From Gammaproteobacteria bacterium (GTDB lineage Bacteria; Pseudomonadota; Gammaproteobacteria; UBA4575): DNA of 64,000 bases. The stretch is from NCBI GenBank assembly GCA_965205685.1, contig OZ242174.1, positions 5,219 through 69,218 of the forward strand. Reading direction: 5' to 3'. Every line of letters begins with the position of its first letter. The stretch's first letter is position 1. This document shows, in pieces, positions 1 to 64,000 of the stretch. The notes below the pieces were generated by a model. The model did not search any database. It had not been told where the DNA came from and saw only the letters and a program-made list of their open reading frames with translations. A program made the position numbers and the translations under genes.

Positions 1-761
1 AGCCAGAAGCCGAACGCGAACAGCGAAACAATCGCTGCGGCACCCAGCATCGACAGCGGCTCCGTTGCGTGAACCAGCCACCAGCCTGCGAGGCAGTAGA
101 AAAACGGCACCAGCACATAGTCGCCCCAGACCAGCATCCAGCCGAAACGCTCGCTGACGATGTCCCAGGTATGGATCATGCCGTGTTCGAACTGGAAGTA
201 GTTGAGAACATACAGGAACGTAAAGGCCTGGTAGAGCACCATGGCCAGGGTCAGCCCGCCGTAGGTTTCGTACTGCACGACGGCAAAGGACAGGTTGAAC
301 AGGGCCAGCCCGATCAGGGAGGGCCGGTAACTGAACAGCTTCAGGTCCACCCCGAGCCAGCTCGGGTTGAGTTCGACGCCGAAGAAAAAGCCTCGCCACA
401 ACCCCGGGGATGGTTCCTGGGTCCTCACCCCTCGCCAGTACAGCCAGACGGACAGGGCGAATGCGAATACGTTGGCCGCTACGAACAGGGCACCAAAGTG
501 AGTATAGAGCGCAGCGAGCGAAAACCAGCCCTGCATCTGGGCCATGCCTGCTACGATCACGGTCAACAAGAACAGCAGGAAGCCGTTGAGCTTGTACGTG
601 TTTACCTGGCCCGCCAGCTGCGGTCCGGTGATGCGATGCCCGGGCAACAGAATCGAGCCTGCGAACAGGGCACCGATAAACACCGCCAGCATGGTCGTGG
701 CCTCAAGCAGGGTCGCCCCCGACAGCAGAAACGGTTCGCCTGTGAGTTCAGGCAACGGCAC
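1..761 (-). CDS. ERG4/ERG24-family (sterol C-14/C-7/C-24 reductase-like) integral membrane reductase, N-terminal ~250 codons; the 3' part lies beyond the left window edge
   Basis: Absent from the ORF track because it runs off the window. My minus-strand translation reads ...LNYFQFEHGMIHTWDIVSERFGWMLVWGDYVLVPFFYCLAGWW...SMLGAAAIVSLFAFGFW. This matches the sterol-reductase signature (compare human DHCR7 [25 protein letters not shown]). Several hydrophobic segments. Candidate starts are GTG 761, TTG 755 and ATG 692; the first two overlap the Rieske stop. Confidence 0.7.
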   Translation of the reverse strand, partial: MPLPELTGEPFLLSGATLLEATTMLAVFIGALFAGSILLPGHRITGPQLAGQVNTYKLNGFLLFLLTVIVAGMAQMQGWFSLAALYTHFGALFVAANVFAFALSVWLYWRGVRTQEPSPGLWRGFFFGVELNPSWLGVDLKLFSYRPSLIGLALFNLSFAVVQYETYGGLTLAMVLYQAFTFLYVLNYFQFEHGMIHTWDIVSERFGWMLVWGDYVLVPFFYCLAGWWLVHATEPLSMLGAAAIVSLFAFGFW

Positions 762-1845
762 GGCCGTTTTCCGCCTCGCGCGCCAGATACTCCTGCCACT
801 TGCGCACGGTCACGTTCTGGAAGGCCTTGACCACTGGGTTGAACTCGATGGGTGGAGCGTCCCAGTGTTTCTCGTAGCCCAGCTGCTCGGCTTCGACCGC
901 ATAGCGGTCCTGATCCAACAGTGGTGCGATCAGCATGCGGTTCGACAGCTTCAGCACCGTGGCCATGGCAAAACGCGGTATATGGACCGGCAGCAGGGGA
1001 ATCTTCAGTGACTTGAAGTAGAACATGAAGAACACCCGTGTGGTGCGCTCATCGATCGGCAAGACGAACAGCCAGTGCTTGATCGCATCATCGGTGTTGG
1101 ACCACTGGTAAGGGTACTCGAAACACAGGTCCATGTGATTGGTGTCCAGTTGCCGGTGATCGACAAACCGCCCGGAGATACGCCCGCGCCCCACCTTCGT
1201 GTCATAAGCCAGATGCACGTTGTCGCCGATGGTCTCGCAACGCGTCAGGGTAGCGCCTTCAAAGGGACGGTAGCGACGGTGCAGATGAGCGTGTGTGAAA
1301 TCGCTGACGTTGTCGATAATCATGGAGTGGTGCGCGGACCAGGTGAAGCTCAACGGCACACACGCCCAGCGTTCCGGTCCTTCCAGTTCAGGGATGTCCG
1401 GGATCTGGCGTTCCTCGGCACGCTCTGGATTGCCTGGGAACAGCCACACCAGGCCATAACGGACCTTCACGGGATAGGCCCGGATGGAGGGCTTCGGAAG
1501 ACCGCCCTTGCTGGCATCATGAATGATGTCGACCCGGCGGCCCTCCTGATCATACTCCCAGCCATGGTAGGCGCATACCAGCTTGCAGCCCTGCACATCA
1601 CCCAGGGAAAGCTTGATCTGGCGATGCGCACAGCGGTTCTCAAGCGCATGGAATGAGCCATCGTTCGAGCGATACAGTGCAATCGACCGTTTCCAGAAGA
1701 TGATCTCGACTACGGTGCCCGGCTTGATGTTTCGCACCTCCTCGACCGCATACCAGTAATCCGGGTCGAGTCCGGTGGCGCGCACCTGCTGGCGCAGGTT
1801 GGTGGCCTGCTCAAAGCCCGGAGGCGGGTCCAACCTCGCGATCAC
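748..1845 (-). CDS. Rieske [2Fe-2S] non-haem iron oxygenase (SdmA / KshA / Neverland-like class)
   Basis: 365-aa ORF. Rieske motif CAHRQ-x17-CAYHGW and mononuclear iron motif DNVSDFTHAHLH. The GTG start shares the tetranucleotide GTGA with the stop of the upstream SDR gene. Confidence 0.85.
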   Translation of the reverse strand: MIARLDPPPGFEQATNLRQQVRATGLDPDYWYAVEEVRNIKPGTVVEIIFWKRSIALYRSNDGSFHALENRCAHRQIKLSLGDVQGCKLVCAYHGWEYDQEGRRVDIIHDASKGGLPKPSIRAYPVKVRYGLVWLFPGNPERAEERQIPDIPELEGPERWACVPLSFTWSAHHSMIIDNVSDFTHAHLHRRYRPFEGATLTRCETIGDNVHLAYDTKVGRGRISGRFVDHRQLDTNHMDLCFEYPYQWSNTDDAIKHWLFVLPIDERTTRVFFMFYFKSLKIPLLPVHIPRFAMATVLKLSNRMLIAPLLDQDRYAVEAEQLGYEKHWDAPPIEFNPVVKAFQNVTVRKWQEYLAREAENGRAVA

Positions 1846-2987
1846 GGCGGGCTCCCCTCAGAGGCGATGGAAATGTCCTCACCGGAGACGGGGTCTTGCA
1901 CCGCTCGCAGGGCTTCCTCGCGCGGGGGATTCGCCAGCGGGTTCTGGATCGCACCGCGGTGATAGTGGAACGCGTACGCCTGGTGTACTGCATCACGGAT
2001 GCTGGTAGGACAGTAGCCAAGCTCGCGCTTTGCCTTGCCGGTGTCCGCGTGGCGGCACTTTTTCAGCAGGCGGATGGCACCGGGCGTGAAGCGCTGCGGA
2101 AAGCTCGGGTGAAAGCGGCTGAGATAAAAGCTCGCCACTTCCGAGAAGGCAAGCATCATGTGCGTGGGGATGCGCCGGCCGGGCCGCGAGACGCCGGTGA
2201 CCTCCTCGTACAGGTCGAGAATCTCGGAGATCGTCTTGTATTCGCTGCTGAAAATGTACTTCTCGCCGGCGCACCCGTGCGCCATGCACAGCAAGTGTCC
2301 TTCCACGATGTCACGCGCGGCAACAAATTCAAATCCACCATCCACGTAGGCACGCAACTTGCCGTTGGTGTAGTCGCACAGGGTTCTGCCAAGGCGCGAG
2401 GGGAAATAGTCGGCACCCCCGATCACTGCACAGCAGGTGGCGACCATGACGTCCTGTCCCTGGGCCGCGGCACGCCAGCACTCGTGCTCGACGAGCGCCT
2501 TGCTGCGCTCGTACGGCATGGTGCGTTCCATGGGATAGAACTGCATCGTCTCGTCGCTGGGCAAGGACGGATTGTCCAGATCGTATCCGACTGCACTGAA
2601 CGAGCCCGTCACCACCACCCGTCCGGCCCCGGTTTCGCGCGCAGCCTGCAGCACGTGGCGGGTGCCCAGCACATTGCATTCGTAGATGTCACGGCGGTAG
2701 GCATGATTGCCCTCGATGGTGGAGATCATGGCCGCGACGTGATAGACGCCCTGGCAACCTTCAAGCGCACGCCGGGTGTCGTCGAGATCACGGATGTCCC
2801 CGTAGACGCGTTCCACCTCCAGCCCTTCTATGGCCTCATTGTTGTCCCCGTGTCGGAGTAACACGCGCACCCGGACCCCGTCCTCAAGCAGGCGCAGCAC
2901 GAGGTTGGCGCCAACGTGCCCGGCTGCACCGGTCACGAATACCGGCGGCGGCGAGGAACCATTGGAGGTGTTCAGTCCTGAAGTCAT
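1842..2987 (-). CDS. NAD(P)-dependent epimerase/dehydratase-family extended SDR (3beta-HSD / dihydroflavonol reductase / HpnA-like)
   Basis: ORF 1842..3143. The internal ATG at 2987 gives MTSGLN...VFVTGAAGHVGANLV (Rossmann GxxGxxG) and a YxxxK-type site (YERSK). The upstream 52 codons look like a spurious extension. Confidence 0.85.
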   Translation of the reverse strand: MTSGLNTSNGSSPPPVFVTGAAGHVGANLVLRLLEDGVRVRVLLRHGDNNEAIEGLEVERVYGDIRDLDDTRRALEGCQGVYHVAAMISTIEGNHAYRRDIYECNVLGTRHVLQAARETGAGRVVVTGSFSAVGYDLDNPSLPSDETMQFYPMERTMPYERSKALVEHECWRAAAQGQDVMVATCCAVIGGADYFPSRLGRTLCDYTNGKLRAYVDGGFEFVAARDIVEGHLLCMAHGCAGEKYIFSSEYKTISEILDLYEEVTGVSRPGRRIPTHMMLAFSEVASFYLSRFHPSFPQRFTPGAIRLLKKCRHADTGKAKRELGYCPTSIRDAVHQAYAFHYHRGAIQNPLANPPREEALRAVQDPVSGEDISIASEGSPP

Positions 2988-3259
2988 TGGACGGGCTGCA
3001 TGCGAGTCTAGAAGATCCTGGTTTTCCTGCTTTGCACAATCCGGTCGAGGTGGGTGCCTGGCCACGGCCCTGCGTTCCAAGATACACGCGTATGGTACCG
3101 CTACTGGTCTACCACTGACAATAGCGCGTCCCGTGTAAGCCACTGATTCATAACAATGGCAGGGCGAACTGCACGGACATCACCAACCGTGATGGAATTC
3201 CGTTGGAGGCGGCCGCCAAGCGTAGTAGAGTAGCAGCCTTTGATTTGCAGGTCGTAAGG

Positions 3260-4618
3260 ATGCCAAGGAAAGTTGCAATTATCGGTGCAGGGGTCTCGGG
3301 GCTGGGCGTGGCCTGGACCCTGCACCACAATCCCGAACGGTTCGATTTTCGAGTTTACGAGGCCCAGTCGCGTGTTGGCGGCAACGCCATCACGGTGGAC
3401 ATGCCGCAGGAGGATGGCAGTTCGATTCCGTTCGATATTTCCGTCACCGCCTGCATCCCCTCGGCCTATCACCATATCGTCCTGCTCATGCAGCAGTACG
3501 GCATCGATCTGGTCGATACCCGTTTCAGCTACAGCGTGAAATACAAGGGCGGGGTCTACGCGCACGATTTCGACTCCGATATCCGCAGGCAGTTGCTGCC
3601 TGAAATTGAGAAGTTCCAGAAGCTTCTGAGGCGCCTGAAATGGTTCGGCAGGCTCAACCGCTCAAGGTCTGCCCTGCTCAATGCGCTCAACCCGTTCAAC
3701 TACGTCAGCATGGGCACGTTGCTCAACCTCGGCAAATTCTCTGGGGACTTCCGCTACAAGATCCTCAAGCCCATGTTCGTCAACTTCCTGATGGCCACCA
3801 ACGTCTTCGACATGCCTGCAGCCCTGTTTTCCCGTTACCTGGAGTTCTTCGACATTGAAACTGCCACACCGATGCAGTCTTGGGACCAGGGTACACGACG
3901 CATCTACGAAAACCTGTCGGCGAAGTTCCAGGACAAGATCTATCTGGAGCGACCGGTGCACAAGGTGTACCGGCGCGAGAACGAGGTCGTCGTCGAGGAC
4001 GAGAACGGGAAAAGAGAAACCTACGATGACGTGGTGTTCGCGTGCAATGCGAACCAGTCGCTGATGATGCTGGACCAACCGACCTATCTGGAGAGCTGGC
4101 TGCTGTCCTCGGTCCGTTACGAGAGCGAACTGCATAACCATACGATCGTGCATTCGGATGCCTCGGTGCTGCCGGACACGGAGGTCAGGGAACTCGATAC
4201 CCGCAGCAACCACATCGAGCAGTACGGGGTGCGCCCGGACAATTACGAGATCACCTACATCATGCACAACCAGCAGCCCTGGGCAAAACGCTCGGACAAG
4301 CCCTGCCTGGTGACCTACAACCCGATCAGCCGTATCGATGAGGACAAGATCATCAAGCGGTGGTGGTTCCAGCACATCGTGCATGATGTGCGCCAGGTGG
4401 CTCTGCTCATCCTGATGTTTCGCTTCATCCAGGGCAAAAGGCGAACCTGGCACTGCGGCGCACACACGCTGATCAACAGCCAGGAGACCTGTTTCGTGAC
4501 CGGACTGGCCGCAGCAAGGCAACTCGGTGCAGACTACCCGTTCCAGGATGCCGAGGCGAGGCAGTGGTTCAACTTTTACGGCCGCATGATGTACGGCTGG
4601 CGCTTCAAGAAAGCCTGA
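3260..4618 (+). CDS. FAD-dependent oxidoreductase, amine-oxidase / COG2907-like
   Basis: ORF 3203..4618. The ATG at 3260 gives MPRKVAIIGAGVSGLGVAW...YEAQSRVGGN, a dinucleotide-binding fold typical of flavin amine oxidases. Divergent from the SDR operon. Confidence 0.8.
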   Translation: MPRKVAIIGAGVSGLGVAWTLHHNPERFDFRVYEAQSRVGGNAITVDMPQEDGSSIPFDISVTACIPSAYHHIVLLMQQYGIDLVDTRFSYSVKYKGGVYAHDFDSDIRRQLLPEIEKFQKLLRRLKWFGRLNRSRSALLNALNPFNYVSMGTLLNLGKFSGDFRYKILKPMFVNFLMATNVFDMPAALFSRYLEFFDIETATPMQSWDQGTRRIYENLSAKFQDKIYLERPVHKVYRRENEVVVEDENGKRETYDDVVFACNANQSLMMLDQPTYLESWLLSSVRYESELHNHTIVHSDASVLPDTEVRELDTRSNHIEQYGVRPDNYEITYIMHNQQPWAKRSDKPCLVTYNPISRIDEDKIIKRWWFQHIVHDVRQVALLILMFRFIQGKRRTWHCGAHTLINSQETCFVTGLAAARQLGADYPFQDAEARQWFNFYGRMMYGWRFKKA

Positions 4619-4690
4619 ACTGAAATGAGGCCAAGGCGGCCCGGAGGGCCTTCGGTAGGCTGGCCGAAGAATTTGTGTAACCATAAGGCT

Positions 4691-5827
4691 ATGGGCGACA
4701 CAAAAACTCAATTCTCTGCTCTGCGGGAGCCTCTGGATGTGATTCCATCCGAACTGGCAGCCCCGTCTGATTACGAGCGGCTTGCCTCCGAATTCATCGG
4801 GGCTGCGACCCTGGCACAAATTGCTGGCGGCAGCGGTGGCGAGCAATCCTTGCATGCAAACCTTCGGGCACTGGCAGACATCGAGCTGCACAGCCGAATT
4901 CTACAGAACCTCAAGGAAGCCTCAACGCGGGTTACGCTGCTCGGGCAGCCATTTCGGCACCCCGTGCTGCTCGCACCGGTGAGCGCACAAACCCTGGTGC
5001 ACCCTCAAGGAGAACTTGCCACTGCCGCAGGTGCCGCAGAACAGGAGGCAGGGCTCGTCGTCAGCACCCTAGCCTCCAAGCCTATGGAGGAGATCGCTGC
5101 ACAAACCGATGCGCCAAAGTGGTTCCAGCTCTACATTCAGCCTTCCCGCGAGCACACCCGGGCGTTGATTGACCGTGCAGAAGAAGCAGGCTTCGGCGCC
5201 CTCATGGTGACCCTGAACGCACCCATTCAGGCCCCCGTCTATCGCGCATTGAGAGCCGGGTTTGTCCTTCCCGATCAAGCCCGCCCGGCAAACCTGACCG
5301 ATTCAGCCCCCCGGCCGCAAGCCGTGCTTGAGCCTGATCAAAGCCCGGTTTTCCAGGGCGTGATGAGCGAGGCACCGGGCTGGGACGAGCTGGCCTGGGT
5401 ACTTGAACAGACCTCGCTGCCCACGATTGCAAAGGGGGTGACGCACCCGCAGGATGCCAGACGCCTGGTCGACATGGGCATCGACTGCATTGCAGTGTCT
5501 AACCACGGTGGCAGGGCTCTGGATGCGATGCCGGCCAGCATTCATTGCCTGCCCGAGATCCGCGAGGCCGTCGGTGACGATTTTCCGCTGCTCATGGATG
5601 GTGGGATTCGAAGTGGATACGACGTGTTCAAGGCCATTGCCATGGGTGCCGATGCCGTGATGATTGGTAGACTGCAAATCTATGCACTGGCTATAGCGGG
5701 TCGCCTGGGCGTGGCACACCTCATCAAGCTGGTTCGCAACGAGCTGGAATTCGCCATGGCACTGTCCGGGTGTGCATCGATTGAAAACATCGGCCGGGAG
5801 TGTCTTTTTGCAAGGACAAGCCTCTGA
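4691..5827 (+). CDS. FMN-dependent alpha-hydroxy-acid oxidase/dehydrogenase (glycolate / L-lactate oxidase family)
   Basis: ORF 4625..5827 with an ATG at 4691. Family motifs: KWFQLY, SNHGGRALD, DGGIRSGYDVFKAIAMGA. Confidence 0.85.
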   Translation: MGDTKTQFSALREPLDVIPSELAAPSDYERLASEFIGAATLAQIAGGSGGEQSLHANLRALADIELHSRILQNLKEASTRVTLLGQPFRHPVLLAPVSAQTLVHPQGELATAAGAAEQEAGLVVSTLASKPMEEIAAQTDAPKWFQLYIQPSREHTRALIDRAEEAGFGALMVTLNAPIQAPVYRALRAGFVLPDQARPANLTDSAPRPQAVLEPDQSPVFQGVMSEAPGWDELAWVLEQTSLPTIAKGVTHPQDARRLVDMGIDCIAVSNHGGRALDAMPASIHCLPEIREAVGDDFPLLMDGGIRSGYDVFKAIAMGADAVMIGRLQIYALAIAGRLGVAHLIKLVRNELEFAMALSGCASIENIGRECLFARTSL

Positions 5828-5969
5828 ACCCCATCCATGCTATCAACCATAGTTAGACGTTGGCAGATTTCGCGTTTCAGTTAACCTGAAATTCTTCCAC
5901 AATTCCGATTCTGAATTTCAAGGGTCATGTGTCCCCAGCCTTCAGCTTGCTGAGGATAACCGTACGTAG

Positions 5970-7862
5970 CTAGCTGCCCATCAGCTGGTCCCTATCATGG
6001 GAAACAGCCACTATGGCCGGACGCGGTGGCATGCTGGCATCAAAATCAGGCCATCGTGTCGAGGGGGTATAGAAACTCGACCCTTCACCGGGGTGTTGTA
6101 CGGAACAGAACATCGTTTTGTGATCCGGTGTGAAGCACGGGCTGCAGATCTCCGCCCCGCGGGGAGCACGCAGAAAATGGCGAGATCGGGCACGATGGCT
6201 CCCTTGGGTGCCGCTGACCCATATACCATCTGCTACGCCTTGTTTCCCAAAGCCGTCGGTTGCAATCCACAGATGACCGGAGCGATCGAACGTGCCGTTA
6301 TCCGGACAGGAAAACCAACCCTGTTCACTGATGTCCGGGTGATAGCGGGCCTCGTCCATCGGGCTTTTCGGGTCACCGGCAAGTATGAAAATCTCCCATG
6401 TGAACTCTGGGGCGGTGTGATCACCGACGGGCGCAATGAATTCAAGGATGTGTCCATGGCGATTGAATCCCCTCGGGTTGGCAGGATCGTCTGACAGCGG
6501 CTCACGCATCACGTTGTTCGTGAGGATCGCAAAGACGTGGCCCGTGATCGGGTTGACCTTGATCTCCTCGGGCCGGTCCATCGGGGTCGCTCCTGCAAGG
6601 TCTGCCGCCTTGCGCAGATCGATGACCACGTCCGCCTGGCTGGAGAAACCGTTTGCCGGCGTACAGGCACCCTGTCCCCATACCAGGGGATGCCAGATGA
6701 GCGTACCCCCTTCGGCGAACTCGGCCACCGACAGCTCGCCTCCATCCAGCAAGGTGCCGTTATGCTCGCTATCTCCCGGGCGATAGCGGTGCTTGCTGAC
6801 GAACCGGTAGATGTACTCGAAGGCCTGATCATCACCCATGTACACCACCACCCGTCCGTCCGGATTAATGACCACATCGCAGCCCTCGTGCTTGCAGCGT
6901 CCAAGCGCCGTTCGTTTCATCGGCACGGATTCCGGGTCGTACGGGTCGATCTCGACGATCCAACCGGCGTGCATTCCGGCCTGCGGGTGCAGGTCCAGGT
7001 TCCAGTGTTCGTGAAACATTCCCCAGGCCGAGAGGGCGACGTCGCTGCCGTGCATGCCAAAGCGCTTGTAACTCCTGATCTCATCGGTCAGCCTTGCCTC
7101 GCCCATGAAGTAAAACTGCACATTTTCTTCTGCCGTGAGTACCGTACCCCACGGGGTGATCTGTCCGGCACAGTTGCCGAACGTGCCCATGGATCCCACA
7201 CCCTCGGGAGAGAAAGCGGTCTTGAGCCTGTGGTGGCCACGGGCCGGACCGGAGAATCGCATTCCAGTCAGCGGTGTGATGCGCCGGTTGTATCCAGAGG
7301 CAAGGTTGGTCTTCCAGACACCCGCTTGCCGATATACCTCGATCACGGACAAGCCGTGTGCCTGCATCTCGATATCCACCTGTTCGCGACTCAGGCCAAA
7401 GGGGTCGGGTGCGCCCGGGTGCATCATGGCACTGCTCGCATACTCGTGGTTGACCGCCAGGAGACCGGATTTTGATGAGTGGGGGGCGCCCTGCAAGGGG
7501 AGCCAGGCGAGAAAATCATTGTTGTATCCGAATTGCCTGGCCTGGGCCTCGGGCGTTTGCCGGTATGGATCAAAGGTCGGGGCATCACCAAACAGGGGAT
7601 CGCCCCAGGCGAGCACGACCTGCCAGGCATAGCCTTCCGGCACATGCAGGGTGTCATCGAGCCCGTGGGACAACTCCTTGAACGAAGGTGAAGACTCCAT
7701 TCCCGAGGCCAGTGCCTGGCCGAGTAATGTCGATTGTGCACCGGCGAGCGCGGAGCCTTTCAGGAAGGTGCGCCGTGCGATACGACGCTCTAGGATTTCA
7801 CGAAACGGTGTCGAGCGATGTTCGCGCGGTACCGGGAAATCATCCACATCCAGACTGCTCAT
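5970..7862 (-). CDS. phoX: PhoX-type alkaline phosphatase (DUF839) with Tat signal
   Basis: 630-aa ORF. Twin-arginine signal RRTFLKGSALAGA, AVNHEY motif, beta-propeller-like length. Confidence 0.8.
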   Translation of the reverse strand: MSSLDVDDFPVPREHRSTPFREILERRIARRTFLKGSALAGAQSTLLGQALASGMESSPSFKELSHGLDDTLHVPEGYAWQVVLAWGDPLFGDAPTFDPYRQTPEAQARQFGYNNDFLAWLPLQGAPHSSKSGLLAVNHEYASSAMMHPGAPDPFGLSREQVDIEMQAHGLSVIEVYRQAGVWKTNLASGYNRRITPLTGMRFSGPARGHHRLKTAFSPEGVGSMGTFGNCAGQITPWGTVLTAEENVQFYFMGEARLTDEIRSYKRFGMHGSDVALSAWGMFHEHWNLDLHPQAGMHAGWIVEIDPYDPESVPMKRTALGRCKHEGCDVVINPDGRVVVYMGDDQAFEYIYRFVSKHRYRPGDSEHNGTLLDGGELSVAEFAEGGTLIWHPLVWGQGACTPANGFSSQADVVIDLRKAADLAGATPMDRPEEIKVNPITGHVFAILTNNVMREPLSDDPANPRGFNRHGHILEFIAPVGDHTAPEFTWEIFILAGDPKSPMDEARYHPDISEQGWFSCPDNGTFDRSGHLWIATDGFGKQGVADGIWVSGTQGSHRARSRHFLRAPRGAEICSPCFTPDHKTMFCSVQHPGEGSSFYTPSTRWPDFDASMPPRPAIVAVSHDRDQLMGS

Positions 7863-7965
7863 TTTCTATCGAGCTCCCCGGGGTTGCAGGGCAATAAACG
7901 ATGGCTGATTGTAGCAGGCCTTTGCTGTAGGCCCGTGACAGGATTGCTGGCGGACCGTTTGCAGG

Positions 7966-9066
7966 TCAGGCGGAACTCGGCAGGTCCGGAAATGCGCTGG
8001 CCACCCCTGCATGGGTGATTTTACCGCCATGGAGATTGAGAGCCTCTCGCACGCCGGCTTCATACCCGAGAAAACCCTCAAGCCCGAGTCCGGCCAGCTT
8101 GCGGATATAGGGCAGCGTAGCGTTGCAATATGCCTGGGTGCTGGTGCGGCCTACCGCACCCGGCATGTTAGGGACACAATAGTGCACGATGTCATCGATC
8201 ACGTATACCGGATCGCTGTGAGAGGTGCGCCGGCTGGTCTCGAAACACCCGCCCTGATCGATGGACACATCCACGAGGACGGCACCGCGCTTCATCTCAC
8301 CCAGCATTGCGCGGTTGATCAGCCTCGGTGAGCGTGCACCGGGTATCAGCAAGGCACCGATGATCAGGTCCGCCTGCACGGCGTACTGGTGCACAGCATG
8401 GGGATCGCAGTAGATAGTCGTGACATTGTCCGGCATGACCTCATCGAGGTGCCTGAGTCTTCCAATATCGATATCCATGATGGTGACGTTGGCACCGAGC
8501 CCGGCTGCCACCCGTGCGGCGTTGGCGCCCACCACGCCAGCACCCAGCACCAGCACATTGGCCGGGGCCACACCAGCCACCCCGCCAAGCAGGATGCCGC
8601 GTCCCATCATCGGGCGCTCCAGGCATTTCGCACCTTCCTGGATCGACATCTTGCCGGCCACCTCGCTCATGGGTTTGAGCAGCGGGCGCTCACCTCTCGG
8701 ATCGCCCAGCGTCTCGCAGGCCAGCGCCGAGATATTTTTTTCAAGGCAGGTCTCGACCAGAGGTCTTGAGACCGCCAGATGGAAATACCCGAAGACCATC
8801 AAGGAGTTCGCGTAGTGCCCGATCTCGGACATCTGTGGCTCCTTGACCTTGAGCAGCAACTCGCATTCCTGGTGGATGGTCTCGGCCGAGTCCACGATGC
8901 GTGCACCGGCCTTTTTGTATTCCTCGTCCAGATAGCCGCTGCCCTTGCCGGCCAGGGTCTGCACCCACACCTCGTGGCCATCGTCGACCAGCAACTGGGC
9001 ACCGACCGGCAGCAACGACACCCGGTACTCGTCGACCATGATCTCCTTCGGGACTCCTATCCTCAT
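7966..9066 (-). CDS. ald: alanine dehydrogenase
   Basis: 366 aa. N-terminus MRIGVPKEIMVDEYRVSLLP and NAD fold VLGAGVVGANAA are typical of Ald. Confidence 0.9.
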   Translation of the reverse strand: MRIGVPKEIMVDEYRVSLLPVGAQLLVDDGHEVWVQTLAGKGSGYLDEEYKKAGARIVDSAETIHQECELLLKVKEPQMSEIGHYANSLMVFGYFHLAVSRPLVETCLEKNISALACETLGDPRGERPLLKPMSEVAGKMSIQEGAKCLERPMMGRGILLGGVAGVAPANVLVLGAGVVGANAARVAAGLGANVTIMDIDIGRLRHLDEVMPDNVTTIYCDPHAVHQYAVQADLIIGALLIPGARSPRLINRAMLGEMKRGAVLVDVSIDQGGCFETSRRTSHSDPVYVIDDIVHYCVPNMPGAVGRTSTQAYCNATLPYIRKLAGLGLEGFLGYEAGVREALNLHGGKITHAGVASAFPDLPSSA

Positions 9067-9073
9067 AACGGCA

Positions 9074-10315
9074 TTATCCCAGAACCAGCTTCCAGATGTC
9101 TTCCAGAATGGCCTTCAGATGCAAACAAAACCGGGCGGCCTCGGCTCCATTGATGACCCGGTGATCATAGGACAACGAGAGCGGCAGAAAATTCTGCGAG
9201 GAGGCACCCTGCGGGGATGAGCCGGCACGCACGATCATGCGTGACAGGCCCAGGATGGCCACCTCGGGCGGATTGATAATCGGCGTGAAGGCCTGACCGC
9301 CGATATGCCCGAGGCTTGTGACCGTCATGCTCGCACCGCCCATCTCGTCCGGTCTCAACTTTCGCTCGCGGGCACGCTGACCAAGGTCTACCACCTCGAT
9401 GGCCACCTCTGCCAGCGTCTTTTTGTCCACATCGCGCAGTACCGGCACCAGCAACCCATGCGGGGTGTCCACGGCGATGCCGATGTGGAAGAACTTTTTC
9501 AGCACGACACACCCGTTCGCTGCGTCGTAGGAGGCATTGAAACGCGGGAACTCGGCCAGTGCGTCGGCCAGGGCCTTGATGACAAAGATCGGTGGCGTAA
9601 GTCGCAGTCCCCGGAACTTTGCCTCCTCGGCCAGCTGGGCACGATAGGCCTCGAGGGCGGTCACATCGGCACGCTCGAAATGGGTGACGTGCGGGATGGA
9701 TTGCCAGGCCGAAAGCAGGTTCTCTGCAGTCAGGCGCTGGATTCGGGTCAGGGGTTCTTCCTCGGTGTCCCCGTACTTGGAAAAGTCCGGCAGGGGGGCC
9801 GGGGCTGGCGCAGAAGGCGCGGACGAAGACTTCAGGCTGGTGCGCACATGCTGTTCGATATCTTCCTTCAAGACCCGCAGTCCGCGCCCGCTGCCCTGTA
9901 CGTGCTCAAGCGAGACCCCGAGTTCACGGGCATAGCGGTACATGGCCGGGCTGGCGTAGGCTCGAGGAATTGCCCCAGGTGGTGCCGGTACGGGTTCGGG
10001 GTTCAGTGCGGGTTCGCGCGATACCGGAGTCTGCTCCTCTTCAAGCGAAGACGGCCTTGCGTTGGGCGCGGGTGCAGTAAGCTCAAGAGCGAGCAATGCA
10101 TCCCCTTGCGCCATCTGGTCACCGGGCTGCACGTGGAGCTTGCCCACCACGCCGGCATGCGGTGACGGAAACTCCACCAGGGCCTTGTCAGTCTCCAAAG
10201 TGGCCAGGGGCTGGTCGACCTCGACGGTCTCGCCCACCTGCACCAGAATCTCGACCACGTCCACCGGAGCATCGTCTTCAAGCTCGGTGATGCAAATGTC
10301 CTTGAGTTGGCCCAT
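9074..10315 (-). CDS. aceF: dihydrolipoamide acetyltransferase (PDH E2), single lipoyl domain
   Basis: 413 aa. Lipoyl motif LETDKA, a PSBD segment, and catalytic SLSYDHRVINGA at the C-terminus. Lies immediately downstream of E1. Confidence 0.9.
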   Translation of the reverse strand: MGQLKDICITELEDDAPVDVVEILVQVGETVEVDQPLATLETDKALVEFPSPHAGVVGKLHVQPGDQMAQGDALLALELTAPAPNARPSSLEEEQTPVSREPALNPEPVPAPPGAIPRAYASPAMYRYARELGVSLEHVQGSGRGLRVLKEDIEQHVRTSLKSSSAPSAPAPAPLPDFSKYGDTEEEPLTRIQRLTAENLLSAWQSIPHVTHFERADVTALEAYRAQLAEEAKFRGLRLTPPIFVIKALADALAEFPRFNASYDAANGCVVLKKFFHIGIAVDTPHGLLVPVLRDVDKKTLAEVAIEVVDLGQRARERKLRPDEMGGASMTVTSLGHIGGQAFTPIINPPEVAILGLSRMIVRAGSSPQGASSQNFLPLSLSYDHRVINGAEAARFCLHLKAILEDIWKLVLG

Positions 10316-10321
10316 GTATGA

Positions 10322-13027
10322 TCAGTTGTGCACCGGGGGTGGTTTTTCGGGATCCAGCCGGTATTTTTTTATGGCAGCGCCGATGTGCTTGCGCTCGATA
10401 GTGCCTTGCTCGACCAGCGTGTGCAGAGTCGCCACCACAATGGACTCGGCATCGACCTCGAAGTAACGGCGCAGGCTCTGGCGGGTATCGCTTCGTCCGA
10501 ACCCGTCGGTACCGAGCACGACATAAGGGGCCTTCACATAGGGACGGATCTGGTCAGCATAGATTTTCATGTAGTCCGTGGCTGCCACCACCGGCGCATC
10601 GCTACCTTCGAGGCATGTCTCGACGAAGGACCTTCGCGCCTTTTTCCTGGGATGCAGCATGTTCCAGCGTTCCCCCTCCATGCCTTCTCGGCGCAGCCGA
10701 TTGAAGCTCGTCACACTCCAGACCTCGGCACGGATGCCGAAATCCTCAAGCAGCAAGACTGCCGCGCGGATGACCTCCCGAAGAATCGCCCCGCTGCCGA
10801 GCAATCGTACCTGCGCCTCGTTCCCGGGCACTTCCTGCAGGCGGTACATGCCCTGGATGATGCCGGGCTCGCAACCGGTGGGCAGGGCCGGGTGCTCGTA
10901 GTTCTCATTGGTCACCGTGATGTAGTAATACCAGTCCTTCTGTTCCACGTACATGGCTTCAAGCCCATGGTGGATGATGACAGCAAGTTCATAGGCGAAG
11001 GCCGGGTCGTAGGCTCGGCAGTTGGGAATCGTGGAGGCAAGTACATGGCTGTGCCCGTCCTGGTGCTGCAGTCCTTCACCTGCCAGGGTCGTGCGCCCGG
11101 AGGTGCCGCCGATCAGAAAGCCCCGTGCACGGCTATCCCCGGCTGCCCAGGCCAGATCGCCGACCCGCTGAAAGCCGAACATGGAGTAGAAAATGTAGAA
11201 CGGGATCATCGGCATGTTATGGATGCAAAAGGAGGTGGCCGCGGCAATCCAGGAGGACATGGCACCAGCCTCGGTGATGCCCTCCTCAAGGATCTGTCCC
11301 GCGCGGTCTTCGCGGTAGACCAGCACCTGGTCGGAATCCACCGGGTCGTACTGCTGGCCACGGTGCGCGTAGATCCCGAGGCTTCGGAACAGGCCCTCCA
11401 TGCCGAACGTGCGCGCCTCATCCGGCACGATCGGAACGATGTGGCGGGCCAGCGCCTTGTCCCGTGTCAGGGTCAGCAGGATGCGGACGAAAGCCATGGT
11501 GGTGGAATACGAACGGCCCTTGCTGCCGTCGAGCAATTCCCTGAAAGCCTTAAGCTTTGGTATCTTCAGCTCGATCGTCGGGCTCTCGCGCCTTGGCATT
11601 TCGCCATGCAGCTTTTCGCGCAGGCGCCTGAGGTAGCGCATCTCGGGGCTGTCCTCGGGCGGCTTGTAGAACGGCACATCTTCGAGATCAGCGTCACTGA
11701 TCGGGATGCGGTAGCGGTCGCGAAAGGCGACCAGGGATTCGTGCGCCGGTTTTTTCAGCTGGTGGGCGATGTTCAGGCTTTCGCCGCTCTTGCCAAGCCC
11801 GTAACCCTTGACGGTCTTGGCAAGGATCACGGTCGGCTGGCCGGTGTGGGCCACCGCACGCGCATACGCGGCATAGATTTTCTGCTGATCGTGGCCGCCG
11901 CGGTTCAGCCGCCAGATGTCATCGTCAGTCATGTGCTCGGTCATCTTCACCAGTTCCGGGTATTTTCCGAAGAAGTGCTCGCGCACGTAGGCGCCCCCCT
12001 TGGCACGGTAATTCTGGTAGTCGCCGTCGACCGCCTCCTCCATGCGCTTTCGAAGGATGCCGTGCTTGTCGCGGGCAAACAGCGGGTCCCAGTTGCCGCC
12101 CCAAAGCACCTTGATGACGTTCCAGCCTGCACCGCGGAAATTCCCCTCGAGTTCCTGGATGATCTTGCTGTTGCCACGCACCGGTCCGTCCAGTCGCTGC
12201 AGGTTGCAGTTGATCACGAAGATCAGATGATCGAGTTCCTCACGCGCAGCCAGCGAGATGGCGCCCAGCGATTCGGGCTCGTCCATCTCGCCGTCTCCGG
12301 TGAACACCCACACCTTACGGCTGCCCTTGTCGATCAGGCCGCGGTCATGCAGGTAGTTCATGAAGCGCGCCTGGTAGATACCCATGATCGGTGCGAGCCC
12401 CATGGACACCGTCGGGAACTGCCAGAAGTCCGGCATCAGCCAGGGATGCGGATAGGAGGACAGGCCCTCGCCTTCGACCTCACGCCTGAAATTCAACAGC
12501 TGCGATTCGCTCAGGCGCCCGTCGAGGAAGGCGCGTGCATATACCCCGGGTGCGGCATGGCCCTGGAAGTACACCAGGTCACCGGCAAACTCGCCGTTGG
12601 CCGGGCGAAAAAAATGATTGAAGCCGATGCTGATCAGGGTGGCCGCCGAGGCGTAGGTGGAGATGTGTCCGCCAAGCTCGGGGTGTTTCAGGTTGGCTTT
12701 GACGACCATGGCGAGCGCGTTCCAGCGCTCGAGCGAACGTACCCGGTGTTCCATGCGGGGATCACCCGGCAGACGCGCCTCCTCTTCGACCGGGATGGTG
12801 TTGACGTAGGCCGTGGTGTTTCGAAACGGCAGGTTCACGCCTTGGATTCGCGCACTGTGGATGAGCTGCTCGATGAGATGATGGGCACGCGTTGCCCCAT
12901 CTCGCTCGAGTACTGCATCGAGGGCGGCCAGCCACTCCCGGGTCTCCTGCGGGTCGATGTCCTGCCCGAAGGTATCAGGCTCCGCAGAAGACGAAGGCTC
13001 GGGTTTTTGAGGGCGCGGGTCGGACAT
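10322..13027 (-). CDS. aceE: pyruvate dehydrogenase E1 component (homodimeric type)
   Basis: 901 aa. Typical AceE length and motifs (GDGEMDEPES, ThDP-binding region). Adjacent to aceF. Confidence 0.95.
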   Translation of the reverse strand: MSDPRPQKPEPSSSAEPDTFGQDIDPQETREWLAALDAVLERDGATRAHHLIEQLIHSARIQGVNLPFRNTTAYVNTIPVEEEARLPGDPRMEHRVRSLERWNALAMVVKANLKHPELGGHISTYASAATLISIGFNHFFRPANGEFAGDLVYFQGHAAPGVYARAFLDGRLSESQLLNFRREVEGEGLSSYPHPWLMPDFWQFPTVSMGLAPIMGIYQARFMNYLHDRGLIDKGSRKVWVFTGDGEMDEPESLGAISLAAREELDHLIFVINCNLQRLDGPVRGNSKIIQELEGNFRGAGWNVIKVLWGGNWDPLFARDKHGILRKRMEEAVDGDYQNYRAKGGAYVREHFFGKYPELVKMTEHMTDDDIWRLNRGGHDQQKIYAAYARAVAHTGQPTVILAKTVKGYGLGKSGESLNIAHQLKKPAHESLVAFRDRYRIPISDADLEDVPFYKPPEDSPEMRYLRRLREKLHGEMPRRESPTIELKIPKLKAFRELLDGSKGRSYSTTMAFVRILLTLTRDKALARHIVPIVPDEARTFGMEGLFRSLGIYAHRGQQYDPVDSDQVLVYREDRAGQILEEGITEAGAMSSWIAAATSFCIHNMPMIPFYIFYSMFGFQRVGDLAWAAGDSRARGFLIGGTSGRTTLAGEGLQHQDGHSHVLASTIPNCRAYDPAFAYELAVIIHHGLEAMYVEQKDWYYYITVTNENYEHPALPTGCEPGIIQGMYRLQEVPGNEAQVRLLGSGAILREVIRAAVLLLEDFGIRAEVWSVTSFNRLRREGMEGERWNMLHPRKKARRSFVETCLEGSDAPVVAATDYMKIYADQIRPYVKAPYVVLGTDGFGRSDTRQSLRRYFEVDAESIVVATLHTLVEQGTIERKHIGAAIKKYRLDPEKPPPVHN

Positions 13028-13160
13028 GGCGATACGGTATACTTGAGATTCAACGCTAGTGTAATTGTAGACCGGATACGCGGGTCATGCGTACTTTGTC
13101 CGCAATCGCCTGATGGCTGCGGATACTGACCGCACCGGCCCATCCAGACCTGGATTTAAC

Positions 13161-14306
13161 ATGTCAGATGGAACCCGTTTGGAGCTTGGCCTTGCGATGA
13201 CCGGCGGCGGGGCCCGCGCCGCCTACCAGGTCGGTGTATTGCGGTATATCTGCAAGCATTTTGAGGACTTTCATCCACCCATCCTGACCGGCGTATCGGC
13301 CGGGGCGCTCAATGCCGTGCACTTGGCCTCCCATCCGGGCAACTTTGCTGATGCGGTCGAGCACTTGGTCGACATCTGGACAGATTTGAATGCAGACAAG
13401 GTCTTTCGCACCGACAGCCGGTATTTCCTGGCCAACTTCATGCGCTGGGGGCTGAGCCTGGTACTCGGCGGACGGCGTATCGGCAAGGGTCGGCGAAGCC
13501 TGCTGGATAACGATCCGCTTCGCCGGCTCCTGGAGAGGAACCTAGGCACTCCTGCGGGCGAGCCCATCGCCGGCATCCAGGAGAACATCGAGCGCGGGCG
13601 GCTGCGCGTGCTTGGCATTACTGCCACGAACTACGGCACCGGGGTGTCCATTACCTGGGTCCAGGGGCACGTCGGTGAGCACTGGCGACGACCGCGCCGG
13701 CGCAGCGAAAATGCGAACATCACCATCGAACATGTGATGGCCTCGACTGCCCTGCCGCTGATTTTTCCGGCCATCCAGATCAACGACGGCTGGCATGGTG
13801 ACGGTGGCATCCGCTCGATCGCCCCGTTGTCCCCAGCCATGCACCTAGGCGCCGAGCGCATCCTCGCCATCTCCACCCGCTTCCAGGACGCACACCTCGG
13901 TCCCGAGGAATCCATGATCCAGGGCTACGTGCCGGTCGCGCAGATCATCGGTATCCTGCTGGACTCGATGTTCCTCGACCTGCTCGATTACGATGCGGCC
14001 AACATGAGCCGCATTAACAACGTCTACGAGCAGCTCAGCGAAGCCTCGCGCGCGCAATACAAGAAGGTCCGCGTACTGGTGCTTCGCCCGAGCGAAGACA
14101 TCGGCAAGCTGGCTGGCCACTACGAGATCAACCTGCCGCAGCCCTTCAGGTATTTCACGCGCGGCTTTGGCACCAAAGACACGAAAAGCCCGGACTCATT
14201 GTCGCTGTTGATGTTTCAACCCGACTACCTGCGCTACCTGATCGAGCTCGGTGAGCGCGATGCAAGGCGCCACACCGATGAGATCGAAGACTTCTTGCAC
14301 ACATGA
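13161..14306 (+). CDS. patatin-like phospholipase
   Basis: ORF 13113..14306 with an ATG at 13161. Oxyanion GGGARAAYQ, nucleophile elbow GVSAG, catalytic DGG(I). Confidence 0.85.
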   Translation: MSDGTRLELGLAMTGGGARAAYQVGVLRYICKHFEDFHPPILTGVSAGALNAVHLASHPGNFADAVEHLVDIWTDLNADKVFRTDSRYFLANFMRWGLSLVLGGRRIGKGRRSLLDNDPLRRLLERNLGTPAGEPIAGIQENIERGRLRVLGITATNYGTGVSITWVQGHVGEHWRRPRRRSENANITIEHVMASTALPLIFPAIQINDGWHGDGGIRSIAPLSPAMHLGAERILAISTRFQDAHLGPEESMIQGYVPVAQIIGILLDSMFLDLLDYDAANMSRINNVYEQLSEASRAQYKKVRVLVLRPSEDIGKLAGHYEINLPQPFRYFTRGFGTKDTKSPDSLSLLMFQPDYLRYLIELGERDARRHTDEIEDFLHT

Positions 14307-14409
14307 ACCCTGCATTGGGTGCAGGGCTTGCACCCACGCTCAACTGCGCTAAGCTTCGAGACCCCCCGTCAGGTATAAACAAACCACGAAGGACTCAGTA
14401 CACGGAACT

Positions 14410-14829
14410 ATGGCAAGCGAGCATGCAGACAGGCCCAAGGAACTGCTGGTGGTACAGATCAATGGTACGCCCATGCTCGAGTACGACCGCGCCCAAGCGC
14501 TGAGCCCAAAGCAGCGCGCCTCGCTCATGATGCTTGACGAGAAGCTCGATGCCGGCATCTTCCTAAACGGCGAGTTCATCACCTCACCGAGCGAGCAGGA
14601 GCGTGTGGAATTCATGGCCGGGCACCTAGTGTCGGCGCTGCTCGAGGACGAGGAGGGTATCGCTGCGGCAAGCTGTGCCTATCTGGCCAAGGTGCTGCCC
14701 GAACTCAAGCAGGTGAAGGCTGGTGAAAAAGACGGGGTCGTATCGATCGAACTGATCTTCGATCGCGATTATCAGAAAGAGCTGCAAATGAAGTTCGTAC
14801 CGCTCGACAAGCTACGCTCACGGCACTGA
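14410..14829 (+). CDS. hypothetical protein, 139 aa, no family recognised
   Basis: ORF with the same high GC and codon bias as its neighbours, and an acidic, non-repetitive sequence. No motif recognised. Confidence 0.5.
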   Translation: MASEHADRPKELLVVQINGTPMLEYDRAQALSPKQRASLMMLDEKLDAGIFLNGEFITSPSEQERVEFMAGHLVSALLEDEEGIAAASCAYLAKVLPELKQVKAGEKDGVVSIELIFDRDYQKELQMKFVPLDKLRSRH

Positions 14830-14835
14830 GCCAGC

Positions 14836-16092
<1,257 letters not shown>

Positions 16093-16307
16093 AGTCGTTC
16101 ACACTCGTCGTGTTCAAAGTTTGCAGTGAGTTGTGCACGGTCGGGCAATGCCCTCAGGACCATACGGAAAAATGTCGTTTGCACCGGGATACAGCGTCGG
16201 CTGTATTCAGGGGGTTCAGATGTGACTGGCCTGTATCGTCGTGTACTGTGTTTTTAAGTTTTTGAAATCTGATAGCGGTTGCCAGAGACCGTGGGTATTA
16301 TTTTTCT

Positions 16308-16634
16308 CTAGAGGCTCTGGTCAATGAATGCAGTTAACTGTGATTTTGAAAGGGCGCCGACCTTGGTCGCCTCGGCACTGCCGTTTTTGAAAATCATCAG
16401 TGTCGGAATTCCGCGCACCCCGTACTTCGGGGGCGTGTCCGGGTTGTCGTCCACGTTGAGCTTGGCGACTTTCAGCTTGCCCTGGTATTCCACGGCGATC
16501 TCATCGAGGATCGGAGCCACCATTTTGCACGGGCCGCACCACTGTGCCCAGTAGTCCACCAGCACCGGCTGTTCGGACTGCAGCACTTCCTGTTCAAATG
16601 TACTGTCCGTTATGTGACTGATCGCTTCACTCAC
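16308..16634 (-). CDS. trxA: thioredoxin 1
   Basis: WCGPC active site. The 108-aa core begins at GTG 16634 ([10 protein letters not shown]...). The ORF-track extension to 16745 is not thioredoxin-like. Confidence 0.92.
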
Positions 16635-16827
16635 TCGACTGTTTCTCCCTATCCGAAATAATAAAGTGATGTTCGTGAAAGCATGCGCTCGAAACGGCGC
16701 ACTCGGGATCTTGCAGACACTGCCTGCACCTCTAATTTTATGCATTCCTGACAGGATTACAAGCCCAGACCCTCAATCCGTCACAACAACGGGGTTGGCA
16801 AGCGGTGTGAGGGCAGCCGAGCGTCCG

Positions 16828-17502
16828 CTAGATTTCTGTCACCGCCTCAGATGGCCAGTCCAGTTCGTCCTCGTCGACATGATGGGTTTCTTTCAGGGCC
16901 AAGCAGATCCATTCGCGGATGGAGGGGCACTTGTCCATGGTGCGGCAATAGTCCGTGGCCGTTTCATCGAGCTCCACCTCAACACTTCGAAAGCGCATGA
17001 TCGCCGGGGCAGACAGGGTATCCGCAACCGTGGGTTTTCCGAACAACCAGGGCCCGCCCTTGCCGAAGTTCTCCCGGCAGTAGCGCCACAGGTCCTGAAT
17101 CCGGCGCAGGTCGGCAAGTGCCTCTTCACTGAGGGTGTAGCCGGGGAACCGCTTGCGCAGGTTCATGGGGGCCTCGGTGCGCAGGGCCTCGAAGCTGGAA
17201 TGAAATTCCGCACACACGGAGCGTGCCACCGCACGGGCCTTGCGGTCCTTAGGCCAGGCGTGCGACTCGGGAAAGCGCTCCCCCAGGTATTCCAGGATGG
17301 CCAGCGAATCCCATACCTCAGTGTCCCCGTCGAGCAAGACCGGCACCTTGTCGCCGGAAAATCGTTTCGAGAGCACCTGGTTCAGCTTGTCGCTATTCAG
17401 GTCGTAGCACTTCACCTCTACCGGCAGCTCGTGGCGGTGCACGAACAGCCAGGCGCACATCGACCAGGTGGAATAGTTGTAGTTACCAATGATCAGTTTC
17501 AT
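16828..17502 (-). CDS. glutathione S-transferase family protein
   Basis: ORF 16828..17568. The ATG at 17502 gives MKLIIGNYNYSTWS..., and the VPVLLDG...WDSLAILEYL segment is typical of a GST N-domain. Confidence 0.85.
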   Translation of the reverse strand: MKLIIGNYNYSTWSMCAWLFVHRHELPVEVKCYDLNSDKLNQVLSKRFSGDKVPVLLDGDTEVWDSLAILEYLGERFPESHAWPKDRKARAVARSVCAEFHSSFEALRTEAPMNLRKRFPGYTLSEEALADLRRIQDLWRYCRENFGKGGPWLFGKPTVADTLSAPAIMRFRSVEVELDETATDYCRTMDKCPSIREWICLALKETHHVDEDELDWPSEAVTEI

Positions 17503-17692
17503 AAAGGGATGCAACCTAGTACAGGAGTTCAGTCGGGGCACGGAGTGTACCCGGTTCAGGCCGATCAATCACGACCTAAACAATTTTTTTTGAAACCTTG
17601 CTTCCGGCCCGGCTACAAGATAAGGAATGCCGCCTAAAAATTATCTATAGTGGTGCTCCATCATCAAAGAAATCGCAAGGAGCTGTTCTCAC

Positions 17693-18001
17693 ATGCTTGA
17701 ACTCAGACCAAACTGTGAAGTGTGCGATAAGGACCTGCCGCCTGCCTCATCCGAGGCCCGTATTTGCTCCTATGAATGCACATACTGCAATGACTGTGCA
17801 GACCAGGTGCTCCACAACGTATGCCCCAACTGCGGTGGCGGACTCGTGCCTCGCCCGATCCGACCCAGCATGGCGCGAAGAAGTGGAGTCAGCCTTGTGC
17901 ATCAGCCGGCATCCACCCGTCGTGTCCATTCCAAGTACAGTGCCCAAGAGATACGAGACTTCATTGACAGAACCAAGGATGTCCGCCCTGAGGACCGCTA
18001 G
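17693..18001 (+). CDS. DUF1272 zinc-ribbon protein
   Basis: MLELRPNCEVCDKDLPP...ICSYECTYCNDC...CPNCGGGLVPRP matches the DUF1272 pattern. AAGGAG RBS upstream. Confidence 0.8.
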   Translation: MLELRPNCEVCDKDLPPASSEARICSYECTYCNDCADQVLHNVCPNCGGGLVPRPIRPSMARRSGVSLVHQPASTRRVHSKYSAQEIRDFIDRTKDVRPEDR

Positions 18002-18044
18002 CCAGTAGAACCGGGAGACCATGCAGAGGCAGTATCCCTTGTAA

Positions 18045-18083
18045 TTTGTACTAATCGGTATATATTGTACTTATTAGTACAAA
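18045..18083. promoter_or_regulatory. palindromic operator, presumed binding site of the downstream TetR regulator
   Basis: Perfect 11-bp inverted repeat TTTGTACTAAT (18045-18055) / ATTAGTACAAA (18073-18083). A third half-site TTGTACT at 18065-18071 forms a second nested palindrome. Ends 16 bp upstream of the DUF1348 start. Confidence 0.6.
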
Positions 18084-18098
18084 CACAGGAGAGATATC

Positions 18099-18569
18099 AT
18101 GTCAGAAGAACGCCCCCCCTTTCCGCCGTTTACGTATGAAGAAGCCGTACAGAAAGTGCGAATGGCTGAGAATGCCTGGAACCTTCGCGATCCGGTGAAG
18201 ATCTCTCAGGCCTATTCAAAAGACAGCCGTTGGCGCAATCGTGCCGAGTTCTTCCAGGGCCGTGAGGCGATCGTTGAGTTTTTGACACGCAAGTGGGCGC
18301 GCGAACTCGACTACCACCTGATCAAGGAAATCTGGACTCACCAGGACAATCGCATTGCGGTTCGCTTCCAATATGAGTATCGCGATGATTCCGACAACTG
18401 GTTCCGTGCACACGGCAATGAAAACTGGGAATTCAATGACCAGGGCCTGATGCAACGGCGGGAAGCCAGCATCAATGATGTGCCAATCCGGAAATCGGAC
18501 CGCAAGTTTCTCTGGGGAGAAGGGCCTCGTCCCGACGACTACCCCGGCTTGACCGAACTCGGGCTGTAG
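18099..18569 (+). CDS. DUF1348 / NTF2-like (SnoaL-fold) protein
   Basis: 156 aa. [20 protein letters not shown]...[18 protein letters not shown] pattern of DUF1348. Confidence 0.8.
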
Positions 18570-18573
18570 GCGC

Positions 18574-19140
18574 ATGCCTCGGGAAGTGGCCGAGCGCCGT
18601 GATGCAATCGATGCAGTAGCCGAAGTCTTCCGGGAGCACGGCTATGCCGGCAGCTCATTGACTGCCATCACGCAGCAGACCGGCCTTGGCAAGGGCAGCC
18701 TGTACCATTTTTTCCCGAACGGCAAACAGGAGATGGCCGAAGCTGTGCTGGAGGATGTGAGTGCCTGGTTCGAGGAACACGTATTTTTGGCCCTGCGAGA
18801 TTCCGAGGCGCCGGCCCGCGGGATCGAGCACATGTTTGAAGCCGTTGACCGGTATTTTCACTCCGGGGAGCGCATCTGCCTGCTTGGTGCCTTCGCGTTA
18901 GGAGATAGCCGAGAGCTGTTCGAGAGGGTGATCCACCGGTATTTCAGTTCTTGGACCGAGGCCCTGGCCGAGGCCCTGCTGCGTACCGGTTTTACAGCGC
19001 CCAAGGCGGCAGAGATGGCTGAGGAAGTAGTCGTCGGTATCCAGGGAGCACTGGTGCTGGCCCGCTCACGTCAGGACCCGCAGGTGTTTACCCGCACCTT
19101 GCAACGCCTGAGAAGACGCATCCCGACCATCCAGCCGTAA
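18574..19140 (+). CDS. TetR/AcrR family transcriptional regulator
   Basis: 188 aa. N-terminal HTH (GYAGSSLTAITQQTGLGKGSLYHFFPNGKQEM). The start lies 4 bp after the DUF1348 stop, so the two are probably co-transcribed. Confidence 0.9.
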   Translation: MPREVAERRDAIDAVAEVFREHGYAGSSLTAITQQTGLGKGSLYHFFPNGKQEMAEAVLEDVSAWFEEHVFLALRDSEAPARGIEHMFEAVDRYFHSGERICLLGAFALGDSRELFERVIHRYFSSWTEALAEALLRTGFTAPKAAEMAEEVVVGIQGALVLARSRQDPQVFTRTLQRLRRRIPTIQP

Positions 19141-19164
19141 CCCGATTGCGTGGCTGGTCCGAAC

Positions 19165-20073
19165 CTAAAAATGATGCCGCAGCCCCAGCGTCAGGCCCCA
19201 GTAGCTTTGCCTTCGCGTTGAGATACCGTACTGCACCGGCGCCCCGCCCGGGGCGACCGTGGAAGCATGCCCGCGCAGGCTGGCCCAGGGGTGGCCGTCA
19301 TCGCGAAAGTCCCCCAGCGTGCTCCCATAGCGGAGCTTGACACTCAGTACCATGTGTTCGGCAAGGGTACGGTCCATACCCGCCATCAGCTGGTAGCTCC
19401 ACAACCAGTCCGACAGGGTCTTGTCCGCAATGGAGGACTGGTTGGCGGCTGCAGGGTGGCGCGGCGGGTCCAGGGCCAGCAGGGCAGCTTCGTCGCGCCG
19501 GGTGGAGATCGCCGAGTAGTCGATCTCAATACGTGAAAGCCCAATGCCGGCACCCATGTACGGAAACCAGGAAGCAAGCAGCGGTTGCTCGAAGTCATAG
19601 TAGAGGTTGGCAAACAGGCTGTCCGACATCAGCCGGTCAATTTCCTCATCGCGCACGGAAAACTCCTTTTGCTTGGGATCTCCCGGCACGAACAGGCTGA
19701 CCTTTTCACCCTCGTGTCGACGATGCTGGTACTCGGCCTCGATTCGAAGCGAACCCAGGCCTGCATAACCGATCTGGACGCTTGCCAGCCAGCCAGTATC
19801 TGGGTCAAATTGGCTGGTGCTTGCAGGAAGGGTGCGGGGCTGACACTGATCGGCTGGCAGAGGTAGATTTAGCCCACCGACCTCGACCGCAGGCAACCAC
19901 TGGTCGCAGTTGGTCGGAATCCCGACATTGGTGCGGGTGGATTTAATCGATCGCGACTCTGCGGCCCCGAGTTCAATGCCCGCGTAGAATCCTCGTCGGG
20001 TATCTTGTGCAGCGGCAACCAGGGTTGCTGTAAACAGCACGGCAACTGCAAAACCGGAGAATATGTAACGCAT
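19165..20073 (-). CDS. outer-membrane beta-barrel protein
   Basis: 302 aa. Signal peptide ending AAAQD, alternating beta-strand pattern, and a C-terminal aromatic residue (…GLRHHF). Confidence 0.7.
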   Translation of the reverse strand: MRYIFSGFAVAVLFTATLVAAAQDTRRGFYAGIELGAAESRSIKSTRTNVGIPTNCDQWLPAVEVGGLNLPLPADQCQPRTLPASTSQFDPDTGWLASVQIGYAGLGSLRIEAEYQHRRHEGEKVSLFVPGDPKQKEFSVRDEEIDRLMSDSLFANLYYDFEQPLLASWFPYMGAGIGLSRIEIDYSAISTRRDEAALLALDPPRHPAAANQSSIADKTLSDWLWSYQLMAGMDRTLAEHMVLSVKLRYGSTLGDFRDDGHPWASLRGHASTVAPGGAPVQYGISTRRQSYWGLTLGLRHHF

Positions 20074-20159
20074 AGGCCTTATTTTGTCTAAGAAGGTTTA
20101 TCAAGTGCACTCAGCAAATGGAATTATATAAGTGTTTCCCATCGAGAGGGTTCTTGTGA

Positions 20160-20235
20160 TGGTGGCCAGGGGCGGAATCGAACCACCGACACGAGGATTT
20201 TCAGTCCACTGCTCTACCGACTGAGCTACCTGGCC
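20160..20235 (-). tRNA. tRNA-Phe (anticodon GAA), CCA encoded
   Basis: Reverse complement is GGCCAGGTAGCTCAGTCGGTAGAGCAGTGGACTGAAAATCCTCGTGTCGGTGGTTCGATTCCGCCCCTGGCCACCA. Cloverleaf folds by hand: 7-bp acceptor stem, loop CTGAAAA, T-loop GGTTCGATTCC. One U-U mismatch in the anticodon stem. Confidence 0.95.
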
Positions 20236-20308
20236 AGGACTGGAGAGTTTGTTACAAAGCTGTGGTGTAAGGAGGCTTCCAATAGTAAGGATATTGTGCT
20301 GGCTATTA

Positions 20309-20581
20309 CTAGCTGTCCGGCGCCACAAATTCCTTGGGCTTAGCCGACCCTTCACCAAAAAAGAATTTTTCCATTTCCTCTTCTAGAAATTTGCGTGCCT
20401 TGGGATCAACTGGGGTCAACCTGTACTCATTCATCAGCATGGTCTGATGACTCACCCACTGCTGCCACCCCTCCTTGGATACATTGTCATATATTTTTTG
20501 CCCCAGTTCTCCAGGATATGGCATGTATTCGAGTCCTTCCGCTTCTTTATGGAGCTTTACACATTGGACCATGCGTGCCAT
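20309..20581 (-). CDS. yggX: Fe(2+)-trafficking protein YggX
   Basis: 90 aa. [17 protein letters not shown]...[18 protein letters not shown] is the YggX pattern. Classical position downstream of mutY. Confidence 0.9.
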
Positions 20582-20597
20582 GACAGTTTTCCTTTGT

Positions 20598-21641
20598 TCA
20601 TCCTATTACTTGTTGCAAGGCCTTGCTGACGGGGGCTGCCAGACCAATCTTTTCACCGGTGGCTTTATACCAAACCCCGACATCATCTTCCATTACACCA
20701 ATGGGGTTGTGATCTATCTGCACCACCGTAGGGTGCATGTAAAGTCGAAAGTGTGAGAAGGTGTGAGTAATCACAGGCAATGTCCTTGTTACCAAGTTGT
20801 CTGTCTTGTATATCTTATCCAGCCACTTCTGCACATCTACTTCTTTCTCGAATTCCGGAAAACTGTAGAGTCCGCCCCAGATCCCTGCTGAAGGACGTTT
20901 TTCCAGCCACACGGCATTGTCCTTGTTCTGAACCATCACGACGTGCACGTCCCGTTTCGGCAGATCACGGGACGGACGGGGCACAGGCAACTCATGTTGG
21001 CGACCTTTTCCGGATGCGATGCAACTTTCGCGAACCGGGCACAGCAGGCAGGCGGGTCGTGTACGGGTGCACAGTGTGGCACCAAGATCCATCATGGCCT
21101 GTGTATAGTCCGCAAGACGATGTTGTGGCAGCAGTGACTCCGCATGGGCCCAAAGCTGCTTCTCCACCTTGGCCTCGCCCGGCCACCCTTCCACCGCAAA
21201 ATATCTTGCAAGCACGCGCTTGACATTCCCATCCAGTATGGCGTGACGCTGGCCAAAGCCCAGGGCCAGGATCGCAGCAGCGGTGGACCGCCCCACGCCC
21301 GGCAGGGCGTTCACTGCGGCCATGTCTTCAGGAAACCTTCCTTGGTTCTGTTTGCAAAGTTCTCGTGCAGCTTCGTGCATGTTGCGTGCACGCGCGTAGT
21401 ACCCCAAGCCTGTCCAGTAATGCAGCACCTCATCTACCCCTGCAGCGGCCAGTTCCTGTACATTCGGAAAGCGTCGCATGAATTTTTCATAGTACGGGAT
21501 TACTGTATCCACGCGCGTCTGCTGCAGCATGATTTCCGATACCCAGATTCGGTATGGATCGCGATCACGTTGCCAAGGCAAATCTTTGCGGCCATGCTGA
21601 TCAAACCAGGTCAGAACCCGGTCGCTGAAATCGCTGCTCAT
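20598..21641 (-). CDS. mutY: A/G-specific adenine DNA glycosylase
   Basis: 347 aa. HhH-GPD region ([12 protein letters not shown]), a 4Fe-4S cysteine cluster, and a NUDIX-like C-domain. Confidence 0.93.
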
Positions 21642-21713
21642 GACTGCATGCCGAGGCTGCCTAGGTAGGTCACATACTGCATGGGCTCACGCCCGGAGTC
21701 CCCCAAGGCAACA

Positions 21714-22196
21714 TCACCGCCCGTCACGTTCCCACAGCCCGGATTTGCCACCGGATTTCATGACCAGTCCGATAGCCTGCATGATCATGCCTCGGTCCTT
21801 GGCCTTGCACATGTCATAGATGGTCAGTAACGCAATCTGTACGGCAGTGAGGGCTTCCATCTCTGCGCCTGTTTGACCCAGCGTTTCCACGGTGGCCTTG
21901 CAGTACACGGCTGGCGTGGCTTCCTCGACGACGAACTCAATTTGTACCGAGGTCAGTGGAATTGAATGGCACAATGGAACCAGATCCGGGGTTTTTTTTG
22001 CGCCTGTTATGCCAGCAATCCGCGCAATACCCAACACATCACCCTTCGTATGGCCGCCACTTTGTATATGCTGCAATGTTTCTGCTCGCATGCAAATCCG
22101 CCCATCTGCAACCGCAACGCGACGGGTAACGGATTTTTCACCAATATTGACCATGTGCGCCTCTCCAGCCGCATTGAAATGTGTAAGTTTATTCAC
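21714..22196 (-). CDS. moaC: cyclic pyranopterin monophosphate synthase
   Basis: 160 aa, GTG start. [16 protein letters not shown] and IPLCH motifs. Confidence 0.92.
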
Positions 22197-22284
22197 CTCA
22201 TCGACTCCATGTTGCCAAGACAGTAATGGTACTATTCAGTGCACACCTTTTTCCGCATTGTCGATCAAATACCGAAATACAGCA

Positions 22285-22518
22285 ATGTCCGTCCATGTAA
22301 AGTATTTTGCCAGTCTGCGGGAAACGATTGGACGTTCAAGTGATGAGATCTCGATCACCGGACCCGCCACCGTAGAACAAATCTGGCAGCAGACGACGAG
22401 CGGCATGCAGCGGCCCGAGCGGGTACTGGTCGCCATCAACCAGGAGTATGCGGACTTCGCACAGGTAGTCAACGACGGCGACGAGGTTGCCTTCTTTCCT
22501 CCAGTGACTGGAGGATAG
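22285..22518 (+). CDS. moaD: molybdopterin synthase sulfur-carrier subunit
   Basis: The last 77 codons of ORF 21892..22518, from the ATG at 22285: MSVHVKYFASLRE...EVAFFPPVTGG, with the C-terminal GG typical of MoaD. The upstream part of the ORF is antisense to moaC. Confidence 0.85.
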   Translation: MSVHVKYFASLRETIGRSSDEISITGPATVEQIWQQTTSGMQRPERVLVAINQEYADFAQVVNDGDEVAFFPPVTGG

Positions 22519-22564
22519 ATTGCACAGTGCTTGCCTGTGCTCCGGGGGTTTACTGTCTCGACCG

Positions 22565-23911
22565 CTACCGGATAAGGATGAACAGGCCCTGTCTCTGGCG
22601 CTGGATATTCAGTAACAGCGTTTTTGGGTTTTTCTTGATAGCGGCCTTCATGTCTGACACGGTCTTTACACGCTTCCTGTTCACACTGATGATGATATCG
22701 CCTTTGCGAATACCGGCGGCGGCGGCCCTTCCCTCCACCTTGACCACCTGAATTCCCGCAGCGGTTCCCCGTGAAGGATCTTCCGGTGCCTCACTAAGCT
22801 TGGCGCCCGCCAGTTTATCGCTGAGCGATTTTCCACTGACGGTCTGTTTCAGTTGCTTGCCTACCGATGCAGTCAGAGTGCGTGTCTTGCCGTTTCGCAA
22901 TACCTCAATCTGGACCTGTGCGCCAACACGCAGCAGTCCAATCTCATTGCGCACTTGCGCCGAATTTTCCACCTCGCGTCCGTTGACCGTAACGATGATA
23001 TCCCCGACTCTCACGCCTGCTTTTTGCGCAGGGGATTTTGCCTCCACACGCGCGACTACCACACCCTTTTTGTGGGTCATCCCAAATGCCTCGGCCAGTT
23101 CAGGAGTCAGGTCCTGCACCACAAACCCAAGCCGGCCCCGCCTGACTTCGCCATGCTCAAGCAGTTGAGCCGTGATCTGCTTGGCCATGTTCACAGGTAT
23201 GGCAAAACCGATCCCGATATTGCCACCCGATCCGTAGATGGCCGTGTTGATCCCGATCAATTCCCCCCGTAAGTTGACCAGTGCTCCACCTGAATTTCCA
23301 GGATTGATGGATGCATCGGTCTGAATAAAATCCTCGTACGACTCGATACCAAGTCCACTGCGCCCGAGTGCGCTGACAATTCCGGAAGTCACCGTCTGGC
23401 CCAAACCAAACGGATTGCCGATGGCCACCACGAAATCGCCCTGCCGCAGGTCGTCCGAATCCCCCAAAGGAATTTCCGTCAAGTTGTCTGCCTCAACCTG
23501 GATCACTGCAATGTCAGCGCCAGGGTCCTTGCCTATGACGGTGGCATCAAAACGCTGCCCATTCTCCAGGGTTACCACAATATCCTCGGCTTTATCGATC
23601 ACGTGCGAGTTCGTCACGATGTAGCCATCATCCGCATCGAAGATAACGCCCGAACCCAAACCTGAAATTCGTCTCTCCCGCCGCTGTCGGGGCACATCGA
23701 AAAACCTTCGAAATAAGGGGTCATTGAAAAAGGGATCACGTACCACAACCTTGCCGGTCGTTGAGATGTTGACAACCGCAGAAGTCGTCCTTTCCAGCAT
23801 TGGTGCCAGAGTAGGAAGGATTTGGCTGTCTAAAGCGGCGACCTGACCACCAAATGCAGTCAATCCCAGCAGGGCTGTCAGCGCAACCGTTCGGAGCATT
23901 CCTTTAAACAT
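22565..23911 (-). CDS. degP: periplasmic serine endoprotease DegP/DegQ family (two PDZ domains)
   Basis: 448 aa. Signal peptide, catalytic GNSGGALVN, two PDZ-like segments. Confidence 0.92.
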   Translation of the reverse strand: MFKGMLRTVALTALLGLTAFGGQVAALDSQILPTLAPMLERTTSAVVNISTTGKVVVRDPFFNDPLFRRFFDVPRQRRERRISGLGSGVIFDADDGYIVTNSHVIDKAEDIVVTLENGQRFDATVIGKDPGADIAVIQVEADNLTEIPLGDSDDLRQGDFVVAIGNPFGLGQTVTSGIVSALGRSGLGIESYEDFIQTDASINPGNSGGALVNLRGELIGINTAIYGSGGNIGIGFAIPVNMAKQITAQLLEHGEVRRGRLGFVVQDLTPELAEAFGMTHKKGVVVARVEAKSPAQKAGVRVGDIIVTVNGREVENSAQVRNEIGLLRVGAQVQIEVLRNGKTRTLTASVGKQLKQTVSGKSLSDKLAGAKLSEAPEDPSRGTAAGIQVVKVEGRAAAAGIRKGDIIISVNRKRVKTVSDMKAAIKKNPKTLLLNIQRQRQGLFILIR

Positions 23912-23971
23912 AGATACTGAACCAGGGTGTCCCGGAAATTTTGCCGATTCAAATTATACGGTCAAATAAGG

Positions 23972-24880
23972 TCAAAAGTATTCACGGGGGTTGAATTTGA
24001 AACGCTCTGCCATCTTGCGATAGAACTCCCGGTCTGACTCATTGCCTGCCTCTGGCGTCGTAATTTGCAATGTGACAATCTGGTCTCCCGCAGGAGGTCC
24101 AGGCAAGCCTCGATTTCTCAAGCGTAACCTGTTGCCTGATTTTGAGCCCATCGGTATGCGGGTCTGTACAGGACCTCCAAGCGTGGGGACCCGGACGCTT
24201 GCACCCAGCGCAGCCTCCCATGGACTGATGGGTAGATCCAGCATGACATCCCGGCCATCCAGCCGGTATAGGCTGTGTGGGCGAATTACTACCTCAAAAT
24301 AAAGATCACCGCTGTGACCACCTCCACTCCCTGACCCGCCCTGACCGGCGAGCCGAATCCGTTTCCCTGAAGTCACCCCTGGTGGAATTTTAACTTCGAG
24401 ACTGCGCCCATTTTGTAAGCGGACATGCTTGTTGGTCCCTGAAAAAGCCTCCTCCATGGATACTTCCAAGCGTGAACGTTGGTCGGCACCTCTGGTTTTC
24501 AGCGAGGTTTCATGCCTGAAGCCCTCACCGAACAGCGAGTCAAAGAAATCACTGAACCCGGAGGCATCGAATCCTGCCTGTGAAAAAGTACGGTGCGAAA
24601 AACCCGGGCCTGTGAAGTGCATGTCCCGCCAGTCCGGCGGTGGCTGAAAATCCTGGCCTGCACGCCAGTTGGTGCCCAACTTGTCATACGCCTGTCGCTT
24701 TTGTGGATCCCTCAGGACTTCATAGGCCTCGCCCACTTCCTTGAATTTTTGTTCTGCATGGGGTTCCTGGCTTACATCCGGATGGTATTTCCGCGCAAGG
24801 CGGCGATAGGCGGCTTTGATTTCAGCCTCTTTTGCATCACGCTTTATGCCCAGTACATCGTAGTAGTCTTTATATTGCAT
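23972..24880 (-). CDS. cbpA: curved-DNA-binding protein CbpA (DnaJ homologue without zinc finger)
   Basis: 302 aa. J-domain DYYDVLGI...KYHPDV, no CxxCxGxG repeats, DnaJ C-terminal domains. Confidence 0.88.
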
Positions 24881-24972
24881 ACGCGCACCAAACTATACGG
24901 TGAGCCTTGGCGGGATGCCGCGGCACACCGCGGCATCCTGGTTCTGCCAAGCACGCTGGGTGGAACCGGGGT

Positions 24973-25410
24973 TTACCCCTGTACAGAAATCTTCTTCGGC
25001 AATGCTTTCTCTTTCTTCGGCACGTGAAGCATGAGCACCCCATGCTCTGTTCTGGCAGAAATATTTTCTGCATCAGCCGTGTCTGGCAGGGTAAAGCGTC
25101 GAAAAAAACTTCCGTAGGCCCGCTCTGTACGGGTATAGCCAAGACTCTCATCCTGGCTTTCTGTCTTGCGTTCACCTTTCACGGTCAACACGCCATCTTC
25201 AAGAGAAACATCGATATCCTTCGGGTTCACACCAGGTACATCAGCACTGACCTCATAGGCATCTTCGCCTTCCTTGATATCAATAGGCGGCACCCAGTCG
25301 GATGCAGTGTCTGTATAGCCAGGCGGGCTGCCATGGAAAATTCGGTCCACTTCCCCTTGGAAGTCCCGCAATGTTTCCCACGGATCATGATATATCCTTC
25401 TCGCAAGCAT
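24973..25410 (-). CDS. small heat-shock protein (Hsp20 / alpha-crystallin family)
   Basis: ORF 24973..25425. The ATG at 25410 is preceded by a GAGGAGG RBS. Alpha-crystallin core (PPIDIKEGEDAYEVSADVPGV...GVLTV). Confidence 0.9.
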   Translation of the reverse strand: MLARRIYHDPWETLRDFQGEVDRIFHGSPPGYTDTASDWVPPIDIKEGEDAYEVSADVPGVNPKDIDVSLEDGVLTVKGERKTESQDESLGYTRTERAYGSFFRRFTLPDTADAENISARTEHGVLMLHVPKKEKALPKKISVQG

Positions 25411-25458
25411 CTTGCACCTCCTCAAATTAAAAATTTTAAACGGTAGATGCTTATAGAA

Positions 25459-25484
25459 ATATGGGCTGAAAAGACTTTTTCAAG
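25459..25484 (-). promoter_or_regulatory. candidate sigma-32 (RpoH) heat-shock promoter of the hsp20 gene
   Basis: The minus strand reads CTTGAAA-aagtcttttcag-CCCATAT, close to the sigma-32 consensus CTTGAA-N13-17-CCCCATNT. Lies about 35 nt upstream of the ATG. Spacer is at the short end of the range. Confidence 0.45.
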
Positions 25485-25493
25485 TCTGGCAGA

Positions 25494-26021
25494 TCATCTT
25501 TGCCGGATATCCTGGATCCACTCAAATTGTCCCGCTCCGCGGTTCTTTTGTACTGACTGTGGAGTGAAAAGCTGTCCGTTCATTGCCAGATACACGCCGT
25601 GAGGAAGGTGCTGGGCAGCAGCGATGGCATAGCCAATATTAAAGACGGCATCGGTATTGCGAAACCGTGCGGGCTGCATGGCCCCCGTCAGTACAATTGT
25701 TTTGTCAGGGACTTCCTCCAGACAGCGTGCTGTATCCACCATGGTGTCGGTACCGTGGGTAATCAGAATACGTGCGCAGTCTTCGGCCTTGACGTGCTCA
25801 ACGATCTGCTGCCGATCTTCTGCACTGATCTCCAGGCTGTCCTTCTTAAGGATGGACTGGACCTCGAATGGGAACCCGACCCGGGCCTCTTTGAGAATAT
25901 CGCTCACCACGGGGTCCCCGATCTGGTACTCACTCAGGGCATCAAAATACACCTTGTCCAGGGTTCCCCCTGTACAAAAAATTTTTACCTGGTGTCTTTT
26001 GGAGTGAGCAGCATCTGTCAT
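25494..26021 (-). CDS. short asparaginase-domain protein
   Basis: 175 aa. IFCTGGTLDK and THGTDTM motifs of the asparaginase/glutaminase N-domain. Confidence 0.75.
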   Translation of the reverse strand: MTDAAHSKRHQVKIFCTGGTLDKVYFDALSEYQIGDPVVSDILKEARVGFPFEVQSILKKDSLEISAEDRQQIVEHVKAEDCARILITHGTDTMVDTARCLEEVPDKTIVLTGAMQPARFRNTDAVFNIGYAIAAAQHLPHGVYLAMNGQLFTPQSVQKNRGAGQFEWIQDIRQR

Positions 26022-26040
26022 TAGTGTGTAGCCTCGCAGT

Positions 26041-26907
26041 TTATTCTACGTTCTGAACCTGCTCGCGCATCTGTTCGATCAGCACCTTCAGATCGACAGC
26101 GGCCTGGGTAGTCTCCACGTCGGCAGATTTTGCCGCAAGGGTATTCGCCTCACGATGAAATTCCTGCATAAGGAAATCCAGTCGCCGGCCGGTTGCTTCC
26201 CGGACTTCGAATATGGATGCCATTTCATCCAAGTGGCTGTCCAAGCGATCCAGTTCTTCCATGATATCCATTTTTTGTGCAAGGTAGACGAGTTCCTGCT
26301 CAAGCCGCACCTGATCCACACTCTCCAGCAATTCTTCGATGCGTTGTTGCAGCTTTTCCCGAATCGAGGCTAATGCCTGGGGGTGTCGAACCCGCACGTC
26401 CCGGACAATCGATCTGACCTCAGTACACTTGTCCTGCAATATTTTTTCGATCCGTCGACCTTCTGCTGCTCGCATGTCGACCAGCTGCCCGACAGCCTGC
26501 TCAAACAGGCTGAAACAGGTCGCATGGAAACTTTCCCGATCGCCCTCAACGGCCTGAATCATACCGGGCCAGGCCAGAATGTCTGTCGCTGTCACCGGTG
26601 CAGAAACAGGCAATTTTTCATTCACCCTGCAAATTTGCTGCACAAGGCTATCCAGCAACGGCCTGTTCAATTCCAGTGCCGCTGTCTGTACTTCAGTCAT
26701 CCGATAGCGAAATATGCAGTCAACTTTGCCGCGTGCAAGCTGGCCCTGAAGATGGCTGCGCAACCGCGCCTCCAGTCTTCGGACCTCCTCTGGCAGGCGG
26801 AAATTAATGTCCAGGTAACGATGGTTGACTGAGCGCACTTCCCAGCACAGAGTTCCTTGTTCGCATGTATCCTCGACCCGCGCAAAGCCTGTCATACTGC
26901 AGAGCAT
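26041..26907 (-). CDS. yicC: YicC-family stress-induced protein
   Basis: 288 aa. N-terminus MLCSMTGFAR...WEVRSVNHRYLD and C-terminal EQMREQVQNVE are typical of YicC. Classical divergent position next to rph. Confidence 0.9.
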   Translation of the reverse strand: MLCSMTGFARVEDTCEQGTLCWEVRSVNHRYLDINFRLPEEVRRLEARLRSHLQGQLARGKVDCIFRYRMTEVQTAALELNRPLLDSLVQQICRVNEKLPVSAPVTATDILAWPGMIQAVEGDRESFHATCFSLFEQAVGQLVDMRAAEGRRIEKILQDKCTEVRSIVRDVRVRHPQALASIREKLQQRIEELLESVDQVRLEQELVYLAQKMDIMEELDRLDSHLDEMASIFEVREATGRRLDFLMQEFHREANTLAAKSADVETTQAAVDLKVLIEQMREQVQNVE

Positions 26908-27002
26908 GAGATGATCCCTTTTCTATCCGTCCAGATGAGCCCGCACCATAGCAGGCAAACTTTTCATATAATACGCCTCTTTGGCCCTTTCCAGGTTGAC
27001 TT

Positions 27003-27731
27003 ATGAGCCCAACAAGCAGACCCAGCGGTCGAAGCCCCAGCCAACTGCGTGAGATCCGGTTCACACGCAACTATACCCGACATGCCGAAGGCTCCGTATT
27101 GACAGAATTCGGAGACACCCGGGTGATCTGTACTGCAACAACTACGGATCAGGTGCCGAAATTTCTCAAAGGCAAGTCTCAGGGCTGGATCACCGCTGAA
27201 TACGGCATGCTGCCACGCTCAACAAATGAACGCATGCCACGGGAAGCCGCACGTGGTAGACAGGGCGGGCGCACCCTGGAAATCCAGCGCCTGATCGCCC
27301 GTTCCTTGCGAGCAGGTGTGGACCTGCAAGGGCTGGATGGTTATGCCATCACGGTCGACTGTGATGTCATTCAGGCCGATGGCGGGACACGCACGGCTTC
27401 AATCTCGGGCGGGTTTGTTGCCTTGTACATGGCGCTCATGCAACTGGCAGACGCCGGCAAGATCCCGGCTGATCCGGTACAACATTTCGTGGCAGCGGTA
27501 TCGGTTGGGATTTGCAATCACGCCCCGGTGCTGGACCTCGATTATGCGGAAGACTGTGCTGCACATACCGACATGAACGTTGTGATGACTGATGCACAGT
27601 CATTTATAGAGATCCAGGGGACTGCCGAACAGCAGGCCTTTTCCCGTGAGGAACTGGTAACACTGCTGGAGCTTGCCAGCCAAGGCATCCAGAAAATCAT
27701 TCAGTGCCAAAAAAGCTGCCTGGGAATTTAG
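27003..27731 (+). CDS. rph: ribonuclease PH
   Basis: 242 aa. RPSGR...[17 protein letters not shown], canonical Rph. Confidence 0.95.
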
Positions 27732-28322
27732 ATGGCCCACAAGATTGTCCTAGCCAGCAATAATGCCGCCAAGCTGAGGGAAATCCAGGCTGTGGTGGAC
27801 AAGCAGCGATACCATCTCGTGGCACAATCTGAACTGCAGATCGGGGAAGTTGCCGAAACCGGCACCACCTTTGTGGAAAATGCAATCATCAAGGCGCGGC
27901 ATGCCGCACTGCAATGCGGGCTAGGCGCACTGGCGGATGATTCAGGCATCGAAGTTGATGCGCTGCAAGGCGCGCCAGGCATCTACAGCGCACGCTATGC
28001 GGGCGGACATGCCAGCGATGCATCAAACAACGAAAAACTGCTTGCCGAACTTCAGGGGGTGCCGGACCACGAACGTACCGCACGTTTCCAGTGTGTCATT
28101 GTGTACCTTCGACATGCGCGTGACCCCATGCCCATCCTGTGCCAGGGTACTTGGGAAGGCCGCATTTTGCAGGAACCCGCGGGCTACAACGGGTTCGGCT
28201 ACGATCCCTTGTTCTATGTCCCGTCCCATGACTGCTCTTCAGCACAGCTGGACCCTGCTGAAAAAAACCGCATCAGCCACAGGGCACAGGCCCTGCAAAA
28301 ACTGATGCTTAAACTAGGTTGA
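27732..28322 (+). CDS. rdgB: dITP/XTP pyrophosphatase (RdgB/HAM1)
   Basis: 196 aa. IVLASNNAAKLREI, ETGTTFVENA and GFGYDPLF motifs. The start abuts the rph stop (TAGATG). Confidence 0.93.
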   Translation: MAHKIVLASNNAAKLREIQAVVDKQRYHLVAQSELQIGEVAETGTTFVENAIIKARHAALQCGLGALADDSGIEVDALQGAPGIYSARYAGGHASDASNNEKLLAELQGVPDHERTARFQCVIVYLRHARDPMPILCQGTWEGRILQEPAGYNGFGYDPLFYVPSHDCSSAQLDPAEKNRISHRAQALQKLMLKLG

Positions 28323-28346
28323 AACAGCGGGGCTTACGTTTCCGGA

Positions 28347-29528
28347 ATGCAGGCCACTGAAATACCGCTATCGCTTTATATCCACATCCCCTGGTGTGTC
28401 AAAAAGTGTCCGTATTGTGACTTTAATTCACACGAGAAACGGTCTGTCCTGCCCGAAGTCCGCTATATCGATGCACTGATTGCCGATCTGAAAAGACAGG
28501 CGGATGGCGTGGCTGGACGGGGCATTGGCAGTGTCTACATAGGCGGGGGCACGCCCAGCCTGTTTTCTGCTCAAAGTATCGAACGCCTGCTGGATGCTGT
28601 GGCACGTGAAACAGGCCTCGCAAAGGATGCGGAAATTACGATTGAAGCCAACCCCGGCACCTTCGATCAGCAAAACTTTGCCGGCTTTCGAAGCGCTGGC
28701 GTCAATCGCATCTCGATTGGTGTACAGAGCTTTGACGATACCCTGTTGCGTGCCCTTGGACGTATCCACGATGCCAACACCGCGAGGCAGGCCGTGCTCG
28801 CAGCCAAGCAAGCCCACTTTGAAAATATCAACATTGACGTGATGTATGCCCTGCCAGGCCAGACCCTGAAGCAGGCCCGGCGGGATGTCGAACAGGCCAT
28901 TGCCCTGACACCTTCCCACATTTCCTATTACCAACTCACGCTCGAGCCGCATACCCACTTTTACCGCCACCCACCCACACTTCCCGATGGCGAACTTGGC
29001 TGGGCAATTCAACAGCAAGGGACAAACCTGCTAATGCTGCACGGCTGGCAACAATACGAGATCTCCGCCTACGCAAAAGACCAATTCAGATGCATCCACA
29101 ACATGAACTACTGGCGGTTCGGAGATTACCTCGGCATTGGCGCCGGAGCGCATCAGAAAATCAGCTTCGACAAGACCGGTGTCTGGCGCAGCGAAAAACC
29201 CAGAAATCCGCTGCAATACATGGAGCAGGTACTCAATGACCCTCCGGCCGGACCCGCATGTCACCCCCTGAGTGAAGACGAGTTGGTGTTCGAGTTTTTA
29301 TTGAATGCCCTGCGCATAAAATCAGGGTTCACCCGGCAACTGTTTGAATGCAATACCGGCCTTTCTTTTGGCCAGTTGGCCACGAAACTCCAGGGCCTGA
29401 TCCAAGAGGGCCTGATTGTCAGACAGGACGGTGGTTTGCGCTGCAGTGAAACCGGGTACCGGTATCTGGATGGCCTTCTATTGCGCCTGCTTCCTGAAGC
29501 GTCGGCAACGCCCTTGGGCACACAGTAA
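28347..29528 (+). CDS. hemW: radical SAM haem chaperone HemW (HemN-like, oxygen-independent coproporphyrinogen oxidase family)
   Basis: 393 aa. CxxxCxxC as CVKKCPYCDF, HemN C-domain. Confidence 0.9.
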   Translation: MQATEIPLSLYIHIPWCVKKCPYCDFNSHEKRSVLPEVRYIDALIADLKRQADGVAGRGIGSVYIGGGTPSLFSAQSIERLLDAVARETGLAKDAEITIEANPGTFDQQNFAGFRSAGVNRISIGVQSFDDTLLRALGRIHDANTARQAVLAAKQAHFENINIDVMYALPGQTLKQARRDVEQAIALTPSHISYYQLTLEPHTHFYRHPPTLPDGELGWAIQQQGTNLLMLHGWQQYEISAYAKDQFRCIHNMNYWRFGDYLGIGAGAHQKISFDKTGVWRSEKPRNPLQYMEQVLNDPPAGPACHPLSEDELVFEFLLNALRIKSGFTRQLFECNTGLSFGQLATKLQGLIQEGLIVRQDGGLRCSETGYRYLDGLLLRLLPEASATPLGTQ

Positions 29529-29893
29529 CCGGACCTGAAAGGCTTACGAGGACTGTACTGGGTGAGCATGCAGTTCGCATCCCCGCCAGGATTCGGTCCG
29601 CCTGACGGCTTCGCCGGAAAAGGCCTCGGAGACTGCTGCTCCCGGACTGCTGACACTGATCTGGAATAGTCCAGATACGAGGAAAATTACCCTACATCTA
29701 CCATTTCAGGCGTAGAGTTATGCACAACTGTAATTTAGAGCCAAATTTTATGAACTTTTACATGCCGGCATCTTGATCGGAACAGAAATTCCATAATTTT
29801 TCATTTATAATCAACTGGTTGTAATATCGTACGTTATTTAAGCAGTCTAACAAAACAGTTATATTTCTCGGGATTCGTGGCGATGTTTGAGAA

Positions 29894-29928
29894 TTGTCCA
29901 CAATCTTATCCACAAAATTTGTGGATTA
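29894..29928. promoter_or_regulatory. cluster of three DnaA-box-like 9-mers upstream of rpmE
   Basis: TTGTCCACA (29894-29902), perfect TTATCCACA (29906-29914), and inverted TAATCCACA (29920-29928). The last two form the palindrome ATCCACAAAATTTGTGGAT. A further TTATGCACA lies at 29718-29726. Confidence 0.5.
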
Positions 29929-30080
29929 CGCAATAAACCCTCACATGGACAATCAGTTAAGCAAAAATGGTTAAAAATACTTTAAGGGAATCTGCTAACT
30001 TAAAATCTCCGGATCAAGTACTTGAGTTGCAGGTTGGGGTTCAGTATGCTCCCTGCCACTTTGCGGGAGACGTCAAGATT

Positions 30081-30290
30081 ATGAAAGCCAATATCCATCC
30101 TGAGTATCAAGAAGTCGAGGTAATTTGCAGTTGTGGAAACCGCTTTACCACGCGTTCGACCTATGGTGCCGAATCCCTGCATATCGACGTATGCTCATTA
30201 TGTCACCCATTCTTCACAGGCAAGCAGAAGATAGTGGATACCGCCGGACAGGTGGACAAGTTCAGAAAGCGCTATGGCAAAAAAAGCTGA
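30081..30290 (+). CDS. rpmE: 50S ribosomal protein L31 (zinc-binding type)
   Basis: ATG at 30081 within ORF 29967..30290: MKANIHPEY...CSCGN...[13 protein letters not shown]. Confidence 0.93.
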
Positions 30291-30508
30291 TGCACCACAG
30301 ATTGCCAGCACCGAGCAATTTTGAAAACTTGAAGGCCTGCTCTATCAGCACTGGATGAATCCAGCAATCTGCCGCAAGTCACCTAGGAGTACCCCAAGCT
30401 TCCCATCGGCCTGCACCTGCCCAAGATCCGGCAATAAATAAGGGTATCTGAATGCTGTCAGGCCCTGTCTGGTTGACGACTATTCTGGGAAAGCCCATGC
30501 TTCGGGGG

Positions 30509-31960
30509 ATGAAGTCTTTTATCACGTGCCTGATTCTTTCAGGATGGCTGCTCCTTCCAGGATGCGCCACCAACCCGGTCACAGGCAAGCAGGATCTGGT
30601 GCTGATGACAGAAGACCAAGAGATTGGCTTGGGTCGGCGGGCGCATCGGGAAATGATGCAGCAGTACCGCCCCTACAATGATCCTGAACTGCAACGCTAT
30701 GTCGAAGAGATTGTCCGGGAACTATCGCAACAAAGTCACCGCAAGGACCTGGTATTTCATGTAACGGTTCTGGACAGCCCCCAGATCAACGCCTTCGCAT
30801 TGCCGGGTGGCTACATATACATCACACGCGGCATTATGGCCTACATGAACTCGGAAGCCGAGCTGGCAGGTGTGCTGGGTCATGAAATCGGGCACGTCAC
30901 GGCACGGCACGGAGTCCGCCAGCAAAGCGCCGGAACACTGACCGATCTGGTGGGTAAAGGCATAGAGGTCCTGACAGGAAGCCAAATCGCATCACAGGCT
31001 GCAGGGATCGGAGGGGTTGCACTGATTCGCGGCTACGGCCGCAAACACGAACTGGAAGCGGATCGCCTCGGCGCCGAGTATCTGGCCCGTGTCGGCTATG
31101 ACCCCGAGGAAATGATCAGCGTTCTGGGAATACTTAAATCCCAAGAAGAGTTCGAAAAGAAACTGGCTGAACAGGAAGGGCGCGAGCCCAACGTGTACCA
31201 CGGCATATTCTCGACCCATCCGGATAACGACTCGCGCCTTCAGGAAGTAGTGCAGGCTGCAGACAAATTCAGGTCACCAGTTGCGCGCAAGGTCAACCGC
31301 GAGAGATTTTTGCGCTTGGTAGAGGGACTCACATTCGGTCCTGGCGAAAGTGACGGTGTGTTGCGAGACCAGAAATTTTATCATGGGGACTTGGATCTCT
31401 TTATTGAGTTCCCCGAAGGCTGGAAGATAGAAAACCTGCCCAGTCGCCTGGTAGCAAGCCCTGCAGACGGGGAACTGCAACTACTGGTTGCAGTAGAGGA
31501 CCTGAACAGATACCTGACCCCAAAAGAATTTCTAACCCGGCAAACCCAAGGGCGGCTCCGCCAGGGTCAAGACATACAGACTGGAGATTTTGCGGGCTAC
31601 ACGGGGTACACCACCCTGAACATCAAGGGTACGCCGCGGCCGGGACGTGTTGCAGCTGTGATCCAGGGTACACGTGTCTACACGATTACGGCCATCGGTA
31701 AAGACCAGAGTGTCCTGGACCGCTATGACCGTAGAGTGCTCCACACGGTTCGGAGCATGCGACACCTTAAAGGAGGTGAAAAAAAACTGGCTGAACCCCA
31801 GCGCATCAGGCTGATTCGTGCAAAGCCAGGGGATACTTTCGCTTCCCTGGCAAAACAGTCGACTCTCACCAATCACCCCGTGGAACAATTGCGACTGATC
31901 AACGGTATGTATCCCAAGGGCGAGCTCAAACCCGGCCAATGGATCAAAATTGTCCACTGA
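30509..31960 (+). CDS. M48-family zinc metallopeptidase lipoprotein with C-terminal LysM domain
   Basis: ATG at 30509 gives a lipobox (LLLPGC). HEIGHVTARH zinc motif. C-terminal LysM-like segment (PGDTFASLAK...LRLINGM). Confidence 0.88.
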   Translation: MKSFITCLILSGWLLLPGCATNPVTGKQDLVLMTEDQEIGLGRRAHREMMQQYRPYNDPELQRYVEEIVRELSQQSHRKDLVFHVTVLDSPQINAFALPGGYIYITRGIMAYMNSEAELAGVLGHEIGHVTARHGVRQQSAGTLTDLVGKGIEVLTGSQIASQAAGIGGVALIRGYGRKHELEADRLGAEYLARVGYDPEEMISVLGILKSQEEFEKKLAEQEGREPNVYHGIFSTHPDNDSRLQEVVQAADKFRSPVARKVNRERFLRLVEGLTFGPGESDGVLRDQKFYHGDLDLFIEFPEGWKIENLPSRLVASPADGELQLLVAVEDLNRYLTPKEFLTRQTQGRLRQGQDIQTGDFAGYTGYTTLNIKGTPRPGRVAAVIQGTRVYTITAIGKDQSVLDRYDRRVLHTVRSMRHLKGGEKKLAEPQRIRLIRAKPGDTFASLAKQSTLTNHPVEQLRLINGMYPKGELKPGQWIKIVH

Positions 31961-32009
31961 GTCGATTGCGTATATCAGCCCTTCATTCTGAATCTTTTGG
32001 AAACTTCAC

Positions 32010-32900
32010 ATGACACCTGACAAGGTCTACCTCATCGATTCCAGTATCTACGTGTTTCGCGCCTGGTTTACCGTGCCGAATCACATCGTGAATCAAGACA
32101 ATGAGCCCGTAAACGCCGTGTACGGCTTTGTCGACTTCGTACACCAGTTTCTGAAACAGACGCAGGCCAAGCACATTGCCTTTGCCTTTGACGAAAGCCT
32201 CAGCACCTCCTTCCGTAACCAGCTGTATCCTGAATACAAGGCGAATCGTGAACCTGCCCCCCAGGAACTCAAACGGCAGTTTGTCTACTGCCGGGAACTT
32301 TTGCAGGCCTCGGGATTATTCGAGACAGCACAACCCAAATATGAAGCGGACGACATCATAGGTACGCTGGCCAGACAAATGCGCCGGCGCGGTCATCCGA
32401 TTACCATCGTGACCTCAGACAAGGATCTGGCACAGCTTATTTTTAAAAACGACATTCTGTGGAATTTTGCAAAAGGCCAGCGACACTCCATCCCCCAGAT
32501 CAGAAAACAGTTTGGCGTCGACCCAAGCCAGATCGCTGACCAGCTCGCCATCGCGGGTGACAAGACGGATAACATCGAAGGCGCACCGGGCATTGGCATG
32601 GCCACTGCAGCCAAGTTGCTGAACCAGTTTTCCAGCCTAGAAGAATTGCTCAGTAACTGTGCGGAAATCAGCTCGATGAACATTCGTGGAGCCAAGCGCA
32701 TCCAAGGCCTGATTGAGGATCACCAGGAGCATCTGTTGCTGTATAAGAAGCTGACAACGATTTATTGTGACATCGATTTCTCCGACGACATCAGCCTGGA
32801 ACGGAAACCTCCTGATTTTCCGACCCTTGAGAAGTTGTTTGACAAATTAGGGTTCAGCAAATATCGACGTGAGCGATGGCTGAGTGTCCTTGGAGCCTGA
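32010..32900 (+). CDS. stand-alone 5'-3' exonuclease / flap endonuclease (Pol I N-terminal domain family)
   Basis: 296 aa. LIDSSIYVFRAWF, YEADDIIGTLA, TSDKDLAQL and H3TH region GDKTDNIEGAPGIG. Confidence 0.88.
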   Translation: MTPDKVYLIDSSIYVFRAWFTVPNHIVNQDNEPVNAVYGFVDFVHQFLKQTQAKHIAFAFDESLSTSFRNQLYPEYKANREPAPQELKRQFVYCRELLQASGLFETAQPKYEADDIIGTLARQMRRRGHPITIVTSDKDLAQLIFKNDILWNFAKGQRHSIPQIRKQFGVDPSQIADQLAIAGDKTDNIEGAPGIGMATAAKLLNQFSSLEELLSNCAEISSMNIRGAKRIQGLIEDHQEHLLLYKKLTTIYCDIDFSDDISLERKPPDFPTLEKLFDKLGFSKYRRERWLSVLGA

Positions 32901-33792
32901 AACAGCAGACGCGTGCATCGACCTGCAGTCGCTGGAAGTGCATCTGAGCAGGAAAATTGCAAAGCCTCTGCACATTGAAAAAATCACACCGATTGCAGGC
33001 GGTGACATCAGTAAAACCTTTAAAGTTCAGTGCAAACCCAATCCTTGTTTTTTAAAAATTCACCACACAAGCATGTATGCCATGCTGCAAAGCGAAGCAC
33101 GGAATCTGGAGGCTCTGGGCAAGACAGAGACCTTGCGTGTCCCGCTGCCTATTGCCCATGGACAGGTCGGCAATCACTGCTATCTTTTGCTTGAATTTCT
33201 GGAACTTCATCAAAGTGGGCCTGGTGCTACCTTGGGTAGACTGCTTGCCCGATTGCACCGGCATACAGAAAGCTACTACGGCTGGTTCGAGGACAACTGG
33301 ATCGGCACGACTTCACAACCGAACACGAAGTGCACGGACTGGGTTTCATTCTGGCGTCATAGACGGCTTGCACATCAACTGAAGCTGGCGAAGCATAACT
33401 GCGCCCCGAACACGCTGCTAGAACATGGCGAACATTTGCTGTGTGATATGGACGGACTGTTTGAGAATTACTCACCAGAATCCAACCTTTTGCACGGTGA
33501 TCTTTGGTCAGGAAATTTTGCCTTCGACGCAAAGGCAAGACCGGTAGTTTATGACCCGGCCTGTTATTACGGGGACCGGGAAACCGATCTCGCCATGACT
33601 GAGCTATTTGGTGGCTTCAGTCGAGAATTCTACAGCGCCTACATGGAGGCATACCCTCTGGACGGGGGCTACCGGGTACGCAAGGATTTCTACAATCTCT
33701 ATCACGTCCTGAACCACTTCAACTTGTTTGGCGGCAGTTATGCCAAGCAGGCCGAGCAAACTTGCCTGAAAGTACTCAGCGAGCTCAAGTAG
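32884..33792 (+). CDS. fructosamine/ketosamine-3-kinase family protein
   Basis: 302 aa, GTG start overlapping the exonuclease gene by 17 nt. LLHGDLWSGN and aminoglycoside-kinase-like fold motifs. Confidence 0.88.
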   Translation: MSLEPETADACIDLQSLEVHLSRKIAKPLHIEKITPIAGGDISKTFKVQCKPNPCFLKIHHTSMYAMLQSEARNLEALGKTETLRVPLPIAHGQVGNHCYLLLEFLELHQSGPGATLGRLLARLHRHTESYYGWFEDNWIGTTSQPNTKCTDWVSFWRHRRLAHQLKLAKHNCAPNTLLEHGEHLLCDMDGLFENYSPESNLLHGDLWSGNFAFDAKARPVVYDPACYYGDRETDLAMTELFGGFSREFYSAYMEAYPLDGGYRVRKDFYNLYHVLNHFNLFGGSYAKQAEQTCLKVLSELK

Positions 33793-33812
33793 TTAGCTGT
33801 CAGAACGTCACA

Positions 33813-34916
33813 CTATTGTTTCGCACCCAGCTGCAGTGCGCGCTGGCGAACGGTTTCCCGCTCTTCGGGCACCTTAGGGCTCTGGGTGCATTCCGGCCAG
33901 CCCTGTATATGCCGGGAGATGATCCGCGTCAGGGCTTGGATATGCGCATGTGTGTCATTCAGGGCCGGGATGTAGTTGAAAGACTTTCCTCCACTGCGTA
34001 GAAATATTTCATGATTCTGCATATCGATTTCTTCCAGGGTCTCAATGCAGTCGGCTGAAAATCCAGGGCAAAATACATCAACTGATTCGATCCCTTCAGA
34101 AGGCAGTTTTTTCAGGGTTTTATCGGTATAGGGCTGCAACCATTCGGTCATGCCGAAACGCGATTGAAAAGTAAGCAGCCAGTCCTCGTCGTTCAAGCCC
34201 AGCTGTTCTGCAATCAAGCGTGCTGTTTGATGACATTCGCAGTGATAGGGGTCTCCCTGCAACAGACTACGCTTTGGCAGTCCGTGAAAAGAAAACAACA
34301 GCCTCTGGCTGCGCGGATGCTGCTCCCAGTGTGAACTGATCCGTTCTGCACAGGCACGAATATACTCAGGTTCCGCACCGTAACAGTTGATCATGCGTAT
34401 TTCCGGGATCCACCTCAATTGCTCAAACTGCTTCGCCAGCGCGTCAAATGTAGAGGCCGCGGTACTGGCAGAATACTGTGGGTACATGGGAAATATCAGT
34501 ATGCGACGGGCATTATTTTCCTGCAGAATTTGCAAGGCCGATGCTATCGAAGGCTGGCCATAACGCATGGCGAGGACCACCTTTACCCGGCCGGCACAAG
34601 ATTCCTGCAATGCCGTCTGCAATGCGGATTCCTGCTTTTTTCCAATGGCCAAGAGCGGCGAGCCTTCTTCAGTCCAGATTTTGACGTAAGACTCAACTTT
34701 TTTCCGTGGCCGCAACTGCAGCACTGCCGTATGCAGAATCAACCACCACAGGGCTCTGGGCATCTCAACAACCCTCGGGTCCCATAAAAACTCTGCAAGA
34801 AATTTCCGGATAGCACGGATTGTCGGCGCATCCGGTGTACCCAGGTTGACAATCAGCACGCCAAGGCAGGTGTCGTCCCCGTGAACATGATCCTTTTTAC
34901 CTTTGTATTTCAACAT
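33813..34916 (-). CDS. hemH: ferrochelatase
   Basis: ORF 33813..35006. The ATG at 34916 gives MLKYK...GVLIVNLGTPDAPT. MRYGQPSI and FSFHGLP motifs. Confidence 0.92.
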   Translation of the reverse strand: MLKYKGKKDHVHGDDTCLGVLIVNLGTPDAPTIRAIRKFLAEFLWDPRVVEMPRALWWLILHTAVLQLRPRKKVESYVKIWTEEGSPLLAIGKKQESALQTALQESCAGRVKVVLAMRYGQPSIASALQILQENNARRILIFPMYPQYSASTAASTFDALAKQFEQLRWIPEIRMINCYGAEPEYIRACAERISSHWEQHPRSQRLLFSFHGLPKRSLLQGDPYHCECHQTARLIAEQLGLNDEDWLLTFQSRFGMTEWLQPYTDKTLKKLPSEGIESVDVFCPGFSADCIETLEEIDMQNHEIFLRSGGKSFNYIPALNDTHAHIQALTRIISRHIQGWPECTQSPKVPEERETVRQRALQLGAKQ

Positions 34917-35034
34917 CAATGTGAACTGCTTAATATCACCTGCAGCGAATCCCGGCCATAGGTGGAGGAAAAATGTGAGGCCTGTCGACCTCGACAGCCG
35001 GCACAATTTTTTGTTCCTCCAAGGGTACTGTCAA

Positions 35035-35691
35035 TTATGCCAGTTTGTTGAAACGCTTATGCAAGGGGCTAGTACGTGGGAAATGTGCCAGCAAAAACTT
35101 CATCTGGTCAGCGAGTACACGATGCCCCTGCAAAAAAATGTATTCTGCATGAGTGGGAGTAAAAGGAATTGCAAGCAACTGCATGTTGGCCTGCTCGGGG
35201 GTTTGCCCGGCTTTATGATTATTGCAGCGCTTACAGGCAGTGACGACATTGTTCCAGTCATCATAACCACCCTGGCTCAGAGGGCGCACATGATCTCTTG
35301 ACAAGTCACGTCGAGTGAATTGTTGGCCGCAGTACATGCACAGGTTGGCATCCCGCTTGAACAATGCACGATTATTCAGGGGAGGGATATAGCTGTCATG
35401 CAAGGAGCGGTTGCTGCCCTGTGTGGCAATGATGGAATGGACCTCGATTTGACTGCGAAGACCACTGCGCGCATTGATGCCGCCGCGTACAACATACAGG
35501 CGCTCTCCGCAGGTATAGGCTACCTGCTCAATATGGTACAGGCGTACCGCATCCTGGTAATTCACCCATTCCATGGGCATGCCTGATACATCCGTGCGTA
35601 GTATTTGTAGGTTGAAGTTGTTCACTGGTTCACCGAAGCCACTCACAACGAGGCCAGAACACACTTTGTCGCACTTGTAAGATTGGAGCAT
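35035..35691 (-). CDS. HNH endonuclease family protein
   Basis: 218 aa. CMYCG...DHVRPLSQGG...NVVTACKRCNNHK (HNH/His-Me finger). Confidence 0.8.
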   Translation of the reverse strand: MLQSYKCDKVCSGLVVSGFGEPVNNFNLQILRTDVSGMPMEWVNYQDAVRLYHIEQVAYTCGERLYVVRGGINARSGLRSQIEVHSIIATQGSNRSLHDSYIPPLNNRALFKRDANLCMYCGQQFTRRDLSRDHVRPLSQGGYDDWNNVVTACKRCNNHKAGQTPEQANMQLLAIPFTPTHAEYIFLQGHRVLADQMKFLLAHFPRTSPLHKRFNKLA

Positions 35692-35986
35692 GTGAATACT
35701 ACACTATTTCTACACATGCAATGACCTCCCACCCTGCCGGGAAGGCCGCATCGCCTGCAGAAACAAAAGAAAAGGCTTGTACAGGCATGTGCTATGAAAG
35801 GGATATCCAGCAATATTGATGTGGTTTATTCACATTTGGCGCTAAGCATGATGCGATCATGCTCCGGATCACTGGAACCCGTGCATCAAGATAGATCATT
35901 GATTTTAAAGGGTTCATCTGATGATTTTTGATAATTCCTACAAACCGAAGATTTTTTAAAGTGGCATGGAGGCCTGGAACGACATT

Positions 35987-36007
35987 TTATCCACAGAATT
36001 ATCCACA
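35987..36007 (+). promoter_or_regulatory. two tandem perfect DnaA boxes upstream of priA
   Basis: TTATCCACA at 35987-35995 and again at 35999-36007, same orientation, 12 bp start to start. They end 79 bp upstream of the priA ATG. A relaxed box TTATTCACA lies at 35826-35834. Confidence 0.5.
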
Positions 36008-36085
36008 GCATGCCGAGCGAAGCAGGCACGTACTAGGCAAGGCCCAAACAGCAATTGAAGTGCCTTGGTAGACTATTGCATCACT

Positions 36086-38290
36086 ATGCCAGCACTCCCC
36101 GTTTTAAAAATTGCGCTGCCTGTACCACTGTATAAGTATTTCGAGTACAGAGCCCCTCTGGGCACTGCCTTCGACAACATCCAGGTGGGGGTGCGTGTCC
36201 GTGCGCCATTCGGAAAACGAATTCTCACTGGCATCGTTGTAGAGAAATGCCCCAAGTCCTCGCTTGCCCCGGACAAGCTCAAGACAGTCCAGGAAATTCT
36301 GGATACCGAGCCTGTATTTGATCCTGTCTTGAAAAAACTGCTGTTTTGGGTAGCACGATATTATCAGCAACCAACGGGTGAAGTGCTCAATGCTGCCCTT
36401 CCAAAGGCATTGCGAAAGCAGAAGCATATCCGCACTGCCTCCAAGGCCATCTACCGCGCCTGTACGAAAAAGGCCATCGGACAACTGTTGGATAGGGCAC
36501 CCAAACAAAGGCAGGTGTTTGAACTCATCAAAGCGCATCCCGCAGGCCTTACTGCCGATGAGATAACTGCACACATGAGTCACTGGCACCCATTTGTCCA
36601 TGCCTTGATAGACAAGAATCTTGTCCAGAAAACCACGTGTAACAAAGTCTCCGCAAAACCTCCTCGTGCTGTTGCAGAATCCTTGACCCTCAATCAGGAA
36701 CAACGTCATGCCTTCGAGCAGGTCCATCGAAGTATCCGTCAATTTGGTGTCTACCTGCTGGCAGGTGTGACCGGCAGTGGCAAAACCGAGGTGTACCTCG
36801 CTCTGGCAAAGGATGTAATAGCGCGTGGCAAGCAGGTATTGATACTTGTTCCAGAGATCGGGTTGACGCCACAGTTAGTACAGAGAATTGAATCCAGGCT
36901 GAACATTCAAGTCGCACTGATGCACTCTGATTTAAGCACGGGCGAAGGAGCACAGACATGGTTACAGGCCAACACAGGCCAGGCGAGTATCGTTGTTGGT
37001 ACCCGGTCAGCCATATTTCTACCTTTCAGAAACCTTGGCCTGATCGTAGTCGATGAGGAGCATGACCTATCATTCAAGCAACAGGAAGGCATCCTGTACA
37101 GCGCACGTGACGTTGCGGTTTATCGGGCCAAGCAACTTTCAATTCCTATCGTTTTGGGCAGTGCAACACCTTCTCTGGAAAGCCAGCACAATGCCATTTT
37201 GGGCCATTACCGAAATGTCACTTTGAGCAAACGTGCAAAACTTGCCAAGATTCCCCAAGTGAAGCTGATCGACCTGCGTTCCAAACACGCCATAGATGGT
37301 CTGTCGAGTGAGTTGTTGCAGGCCATAGAGACTGAACTCAAACAAAAACACCAAGTTCTGCTCTTTTTGAACCGGCGCGGTTTTGCTCCTGTTCTGCTTT
37401 GTCATGATTGTGCCTGGACGGCCGAGTGCGCGCGTTGCGACTCACACATGGTTTTTTACAAGGGACAGGACATTATCAAGTGTCACCACTGCCAGAAACA
37501 GGAAAAAGCTCCTGTGGCATGTCCGCAATGCGGTTCAGAAAACCTCATATTCTTGGGCGAAGGGACACAGCGTATTGAGAACCGTCTCAAGAAAATTTTT
37601 CCCGACACTGCCATGATACGCATTGATCGCGATAGCACGCGCAAAAAACATACTCTTCAGGATAAGCTGGAGGAGGTACGCCAGGGTAAACACCAGATAA
37701 TCATTGGCACACAGATGCTCGCCAAGGGACATGACTTTCCCAATGTAACCCTGGTAGGCATCCTGAATGTTGATCACGGATTATTGAGCAGTGACTTCCG
37801 CGCTTCGGAGCGCTTGGCACAATTAATTGTGCAGGTGTCAGGCAGGGCAGGACGATCCGCAAAAAAAGGCAGGGTACTGCTGCAAACCCACCAGCCTGAG
37901 CATCCTTTGCTCAACCGTTTGCTGACGCATGGCTATCAGGATTTTTCCAAAGAAGTCCTTCGGCAACGTGAACGCTGTGTGCTGCCCCCCTTTTCCTTCA
38001 TGCTGCTGGTTCGTGCGCGCGCGCAACAACAAGATTTGACCTATCGATTCTTGCGGGAAATCAAATCCTCGATGCTGCCCTCAAACTCATCGAGCCTGAA
38101 CCTGTTCGGACCTATTCCTGCCAGTCTCGAACGCAAGGCTGGCATGTATCAAAGCCAATTGGTAGCCATTGCCACCAGCAGAAAGGCGATACAAGCACGC
38201 CTGCCCAACTGGACCACGGTGATTCAGCAACATCCGCTTGCAAAACGCGTACGCTGGAACATCGAAGTGGACCCGCTTGAAACTGCCTGA
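36086..38290 (+). CDS. priA: primosomal replication-restart helicase PriA
   Basis: ORF 36065..38290 with an ATG at 36086. Walker A GVTGSGKTEVY, DEEHD, and Cys-rich zinc region (CHDCAW...CARC...CHHC...CPQC). Confidence 0.95.
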   Translation: MPALPVLKIALPVPLYKYFEYRAPLGTAFDNIQVGVRVRAPFGKRILTGIVVEKCPKSSLAPDKLKTVQEILDTEPVFDPVLKKLLFWVARYYQQPTGEVLNAALPKALRKQKHIRTASKAIYRACTKKAIGQLLDRAPKQRQVFELIKAHPAGLTADEITAHMSHWHPFVHALIDKNLVQKTTCNKVSAKPPRAVAESLTLNQEQRHAFEQVHRSIRQFGVYLLAGVTGSGKTEVYLALAKDVIARGKQVLILVPEIGLTPQLVQRIESRLNIQVALMHSDLSTGEGAQTWLQANTGQASIVVGTRSAIFLPFRNLGLIVVDEEHDLSFKQQEGILYSARDVAVYRAKQLSIPIVLGSATPSLESQHNAILGHYRNVTLSKRAKLAKIPQVKLIDLRSKHAIDGLSSELLQAIETELKQKHQVLLFLNRRGFAPVLLCHDCAWTAECARCDSHMVFYKGQDIIKCHHCQKQEKAPVACPQCGSENLIFLGEGTQRIENRLKKIFPDTAMIRIDRDSTRKKHTLQDKLEEVRQGKHQIIIGTQMLAKGHDFPNVTLVGILNVDHGLLSSDFRASERLAQLIVQVSGRAGRSAKKGRVLLQTHQPEHPLLNRLLTHGYQDFSKEVLRQRERCVLPPFSFMLLVRARAQQQDLTYRFLREIKSSMLPSNSSSLNLFGPIPASLERKAGMYQSQLVAIATSRKAIQARLPNWTTVIQQHPLAKRVRWNIEVDPLETA

Positions 38291-38508
38291 TCAGCAATGC
38301 TGAAATCCGGGCGACATTTTCCATGTAATTCTCCGGCCTGTACGGACATTCTCTTTGATCCTGAAGCGGCACAATTTTGCAAGAAACCCCAAGTTTCGTG
38401 AGCGATTAAAGTCAGAAAATTGCCAAGCCATATACCTTGTCAAATTCGCGTACAGGGTAGTTACATTTGGGTACAATGCAGCCTGCCTTACAGGATTATC
38501 CTTTCTTC

Positions 38509-40260
38509 ATGCAAGCCCAAATCTCGAAACTGCTAGCTGCCGCGGTATCCAGTCTACAAGATGCAGGAGATTTGCCTGCCGACACGAACATTGCTGTTCA
38601 GGTTACTCGCAGCAAAGATGGCACGCATGGCGATTTTGCCTCCAATTTGGCGCTCCAGCTGTCTAAAGCTGCCAAGGTGCCGGCACGTACACTAGCTGAA
38701 AAAATTGCAGCACATATTCCGGAGGACTCCAGCATCGCTAGAGTTGAGATTGCAGGCCCCGGATTTATAAATTTTTATTTACACACCAACCATGACGCAG
38801 GAATACTGCGCCAAATCCTTCAAACTAAGGAGGGTTTTGGCCGTAACAGAGCACATACGGGCAGGAAGATACTGATCGAATTTGTCTCGGCCAATCCTAC
38901 CGGGCCCCTGCATGTCGGCCATGGACGAGGAGCCGCTTACGGGGCATCCATTGCCCACCTCCTAGAGGCCGTAGGCCACCAGGTACAGCGTGAATACTAT
39001 ATAAACGATACAGGCCGCCAGATGGATATCCTGGCTGTTTCCGTGTGGCTCAGGTACCTAGAGCTTTGTGGACAGACCCTGCATTTCCCTGACAATGCCT
39101 ACCAAGGCGACTATATTTGGGATATTGCGGCATCTGTGCACCGTGAGCACGAGCATGCCTTCTTCCATCCTGCAGAGGCCCTGGATTTGCAATCTGGCAA
39201 CCACACCGATGGAAAAGTGGATGCAGAAAGTCACATCGATACGGTTATCGACAAGGCAAAAAATCTACTTACAGAAGACGACTACAAGACGTTGCTTGAC
39301 TATGCACTCGGTACGCTGACACGTGACATCCAGAACGATCTGGAATTATTTGCTGTTACCTTCGATCAATGGTATTCCGAGCAGTCATTAGGTCAGGCAA
39401 GAATACAGGAAGCTCTCGACACCTTGACGAGAAATGGACACACCTACCAAAAGGACGGTGCACTATTGTTCAACAGTACAGCATTCGGCGACGAGAAAGA
39501 CCGCGTGCTGATACGAAAAAACGGCAAGGCTACTTATTTTGCCTCCGACATTGCTTACCATCTGGACAAGTATGATCGCAACTTCGATCAACTGATCAAC
39601 ATCTGGGGCGCAGATCACCACGGCTATATGGCTCGAATCCGGGCCGCCTTGCAGGCACTTGGCAAAGACACTGGTCGTTTGCAGATCCTGCTCGTACAGT
39701 TTGCCAATCTTTATGAGAATGGTGAAAGGCTTCCCATGTCCACGCGCTCTGGAGAATTCGTTACCTTGCGGCAATTGCGCAAACAGATTGGAAAAGATGC
39801 CGCACGGTTTTTCTATGTAATGCGAAAATGTGAACAACACCTGGATTTTGATTTAGATCTGGCGACCTCAAAAACCCATGACAATCCCGTATATTACGTG
39901 CAGTATGCGCATGCCAGAATTTGCAGTATCTTGAAACAAGGCTCGACCCCGTTACAGGATGAAATCCTGGCCGATATCGATGATGAGCTGCTGGCTTCGG
40001 AACAGGAAAAAAGCCTGGTGAAGCAACTGGCGCAGTTCCCGGAAAGTGTACAGGTAGCAGCCGACCAGTTAGCGCCGCATATTGTCGTCAATTACCTACG
40101 CGAGCTTGCAAGTTCCTTTCATCGTTTTTATAACGCGCATCAAGTTCTTGTGCCTGAACCTGAAATGCGGAATGCACGACTCAAGCTGATCCGGGCCACA
40201 CAAATTGTACTCGAAAATGGTCTGAAACTGCTTGATGTAAGTGCGCCTGAGCAAATGTAG
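38509..40260 (+). CDS. argS: arginine--tRNA ligase
   Basis: ORF 38467..40260. The ATG at 38509 aligns with the E. coli ArgS N-terminus. ANPTGPLHVGHGR (HIGH) and MSTRSG (KMSK-like) motifs. Confidence 0.95.
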   Translation: MQAQISKLLAAAVSSLQDAGDLPADTNIAVQVTRSKDGTHGDFASNLALQLSKAAKVPARTLAEKIAAHIPEDSSIARVEIAGPGFINFYLHTNHDAGILRQILQTKEGFGRNRAHTGRKILIEFVSANPTGPLHVGHGRGAAYGASIAHLLEAVGHQVQREYYINDTGRQMDILAVSVWLRYLELCGQTLHFPDNAYQGDYIWDIAASVHREHEHAFFHPAEALDLQSGNHTDGKVDAESHIDTVIDKAKNLLTEDDYKTLLDYALGTLTRDIQNDLELFAVTFDQWYSEQSLGQARIQEALDTLTRNGHTYQKDGALLFNSTAFGDEKDRVLIRKNGKATYFASDIAYHLDKYDRNFDQLINIWGADHHGYMARIRAALQALGKDTGRLQILLVQFANLYENGERLPMSTRSGEFVTLRQLRKQIGKDAARFFYVMRKCEQHLDFDLDLATSKTHDNPVYYVQYAHARICSILKQGSTPLQDEILADIDDELLASEQEKSLVKQLAQFPESVQVAADQLAPHIVVNYLRELASSFHRFYNAHQVLVPEPEMRNARLKLIRATQIVLENGLKLLDVSAPEQM

Positions 40261-40268
40261 AGGTAAAT

Positions 40269-40808
40269 GTGCCTGTTAGGAAGAAAAAAAGATCAACCCG
40301 ATCGTCAAGCTCCGTACCGGCCTGGGCCTGGCTGGCACTTGGTATTGTGATCGGTATTGGTATCGCCATGCTGATTGACATCGACGGCTGGTATGTGGAC
40401 AAGGACAAGGCCCAGTCTGTTGCGCAAGAAGCAGGAAAAACTGCTGAGCCACCAATAAAACGAAACTTCGATTTCTATACATTGCTGCCTGAATTGGAAA
40501 TCATCATCCCACAAGAAGAAACAGGCTTGCCCGACAAGCAGCCTGCCAAACAAACCACACCCCCGACACACCAGGGCGGGTATTTGCTGCAGGCAGGCTC
40601 ATTCAAAAGCTTTAACGATGCAGACAGCCTGAAGGCGCGGCTGGCATTGTTGGGCATAGAGGCCAACGTTCAATCTGTAGATGTGAACAATACCCAGTGG
40701 CATCGGGTTCGTGTTGGACCCTCAAGCGACCGGCAGGCGCTGGAACAAATAAGGATGCGTCTGCGCACCCATCAGATCGATACGATTTTGATGCAGGCAA
40801 AACAATAG
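40269..40808 (+). CDS. SPOR-domain protein (cell-division associated, FtsN/DedD-like)
   Basis: 179 aa. N-terminal TM helix and C-terminal SPOR repeat (YLLQAGSFKSFNDADSLKARL...WHRVRVGP). Confidence 0.85.
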   Translation: MPVRKKKRSTRSSSSVPAWAWLALGIVIGIGIAMLIDIDGWYVDKDKAQSVAQEAGKTAEPPIKRNFDFYTLLPELEIIIPQEETGLPDKQPAKQTTPPTHQGGYLLQAGSFKSFNDADSLKARLALLGIEANVQSVDVNNTQWHRVRVGPSSDRQALEQIRMRLRTHQIDTILMQAKQ

Positions 40809-40830
40809 CTAGACAAGGAGTATCCTATCG

Positions 40831-42678
40831 CTACTTCTCCATGGAGTCGTACATAGCTTCTATGTCGTCTGCAAACAACTTTATCAGCTGATTTCTTCTA
40901 GTTTTTAGGGTCGGAGTAAGCAAGTTGTTCTCGGTAGTCCAAGGCTCCAGATAGATACCCGCCCTGCGTACCTGGGCATATCCTGGAAATTCTTTCAGAC
41001 AACCAGCCAAACGCTGCATCACATATTTGTGTACAGAGGCATCCTGCAGATTTTCCTGTATTCCACTGCTCAACCCCATGGATTCAGCAAGAGAATTCCA
41101 TTCCGTCTCGTTTAACACGAGAAGTGCAGACAGAAAAGGCCGCCCTTCACCCAGTATCATGGCCTGGTCAAACAAAGGGTCAGCACAAATCGCAGTCTCC
41201 ATGTCCTGGGGGGACACTTTCTCGGCATTTGCCAAGACAATAATATCCTTGATCCTGCCCGTGATATACAAATAGCCCTCATCCGTGATATGTGCGATAT
41301 CGCCGGTGTGTAGCCAACCTTCGGTGTCAATCATCTGTTCAGTTGCCTGTTTGTTGCCATAGTACCCAAGCATCACACAGTCGCTGCGAGTACACAGTTC
41401 ACCTTCTTTTGTAAGTTTCACCTCAACACCGGGCAAGGCCTTGCCAACGCTAAAAGGGTCATTGGCATCAGGCCGCCCTACGCTGATCACCGGACTGCTT
41501 TCTGTCATCCCATAGCCTTGGTACACCGGAATACCGAGACTGACAAAAAATTTCGTGATTGTCTTATCCAGTGCAGCACCACCAACAATGGCATACCGCA
41601 ACCTGCCACCCAGCCTTTGTTTGATCTTTGCGGCTACCAAGCGATCCATCATCGGCCATAACAGCAGGCTCCAATGCCACCCTGCCCTACCTAATTTGAA
41701 CTGGAGATATCGCCAGCCGATTCGCTGCGCCCACGCAAACATTTTTTTCCTAGGATAGGGTAACTGCGCTGCCTGACTTAAAATCCTTGTAAAAATGATC
41801 TCGTAAATCCGTGGCACTGACACAAACACGGTTGGACGGACTTCCTGTATGTCTTCACCCAGTTGCTGTATTGAACGGGCAAAGCACACTTTCGAGCTGG
41901 CCATCATGGGCATGAAACAGCCTGCTGTACGTTCCATCGAATGTGATAACGGAAGAAAGGATAAAAACACGTCTTTTTCGAAAATGTCTGCGCACTGCAA
42001 AGCCGCAGAGGCATTCGAAAGGATATTCCGATGGCTGAGCATCACCCCTTTGGGGCGTCCCGTTGTGCCTGAGGTATAGATAATCGTGGCGAGTTCGCTG
42101 CCATCCAAGTCCTCTGGCTGATACTCGACATCAATGTCATGGTCGATCCAGTCCTGCATATGCACCAGACAGGAGTCGTGATCTGGCACTTTCGAAATTG
42201 GAGCAACACTGATCACGCATTGCAGTGCTCTTCGGATACTCTCAATTTGCGACAGTTGCCGCCACTGGCGCGGGTTCTGAACAAGCATCGCTTTGATGCC
42301 AGCATTTTGGACAATGTAGGCCACATTTTCCGCTCGGTCATTCGTGTACAAAGGCACTGTGACCAAGCCAAGACCTAGTGCAGCCACATCAAAAATGACC
42401 CATTCCGGGCAATTGCGCAACATGATGGCTACACGGTCGCCCTTAACAATTGCCCTGCTCCGCAGCCCTGCCTGGATCCTTGCTGCAAACTGCGCCACCT
42501 GCTCCCAAGTCAGGCTTTCCCAAGCATTTTTCTCGTCATCGTAAAAGCCATAGGCCTGCGAATGTGGAGAACGCATCACACGTTCATAGAACAAGCCGGG
42601 AAGGGTCTTCGCAGTTTCAGGAGCAATGTAGTCAGTGTCATTCATTTGTAAAAGCACTCTAGCACTTGCTTTGTACAT
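40831..42678 (-). CDS. AMP-dependent long-chain acyl-CoA synthetase/ligase
   Basis: 615 aa. AMP-binding motif IIYTSGTTGRPKGV and GWLHTGD. Confidence 0.88.
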   Translation of the reverse strand: MYKASARVLLQMNDTDYIAPETAKTLPGLFYERVMRSPHSQAYGFYDDEKNAWESLTWEQVAQFAARIQAGLRSRAIVKGDRVAIMLRNCPEWVIFDVAALGLGLVTVPLYTNDRAENVAYIVQNAGIKAMLVQNPRQWRQLSQIESIRRALQCVISVAPISKVPDHDSCLVHMQDWIDHDIDVEYQPEDLDGSELATIIYTSGTTGRPKGVMLSHRNILSNASAALQCADIFEKDVFLSFLPLSHSMERTAGCFMPMMASSKVCFARSIQQLGEDIQEVRPTVFVSVPRIYEIIFTRILSQAAQLPYPRKKMFAWAQRIGWRYLQFKLGRAGWHWSLLLWPMMDRLVAAKIKQRLGGRLRYAIVGGAALDKTITKFFVSLGIPVYQGYGMTESSPVISVGRPDANDPFSVGKALPGVEVKLTKEGELCTRSDCVMLGYYGNKQATEQMIDTEGWLHTGDIAHITDEGYLYITGRIKDIIVLANAEKVSPQDMETAICADPLFDQAMILGEGRPFLSALLVLNETEWNSLAESMGLSSGIQENLQDASVHKYVMQRLAGCLKEFPGYAQVRRAGIYLEPWTTENNLLTPTLKTRRNQLIKLFADDIEAMYDSMEK

Positions 42679-42816
42679 GGACAGCGACGTTGCAATTACT
42701 TTTTCTTATGGCAGCCATCTTACACCTCACAAACCCCAGGCGCTGCTGTGTCCTAGCTTGATTTACCCCCAGTACCCCTTTATATAGTAAGAGCAACATG
42801 TATTTGTAGTTTGAGT

Positions 42817-43866
42817 ATGCTAGACACGTCATTCGAAACCACCGTACCTCAGCAGGACATCCCTGAGACAGCGGTTGTCCAGGCAAGCTTGCCGGTGTAC
42901 TCCGCGAAGCAGAGAAAAGAAAAAATTGACCGCATCAAATTTCTGCTCCAGAAAGAAAATGCGGTATTGATTGCACATTATTACACCCATGAAACCCTGC
43001 AAAGGATTGCAGAAGAGACGGGGGGCTACGTTTCTGACTCACTGGAAATGGCACGATTTGGCAGTCGTCACAACGCCACCACGTTAATCGTGGCTGGAGT
43101 TCGCTTCATGGGCGAAACAGCTAAGATACTCAACCCTGAGAAACGGGTTTTGATGCCCACCCTGCAGGCGACCTGTTCGCTCGATCTTGGCTGCCCTGCC
43201 AAGGAATTCAGTGCTTTTTGCGATTTGCACCCGGAGCACGAAGTCGTCGTATATGCCAACACAAGTGCCGAGGTCAAGGCGCGAGCAGACTGGGTCGTTA
43301 CCTCGAGTATTGCCCTGAAAGTGGTTTCCCATCTGATGGATCAGGACAAAAAAATCCTCTGGGCACCGGATCGACATCTCGGTCGCTACATTGAAAAAGT
43401 TACGGGTGCTGACATGATTTCATGGCAGGGAGCCTGTGTCGTGCATGAAGAGTTCAAGGCGCGTGCCCTCGGGGACCTGATTGCAAAGCACCCGGGCGCA
43501 GGTATTCTGGTACATCCAGAATCGCCGGAAGCCGTTATTGAGGCTGCCGATGTTGTCGGTTCGACCACAGCCCTCATCCGGGCAGCCCAAGAATTACCTC
43601 ACCAGTCATTTATCGTAGCTACGGACAATCGCATTTTTTACAAAATGAAAAAGGCCGCACCTGACAAGGTCTTTATCGAGGCCCCTACAGCCGGAGAAGG
43701 AGCCACATGTAAAAGCTGTGCGCATTGTCCTTGGATGGCCATGAACGGGCTACACAATCTTGAGGCAGTACTGGAATCCGGTGAAAACGAGATTCACGTG
43801 GCGGAAGAAATACGCAACAAGGCATACCGTTCTACCCACCGAATGCTCGATTTTGTTGCCAATTGA
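42817..43866 (+). CDS. nadA: quinolinate synthase
   Basis: ORF 42811..43866 (TTG) with an ATG at 42817. LIAHYYT and [12 protein letters not shown] motifs, and a C-terminal Cys ([10 protein letters not shown]). Confidence 0.93.
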
Positions 43867-43985
43867 AGCTCAACTAGAACATCCTTCCATATGACACCGG
43901 CGCATAGTCGCTGGTTTTGGTCCAAGCAGATCTTCCCGCCTGACGAAGGTTTTCCATGCTCAAAAAACAGCAGCAATCGTTTGGG

Positions 43986-44231
43986 TCAGGATCGTTCGTG
44001 GTCTTGTAGTGGTACTTGCAGATAGTACCCATGCTCATGCAGAGCAGCCAAAACCTGCCTGGCATCAGCCTGTGCCAGTTTGCGATCTTTTGTCAGCTCG
44101 AATTCCAATACAAAACCAGGCTTGCCGAAAAGGATCAGAAGCCCCTCCGGGAGAAGATCAAAGCGGTCTTTCTCGCCCAAGTAAAGAAATGTGTCTTCTT
44201 TTTTCAGGCTTTTGTAAACATAGCACTTCAT
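43986..44231 (-). CDS. ycgL: YcgL-domain protein
   Basis: 81 aa. MKCYVYKSLKKEDTFLYL...HGYYLQVP matches YcgL. Confidence 0.8.
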   Translation of the reverse strand: MKCYVYKSLKKEDTFLYLGEKDRFDLLPEGLLILFGKPGFVLEFELTKDRKLAQADARQVLAALHEHGYYLQVPLQDHERS

Positions 44232-44246
44232 GGTGCGTGCCTGTGC

Positions 44247-46166
44247 TCATCCTGAAGACGATGTCAGATAGCTGTTGGCTTGCAGTGCAGTCTCAAGCGT
44301 GTGCAGTGCCTGTTTGACAAGCGGTTTTGGCATGTTCATTTCGGTGAGCCGTGTATGCCAGGTCTTGCGAATTTCTGCAGCGTTGATGTGAACATAGGAC
44401 AACACCTTTTCAGTAGTATCGCCTTGTCGCTGCTCATCCAGTCGATAGCTTCCATCAGCATTCATCTCGACACTTACTGCAAGGGTATCTCCGAACAAAT
44501 TATGTAAGTCTCCTAAAATTTCCTGGTATGCGCCAATTAGAAACATGCCAATCAGGTAGTCCTGTCCCGGGATGAGTGCATGCAGGGATAGGTAAGACTG
44601 GATCGAATCTGCTTCGATGTAGCGATCAATCTGACCATCCGAATCGCAGGTAAGATCATGCAGTCGCACCTGCCGTGTTGGACCCTCGTCCAAACGGTGC
44701 AGGGGCAAAACTGGGAAGAGCTGGTTCAAGCCCCAGATATCCGGAGTTGATCGGAACAAGGAAAAGTTACAGAAATACTTGTCAACCAGATCTTCCTCAA
44801 GATCCTGCCTGCAGTGTGTATCGAGACACTCTTTGTGCCTAGACAGTTGACGATAGGCCTCCTGTGAAATTTTCTCTGCGTAGGCCTTGCTGGTTAAGGA
44901 AAGATCCCCTCGAGAAAAGTCCTGATCAATCCGTTTTGCAGCCCGGACCAGGCTGGTATACGTATGTGGATAGTCGATTTGACTATCTGGCTTTTCCGCA
45001 TCGGATTGAATGCGTCTACATAACCCGACCAACTCCTTGAGCTTTCCTTCTGCAGTTTCCGAATGCTTATTAAAATCCGTAAATGCCTCAGTGGCATTCT
45101 CCTTCCAAAATCCAGCGTCAATTATGTTGGTGACCAATACAGCATGATGTGCTGTCATGGCACGCCCGCTCTCGGTAAAGATAGCAGGTTCAGGCACCTT
45201 GTTTTCCAAGCACGCGGCATGGACAGCACGGATGACGGAGTCGGCATATTCGTCCAGATCGTACTCTCTCGAAAAATATGAATTTGACTGGCTGCCCTCA
45301 TAATCGACAGCCAGACCGCCACCTACGTTCAACTGACTGAGTTGCACTCCGAGTCTGTACAGTTGCACAAAATAACACATGCCTTCTTCAACGCCTTCAC
45401 GGATATGCTTCAGGGAAGGGATCTGGGACCCCATGTGAAAATGCAGCATGCGCATCCACCCAAGTGCCCCGTTTTTCTTTAACTCCTGATGTAGCTGTAT
45501 GACCTGGCCGGCTGTCAAACCAAACTTTGAACGCTTCCCTCCCGTGTTTTGCCATTTTCCGTTTGCGACTGCAGACAGGCGAACCCGCATGCCCAGAGCA
45601 GGTTGAACATTGATTTCCGCTGACAGTTTGAGCACATGTTGGAGTTCAGCCAGACTCTCCAGGACAATAACGACATCATGTCCCAGCAAGCACCCGGTCA
45701 GTGCTAGCCGGATATAGGTCTCATCCTTATAGCCATTACATATTATTGTCTGCGTTTGCATGAGCCCCAGACAGGCTATCAACTCTGCCTTGCTACCCAC
45801 TTCAAAAGCGACAGGGTGCTGATTTTGCAGGCTAAAATGTTGAATCACTGATGCTTGTTGATTTACCTTGATTGGGTAAGCTGCAACATAGTCACCGACA
45901 TACTCACAGGAAGTCATGGCTTTCTTGAATGCGGAATGCAACCTGTCTAACATGCGTTGCAGGATGTGCGGGAAACGCAGCAGAATTGGAAATTCCATTC
46001 CCCTGTCTTTGAGGTCTTGACTCAGTGCATACAGGTCGAGTTCACAATCGCCCGCCTTGGTACTGACATGGCCCACCTCGTTTATGTCGAAAAAACCCAT
46101 TCCCCAGCTGGTAATCCGGTAATGAACCTTGGCATCAGCAACACCCCAATGCTTACGGATTTTCAC
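44247..46166 (-). CDS. speA: biosynthetic arginine decarboxylase
   Basis: 639 aa, GTG start. PLP-dependent group IV decarboxylase motifs (YPIKVNQ, GGGLAVDYEG). Confidence 0.95.
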   Translation of the reverse strand: MKIRKHWGVADAKVHYRITSWGMGFFDINEVGHVSTKAGDCELDLYALSQDLKDRGMEFPILLRFPHILQRMLDRLHSAFKKAMTSCEYVGDYVAAYPIKVNQQASVIQHFSLQNQHPVAFEVGSKAELIACLGLMQTQTIICNGYKDETYIRLALTGCLLGHDVVIVLESLAELQHVLKLSAEINVQPALGMRVRLSAVANGKWQNTGGKRSKFGLTAGQVIQLHQELKKNGALGWMRMLHFHMGSQIPSLKHIREGVEEGMCYFVQLYRLGVQLSQLNVGGGLAVDYEGSQSNSYFSREYDLDEYADSVIRAVHAACLENKVPEPAIFTESGRAMTAHHAVLVTNIIDAGFWKENATEAFTDFNKHSETAEGKLKELVGLCRRIQSDAEKPDSQIDYPHTYTSLVRAAKRIDQDFSRGDLSLTSKAYAEKISQEAYRQLSRHKECLDTHCRQDLEEDLVDKYFCNFSLFRSTPDIWGLNQLFPVLPLHRLDEGPTRQVRLHDLTCDSDGQIDRYIEADSIQSYLSLHALIPGQDYLIGMFLIGAYQEILGDLHNLFGDTLAVSVEMNADGSYRLDEQRQGDTTEKVLSYVHINAAEIRKTWHTRLTEMNMPKPLVKQALHTLETALQANSYLTSSSG

Positions 46167-46250
46167 AGCAATAACGTATGATCTGTTTGTTTGCTAACTG
46201 AAGCTGCCCGCTTTATCGCACCTGCAACTTTTCTTCAATTACATATTCAC

Positions 46251-47096
46251 GTGCTGGACAAGAGGAAAAAATGGCTTACCGAAGCCTGCACAGAATGTGG
46301 CACAGCGCTTTCGTTCGAGATCAAGGAGAAACTTCACCAAGAACAGACACCTTTTCAGAAAATAGAAATCTACTCCACCAAAAGCTTCGGCATGCTGATG
46401 ATGATAGACGGTTTCGTCATGCTAACGGAACGTGACAACTTTATATACCATGAAATGCTGACTCACCCGGTCATGTTTAGTCATCCAGATCCAGTAACCG
46501 TGGTCATTGCGGGAGGGGGAGATTGCGGCAGCTTGTGTGAAGTGGCAAAACATTCCTGTGTACAGAATATTTTCCAGGTCGAAATTGACGAGCGGGTTAC
46601 CCGGTTGTCGGAGAAGTATTTTCCTGCCTTGTGCAAAGCCAATAACGATCCCCGTATCGAATTCATTTTCGAGGATGCTATCAAGTGGTTCCAAGGGAAG
46701 GAATCCAGCTCAGTGGATATTATCATCGTGGACAGTACAGATCCGGTTGGTCCTGCTGAGGGCCTCTTCTCTACACCCTTTTATGGAGATTGTTTGCGCA
46801 CACTCAAGCCCGAAGGCCTACTTGTTCAGCAAAGCGAATCTCCCATGGTGCACCTTGAGAGTATCATTCAGCCGATGCATGACTCGATGCAGTCTGCCGG
46901 ATTTTCGAGTATCGACCTTGTCTATTTTCCACAACCCTGCTACCCGACGGGGTGGTGGAGTGCTACGGTTGCAAGTAAATCTGGCCAGCTTTCCTTTGCC
47001 CGCGAGAAGTCTGCCAGGCAATTAGAGTTTCAAACCCGGTATTACAACCATGCAGTGCACCTTGCTTGCTTTGCAATACCGCAGTTCATGAAGTAA
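46251..47096 (+). CDS. speE: spermidine synthase
   Basis: ORF 46191..47096 (TTG). The GTG at 46251 gives an N-terminus co-linear with E. coli SpeE. TERDNFIYHEMLTH and IAGGGDCG motifs. Start codon uncertain. Confidence 0.9.
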   Translation: MLDKRKKWLTEACTECGTALSFEIKEKLHQEQTPFQKIEIYSTKSFGMLMMIDGFVMLTERDNFIYHEMLTHPVMFSHPDPVTVVIAGGGDCGSLCEVAKHSCVQNIFQVEIDERVTRLSEKYFPALCKANNDPRIEFIFEDAIKWFQGKESSSVDIIIVDSTDPVGPAEGLFSTPFYGDCLRTLKPEGLLVQQSESPMVHLESIIQPMHDSMQSAGFSSIDLVYFPQPCYPTGWWSATVASKSGQLSFAREKSARQLEFQTRYYNHAVHLACFAIPQFMK

Positions 47097-47117
47097 GAGG
47101 TAGGGAATACGAACAAA

Positions 47118-47146
47118 AAAAGCGCCCCCTAAGAGGGGGCGCTTTG
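47118..47146. terminator. bidirectional rho-independent terminator between speE and amtB
   Basis: Perfect 10-bp GC-rich stem AGCGCCCCCT (47121-47130) / AGGGGGCGCT (47134-47143) with a 3-nt loop, flanked by an A-run upstream and TTT downstream. Confidence 0.8.
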
Positions 47147-47167
47147 ACCTACAAGACTTTCCAAGGC

Positions 47168-48433
47168 CTATTCGATCACAAACTCTGGATAAGCCTCCAT
47201 GCCACACTCTGAAATGTCTGCACCCTGCATCTCTTCTTCCTCACTGATGCGTAGTCCCATGACTGCTTTGATCACGCCCCAGATGATCAGGCTGGACAGA
47301 AATACCCAGACAAATATTGTGGCAGCTCCAAGCAACTGGCCGCTGAATGTCACGTCAGGATTGGTGAGCGGTACGGCAAGCAGTCCCCACAATCCAACGG
47401 TTCCATGCACGGAAATCGCCCCTACCGGATCGTCTATCCGGATCCTATCCAGCAGTACAATAGACAACACTACGAGAACCCCACCTGCCGCACCAATCAG
47501 GCTTGCTATCAGGGCAGAAGGAGTAGACGGTTCTGCCGTAATAGCCACCAAACCAGCCAGCGCACCGTTCAGGGCCATGGTTAGATCAGCCTTACCAAAC
47601 CAAAGACGTGCAGTGATCAAAGCTGCCATCAGCCCGCCTGCAGCGGCTGTATTGGTGTTCAAGAACACCATGGCCACCGCATTGGCGCTGGCAGCATCTC
47701 CGAGCTTCAGCACGGAACCGCCATTGAAGCCGAACCACCCCATCCACAGGATGAATGTCCCCAATGTGGCAAGCGGAAGGTTCGCACCCGGAATGGCGAC
47801 TACCTTTCCATCGGGCCCATACTTGCCTTTGCGAGCTCCAAGCAACAAGACCCCAGCCAATGCAGCGGTTGCTCCCGCCATATGGACAATGCCCGACCCC
47901 GCAAAGTCGGAGAATCCTGCATCGCCAAGATTGAACCAACCAAAAACATCTTTTCCATTCCAGGTCCAGCTGCCCTCCAGCGGGTAGATGAGTCCGGTGA
48001 ATACCACTACAAACAGCAGAAATGACCACATTTTCATCCGCTCGGCTACAGCACCCGACACTATAGACATGGCTGTTGCAACAAACACGACCTGGAAAAA
48101 GAAGTCCGATGCATCGGAGTACACGGAATCACCGTGGAAACCATTTTCAGCAGACGCCGCCAAAACATCATCCACCAGGCTTTCGCCCCCTGCAATACCA
48201 GATAAGAACAATGTGCCGTCATACATGATCATGTATCCGCAAATCATGTACATGATGCAGGCGATCGAGTACAGCGCTACATTTTTGGTCAGAATCTCAG
48301 CCGTGTTTTTGCTCCGCACAAGCCCTGATTCGAGCATGGAAAAGCCGGCGGCCATCCACATTACCAATGCGCCACACACTAAAAAATAAAAGGTGTCAAT
48401 CGCATATTGCAATTCAAAAATTTGATCAACCAC
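47168..48433 (-). CDS. amtB: ammonium transporter
   Basis: 421 aa, GTG start with an AGGAGG RBS. Amt signatures (DFAGSGIVHM, GAISVHG). Confidence 0.95.
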   Translation of the reverse strand: MVDQIFELQYAIDTFYFLVCGALVMWMAAGFSMLESGLVRSKNTAEILTKNVALYSIACIMYMICGYMIMYDGTLFLSGIAGGESLVDDVLAASAENGFHGDSVYSDASDFFFQVVFVATAMSIVSGAVAERMKMWSFLLFVVVFTGLIYPLEGSWTWNGKDVFGWFNLGDAGFSDFAGSGIVHMAGATAALAGVLLLGARKGKYGPDGKVVAIPGANLPLATLGTFILWMGWFGFNGGSVLKLGDAASANAVAMVFLNTNTAAAGGLMAALITARLWFGKADLTMALNGALAGLVAITAEPSTPSALIASLIGAAGGVLVVLSIVLLDRIRIDDPVGAISVHGTVGLWGLLAVPLTNPDVTFSGQLLGAATIFVWVFLSSLIIWGVIKAVMGLRISEEEEMQGADISECGMEAYPEFVIE

Positions 48434-48461
48434 AACTCCCTCCTAAGGAATCTATTTTTCG

Positions 48462-48869
<408 letters not shown>

Positions 48870-48894
48870 TTATTGATCCGTTGCCACTGTCCCG

Positions 48895-49593
48895 CTACAT
48901 AAGATCAAAGCTGTGATGAATGCTGATATAAGCTTCAGTTTCGTCATTATCATCCTCGCCCTGCAGAATATCGGCATCCGTATGAACAACTGCGGCTGTC
49001 ACTTCAAACCCTGAAACTTCAAGCGAATAACCGAATTCCAGGTAATTTCCCAGAGCTTCGTCTGCGTCATCGGTAAAGTCTCCGTAGGTCAGATACGCTC
49101 CTCCGTATCCCAAGGTCGCTGCAAAAAAACCGTACTCGTCGCCTTTTTCAACCTCTTGACCACCCACGAGCTCTGTAAACACTCCGTTGTACTCACCGTC
49201 CGTGTACTCCAAGTCCAGGGACAAACTGTCGCTGGCCCAGCCGGCATACAGGTTGACTTCGTTGTATTCGTCGTCAAAGTCATCAGAGTACTGGTAACTG
49301 GTAAACCCCGCGCCCAGATACATCCCGCCAGGTAACTCCATGACATACCCCGTGTAGAAATCCTGCTCGATCCCTTCACCTACGTCCGCAATCCAAGTAC
49401 CCAGATAGAATCCACCGGCTTCCAAATCGATACCCCCGTTAGCAACGCCTGAATCTTGTGGAATCCCCCGGAAAATATAGTCGGACAGAATTCCGGCATT
49501 GCCTGTCACACTGATCTCGGCGGTGGCTGACAGAGGGATCATTGGGCTGGCCAGAAGGGCCAGTAACACTACTTTGTTAACCATTTTGCTCAT
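48895..49593 (-). CDS. TorF-family (TIGR02001-like) putative outer-membrane porin
   Basis: ORF 48895..49608. The ATG at 49593 follows a GGAGG RBS. Signal peptide, then ISVTGNAGILSDYIFRGIPQ... typical of this family. Strongly acidic. Confidence 0.8.
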   Translation of the reverse strand: MSKMVNKVVLLALLASPMIPLSATAEISVTGNAGILSDYIFRGIPQDSGVANGGIDLEAGGFYLGTWIADVGEGIEQDFYTGYVMELPGGMYLGAGFTSYQYSDDFDDEYNEVNLYAGWASDSLSLDLEYTDGEYNGVFTELVGGQEVEKGDEYGFFAATLGYGGAYLTYGDFTDDADEALGNYLEFGYSLEVSGFEVTAAVVHTDADILQGEDDNDETEAYISIHHSFDLM

Positions 49594-49632
49594 CGTTTTC
49601 CTCCCCATATCTATGAATTCGATATAGGATTA

Positions 49633-49648
49633 AGCACATACCGTGCCA
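49633..49648 (-). promoter_or_regulatory. candidate sigma-54 (-24/-12) promoter of the porin-glnK-amtB operon
   Basis: The minus strand reads TGGCAC-GGTAT-GTGCT, against the consensus TGGCAC-N5-TTGCW. Lies about 40 nt upstream of the ATG at 49593. Confidence 0.55.
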
Positions 49649-49743
49649 AAATTACCTTCCCCGGAAAAACAATGAATTACGGAAGCCGCGTGGATGCTGA
49701 TCACATCCGGCATGAGAAATAACGCACCTCGCTGAACCCCTGA

Positions 49744-49760
49744 TGCACAGCATCAGTGCA
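49744..49760. promoter_or_regulatory. candidate NtrC enhancer site
   Basis: TGCACAGCATCAGTGCA, a 17-bp dyad resembling the NtrC consensus TGCACC-N5-GGTGCA. Lies about 100 bp upstream of the sigma-54 element. Confidence 0.45.
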
Positions 49761-49829
49761 TTAAAATTTAAACCCGGTATGATACCCTAGTTGAGTTTGT
49801 ACCTTAGAAAAGAAAAGGAGTATTTAGCT

Positions 49830-50081
49830 ATGAAACTCGGTTCCAGTATCTTGGATGAGTTGACTCGCAAAATTGATGAGGTGCTTCCCGATGACTTGAA
49901 AAAAGGCAGGGACAGGCTTGAGAAAAATGTGCGTGCTGCTGCAGAAAGCGTGTTTCAGCGACTTGATCTTGTCACGCGCAAGGAATTTGATGCACAAAGC
50001 GAAATGCTGGCCCAAAGCCAACTGCGCGTCAAGGAGCTAGAGCAACGTGTACAGGAGCTCGAGGGGAAAGATACCAAGTAA
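49830..50081 (+). CDS. ubiK: ubiquinone biosynthesis accessory factor UbiK (YqiC/BMFP)
   Basis: ATG at 49830 with an AAGGAG RBS. LDLVTRKEFDAQSEML...LEQRVQELE matches the YqiC coiled coil. Confidence 0.8.
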   Translation: MKLGSSILDELTRKIDEVLPDDLKKGRDRLEKNVRAAAESVFQRLDLVTRKEFDAQSEMLAQSQLRVKELEQRVQELEGKDTK

Positions 50082-50181
50082 ATAACAGGTCAGGGCCTAA
50101 CGACAGCTGCGGCGCCCAGTGCCGCAAGAATCCCGATGAGCTAAAGATGTACTGACAGCCCAGTGCAACCGGCTCGAGCGA

Positions 50182-50673
50182 CTAACGCACTGAATCCAGC
50201 ATATAATCTACGACTCTCCTGATATCTTCATCAGAAAAATCAAGACGACCACCTTTGGGGGGCATGGTACCCATGCCATTAATGGCATTCGCATAAAGCT
50301 GTTCAACACCTTTTGCCAAGCGTGGCTCCCAACCGGCTTTGTCCCCCAATTTCGGAGCATTCAAGACCCCTGAGCCATGGCACACGGCACAGGCTTGATA
50401 AATTTCCTCGACCGGCTTTTCTTCGGCAGCCGCAACCAGCACTGGCTCATTTTTCTCGGCATCAACGACAGCTTCGGCCATCACGGCCTCGCCAGACAGG
50501 TGCACATTGCCTACAGGCCTGATGCGGTCTTCAATGTTCTCCTGAATCACAGTCTCATGGGAATAGTCGGCATCTGAAATAAGTACATTGGCGAGTGCCA
50601 GAATCCCGACCGTCGATCCTACAAGCACTCCGAATACGACTTTTAGTGTTTTTACAAACTTTTGGTCGCTCAC
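50182..50673 (-). CDS. membrane-anchored class I c-type cytochrome (cytochrome c5 family)
   Basis: 163 aa, GTG start. N-terminal TM helix, CAVCHG haem site, and c5-like C-terminus (GTMPPKGG). Confidence 0.85.
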   Translation of the reverse strand: MSDQKFVKTLKVVFGVLVGSTVGILALANVLISDADYSHETVIQENIEDRIRPVGNVHLSGEAVMAEAVVDAEKNEPVLVAAAEEKPVEEIYQACAVCHGSGVLNAPKLGDKAGWEPRLAKGVEQLYANAINGMGTMPPKGGRLDFSDEDIRRVVDYMLDSVR

Positions 50674-50881
50674 ATGAACTCCTATTTCTGTTGATTCAGC
50701 TTTAATGCGCTGCGAATTATAGTGAATGATGGGTGTGAAACCAAATACTCTTTATGGCCTATCTTGGTTGCCATACCTGCACCGCCACCATCTACCCGAT
50801 GTGGATAGAAAAGCTCATTCCTGGAGTGCAACCCATGCAGCAAAATCCGGGTTCGCCAGGATTGTGATTGGCCCGCTAGAC

Positions 50882-52525
50882 CTATGCCGACGACGTGGAT
50901 TCAGGGGTATCCACATGCACAGTCACAATCTCCGTATCATGGTATTGCTGGTGGCGAACTGAGGAGGCCAGATGTCGTAATAGTCGAAGCGAAACATCCC
51001 ATTCGCTTGTCTCGGCATCTGCACGCTCTCCAAGTAACGCGATACGGTCCTGAAGATTTTCCTCGCCTGGTGCTGCCACAAACTCCAGTACAGCCTGACC
51101 ACCCTCCTTATGGGCCATCAGAAGCAAACGGCGTTCCTGCTTTTCTACACTTTGACTCTGACCATGTTCAAGAAGTGTCAGCAGGGTCTCTTCGGCCGTT
51201 CCTACGAGGCGATTTGCCATGGCTGCATCCCAATTGCTGCGAGAGGCAAATTCACCAAGGAATGTTTTAATTTTTGGCAAAGCCGACAGATCAAGCATCA
51301 TTTCGACTCGCCTGCGACGTGGCTCCGTCAACTCCACAAACAACGTCATCAGGATAGCGACCAAACCTCCTGCAGTCATCCCGTTCTCCAAAAGCCCTCC
51401 GGCAAACTTCGAGGCATACTCGGGAAATATCCATCCGTTCTGAAAGCCAACTCCTATCCAGAATGCAGCACCAGCAACCAGGCCCTTGCGATAATCTATT
51501 CCGTCCTGAACGGTGACCTTCATGCCAACGACAAACAGCATCATCAATAACACTCCGATATAAGCAGCAGCAACCGGCCCAGGAATTGCCAAAATGACGG
51601 CCAGCGCTTTTGGAACAAACGCCAGTACAACAAAGACAAGCCCAAGTGCAACACCGACCCGGCGTGCGCCAACTCCGGTAAGTTCAGCTACAGCAACACT
51701 CGTTGAATAGGTCGTATTGGGTACGGTTCCCAAAAGACCAGACAACAGATTGCCCATACCATCGGCGGCCACCGTGCCCTGTACCGCCCGGAAATCGGCC
51801 GCACGAGGCTGGCGCCAAGACACCCGCTGGATGGCAATTGAATCCCCAATTGTTTCAATCGCTCCCACCAGAGTGACAAACACAAATGCAGGAAGAAGCG
51901 TCCAGAAGACAGGCCCAAAGCTTAAATCCAGACCGGGCCACGCGCCGGCCGGAAAACCCACCCAAGAAGCGGCGGCGACACGCTCTGTGTCGTAGAGGCC
52001 ATAAAACCCTGCAACTAGCGAGCCAACCACAACCCCGATGACAGGTGCCCAAAGTCGCAGCACCCCCGTCGCCTTGAGAGCTATAAAAATAATGCTGAGC
52101 AAGGTCGCAAGTGCACTTATCGGGGCAGCCAAAACAGGTACCCCGTCAGGGACGTTTTTCAAAAAACCAAAAATGATTGGCATCACCGTGACTGGTATCA
52201 ACATAATGACTGTGCCAGCCACAGTCGGGGTCAGGATCCTGCGAAACAAGGATAATCGTGCTGAAAGCGCAAACTGGAAAAAAGATGAAACCACTACCAG
52301 TGTCGCCAGCATGGCTGGGCCGCCCTCGGCAATTGCCGTGACACAAATAGCAATGAAGGCGCCGGAAGTACCCATCGCCAACACATAACCTGCGCCAACC
52401 CGTCCTACCCGTACAGCTTGCAGCATCGTGCTGATACCACTGACTGCAACAGCAGCGAATACGGACCACGACAGGAAAGCTTCAGACCCGCCTGCTGCAC
52501 GGACAATGATTGCCGGAGTCAGCAC
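50882..52525 (-). CDS. NCS2 (xanthine/uracil permease) family transporter with a ~148-aa unassigned C-terminal extension; the true start probably lies upstream near 52645-52648
   Basis: 547-aa ORF from GTG 52525. The in-frame upstream codons encode the conserved NCS2 N-terminus (RYQPDENPPATLAFGLGLQLAILCISG) but contain no ATG/GTG/TTG before the stop at 52655-52657. Confidence 0.8.
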   Translation of the reverse strand: MLTPAIIVRAAGGSEAFLSWSVFAAVAVSGISTMLQAVRVGRVGAGYVLAMGTSGAFIAICVTAIAEGGPAMLATLVVVSSFFQFALSARLSLFRRILTPTVAGTVIMLIPVTVMPIIFGFLKNVPDGVPVLAAPISALATLLSIIFIALKATGVLRLWAPVIGVVVGSLVAGFYGLYDTERVAAASWVGFPAGAWPGLDLSFGPVFWTLLPAFVFVTLVGAIETIGDSIAIQRVSWRQPRAADFRAVQGTVAADGMGNLLSGLLGTVPNTTYSTSVAVAELTGVGARRVGVALGLVFVVLAFVPKALAVILAIPGPVAAAYIGVLLMMLFVVGMKVTVQDGIDYRKGLVAGAAFWIGVGFQNGWIFPEYASKFAGGLLENGMTAGGLVAILMTLFVELTEPRRRRVEMMLDLSALPKIKTFLGEFASRSNWDAAMANRLVGTAEETLLTLLEHGQSQSVEKQERRLLLMAHKEGGQAVLEFVAAPGEENLQDRIALLGERADAETSEWDVSLRLLRHLASSVRHQQYHDTEIVTVHVDTPESTSSA

Positions 52526-52727
52526 GATGCCGGATATACAGAGGATAGCCAGCTGCAGACCAAGGCCAAAAGCTAGTGTAGCCGGGGGATTTTCATCAGG
52601 CTGATAACGAACACTTGTGTGTTGGGAGAAAGCGTCAGTGCTGATAATGCCACCTCATGTGTTGTAGGGACTGCACTCCCACTGCAGTCGAATGCTGACC
52701 CATACCACTTTGCATGTATGACTCGCG

Positions 52728-53405
52728 CTAGTTTGCCGATCGGGCCGAATTCGTTTCCTGCCGTACAAGATGGTCTATCAGTTGCAAGAGCCGACTATAA
52801 CTGCCGGCATCGCCGGCCGTGGACCGGTACTTCCCATTGACAACAATTGTAGGTACAGAGCTGGCCCCAGAGTCGCGTGCCAGTTGTCTAGAATGCTGGA
52901 TGTTTTTGGAAACACTGGAAGACCTGTAAGCTTTTTCAAAAGAGCTGGTGTCGATACCATGCTGGCCCAAGAAACGTGAAATGGATTTCATGTCTCCCAA
53001 CCGCCGCCCCTGCACATGGATCGCTTCAAAAAAAAGGGAATGCATCCTTTCCGCTTCTCCCATCTCCTGCAAGGCAAAATATGCGCGGGCCTGTGGTACC
53101 CAGTTGCGATTCATCACCGCCGGCATAGACAAAAACTTTACGTGATCTGCCTTTTCCCGCTTCCATTTCGTCAAATACTCTTCAAAGTCGTAGCAATGGG
53201 GGCAGCCATACCAGAACAACTCCAAGACTTCCACATGACCCGTATCCACCTGCAACGGCAAAGCAGGCGAGATCCTGTGATAGTGATAGCCTTCTTCAAA
53301 CTCGACTTCTAACTCGTCCGCCCAGGCCATCGTCCAGACAGCAACGGCTGACACGATCAGCAGCCAAAAAATGGAAGCATGAGATGTGTTTTTATTATTC
53401 ACCAT
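52728..53405 (-). CDS. dsbA: thiol:disulfide interchange protein DsbA
   Basis: 225 aa. Signal/TM segment and CPHC active site (FWYGCPHCYDFE). Confidence 0.9.
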   Translation of the reverse strand: MVNNKNTSHASIFWLLIVSAVAVWTMAWADELEVEFEEGYHYHRISPALPLQVDTGHVEVLELFWYGCPHCYDFEEYLTKWKREKADHVKFLSMPAVMNRNWVPQARAYFALQEMGEAERMHSLFFEAIHVQGRRLGDMKSISRFLGQHGIDTSSFEKAYRSSSVSKNIQHSRQLARDSGASSVPTIVVNGKYRSTAGDAGSYSRLLQLIDHLVRQETNSARSAN

Positions 53406-53485
53406 GTGTGCATAAAGCTAGTTGATCGCCTATCTCAGCTAGAACCCTGCCTCACATCGCTCAAAGCAGTGCGGCGACACCCGCT

Positions 53486-54112
53486 CTAATGTAGACCTGC
53501 AATGTATTCCGCCACGGCATCAATCTCCACCTCTGTCATGTAGCCGACAATGCCAGGCATCGCATTCAGGTGATCCTCGGGATGGTACCTCGCACCACTT
53601 TGATATGCCCGCAGTTGCGCTGCGGTATATTGTGCATGTTGACCCGCAAGACGCGGAAACTGTGCCGGTGCATTGCCAAACCCATTGGGGCCATGACACG
53701 ACATGCAGGCTGGTACTCCTGTCGCGGCATTGCCACCACGATAAATTCGCTCTCCTATCTTGTACAATTTTTCACCCTGATATTCCTTGTCGGCACTGGC
53801 AATCCCTAAACTGGCTACCTGGCTGGAAAAATAGGCAGCTATGTCCTGAATATCCTGCTCTGACAAATTTTCCACCTGAAGATTCATCAAAGCATTCACG
53901 CGAGTCCCATTTTTAAACAAACGCATTTGTCCGGCCAAGTATTTTTCACCCTGACCTGCGAGTTTTGGCCAGGCCGGATTGGCACTGTTTCCATCAGTCC
54001 CATGACATGCAGCACAAGGCACAGCTTTCTGCTTTCCTGCAGCCGGGTCGCCCCCCGCATTGACACAAGTTGCAAATATTAGGCAAACAGCCAGCATCCA
54101 CAGTCTCTTCAT
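53486..54112 (-). CDS. dihaem cytochrome c4
   Basis: 208 aa. Signal peptide and two CxxCH sites (CAACHG, CMSCHG). Confidence 0.9.
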   Translation of the reverse strand: MKRLWMLAVCLIFATCVNAGGDPAAGKQKAVPCAACHGTDGNSANPAWPKLAGQGEKYLAGQMRLFKNGTRVNALMNLQVENLSEQDIQDIAAYFSSQVASLGIASADKEYQGEKLYKIGERIYRGGNAATGVPACMSCHGPNGFGNAPAQFPRLAGQHAQYTAAQLRAYQSGARYHPEDHLNAMPGIVGYMTEVEIDAVAEYIAGLH

Positions 54113-54512
54113 ACATCCAATCCTGAATATAAAATCCTGCTGTATCGTTAATGTAGCTAGAGGTCAACTTTGAGTCAGAAATGAGCCGACCAAAGAAGCC
54201 GTTGTATATCATAAAAGCAGGCACAGTCGCAAAATATCGGCGCCAAATCACAGACGCCTTATCCCTGCAAGCCAAAAACAAGAGGTGTAAAATGGCCACA
54301 CAAACAATTCGCAAGCAGGGTCGAGTCAACGGCTTGACGGCCAAAGGCTCAGAAGGTGCACATAATTTCTGACATACTGAGACAGCACAGCCACCAAAAA
54401 CCTGAAGTTTGTAGGCGATAGAGAGCGACACCTGATTCCAAGAGTACACATTCGCATATGAATCGTGAGACATGTTTTTGGCTGCCACCGGGTTCACAAC
54501 GACACCCGCTGA

Positions 54513-54833
54513 ATGACAGGGGAGTTGAGGCTGATGCGTGAATTTTGGCACCGGCTGCGTCCGAGCTACCGGTTTCAGCGGGACTGTCAGTTTATGGTGG
54601 AGGGGTGTCTGGATGATTTGCTGATTTGCAACAGCCAAAAACGGCAGGACATGCCAGACCATATAATTGTAAAGCTCGATTACTTATCCAGGGAAATCCT
54701 GAAAAAACACAAAATTCCATACCCGGATGCTGAAAGGGCCAGCTTGGAAACATGGAGGGATTTTCTTCTCAAGCTCGCGGTAGCGGTATGGGAACAGGAT
54801 TTGAAAGGTGCCAGAAAGCTTTATCAGGGATAG
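54513..54833 (+). CDS. hypothetical small protein (99-106 aa), orphan
   Basis: The only non-overlapping ORF in the 970-bp cytochrome c4-engB gap. Alternative ATG at 54534. No motif recognised, so coding status is uncertain. Confidence 0.3.
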   Translation: MTGELRLMREFWHRLRPSYRFQRDCQFMVEGCLDDLLICNSQKRQDMPDHIIVKLDYLSREILKKHKIPYPDAERASLETWRDFLLKLAVAVWEQDLKGARKLYQG

Positions 54834-55081
54834 GGCAACTAATTCAGGTTCATAAGCTGAAGCTGTAATCTTGCAGGGGAAACAATAGAAGATGGGCTGC
54901 TTCAGTTCGCCCTTGACAACAAGGAAACCGACTATTGTTTCCAACCTCTGCGGTAATCTGAAATACTGGCTCAGGTGAACGTATCTCAACCCCCTGCTGT
55001 GCAGGAGAGCGCCTTCGGGCTTCTGAATCTGCCCCGAGTCTGCATTAACGATACCTGGGATCACACTGCGACTGCGGTCAA

Positions 55082-55702
55082 ATGAACCTACCCTTTCAAC
55101 AAGTACAGTTTTTGAAAAGTGCCAGCGACTTGCAGGACTTCCCTGAGGATGCAGGAGCAGAAGTTGCCTTTTGCGGGCGCTCCAATGCCGGCAAGTCAAG
55201 TGCAATCAATGCAATATGCCAGCAAAAAAACCTGGCGCGCACCAGCAAGACCCCTGGGCGCACACAGTTGATCAATTTTTTCAAACTGGATGGAGACACA
55301 CGACTGATAGACCTGCCCGGGTACGGCTATGCCAAAGCGCCTGCACACGTACAGCGCCAATGGCAAGGCCTGATGGAATCCTATTTGGTTCATCGCCATG
55401 CATTATGTGGTCTGATTTTATTAATGGATATTCGCCATCCATTGACTGAGATAGACTGGACCATGATTCACTGGAGTAAGCATTACAAACTCGCTCTCCA
55501 CATCTTGCTGACCAAGGCCGATAAGGTAAACAGAAATGCAAGGGCCAAATCGTTAACCCGAGTCACTTCCAAGCTGGAGCAGCATGAATTCCATGCTGGT
55601 ACGCAGATATTTTCTACTACACAACGAATCGGCATTGCACAGATGCAGGAAAAAATATCAGCATGGGTCAGCCAGGCTTTAGTTGAAAACTGTTCGGGAT
55701 AA
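55082..55702 (+). CDS. engB: ribosome-biogenesis GTPase EngB/YsxC
   Basis: 206 aa. G1 GRSNAGKSSAIN, G3 DLPGYG, G4 TKADK. Confidence 0.93.
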   Translation: MNLPFQQVQFLKSASDLQDFPEDAGAEVAFCGRSNAGKSSAINAICQQKNLARTSKTPGRTQLINFFKLDGDTRLIDLPGYGYAKAPAHVQRQWQGLMESYLVHRHALCGLILLMDIRHPLTEIDWTMIHWSKHYKLALHILLTKADKVNRNARAKSLTRVTSKLEQHEFHAGTQIFSTTQRIGIAQMQEKISAWVSQALVENCSG

Positions 55703-55708
55703 AAAAGT

Positions 55709-55734
55709 GCCCCGGTCAAAAGGAAAACCGGGGC
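55709..55734 (-). terminator. rho-independent terminator oriented for a minus-strand transcript
   Basis: 8-bp stem GCCCCGGT (55709-55716) / ACCGGGGC (55727-55734). On the minus strand the hairpin is followed by ACTTTTTT. On the plus strand no T-run follows. Confidence 0.6.
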
Positions 55735-55965
55735 GAACTGTGACTCGGTTGGAAATCCAAGTCGAAAATGCCCGCTTTAGGGAGGGAAGCGGGTCGTGCT
55801 TGTAGCACTAGCACTACTGCTTAGAGGGCAAATATCCTTGAAAGTTCACAGCTGGATGCATGTAAGATCCAACGCCACTAGCGTTGCAAGATGCAGGCCG
55901 TCGGGAGGGAGTTGGCAAGTCGAGGGCTAGGCCAATTAAAAACCATTAAAAACAATAGCTTACTT
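55735..55965 (-). ncRNA. candidate structured small RNA or long 3' UTR (unclassified)
   Basis: No ORF. Several hand-foldable hairpins: 55771-55793 presenting CCCUCCCUA in its loop, 55796-55808, and 55870-55886. Duplicated 8-mer TCCCTCCC (minus strand). Ends at the terminator at 55709-55734. Confidence 0.2.
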
Positions 55966-56028
55966 TAAAAACACCTGCCCTACAAAGGCACAGGGCCGCA
56001 TGAAGTAACCATCATCTTGGCCAACCTG

Positions 56029-57531
56029 TCAAAGTGAACCCAAGAAAGTCAGCAGCGCTTCGCGCTGTCCTCGAGTCATCCTGACAACCTGCTGTTTTGC
56101 TGCTTCCGCCTCACCGCCATGCCAGAGAATAGCTTCAAGGAGGCTTCGTGCGCGCCCGTCATGCAAGAAAGTGGAGTGTTGGCTCACAGTCTCCGTAAGC
56201 CCAATTCCCCATAGCGGTGGCGTGCGCCATTCACGCCCAGAAGCATTCCCTTCTGGTCGGTTGTCGGCAAGACCCTCGCCCATGTCATGCAATAGCAGGT
56301 CCGTGTAGGGCCAGATCAATTGAAAGGACTGTTCTTTGCCGATTGAATCCCGCCGCGTCACAAATTTTGGGACATGGCAAGCTGAACAACGTGCTTCGTA
56401 GAACAAGCGCTTGCCTTCAAGTACCTGTGGGTCGCTGACCTCACGCCGCGCAGGAACACCTAAGTTGCGGATATAGAACATCAACATATCAAACATCGTC
56501 GACACCGCCTCGACCCCGTCTCCGACAGGTGTATCTCCATGCGGAACTGCCATGCAGTCCTGTTGCACCGCAGTACAGTCACCATGTGGAACAGGATAAA
56601 GTGGGGTCGAAATGCCAATATCATCTCGAAAGGCGGCCGCCGACTGCTGCACGAGAGTAGGTTGCCCCGCCTTCCAACCAAAACGGCCAAGCATCACCTT
56701 CTGATGTTCATCGCTCCACACCCGTCTTACCTTTCCAGAAACACCGTCCCCGTCGAGATCATCCGGGTCGGCATGACGAAGGATATCGGCTTCTGGGATG
56801 GCCTCAAGCAGGCCCATGCCAATAACCGGAGGAGCGACCCGAGGTGAGACCAGCGAGTCAGGATGCAAGGCACCGTACTGCAGGTCCACAATTTGGTACG
56901 TCGGCGCCCGGAGATTGACGACTTCCCCGTCTGCAAGCTGCACGGGCAACTCCTTGTACTGAAGGGTGAATTCTCCCTCACTGCGTACACCCTGAACTGA
57001 GAAATTCTGCAACTGGTTCCCGTATGTGGGCTCCGGAATGCTGCTGACACGGTGTTGCAATAGTGCGGACCGCTGAGTTTCATTCTGTGGCGGAATCGAT
57101 AATTTTAGAAGCATCAGATTGGCTTTCTCACCCTTGGTTGGTGGACGACCGCGTCCATCCTTCAGGTGACAGCGCTGGCAAGAACGCGCGTTAAAGAGTG
57201 GGCCCAAGCCATCTGAAGATCGGGTCGAGCTCGGAGAAGACACCCAGATTTTCTTAAAGATCCCATCACCCACCCGAAAATCGAGTTGACGTTCAAAGGG
57301 TGTGTTGGCGGACGGATGCGAGAAAGCATCCCGGTTCAGCATCTTGAATACTGTAGCCGCTCCGCCTGGTCGAAGCTCGTAGGTTTCTGCCCCAGAAAAA
57401 TCTTCTGCAGGCTGTGTAACTGCCAGAACTCGCTGGCGTTCCTCATCAGCATTTCCCGATAGAGGTACAAATATTGCCCATAAGAATATGGCTATAGAAA
57501 CCAGAAATTTGATAGGTTTTCGATATAGCAT
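56029..57531 (-). CDS. DUF1111 dihaem cytochrome c peroxidase-like 'thiol oxidoreductase'
   Basis: ORF 56029..57585. The ATG at 57531 gives a signal peptide (MLYRKPIKFLVSIAIFLWAIFVPLSG). Two CxxCH sites (CQRCH, CSACH). Confidence 0.88.
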   Translation of the reverse strand: MLYRKPIKFLVSIAIFLWAIFVPLSGNADEERQRVLAVTQPAEDFSGAETYELRPGGAATVFKMLNRDAFSHPSANTPFERQLDFRVGDGIFKKIWVSSPSSTRSSDGLGPLFNARSCQRCHLKDGRGRPPTKGEKANLMLLKLSIPPQNETQRSALLQHRVSSIPEPTYGNQLQNFSVQGVRSEGEFTLQYKELPVQLADGEVVNLRAPTYQIVDLQYGALHPDSLVSPRVAPPVIGMGLLEAIPEADILRHADPDDLDGDGVSGKVRRVWSDEHQKVMLGRFGWKAGQPTLVQQSAAAFRDDIGISTPLYPVPHGDCTAVQQDCMAVPHGDTPVGDGVEAVSTMFDMLMFYIRNLGVPARREVSDPQVLEGKRLFYEARCSACHVPKFVTRRDSIGKEQSFQLIWPYTDLLLHDMGEGLADNRPEGNASGREWRTPPLWGIGLTETVSQHSTFLHDGRARSLLEAILWHGGEAEAAKQQVVRMTRGQREALLTFLGSL

Positions 57532-57711
57532 TTTGAGCATTTCACAATATAACATCACTAGCCATCTGAACGGGACCAGTTCCAACCTGCTAGCTCCTCC
57601 AAGCTATACCCTTCGGGCCTTGCAGGAAGACAGAGAAAACCGGACAAGTCTATTTGTTGCTAATGCGAAGCGGCAACCCGATTGTCTTTTCTTTATTTTG
57701 AGGGAGAAATA

Positions 57712-59814
57712 ATGAAGCATATATCTTCTCTAAGTCTGGGAGTCTTAATCACTGCTCTAGCGACAACAGCAGGGTTAAATGCCCAGGAAAACAACAGAGT
57801 GGATCTTGAAAAGATTACTATCTATGGCAAGCACTTTAATACTGACAACGAGACCGGCAGTCGGCTGGGACTGACCGTCATGGAAACACCGGCAACGGTG
57901 GATGTCATTGAGGGCGATACGATCCGTGAACGCATGGATACGAGTGTCATGGAGGCCGTTACCCGTTCCGCCGGTTTTAGCAATGATGCACACCATGCTG
58001 AAGGTGGCCTGGACATGGCCGCCAGGGGCTTTTTTGGCCAGCAAACCGTCACTAAGTTGTACGACGGCAGCAATTACTATAACGCATTTAACACCATCAC
58101 CTTTCCCTTCGACACCTGGGGCATTGAGCGTATCGAGGTACTGAAGGGGCCCTCCTCCGTACTGTACGGTGAAGGTGGCATTGGTGGTGCATTCAATGTC
58201 ATCCCCAAACGGCCACAGTGGGAACCCAGTGCTGATCTGCGTATGTCCACCGGTGAAGACGATACTCGTTTCATTGGTGTCGGCCTGACCGGGGGGCTCA
58301 CAGATACCCTCGCGTACCGGCTGGATTACAGCAACAGACAGTCCGATAACTGGGTGGACAGGGGTGACAGCGAAACCGAGATGGTTTCCGCCTCATTGCT
58401 GTGGAAGGTCAGCGAGGATTTCACGCTAACAGCACGCTACGACTGGGGTGACCAAGAACCCATGCGATACTCTGGGATACCACTAGTCGGAGATATGGAA
58501 GGTGACCTTGTAATCAATGGGGATTTCCCCCGTGAATTGCTGAAACGCAACTACGAGGTCAGCGATGCCGAGGTCCGTTACAAGGACAGCGCTGCCCGGA
58601 TTAAAGCCGACTGGAATATCAGTGAACGACTGTCCATGCAGTCTGAACTGTACCGACTGCAAAACGATCGTTTCTGGCAAAATGTCGATATGTTCGCATA
58701 CGACCGGGATGCCGGCACAGTTAAGCGCGACTCACCGTTAATCATTGCGCATGACACCGAGCACAACGGCTTTCGTACCAATGTTATCTTCGATGCTGGT
58801 AATGGTGGGCGAAAGCTGAAAACCTCGGCAGGCTTTGAAATCAACGATGTAACCTTTAAGCGGCCATTCTATTTTGGCGATGAATTTGATGTCGTCAATG
58901 CCTTCAATTTCAACCCCGGTGTATTCCCCAATCCTGTAACCACAAAGAAAATCATTTCTGATGTTGCACAATACGCGGTATTTGCCGAGGGCCAGATCGG
59001 CCTCACCGAATCGCTGACGCTGGTGCTGGGATTACGTCATGAGGACGTTGAAACGGATTTCAAAGATACCGATGGGTCGACCTTCGATCTAAACGCGGAT
59101 GAGCTGACGGGTCGAGCAGGACTGGTCTTCGATCTCAGCGATGCTACGGTGCTTTACGCTTCGTACGCTACAGGTGCTAACCACACCAATAGTGGCATCG
59201 TGAGAATCTCAAGGAACCAACGGGATGTAGATTTCACCGAGACTGAACAGATCGAAGTCGGGATCAAGCAAAGCTTGCTGAATAATCGCCTGCACTGGAC
59301 CCTGGCCTGGTTTGACATCGTCAAGAATGACGTGCTTGCAGAGGATCCGGATAACCCCGGCCCAGATAATCGAATCGTCATTCCAGAGAAGACTTCCGAC
59401 GGGGTGGAGTTCAGCCTAGCCTATGCTCCGACCGAGACCTTGCAGTTGACAGCCAACGGGACTTTGGTGAACGTGGAAAGAACCGTTGGCGGTGGTTGTG
59501 GTTGGTGTGCAGATGTGGAGGCACCTGAAGAGACCTACAACCTGGGATTGGCCTGGGCTCCGCTGGACAAGCTGCGGCTATTGGCCGATGCCCGTTATAT
59601 CGGCAAGCGCTTTCACCCCGAGAACCCAATTCCTTCGTACACGGTCGTTGATACCTCTGCACGCTGGCGCTTCACCGAGGACCTGTCCATTGCGCTTCGC
59701 GTCGACAACGTATTTGATGAACTTTATGCCTCTGCCGCGTATTACTGGCATGCTCAGTGGCTGGTCGGCAAACCACGCACTTACAGCCTGACCTTGGATT
59801 ATAACTTCTTTTAA
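57712..59814 (+). CDS. TonB-dependent outer-membrane receptor (siderophore/metal type)
   Basis: ATG at 57712 after GAGGGAG. Signal peptide, TonB-box-like DLEKITIYG, plug motifs (IEVLKGPSSVLYGEGGIGG), and a C-terminal ...LDYNFF. Confidence 0.93.
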   Translation: MKHISSLSLGVLITALATTAGLNAQENNRVDLEKITIYGKHFNTDNETGSRLGLTVMETPATVDVIEGDTIRERMDTSVMEAVTRSAGFSNDAHHAEGGLDMAARGFFGQQTVTKLYDGSNYYNAFNTITFPFDTWGIERIEVLKGPSSVLYGEGGIGGAFNVIPKRPQWEPSADLRMSTGEDDTRFIGVGLTGGLTDTLAYRLDYSNRQSDNWVDRGDSETEMVSASLLWKVSEDFTLTARYDWGDQEPMRYSGIPLVGDMEGDLVINGDFPRELLKRNYEVSDAEVRYKDSAARIKADWNISERLSMQSELYRLQNDRFWQNVDMFAYDRDAGTVKRDSPLIIAHDTEHNGFRTNVIFDAGNGGRKLKTSAGFEINDVTFKRPFYFGDEFDVVNAFNFNPGVFPNPVTTKKIISDVAQYAVFAEGQIGLTESLTLVLGLRHEDVETDFKDTDGSTFDLNADELTGRAGLVFDLSDATVLYASYATGANHTNSGIVRISRNQRDVDFTETEQIEVGIKQSLLNNRLHWTLAWFDIVKNDVLAEDPDNPGPDNRIVIPEKTSDGVEFSLAYAPTETLQLTANGTLVNVERTVGGGCGWCADVEAPEETYNLGLAWAPLDKLRLLADARYIGKRFHPENPIPSYTVVDTSARWRFTEDLSIALRVDNVFDELYASAAYYWHAQWLVGKPRTYSLTLDYNFF

Positions 59815-59876
59815 GCAGTACCTAAGACGTGCTGGCCCGAGCTTACAGCCGGGCCGGCCGTTTACCGAGGGTTGCC

Positions 59877-61370
59877 ATGAAGCTCAAGCGCGGGCTTTTC
59901 CTTTTTCATCGCTGGCTCGGCATCGGCATGTGCCTGCTGTTCATCATGTGGCCCCTGACGGGCGTGGTGATGATGTATGTCGGTTTTCCGGAGCTCACCG
60001 AGAAAGAGCGCCATGCCGGACTGCCTGCCCTTGATGCCGGGCAAATTCGCGAAGGACCATCGAAGCTGTTGCAGCGCGCCTTGCCTGAGGCTCCGGTCAC
60101 GCAATTCAGTTTAAGCAGTGTTTCAAGCCGCCCTGCCTATTTATTGAAACAGGCAGGACACCCCTGGCTGGGGCTTTATGCCGACACCGGCAAGTGGCTG
60201 AAAAAATCAACGGCCGAGGATGCTACAAGCGCTGCCAGAGCATTTTTCCAGGCGCAACAGCCTGGAGGGGAATCGACTGAGGTCCTATACCGGGGCATGC
60301 TGGAAATGGATCAATGGACGGTTTCCAGTGCCTTGAATTCACACCGGCCTCTGCATAAAGTTGCCCTGCATGACGCTGCCGCAACCTGGCTTTATGTCTC
60401 TTCGAGCACAGGTCAGGTGGTCCGGGATGTGACGCGCAACGAACGTGTCTGGAACTGGCTTGGTGCCAACTTGCACTGGATCTATCCGGTGCAGCTGCGC
60501 AAGCACCGCACCGTGTGGGCAAATTTGCTGATCGTACTTTCCCTAGTGGGACTAGCCTCGGTGCTGAGCGGCATCATCATTGGCCTCATGCGCCTGCGTG
60601 TCCAGCGGCGTTATCGGGGGAAGGATGTGAGCCCATATGAGGGCGTGATGAAGCTCCATCATATTGCTGGTTTGGCCTGTGCGTTTTTCCTGACGACCTT
60701 TATGTTCAGCGGATTTATGTCGATGACACCCTGGGGCTTGTTCGATACTAAAACCAGCTTTGCCCAACAATTGTGGCGTTACCAGCAACCGGGTGATATC
60801 AGAAGTCTGGAGTCGACCTACTCCACTGCGGAGGAAATCCGTCAACTCTTGCAACAACACCAAACATACGGCATCAAGGAATTGAACTGGCATTGGCTTG
60901 CAGGGCATACCTTGCTTGCTCTGCATCATTCTCCTGATGTGTTCCGATCTGTGCGCGGCAAGGACTCGCTTACTGAAGCTGACTTGGCTCCACAGATAAA
61001 AACGGCGATAAGCCATTTGCTCCCTGACAGTGAAGTGTCATCCATGGAGTATCTAGAAGACTATGATGGCTATTATTATTCGCATCATGAACGTTTTCGC
61101 CCACTGCCGGTGATAAGGGTCAAATTTTCAGACCCTGAATCGACATGGTTTCATATTCATGCACAAACAGGCCAGTTACTGGGGCGATTGACATTCAAAA
61201 ACCGTGTACAGCGGTGGCTATTTAACGGACTGCATACACTGGATTTCAGTGTTCTAATCTACCGCCGGCCACTTTGGGATATTTTGCTTATACTGCTATG
61301 CACCGCTGCCGCATTATTTTCACTAACGTCGATTACTATTGCTTGGCGACATCTCAGAACAAATGCCTAA
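59877..61370 (+). CDS. PepSY-associated TM-helix protein (PiuB-like, siderophore-interacting/reductase-type)
   Basis: The ATG at 59877 gives MKLKRGLFLFHRWLGIGMCLLF, the typical PepSY_TM N-terminus. Four TM segments. Follows the receptor gene. Confidence 0.88.
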   Translation: MKLKRGLFLFHRWLGIGMCLLFIMWPLTGVVMMYVGFPELTEKERHAGLPALDAGQIREGPSKLLQRALPEAPVTQFSLSSVSSRPAYLLKQAGHPWLGLYADTGKWLKKSTAEDATSAARAFFQAQQPGGESTEVLYRGMLEMDQWTVSSALNSHRPLHKVALHDAAATWLYVSSSTGQVVRDVTRNERVWNWLGANLHWIYPVQLRKHRTVWANLLIVLSLVGLASVLSGIIIGLMRLRVQRRYRGKDVSPYEGVMKLHHIAGLACAFFLTTFMFSGFMSMTPWGLFDTKTSFAQQLWRYQQPGDIRSLESTYSTAEEIRQLLQQHQTYGIKELNWHWLAGHTLLALHHSPDVFRSVRGKDSLTEADLAPQIKTAISHLLPDSEVSSMEYLEDYDGYYYSHHERFRPLPVIRVKFSDPESTWFHIHAQTGQLLGRLTFKNRVQRWLFNGLHTLDFSVLIYRRPLWDILLILLCTAAALFSLTSITIAWRHLRTNA

Positions 61371-61687
61371 ATAAGGCGCTCAGTCAGTGCACAAAGATGC
61401 ATGTCTTTTTGAGGGGTATCTCGCGCTTGCAGGGGAATTGCTGAGCCACTTTGGTGGCAGCATCGAAAACACCTGAAAAGCCACTGAAGAAAACTATTCT
61501 AGTTGCTACATGTCCTTGGCTGATCACGCTGAGAAATAAACCGAAGTCACCCATCAGATTCCTGATGATGTTCCGCCAGTTAAGATAGTCTCACCTGAAA
61601 TAGGTGCGGGTGTCGCGCAGGGCAGTCAAATTCTGAGTTGTCACTTTATGGCTACATTTTATGATTTGACGGTTTACATATACAAAT

Positions 61688-61706
61688 AATAATGATAATA
61701 ATACGC
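61688..61706. promoter_or_regulatory. candidate Fur box
   Basis: AATAATGATAATAATACGC matches the Fur consensus GATAATGATAATCATTATC at 14 of 19 positions, including an uninterrupted ATAATGATAAT. Ends 22 bp upstream of the porin ATG. Confidence 0.5.
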
Positions 61707-61727
61707 ATTAGTATTTATGGGCATAAT

Positions 61728-62879
61728 ATGAAAACCTTAAAGATTATCCTCGTTTCCGGAGCGGTTTTACTTGCATGGGACATGCCTGCACTGGCTCAAG
61801 AGACCATTGAAGAACGTCTTGCCAATATGGAGCGGCGTATACAGTATTTGGAAGAGCGGGTAGCTGCTCAAGATGAAGTAATTGTTGAAAAGGACCGCCA
61901 ACTTGCAAAGCTGTCCAGACAAGAGGACAGATGGTTCAACTCCGTTGACCTTGGTGGCCTCGTGGAAGTCGAGGCTGCCTACATGGATCCAAGTCGTGGA
62001 GATGAAGAATCTGATGTAACGGTGGCAGAGGTGAAACTTGGGGTTGCTGCACAGATTACTGACATGGTGGGCGCCGAAGTGGTTCTTCTCTATGAGGAAG
62101 ATGATACGGACTTGGAGGTTGATGTTGCCGCGATCAGCATCGGGCCATTTACGGCAGGTCAGTACATTGTTCCCTTTGGTGTATTCGAGAGTAACTTCAT
62201 CTCTGACTCCTTGACACTAGAACTGGGTGAGACAAGGGAGTCTGCACTGCAATTCGGCATGGAATCTGGAGGCCTCCATGGTGCGGTCTATGCTTTCAAT
62301 GGCGTCCTTGATGAAGATGGGGACTCCGAGATTGACAGTTTCGGTGCAGCTGTTGGGTATTCGGCTGAGGGAGAAGGCGTGGAATTTCGTCTGAACCTGT
62401 CATACATCAGTGACATTGCAGATTCCGACAACCTGCAGGAGTTGGTTACAGACAATCTTGGTGAAGATGGCACATACAGCGACCAGGTGAGTGGCTGGTC
62501 TGCAAGTACCTTTTTGCAATTCGGCAATCTGTCACTTCTCGCTGAGTACCTCGGTGCAACTGAAGACTTCGAAATGAGCGAGATGGGATTTGAAGGGGAA
62601 GGCGCCGAACCGATCAGTTACATGGTTGAGGCGGCCCTGGATTTCGAGCTTGCAAGGATGCCTGCAACGTTTGCCCTGGGCTATCAGGAGACCGATGAAG
62701 CTGCCGCCCTTGAACTGCCTGAAGAGCGCTTCCTAGTCAGCCTGTCCGTTGAAATGATGGACGGGGTTGCATTGGCCGTTGAGGGGGTATTCGACGAGGA
62801 CTATGGCGATCCTAAAACAAGCGATTATTCTGGAGGAGATGCTGACATCGTCACCTTCCAGCTTGCAACTGAGTTCTAA
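61728..62879 (+). CDS. putative outer-membrane porin with N-terminal coiled coil (LbtU-like siderophore porin family?)
   Basis: ATG at 61728. Signal peptide (…PALAQE), heptad-like ERLANMERRIQYLEERVAAQ, then an acidic beta-strand-rich region ending ...FQLATEF. Confidence 0.65.
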   Translation: MKTLKIILVSGAVLLAWDMPALAQETIEERLANMERRIQYLEERVAAQDEVIVEKDRQLAKLSRQEDRWFNSVDLGGLVEVEAAYMDPSRGDEESDVTVAEVKLGVAAQITDMVGAEVVLLYEEDDTDLEVDVAAISIGPFTAGQYIVPFGVFESNFISDSLTLELGETRESALQFGMESGGLHGAVYAFNGVLDEDGDSEIDSFGAAVGYSAEGEGVEFRLNLSYISDIADSDNLQELVTDNLGEDGTYSDQVSGWSASTFLQFGNLSLLAEYLGATEDFEMSEMGFEGEGAEPISYMVEAALDFELARMPATFALGYQETDEAAALELPEERFLVSLSVEMMDGVALAVEGVFDEDYGDPKTSDYSGGDADIVTFQLATEF

Positions 62880-62908
62880 ACAACCACGATCAAAAGGATA
62901 ACCCGATC

Positions 62909-64000
62909 ATGAAATCAGCGACAATAAGGACAATTCTGGCATCCGCAATGCTTGCGTTTCTGTCAGTACCCGTTTTTGCGGTGCCACAGGCGAGTGATGT
63001 GGTCAAACACTACGCTGATCTGGCACATGCAGTGTACGAGGATTCGCTGGTCACAGCACACACCTTGCAAAATGCGGTCGACCAGTTAATTGCAGAACCG
63101 ACGGTCGCAAATCTTCGCTATGCGCGAACGGCCTGGTTGGCTTCCCGGGTACCCTACATGCAGAGCGAGGTCTACCGGTTTGGCAATGCGATTGTTGATG
63201 ACTGGGAAGGCAAGGTGAATGCCTGGCCTCTCGATGAAGGCCTGATCGACTATGTTGCTGCGAGTTACGGTGCCGAGTCGGAAGAGAATCCGGCCTACCG
63301 AGCCAATGTCATTGCGAGCCCAAGTTTCACTTATTCCGGGCAAACCATCGATGTATCGCACATCACTAAAGAGTTACTTGCCAATACGCTTCATGAACTT
63401 GGAGGTATCGAAGCGAATGTGGCAACCGGGTACCACGCCATAGAATTTCTGCTCTGGGGTCAAGACCTAAACGGTGTTGGACCGGGCAATGGCAATCGTC
63501 CCGCGACCGACTTTGATCAGGACAATTGTTCTTGGAAAAACTGTGAGCGACGGGCAGCTTATCTGAAAGTGGCAACTGATCTTCTGGTTGACGACTTAGC
63601 ATGGATGGTGGCTCAGTGGGCACCTGGCGGTGAAGCCCGTGAAGACTTGATCCATGGCAGTACCAAGCACGGTCTTTCTACAATCGTGACCGGTATGGGC
63701 AGTCTTTCCTATGGGGAACTGGCAGGCCAGCGGATGCAACTTGGGCTGCTGCTACATGACCCCGAAGAGGAGCATGACTGCTTCAGCGACAACACGCATC
63801 ACTCCCACTACTATGATGCAATGGGCATTCAGAACATCTATCTTGGTATGTATCGCCGCATAGATGGTTCGATGGTAGAGGGGCCAAGCATTTCTGCCCT
63901 CGTCGCTGCTGCATCACCAGACGTTGACAAGAACCTGCGCGATCAACTGCATACCACCATGTCTGCAATGGAAAAGCTCGTGCATGCAGCAAAAAATGGA
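62909..64000 (+). CDS. imelysin (peptidase M75 / iron-regulated protein A-like) family protein, 3' end beyond the right window edge
   Basis: Not in the ORF track because there is no stop in the window. From the ATG at 62909: MKSATIRTILASAMLAFLSVPVFA..., with GYHAIEFLLWGQD and the HDCFSD (HxxE-like) motif of imelysins. The frame stays open to 64000. Confidence 0.85.
   Translation, partial: MKSATIRTILASAMLAFLSVPVFAVPQASDVVKHYADLAHAVYEDSLVTAHTLQNAVDQLIAEPTVANLRYARTAWLASRVPYMQSEVYRFGNAIVDDWEGKVNAWPLDEGLIDYVAASYGAESEENPAYRANVIASPSFTYSGQTIDVSHITKELLANTLHELGGIEANVATGYHAIEFLLWGQDLNGVGPGNGNRPATDFDQDNCSWKNCERRAAYLKVATDLLVDDLAWMVAQWAPGGEAREDLIHGSTKHGLSTIVTGMGSLSYGELAGQRMQLGLLLHDPEEEHDCFSDNTHHSHYYDAMGIQNIYLGMYRRIDGSMVEGPSISALVAAASPDVDKNLRDQLHTTMSAMEKLVHAAKNG

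Follow-up and report, generated by a model that had tools for sequence, protein, structure and literature searches.

The left end of the DNA stretch analysed here (64,000 nucleotides, hereafter the window) comes from a sponge-associated gammaproteobacterium of a Thiotrichales-like MAG lineage and carries three overlapping minus-strand genes at 1-2987, which belong to a sterol cluster truncated by the window edge. An earlier note, made from the sequence alone, had read them as an operon that modifies polycyclic triterpenoids. This raised the question whether they form a tailoring module of their own or part of a longer pathway, and whether the two flavin oxidases encoded next to them on the opposite strand extend the same chemistry. 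The features concerned are:

1..761, minus strand: delta14-sterol reductase (ERG24/TM7SF2/MaSR1 type), N-terminal 253 codons (Pfam ERG4_ERG24, PDB 4QUV)
748..1845, minus strand: SdmA-like Rieske non-haem-iron oxygenase, predicted sterol C-4 methyl oxidase, 365 aa (NCBIfam NF052579)
1842..2987, minus strand: SdmB-like extended SDR (3beta-HSD/decarboxylase-type), predicted C-4 decarboxylase/3-ketoreductase, 381 aa (NCBIfam NF052578)
2988..3259, no strand: intergenic region separating the divergent sdmB-like and FAD enzyme genes, with a putative promoter motif
3260..4618, plus strand: COG2907/LkcE-type FAD-dependent oxidoreductase, 452 aa (Pfam Amino_oxidase and NAD_binding_8)
4691..5827, plus strand: FMN-dependent alpha-hydroxy-acid (L-lactate/glycolate-type) oxidase (Pfam FMN_dh, E=1.9e-113)

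The reading frame of the reductase, followed from position 770 downwards, leaves the window and contains HTWDIVSERFGWMLVWGDYVLVPFFY. The encoded fragment matched Pfam ERG4_ERG24 with E=1.9e-36 and is identical at 252 of 253 positions to a full-length protein of 366 aa from a closely related contig (L003), which places about 113 C-terminal codons beyond the window. For this full L003 protein, the best PDB match was MaSR1 (4QUV, E=4.2e-74, residues 26-366). Both matches confirmed the earlier claim that a gene with an ERG4/ERG24 signature runs off the window, and the profile scores (244 bits for ERG4_ERG24 vs 30 for DUF1295) group its product with delta14-sterol reductases rather than with non-sterol, DUF1295-like proteins. 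Since the family also includes DHCR7 and ERG4, the predicted regiospecificity is based on the best match and on the position of the gene immediately upstream of CYP51. The other two proteins were scored with NCBI equivalog models that were built on Methylococcales proteins and have cut-offs of 600; the Rieske protein reached 410 bits for 4beta-methylsterol monooxygenase SdmA (residues 17-360 on profile positions 4-349 of 351) and the SDR 302 bits for SdmB, both below these cut-offs. SdmA was nevertheless by far the best family for the Rieske protein, the next-best in NCBIfam being an aromatic dioxygenase subunit with 34 bits. This protein contains the Pfam domains Rieske and VanA_C as well as the motifs CxH-x17-CxxH at residue 72 and NVSDFTHAHLH at residue 179, and the SDR contains the Pfam domains Epimerase and 3Beta_HSD with the motifs GAAGHVG at residue 20 and YERSK at residue 159.

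The stop codon of the SDR gene and the GTG of the Rieske gene share the sequence GTGA at 1842-1845 (4-nt overlap), and the TGA of the Rieske gene at 748-750 lies in the start region of the reductase gene, where GTG 761-759 and TTG 755-753 are the candidate start codons. The reductase is likely to start at GTG 761 with a 14-nt overlap; in relatives, this overlap measures 14-20 nt. The open frame of the SDR reaches up to GTG 3143 (433 aa) and, judging by the called homologue, its most likely start is ATG 2987 (381 aa). Apart from such small corrections of start sites, the overlaps, codon positions and off-window reductase described in the earlier note were all correct, and the overlaps between stop and start codons point to translational coupling. 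In the intergenic region, one sigma-70-like match on the minus strand (3121-3092; 0.2 expected from shuffles) is a candidate promoter, and no terminator was found within 2988-3259. The region is kept only among close relatives (99% in L003, 87% in L004 and 74-83% in L005-L007).

The continuation of the operon could be read from contig L003, which is 98.96% identical at the nucleotide level to window positions 1-4317. Beyond the window edge, it carries ERG24 (366 aa), a CYP51-like P450, a fused squalene epoxidase/oxidosqualene cyclase and a methyltransferase, followed by rpoD. The methyltransferase gene lies directly after the operon on the opposite strand, and its homologue in locus L001 contains a Sterol_MT_C domain. 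The fusion protein consists of an N-terminal FAD-hydroxylase-type region and an oxidosqualene cyclase domain, which scored 744 bits with TIGR03463 (oxidosqualene cyclase) vs 257 bits with hopene cyclase. Neither cyclase, CYP51 nor sterol methyltransferase (SMT) is encoded inside the 64-kb window, their presence being deduced from the 99%-identical contig, where the cyclase lies two genes past the window edge; likewise, no squalene synthase and no redox partner for the Rieske oxygenase or the P450 were found within the window. As the L003 operon carries both the CYP51-like P450 and the SE/OSC fusion, the window genes appear to form the 5' half of a cluster for sterol synthesis de novo and not a tailoring module alone. 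The proposal of a triterpenoid-modifying operon was borne out by reductase, Rieske protein and cyclase alike; the genes of the supposed module do act on sterols by prediction, but they do not stand alone and are the first three of a complete, already published type of biosynthesis cluster. Judged by homology, positions 1-2987 very probably hold the first three members of an operon of five genes (sdmB-like, sdmA-like, erg24, cyp51 and fused squalene epoxidase-oxidosqualene cyclase) for the production of sterols de novo from squalene, with the FAD enzyme as a probable accessory.

What the analysis shows directly are gene identities, synteny, distribution and linkage. In a set of 83 loci anchored on the Rieske gene, collinear genes were present for the SDR in 81, for ERG24 in 79, for the CYP51-like P450 in 80, for SE/OSC in 78 and for the SMT in 57, and equivalent clusters, with 74-99% protein identity, occur in MAGs of sponge symbionts belonging to at least five phyla. 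The GC content of the sterol region is about 0.60 and its stop codons are mostly TGA; the earlier note had taken GC-richness and TGA stops as fitting a high-GC donor. The GC-rich zone, however, extends from base 1 to approximately 16-20 kb and also covers aceE, aceF, alanine dehydrogenase, patatin and rho, whose GC3 of 0.73-0.79 is similar to that of the sterol genes (0.76-0.81). Because these neighbouring housekeeping genes are equally GC-rich, the composition is not particular to the sterol block and gives no evidence for such a donor. Horizontal transfer is supported instead by the phylogenetic distribution across phyla and the mosaic pattern of identities.

Based on homology to characterised enzymes, the following pathway can be proposed, in which all enzymatic steps are predictions, as are the sterol produced and the compound that the FAD enzyme acts on. 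Squalene would be epoxidised and cyclised by the fusion protein, the C-14 methyl group would be removed by CYP51 and the resulting delta14 bond reduced by the ERG24-type reductase encoded partly in the window. The Rieske oxygenase would convert a C-4 methyl group to the acid, which the SDR would decarboxylate with re-reduction of the 3-ketone, and the sterol methyltransferase would alkylate C-24. By analogy with the COG2907 desaturase UfaD, the FAD enzyme most likely acts by dehydrogenation or isomerisation on a C-C bond in the sterol or in its side chain.

Two other accounts of the three genes can be weighed against this pathway. It is very unlikely that they serve the salvage or tailoring of sterols or other triterpenoids acquired from the host sponge: only tailoring-type enzymes are encoded within the window, sponge tissue is rich in sterols and symbiont modification of host sterols has been discussed by Brown et al. 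(PMC10070321), but the SE/OSC fusion and CYP51, which are needed only for de novo synthesis, are present in the operon of the 99%-identical contig and in 78 of the 83 loci. An operon associated with hopanoids or aromatic compounds, composed of an HpnA-like sugar epimerase, a VanA-like O-demethylase and a DUF1295-type membrane protein, would be in line with the HpnA match of the SDR (224.8 bits), the VanA_C domain and the weak DUF1295 match, and is effectively refuted by the profile scores: SdmB exceeds HpnA (301.6 bits), SdmA exceeds all aromatic oxygenase models by more than 370 bits, the reductase prefers ERG4_ERG24 and 4QUV, and the linked cyclase is of the oxidosqualene and not the hopene type.

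Regarding the flavin oxidases, the FAD enzyme was assigned the start ATG 3260, as the resulting 452 aa are the commonest length among its 120 closest homologues. Its AF2 model (pLDDT 92.3) had LkcE as top Foldseek match (TM 0.87/0.90). The gene lies at most 10 kb from the cluster in 31 of the 83 loci, a count that overstates independent linkage events since the loci are phylogenetically related, and this linkage shows several arrangements and spans Gammaproteobacteria, Nitrospirales, Binatia, Thermodesulfobacteriota and Pseudomonadales. The sponge clade of the enzyme is isolated, with one representative at 60% identity followed by relatives at 36% or less. The former (P0241) is encoded between the OSC and the ERG2 and ERG4/24 genes of a divergent sterol cluster with 70.7% GC, the other proteins of which are only 43-62% identical to those of the window type; the gene of one of the latter (P0254, 34-36%) is flanked by HpnC/D-like and HpnE-like genes. 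For the FMN enzyme, the probable start is ATG 4691 (378 aa), and its best matches in the PDB were L-lactate oxidase (7F22, 2.5e-87) and HAO1 (4.5e-64).

The idea that the two oxidases form a unit that jointly extends the sterol chemistry is improbable. They are adjacent on the same strand (gap of 6-72 nt depending on the start codons) and occur together in L004, L006 and L013, but also apart, with the FAD enzyme only in L005 and the FMN enzyme only in L001 and L007, both of which have a deletion of the FAD gene. The FMN gene adjoins the cluster in only 5 of the 83 loci, all from close gammaproteobacterial relatives sharing an AlaDH-PhoX-PDH backbone, and its product closely resembles L-lactate and glycolate oxidases. 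As the neighbouring alanine and pyruvate dehydrogenases fit lactate-to-pyruvate metabolism, we judge it to be an ordinary backbone gene of the pyruvate node, outside the sterol system. What stands of the suggestion that both oxidases extend the chemistry is the FAD part. For the FAD enzyme itself, a role unrelated to sterols is possible though not favoured: it could be a COG2907-type desaturase of fatty-acyl chains or other lipids, or an LkcE-like amine/amide oxidase, whose gene moves horizontally among sponge symbionts and often lands near the cluster. The substrates of its nearest relatives of characterised type are methyl-branched fatty acyl chains in the case of UfaD and a polyketide amide in that of LkcE. 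In 52 of the 83 loci, the gene is lacking within 10 kb, in one genome (L085 vs L057) it is unlinked, L001 and L007 lost it while keeping the cluster, and a Bacteroidetes MAG encodes it with no core sterol genes within 8 kb. The neighbours in this MAG, however, are the same KshA-like Rieske and GPP34-P450 genes as lie beside sterol clusters elsewhere, the linkage recurs in several phyla in differing arrangements, P0241 is embedded in a sterol cluster that has diverged much more than the enzyme itself, and the usual COG2907 partners (DUF1365, CFA-synthase-like) are never adjacent in the sponge loci. Thus, the FAD enzyme looks like a dispensable, recurrent accessory that travels with the sterol cluster and, by analogy, is probably a sterol or triterpenoid C-C desaturase or isomerase.

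Among known flavoenzymes, the closest solved structure is that of LkcE (PDB 6F32/6F7L), an amine oxidase/cyclase from the lankacidin pathway (Foldseek rmsd 2.3 A; sequence match with E=1.4e-19 covering residues 4-434). The matches ranking below it, among them monoamine oxidases, reached TM values of 0.68 or less. The identity is only 21%, and LkcE oxidises a polyketide amide C-N bond, which sterols do not have, rather than a C-C bond. Along its entire sequence, the FAD enzyme shares 28-30% identity with FAD oxidoreductases encoded in ChrR/sigmaE-DUF1365-CFA-synthase-like operons, and it is via this operon type that it is likened to UfaD (RSP1091), a COG2907 FAD-dependent enzyme that desaturates fatty-acyl chains in the furan fatty acid pathway (Lemke et al. 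2020, PMC7380195). Both adjoin a SAM-dependent lipid methyltransferase system, but the sponge loci are without the DUF1365 and CFA-synthase-like partners. The reductase shares the ERG4/ERG24 fold with MaSR1 of Methylomicrobium alcaliphilum (4QUV) and eukaryotic ERG24/TM7SF2, including the C-terminal part with GRHLNYTGE; the L003 protein is shorter than MaSR1 (366 vs 427 aa), and the window holds only its first 253 codons. The adjacent Rieske and extended SDR genes, whose products match the SdmA and SdmB models over their whole length and which share their cluster with cyclase and CYP51, resemble the SdmA/SdmB pairs of Methylococcus capsulatus (MCA1016/MCA1017) and Calothrix sp. NIES-4105 and SdmAB(C) of Enhygromyxa salina (Lee et al. 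2023, PMC10202945), with window scores under the Methylococcales-based cut-offs. For comparable proteins of sponge clusters, identity is 44-47% to MCA1016 and MCA1017 and approximately 52% to Calothrix SdmB. One C-4 methyl group is removed in Methylococcus and both by Calothrix SdmAB (PMC10202945); judged by sequence, the window system may remove either one or both. The closest systems are the sponge-metagenome clusters with sdmA, sdmB, ERG24, ERG11, fused SMO/OSC and functional SMTs (Brown et al. 2023, Nat Commun, PMC10070321, Fig. 3) and the ERG24-CYP51-LSS "clusters of steroid genes" found in 115 of 537 Ircinia MAGs from 10 phyla (Kelly et al. 2022, Microbiome, PMC9531527), in which sdmAB were left unannotated. 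They share with our locus the gene set and order sdmB-sdmA-ERG24-CYP51-fused SMO/OSC plus SMT, the origin from demosponge MAGs of many phyla and the inferred horizontal transfer, with no substantial difference in the core. We found no paper linking a COG2907-like FAD enzyme to a sterol cluster, and one is mentioned neither by Brown et al., in the text and the supplements covered, nor by Kelly et al. The core of the cluster is of an already described type with nothing substantially new, and the FAD enzyme is a modest new lead as a candidate, unstudied accessory of the sterol pathway.

The left edge of the window carries three genes on the minus strand and, divergently from them, two flavin enzyme genes on the plus strand:

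1-761 (-): ERG24-type reductase gene, partial
748-1845 (-): gene of an SdmA-like Rieske protein
1842-2987 (-): gene of an SdmB-like short-chain dehydrogenase/reductase (SDR)
3260-4618 (+): gene of a COG2907/LkcE-type FAD enzyme
4691-5827 (+): gene of an FMN-dependent alpha-hydroxy-acid oxidase

Between bases 1 and 3143 of the minus strand, three reading frames overlap one another. This layout, which the earlier note had described as a coupled three-gene unit, was borne out with small corrections of the start coordinates. The stop codon of the SDR gene and the GTG start of the Rieske gene have the GTGA at 1842-1845 in common (4-nt overlap), and the TGA of the Rieske gene at 748-750 lies 3' of a GTG (761-759) and a TTG (755-753) in the reductase frame. 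Read from 761 downwards, the reductase gene comprises 253 codons including HTWDIVSERFGWMLVWGDYVLVPFFY before it exits the window, which is why it is missing from the ORF list. The lengths of homologues suggest that the SDR starts at ATG 2987 (381 aa) and not at GTG 3143, and that the FMN oxidase probably starts at ATG 4691 (378 aa). For the FAD enzyme, the commonest length among the 120 closest homologues suggests a start at ATG 3260 (452 aa).

The Rieske protein matched the NCBIfam model NF052579 (4beta-methylsterol monooxygenase SdmA) over its full length with 410 bits, which is below the equivalog cut-off of 600 bits but makes it the best family by more than 370 bits, the runner-up being an aromatic dioxygenase subunit at 34 bits. 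The sterol reading thus prevails over an aromatic Rieske clade. The protein contains the Pfam domains Rieske and VanA_C, a marginal KshA_C domain (E=0.0075), the CxH-x17-CxxH [2Fe-2S] motif CAHRQIKLSLGDVQGCKLVCAYH at residue 72 and the His-rich mononuclear-iron motif NVSDFTHAHLH at residue 179. In the case of the SDR, the top model was NF052578 (SdmB) with 301.6 bits, again below a cut-off of 600 bits, compared to 224.8 bits for HpnA; the dinucleotide motif GAAGHVG is found at residue 20 and the catalytic YERSK at residue 159, and the Pfam matches are 3Beta_HSD (6.8e-20) and Epimerase (9.7e-34). The names of the two NCBIfam models point to Methylococcales, and the Rieske protein of the window is a homologue outside the narrow equivalog. 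Since both scores are below the cut-offs, we refer to the proteins as SdmA-like and SdmB-like and not as equivalogs. SdmAB homologues differ in whether they remove one or both C-4 methyl groups (Lee et al. 2023, PMC10202945), and the number removed here is therefore not readable from the sequence.

The reductase fragment belongs to the Pfam family ERG4_ERG24 (E=1.9e-36, 126 bits; 244 bits for the full-length homologue of the close relative L001). A full-length version is encoded on L003, a contig of Gammaproteobacteria bacterium COS4_bin_31 with 98.96% nucleotide identity to bases 1-4317 of the window, which extends in the missing direction. This protein is identical to the window fragment at 252 of 253 positions over the common part. 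Among solved structures, it is most closely related to the delta14-sterol reductase MaSR1 (4QUV; E=4.2e-74). Towards the C-terminus, in a stretch that falls beyond the window, it contains GRHLNYTGE, which corresponds to the xRHxNYxGE/D cofactor-binding signature. The family and structure matches place the enzyme with the sterol reductases and not in a non-sterol clade.

An exact look-up of the Rieske protein of the window gave no match, and its genomic context was therefore taken from homologues. In a search of one genome per species, the Rieske gene had 345 relatives; the top 80 are 74-99% identical and come nearly all from metagenome-assembled genomes (MAGs) with names or isolate codes pointing to sponges. 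On L003, the ERG24 gene (366 aa) is followed by a P450, a long protein of the fused squalene epoxidase/oxidosqualene cyclase (SE/OSC) type, a convergent methyltransferase and rpoD. The reading frame of the long protein spans at most 1206 aa (1113 aa for the L001 homologue, which has a Pfam squalene-epoxidase domain), and its cyclase domain on L003 reaches 744 bits with the 2,3-oxidosqualene cyclase model versus 257 bits with that of hopene cyclase; the methyltransferase homologue of L001 has a Sterol_MT_C domain. Neighbours with at least 50% identity and coverage were counted within +/-10 kb in 83 Rieske-anchored loci. In addition to the SDR gene (81 loci), these loci contain ERG24 (79), a CYP51-like P450 (80), SE/OSC (78) and a sterol methyltransferase, SMT (57), with L003 among those having CYP51 and SE/OSC, and the gene order is almost invariably identical. 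Collinear ERG24-CYP51-cyclase genes with flanking sdmAB and SMT are present in L003, in L004-L006 and in at least 75 more loci; the window stops inside ERG24. Judged from these alignments, the left edge of the window is the 5' end of a predicted complete sterol biosynthesis cluster. A triterpenoid cyclase, which the sterol reading calls for, is thus found in the relatives, and the idea of an isolated tailoring module gives way to that of a full cluster continuing with CYP51, SE/OSC and SMT.

Bases 6-64 kb of the window yielded neither additional sterol genes nor a squalene synthase, nor any obvious redox partners. This part encodes ordinary housekeeping functions, among them PhoX, alanine dehydrogenase, pyruvate dehydrogenase E1/E2, patatin, Rho, MutY, DegP, DnaJ, YicC, RNase PH, ferrochelatase, PriA, ArgRS, NadA, polyamine synthesis, Amt and a TonB receptor. 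It also contains two isolated features:

16666-17637 (+): 323-aa ORF with no Pfam match
35035-35691 (-): stand-alone HNH endonuclease gene, between ferrochelatase and priA

Up to about 16-20 kb the window has a GC content of about 60%, which drops to about 50% thereafter; the high GC content of the left edge had been taken as a sign of acquisition of the sterol block from a high-GC donor. The three sterol genes and the gene of the FAD enzyme have GC3 values of 0.76-0.81, and those of alanine dehydrogenase, aceF, aceE, patatin and rho have 0.73-0.79. GC3 is thus high (0.73-0.81) through rho (14836-16092) and falls to 0.54-0.60 from mutY (20598-21641) onward, so that the step, which is sharp, sits within apparently native housekeeping DNA. 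A chimeric assembly as the origin of this step is ruled out by two independent contigs (L088 and L090), in which both the order of the genes across the step and the shift in GC content match those of the window. Since the neighbouring housekeeping genes are equally high in GC3, composition does not flag the sterol block as foreign, and the donor argument falls away. Horizontal transfer is supported by other observations, namely the protein identity of 74-81% between the window copy and copies from Nitrospirales, Binatia, Thermodesulfobacteriota, Alphaproteobacteria and Opitutales, and a mosaic pattern in L001 (GCA_009838405.1, VXRR01000014.1), which is 94% identical to the window at the nucleotide level over the backbone (4458-13122) and 84% over the sterol genes (1-3172). 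At the junction, bases 3173-4457, comprising most of the FAD enzyme gene, are cleanly deleted in L001, and the deletion in L007, another close relative, is similar. This mosaic identity suggests recombination or replacement of cluster alleles between close lineages. The L003 contig (JAPOYL010000009.1), which of the public contigs resembles the window most, starts inside the FAD enzyme gene, where relatives differ in the presence of the FAD and FMN genes, which suggests that strain-level variation interrupts assemblies at this site.

According to the earlier note, both flavin oxidases might extend the sterol chemistry, a proposal that appears to fit the FAD enzyme, on account of recurrent linkage, and does not hold for the FMN oxidase. 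The latter is a full-length TIM-barrel protein of the Pfam family FMN_dh (379.5 bits) whose closest solved relatives are the L-lactate oxidase 7F22 (2.5e-87) and hydroxyacid/glycolate oxidases, with scores below both the LldD and the lactate-oxidase equivalog cut-offs. Its gene adjoins the cluster in only 5 of the 83 loci, all from close gammaproteobacterial relatives with a common backbone of alanine dehydrogenase, PhoX and pyruvate dehydrogenase E1/E2, and it behaves independently of the FAD enzyme gene, being kept in L001 and L007, where the latter is deleted, and absent from L005, where the latter is kept. A contribution to sterol chemistry is therefore very improbable. The simplest reading of these gene neighbourhoods is that the FMN oxidase would be a metabolic gene of the backbone, since lactate oxidation, alanine dehydrogenase and pyruvate dehydrogenase converge on pyruvate. 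The related locus L089 has an additional gene between PhoX and the FMN oxidase (20169-20852, minus strand; 227-aa 2OG-Fe(II) oxygenase) and carries, upstream of an OMP gene, an integrase together with a restriction-modification pair; the neighbourhood thus varies between strains.

The FAD enzyme contains the Pfam domains Amino_oxidase and NAD_binding_8 with an N-terminal GxGxxG motif in which G9, G11 and G14 are invariant. The only full-length relatives found in the PDB by sequence are the lankacidin amine oxidase LkcE (1.4e-19) and the fatty-acid isomerase of Propionibacterium acnes (7e-6). An AlphaFold model based on a diverse alignment of 52 sequences (pLDDT 92.3) was closest to LkcE in Foldseek (TM 0.87/0.90), followed by monoamine oxidases and others at 0.68 or less. 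Over 93-96% of its length, the enzyme shares 28-30% identity with plasmid-borne COG2907 members. The label 'COG2907-like' assigned at first reading is correct. Its nearest annotated relatives, with 28-30% full-length identity, are FAD oxidoreductases of ChrR/sigmaE-DUF1365-CFA-synthase-like operons (L083 and L084 carry these partners); distant relatives bear only the IMG source name 'predicted NAD/FAD-binding protein'. UfaD, which is encoded in this type of operon, desaturates a methyl-branched acyl chain (PMC7380195). DUF1365 and CFA-synthase-like partners are absent from the window and did not emerge as families that recur near the gene in the 83 loci, and the FAD enzyme is not classed as a UfaD orthologue because of this different context. 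Identity with HpnE (TIGR03467) is ruled out by a score of 21.4 bits, confined to the N-terminal FAD motif, versus a cut-off of 283. The sponge clade of the enzyme is tight and isolated: it comprises at least 120 sequence clusters that are 81-96% identical across phyla, and a library of 1.8 billion proteins contained one full-length representative at 60% identity, the next being at 36%.

In 31 of the 83 loci, the gene of the FAD enzyme was located no more than 10 kb from the Rieske gene. These loci span Gammaproteobacteria, Nitrospirales, Binatia, Thermodesulfobacteriota and Pseudomonadales, and the placement of the gene differs: divergent from the SDR gene, directly after SE/OSC on either strand, beside SMT, or adjoining a KshA-like Rieske gene and a GPP34-P450 gene. 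Linkage extends to the homologue P0241 (60% identity), which lies between a cyclase and ERG2_Sigma1R plus ERG4_ERG24 genes (L091:2548-13340; ERZ25039602 contig_52744, 70.7% GC). The remaining proteins of this cluster are only 43-62% identical to window-type proteins. The divergent cluster consists of separate squalene epoxidase and oxidosqualene cyclase genes, an SDR, a P450, an SdmA-like Rieske protein, an RMD1-3 domain protein, the FAD enzyme, ERG2_Sigma1R and a 403-aa ERG4/ERG24 protein; frameshifts from long reads are the probable reason why many of these genes are split. The gene of the more distant homologue P0254 (34-36%) has an HpnC/D-like synthase on one side and an HpnE-like oxidase on the other, and adjoins a polyprenyl synthase; despite this position, P0254 itself is ruled out as HpnE. 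In the other 52 loci, the FAD enzyme gene was not found within 10 kb, and together with its deletion in two close relatives (L001 and L007) and its separation from the cluster in one genome, this indicates that it is dispensable for the core pathway. No association with the methyltransferase was seen, SMT being present in 23 of 31 FAD-positive and 34 of 52 FAD-negative loci. We consider it somewhat probable that the FAD enzyme has an accessory role in sterol or triterpenoid metabolism, in which it would dehydrogenate or isomerise a C-C bond, based on its linkage and on the chemistry of its family (UfaD, the fatty-acid isomerase and phytoene-desaturase-like relatives). In the searchable literature we found no report of an enzyme of the amine-oxidase/FAD kind from sterol clusters of bacteria, and the link seems to be undescribed.

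A trio of a KshA-like Rieske protein, a COG2907-type FAD enzyme and a GPP34-P450 fusion was observed in L014, L018 and L025 (Binatia), in L017, and in L028, L033 and L036 (Nitrospirales), usually abutting the sterol cluster. In the Bacteroidetes sponge MAG SB0662_bin_6 (L086:6872-11576), the trio stands by itself as what looks like a unit of three genes, and core sterol genes are absent from the 8 kb around it. GPP34-P450 fusions were described in 2025 as phagocytosis-evasion factors in a paper that never mentions sterols (PMC11706023); from their linkage, they may be sterol-tailoring P450s. A further protein of about 244 aa, a multi-pass membrane protein, adjoins the sterol cluster in 26 of the 83 loci from several phyla; it had no NCBIfam match and no Pfam match even at E=10, and an EBP/EXPERA identity was rejected on the latter result. 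In addition, an MMPL/RND transporter with weak similarity to sterol-sensing-domain proteins, HpnN and BstA occurs in 17 loci, and genes of a LolA-like and of a TPR protein lie near the cluster in 10 loci each, chiefly from Nitrospirales. Examples of these genes are:

L027:16980-17714 (-): membrane protein of about 244 aa
L002:18816-19550 (+): membrane protein of about 244 aa
L013:18315-19052 (+): membrane protein of about 244 aa
L028:18672-20966 (-), L045:1968-2813 (+), L037:5283-6056 (-): MMPL/RND transporter, LolA-like protein and TPR protein

Antisense artefact families arising from six-frame ORF clustering of GC-rich loci (fam8, fam11, fam12) were left out. The membrane protein may supply another of the missing sterol steps, e.g. 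as a double-bond isomerase, and the transporter, the LolA-like and the TPR protein may act together in sterol export. The FAD enzyme, the KshA-like Rieske protein, the GPP34-P450 fusion and the 244-aa membrane protein of no known family may constitute an accessory set. Our tentative proposal, to which we give slightly less than an even chance, is that the FAD enzyme would be an unrecognised sterol-tailoring flavin desaturase or isomerase, acting on the nucleus or on a C-24-alkylated side chain, within a mobile accessory set of sponge-symbiont sterol clusters. If this is true, the GPP34-P450 fusions would be sterol-modifying enzymes, against their reading as phagocytosis-evasion factors.

The finishing enzymes of bacterial sterols, responsible for double-bond isomerisation, desaturation at C-5, C-7 and C-22 and side-chain reduction, are still being discovered one by one; a GGR-type C-24 reductase (2025) and an NTF2-type 8,14-reductase (2026) are reportedly recent examples. 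The FAD enzyme is a cheap and concrete candidate for such a missing tailoring step, for which the existing E. coli lanosterol system is suited. Sterol synthesis by sponge symbionts is relevant to the use of 24-isopropylcholestane and related steranes as animal (sponge) biomarkers and to the movement of sterol pathways between bacteria and eukaryotes; to this debate the core cluster contributes nothing new, whereas the accessory enzyme set could matter. ERG24-CYP51-LSS 'clusters of steroid genes' were reported from 115 of 537 Ircinia MAGs in 10 phyla, with evidence for horizontal transfer and with sdmAB possibly among the unannotated genes (Kelly et al. 2022, PMC9531527). Clusters with sdmA, sdmB, ERG24, ERG11, ERG1/ERG7 and SMTs were described from sponge metagenomes, and the SMTs were assayed, in a study whose supplement gives 44-47% identity to MCA1016/MCA1017, the SdmA/SdmB of Methylococcus capsulatus, and about 52% to Calothrix SdmB, and which refers to fused SMO/OSC homologues in its methods (Brown et al. 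2023, PMC10070321). Compared to this published sponge-symbiont sterol cluster, the cluster of the window is another copy, in a lineage already represented among public MAGs.
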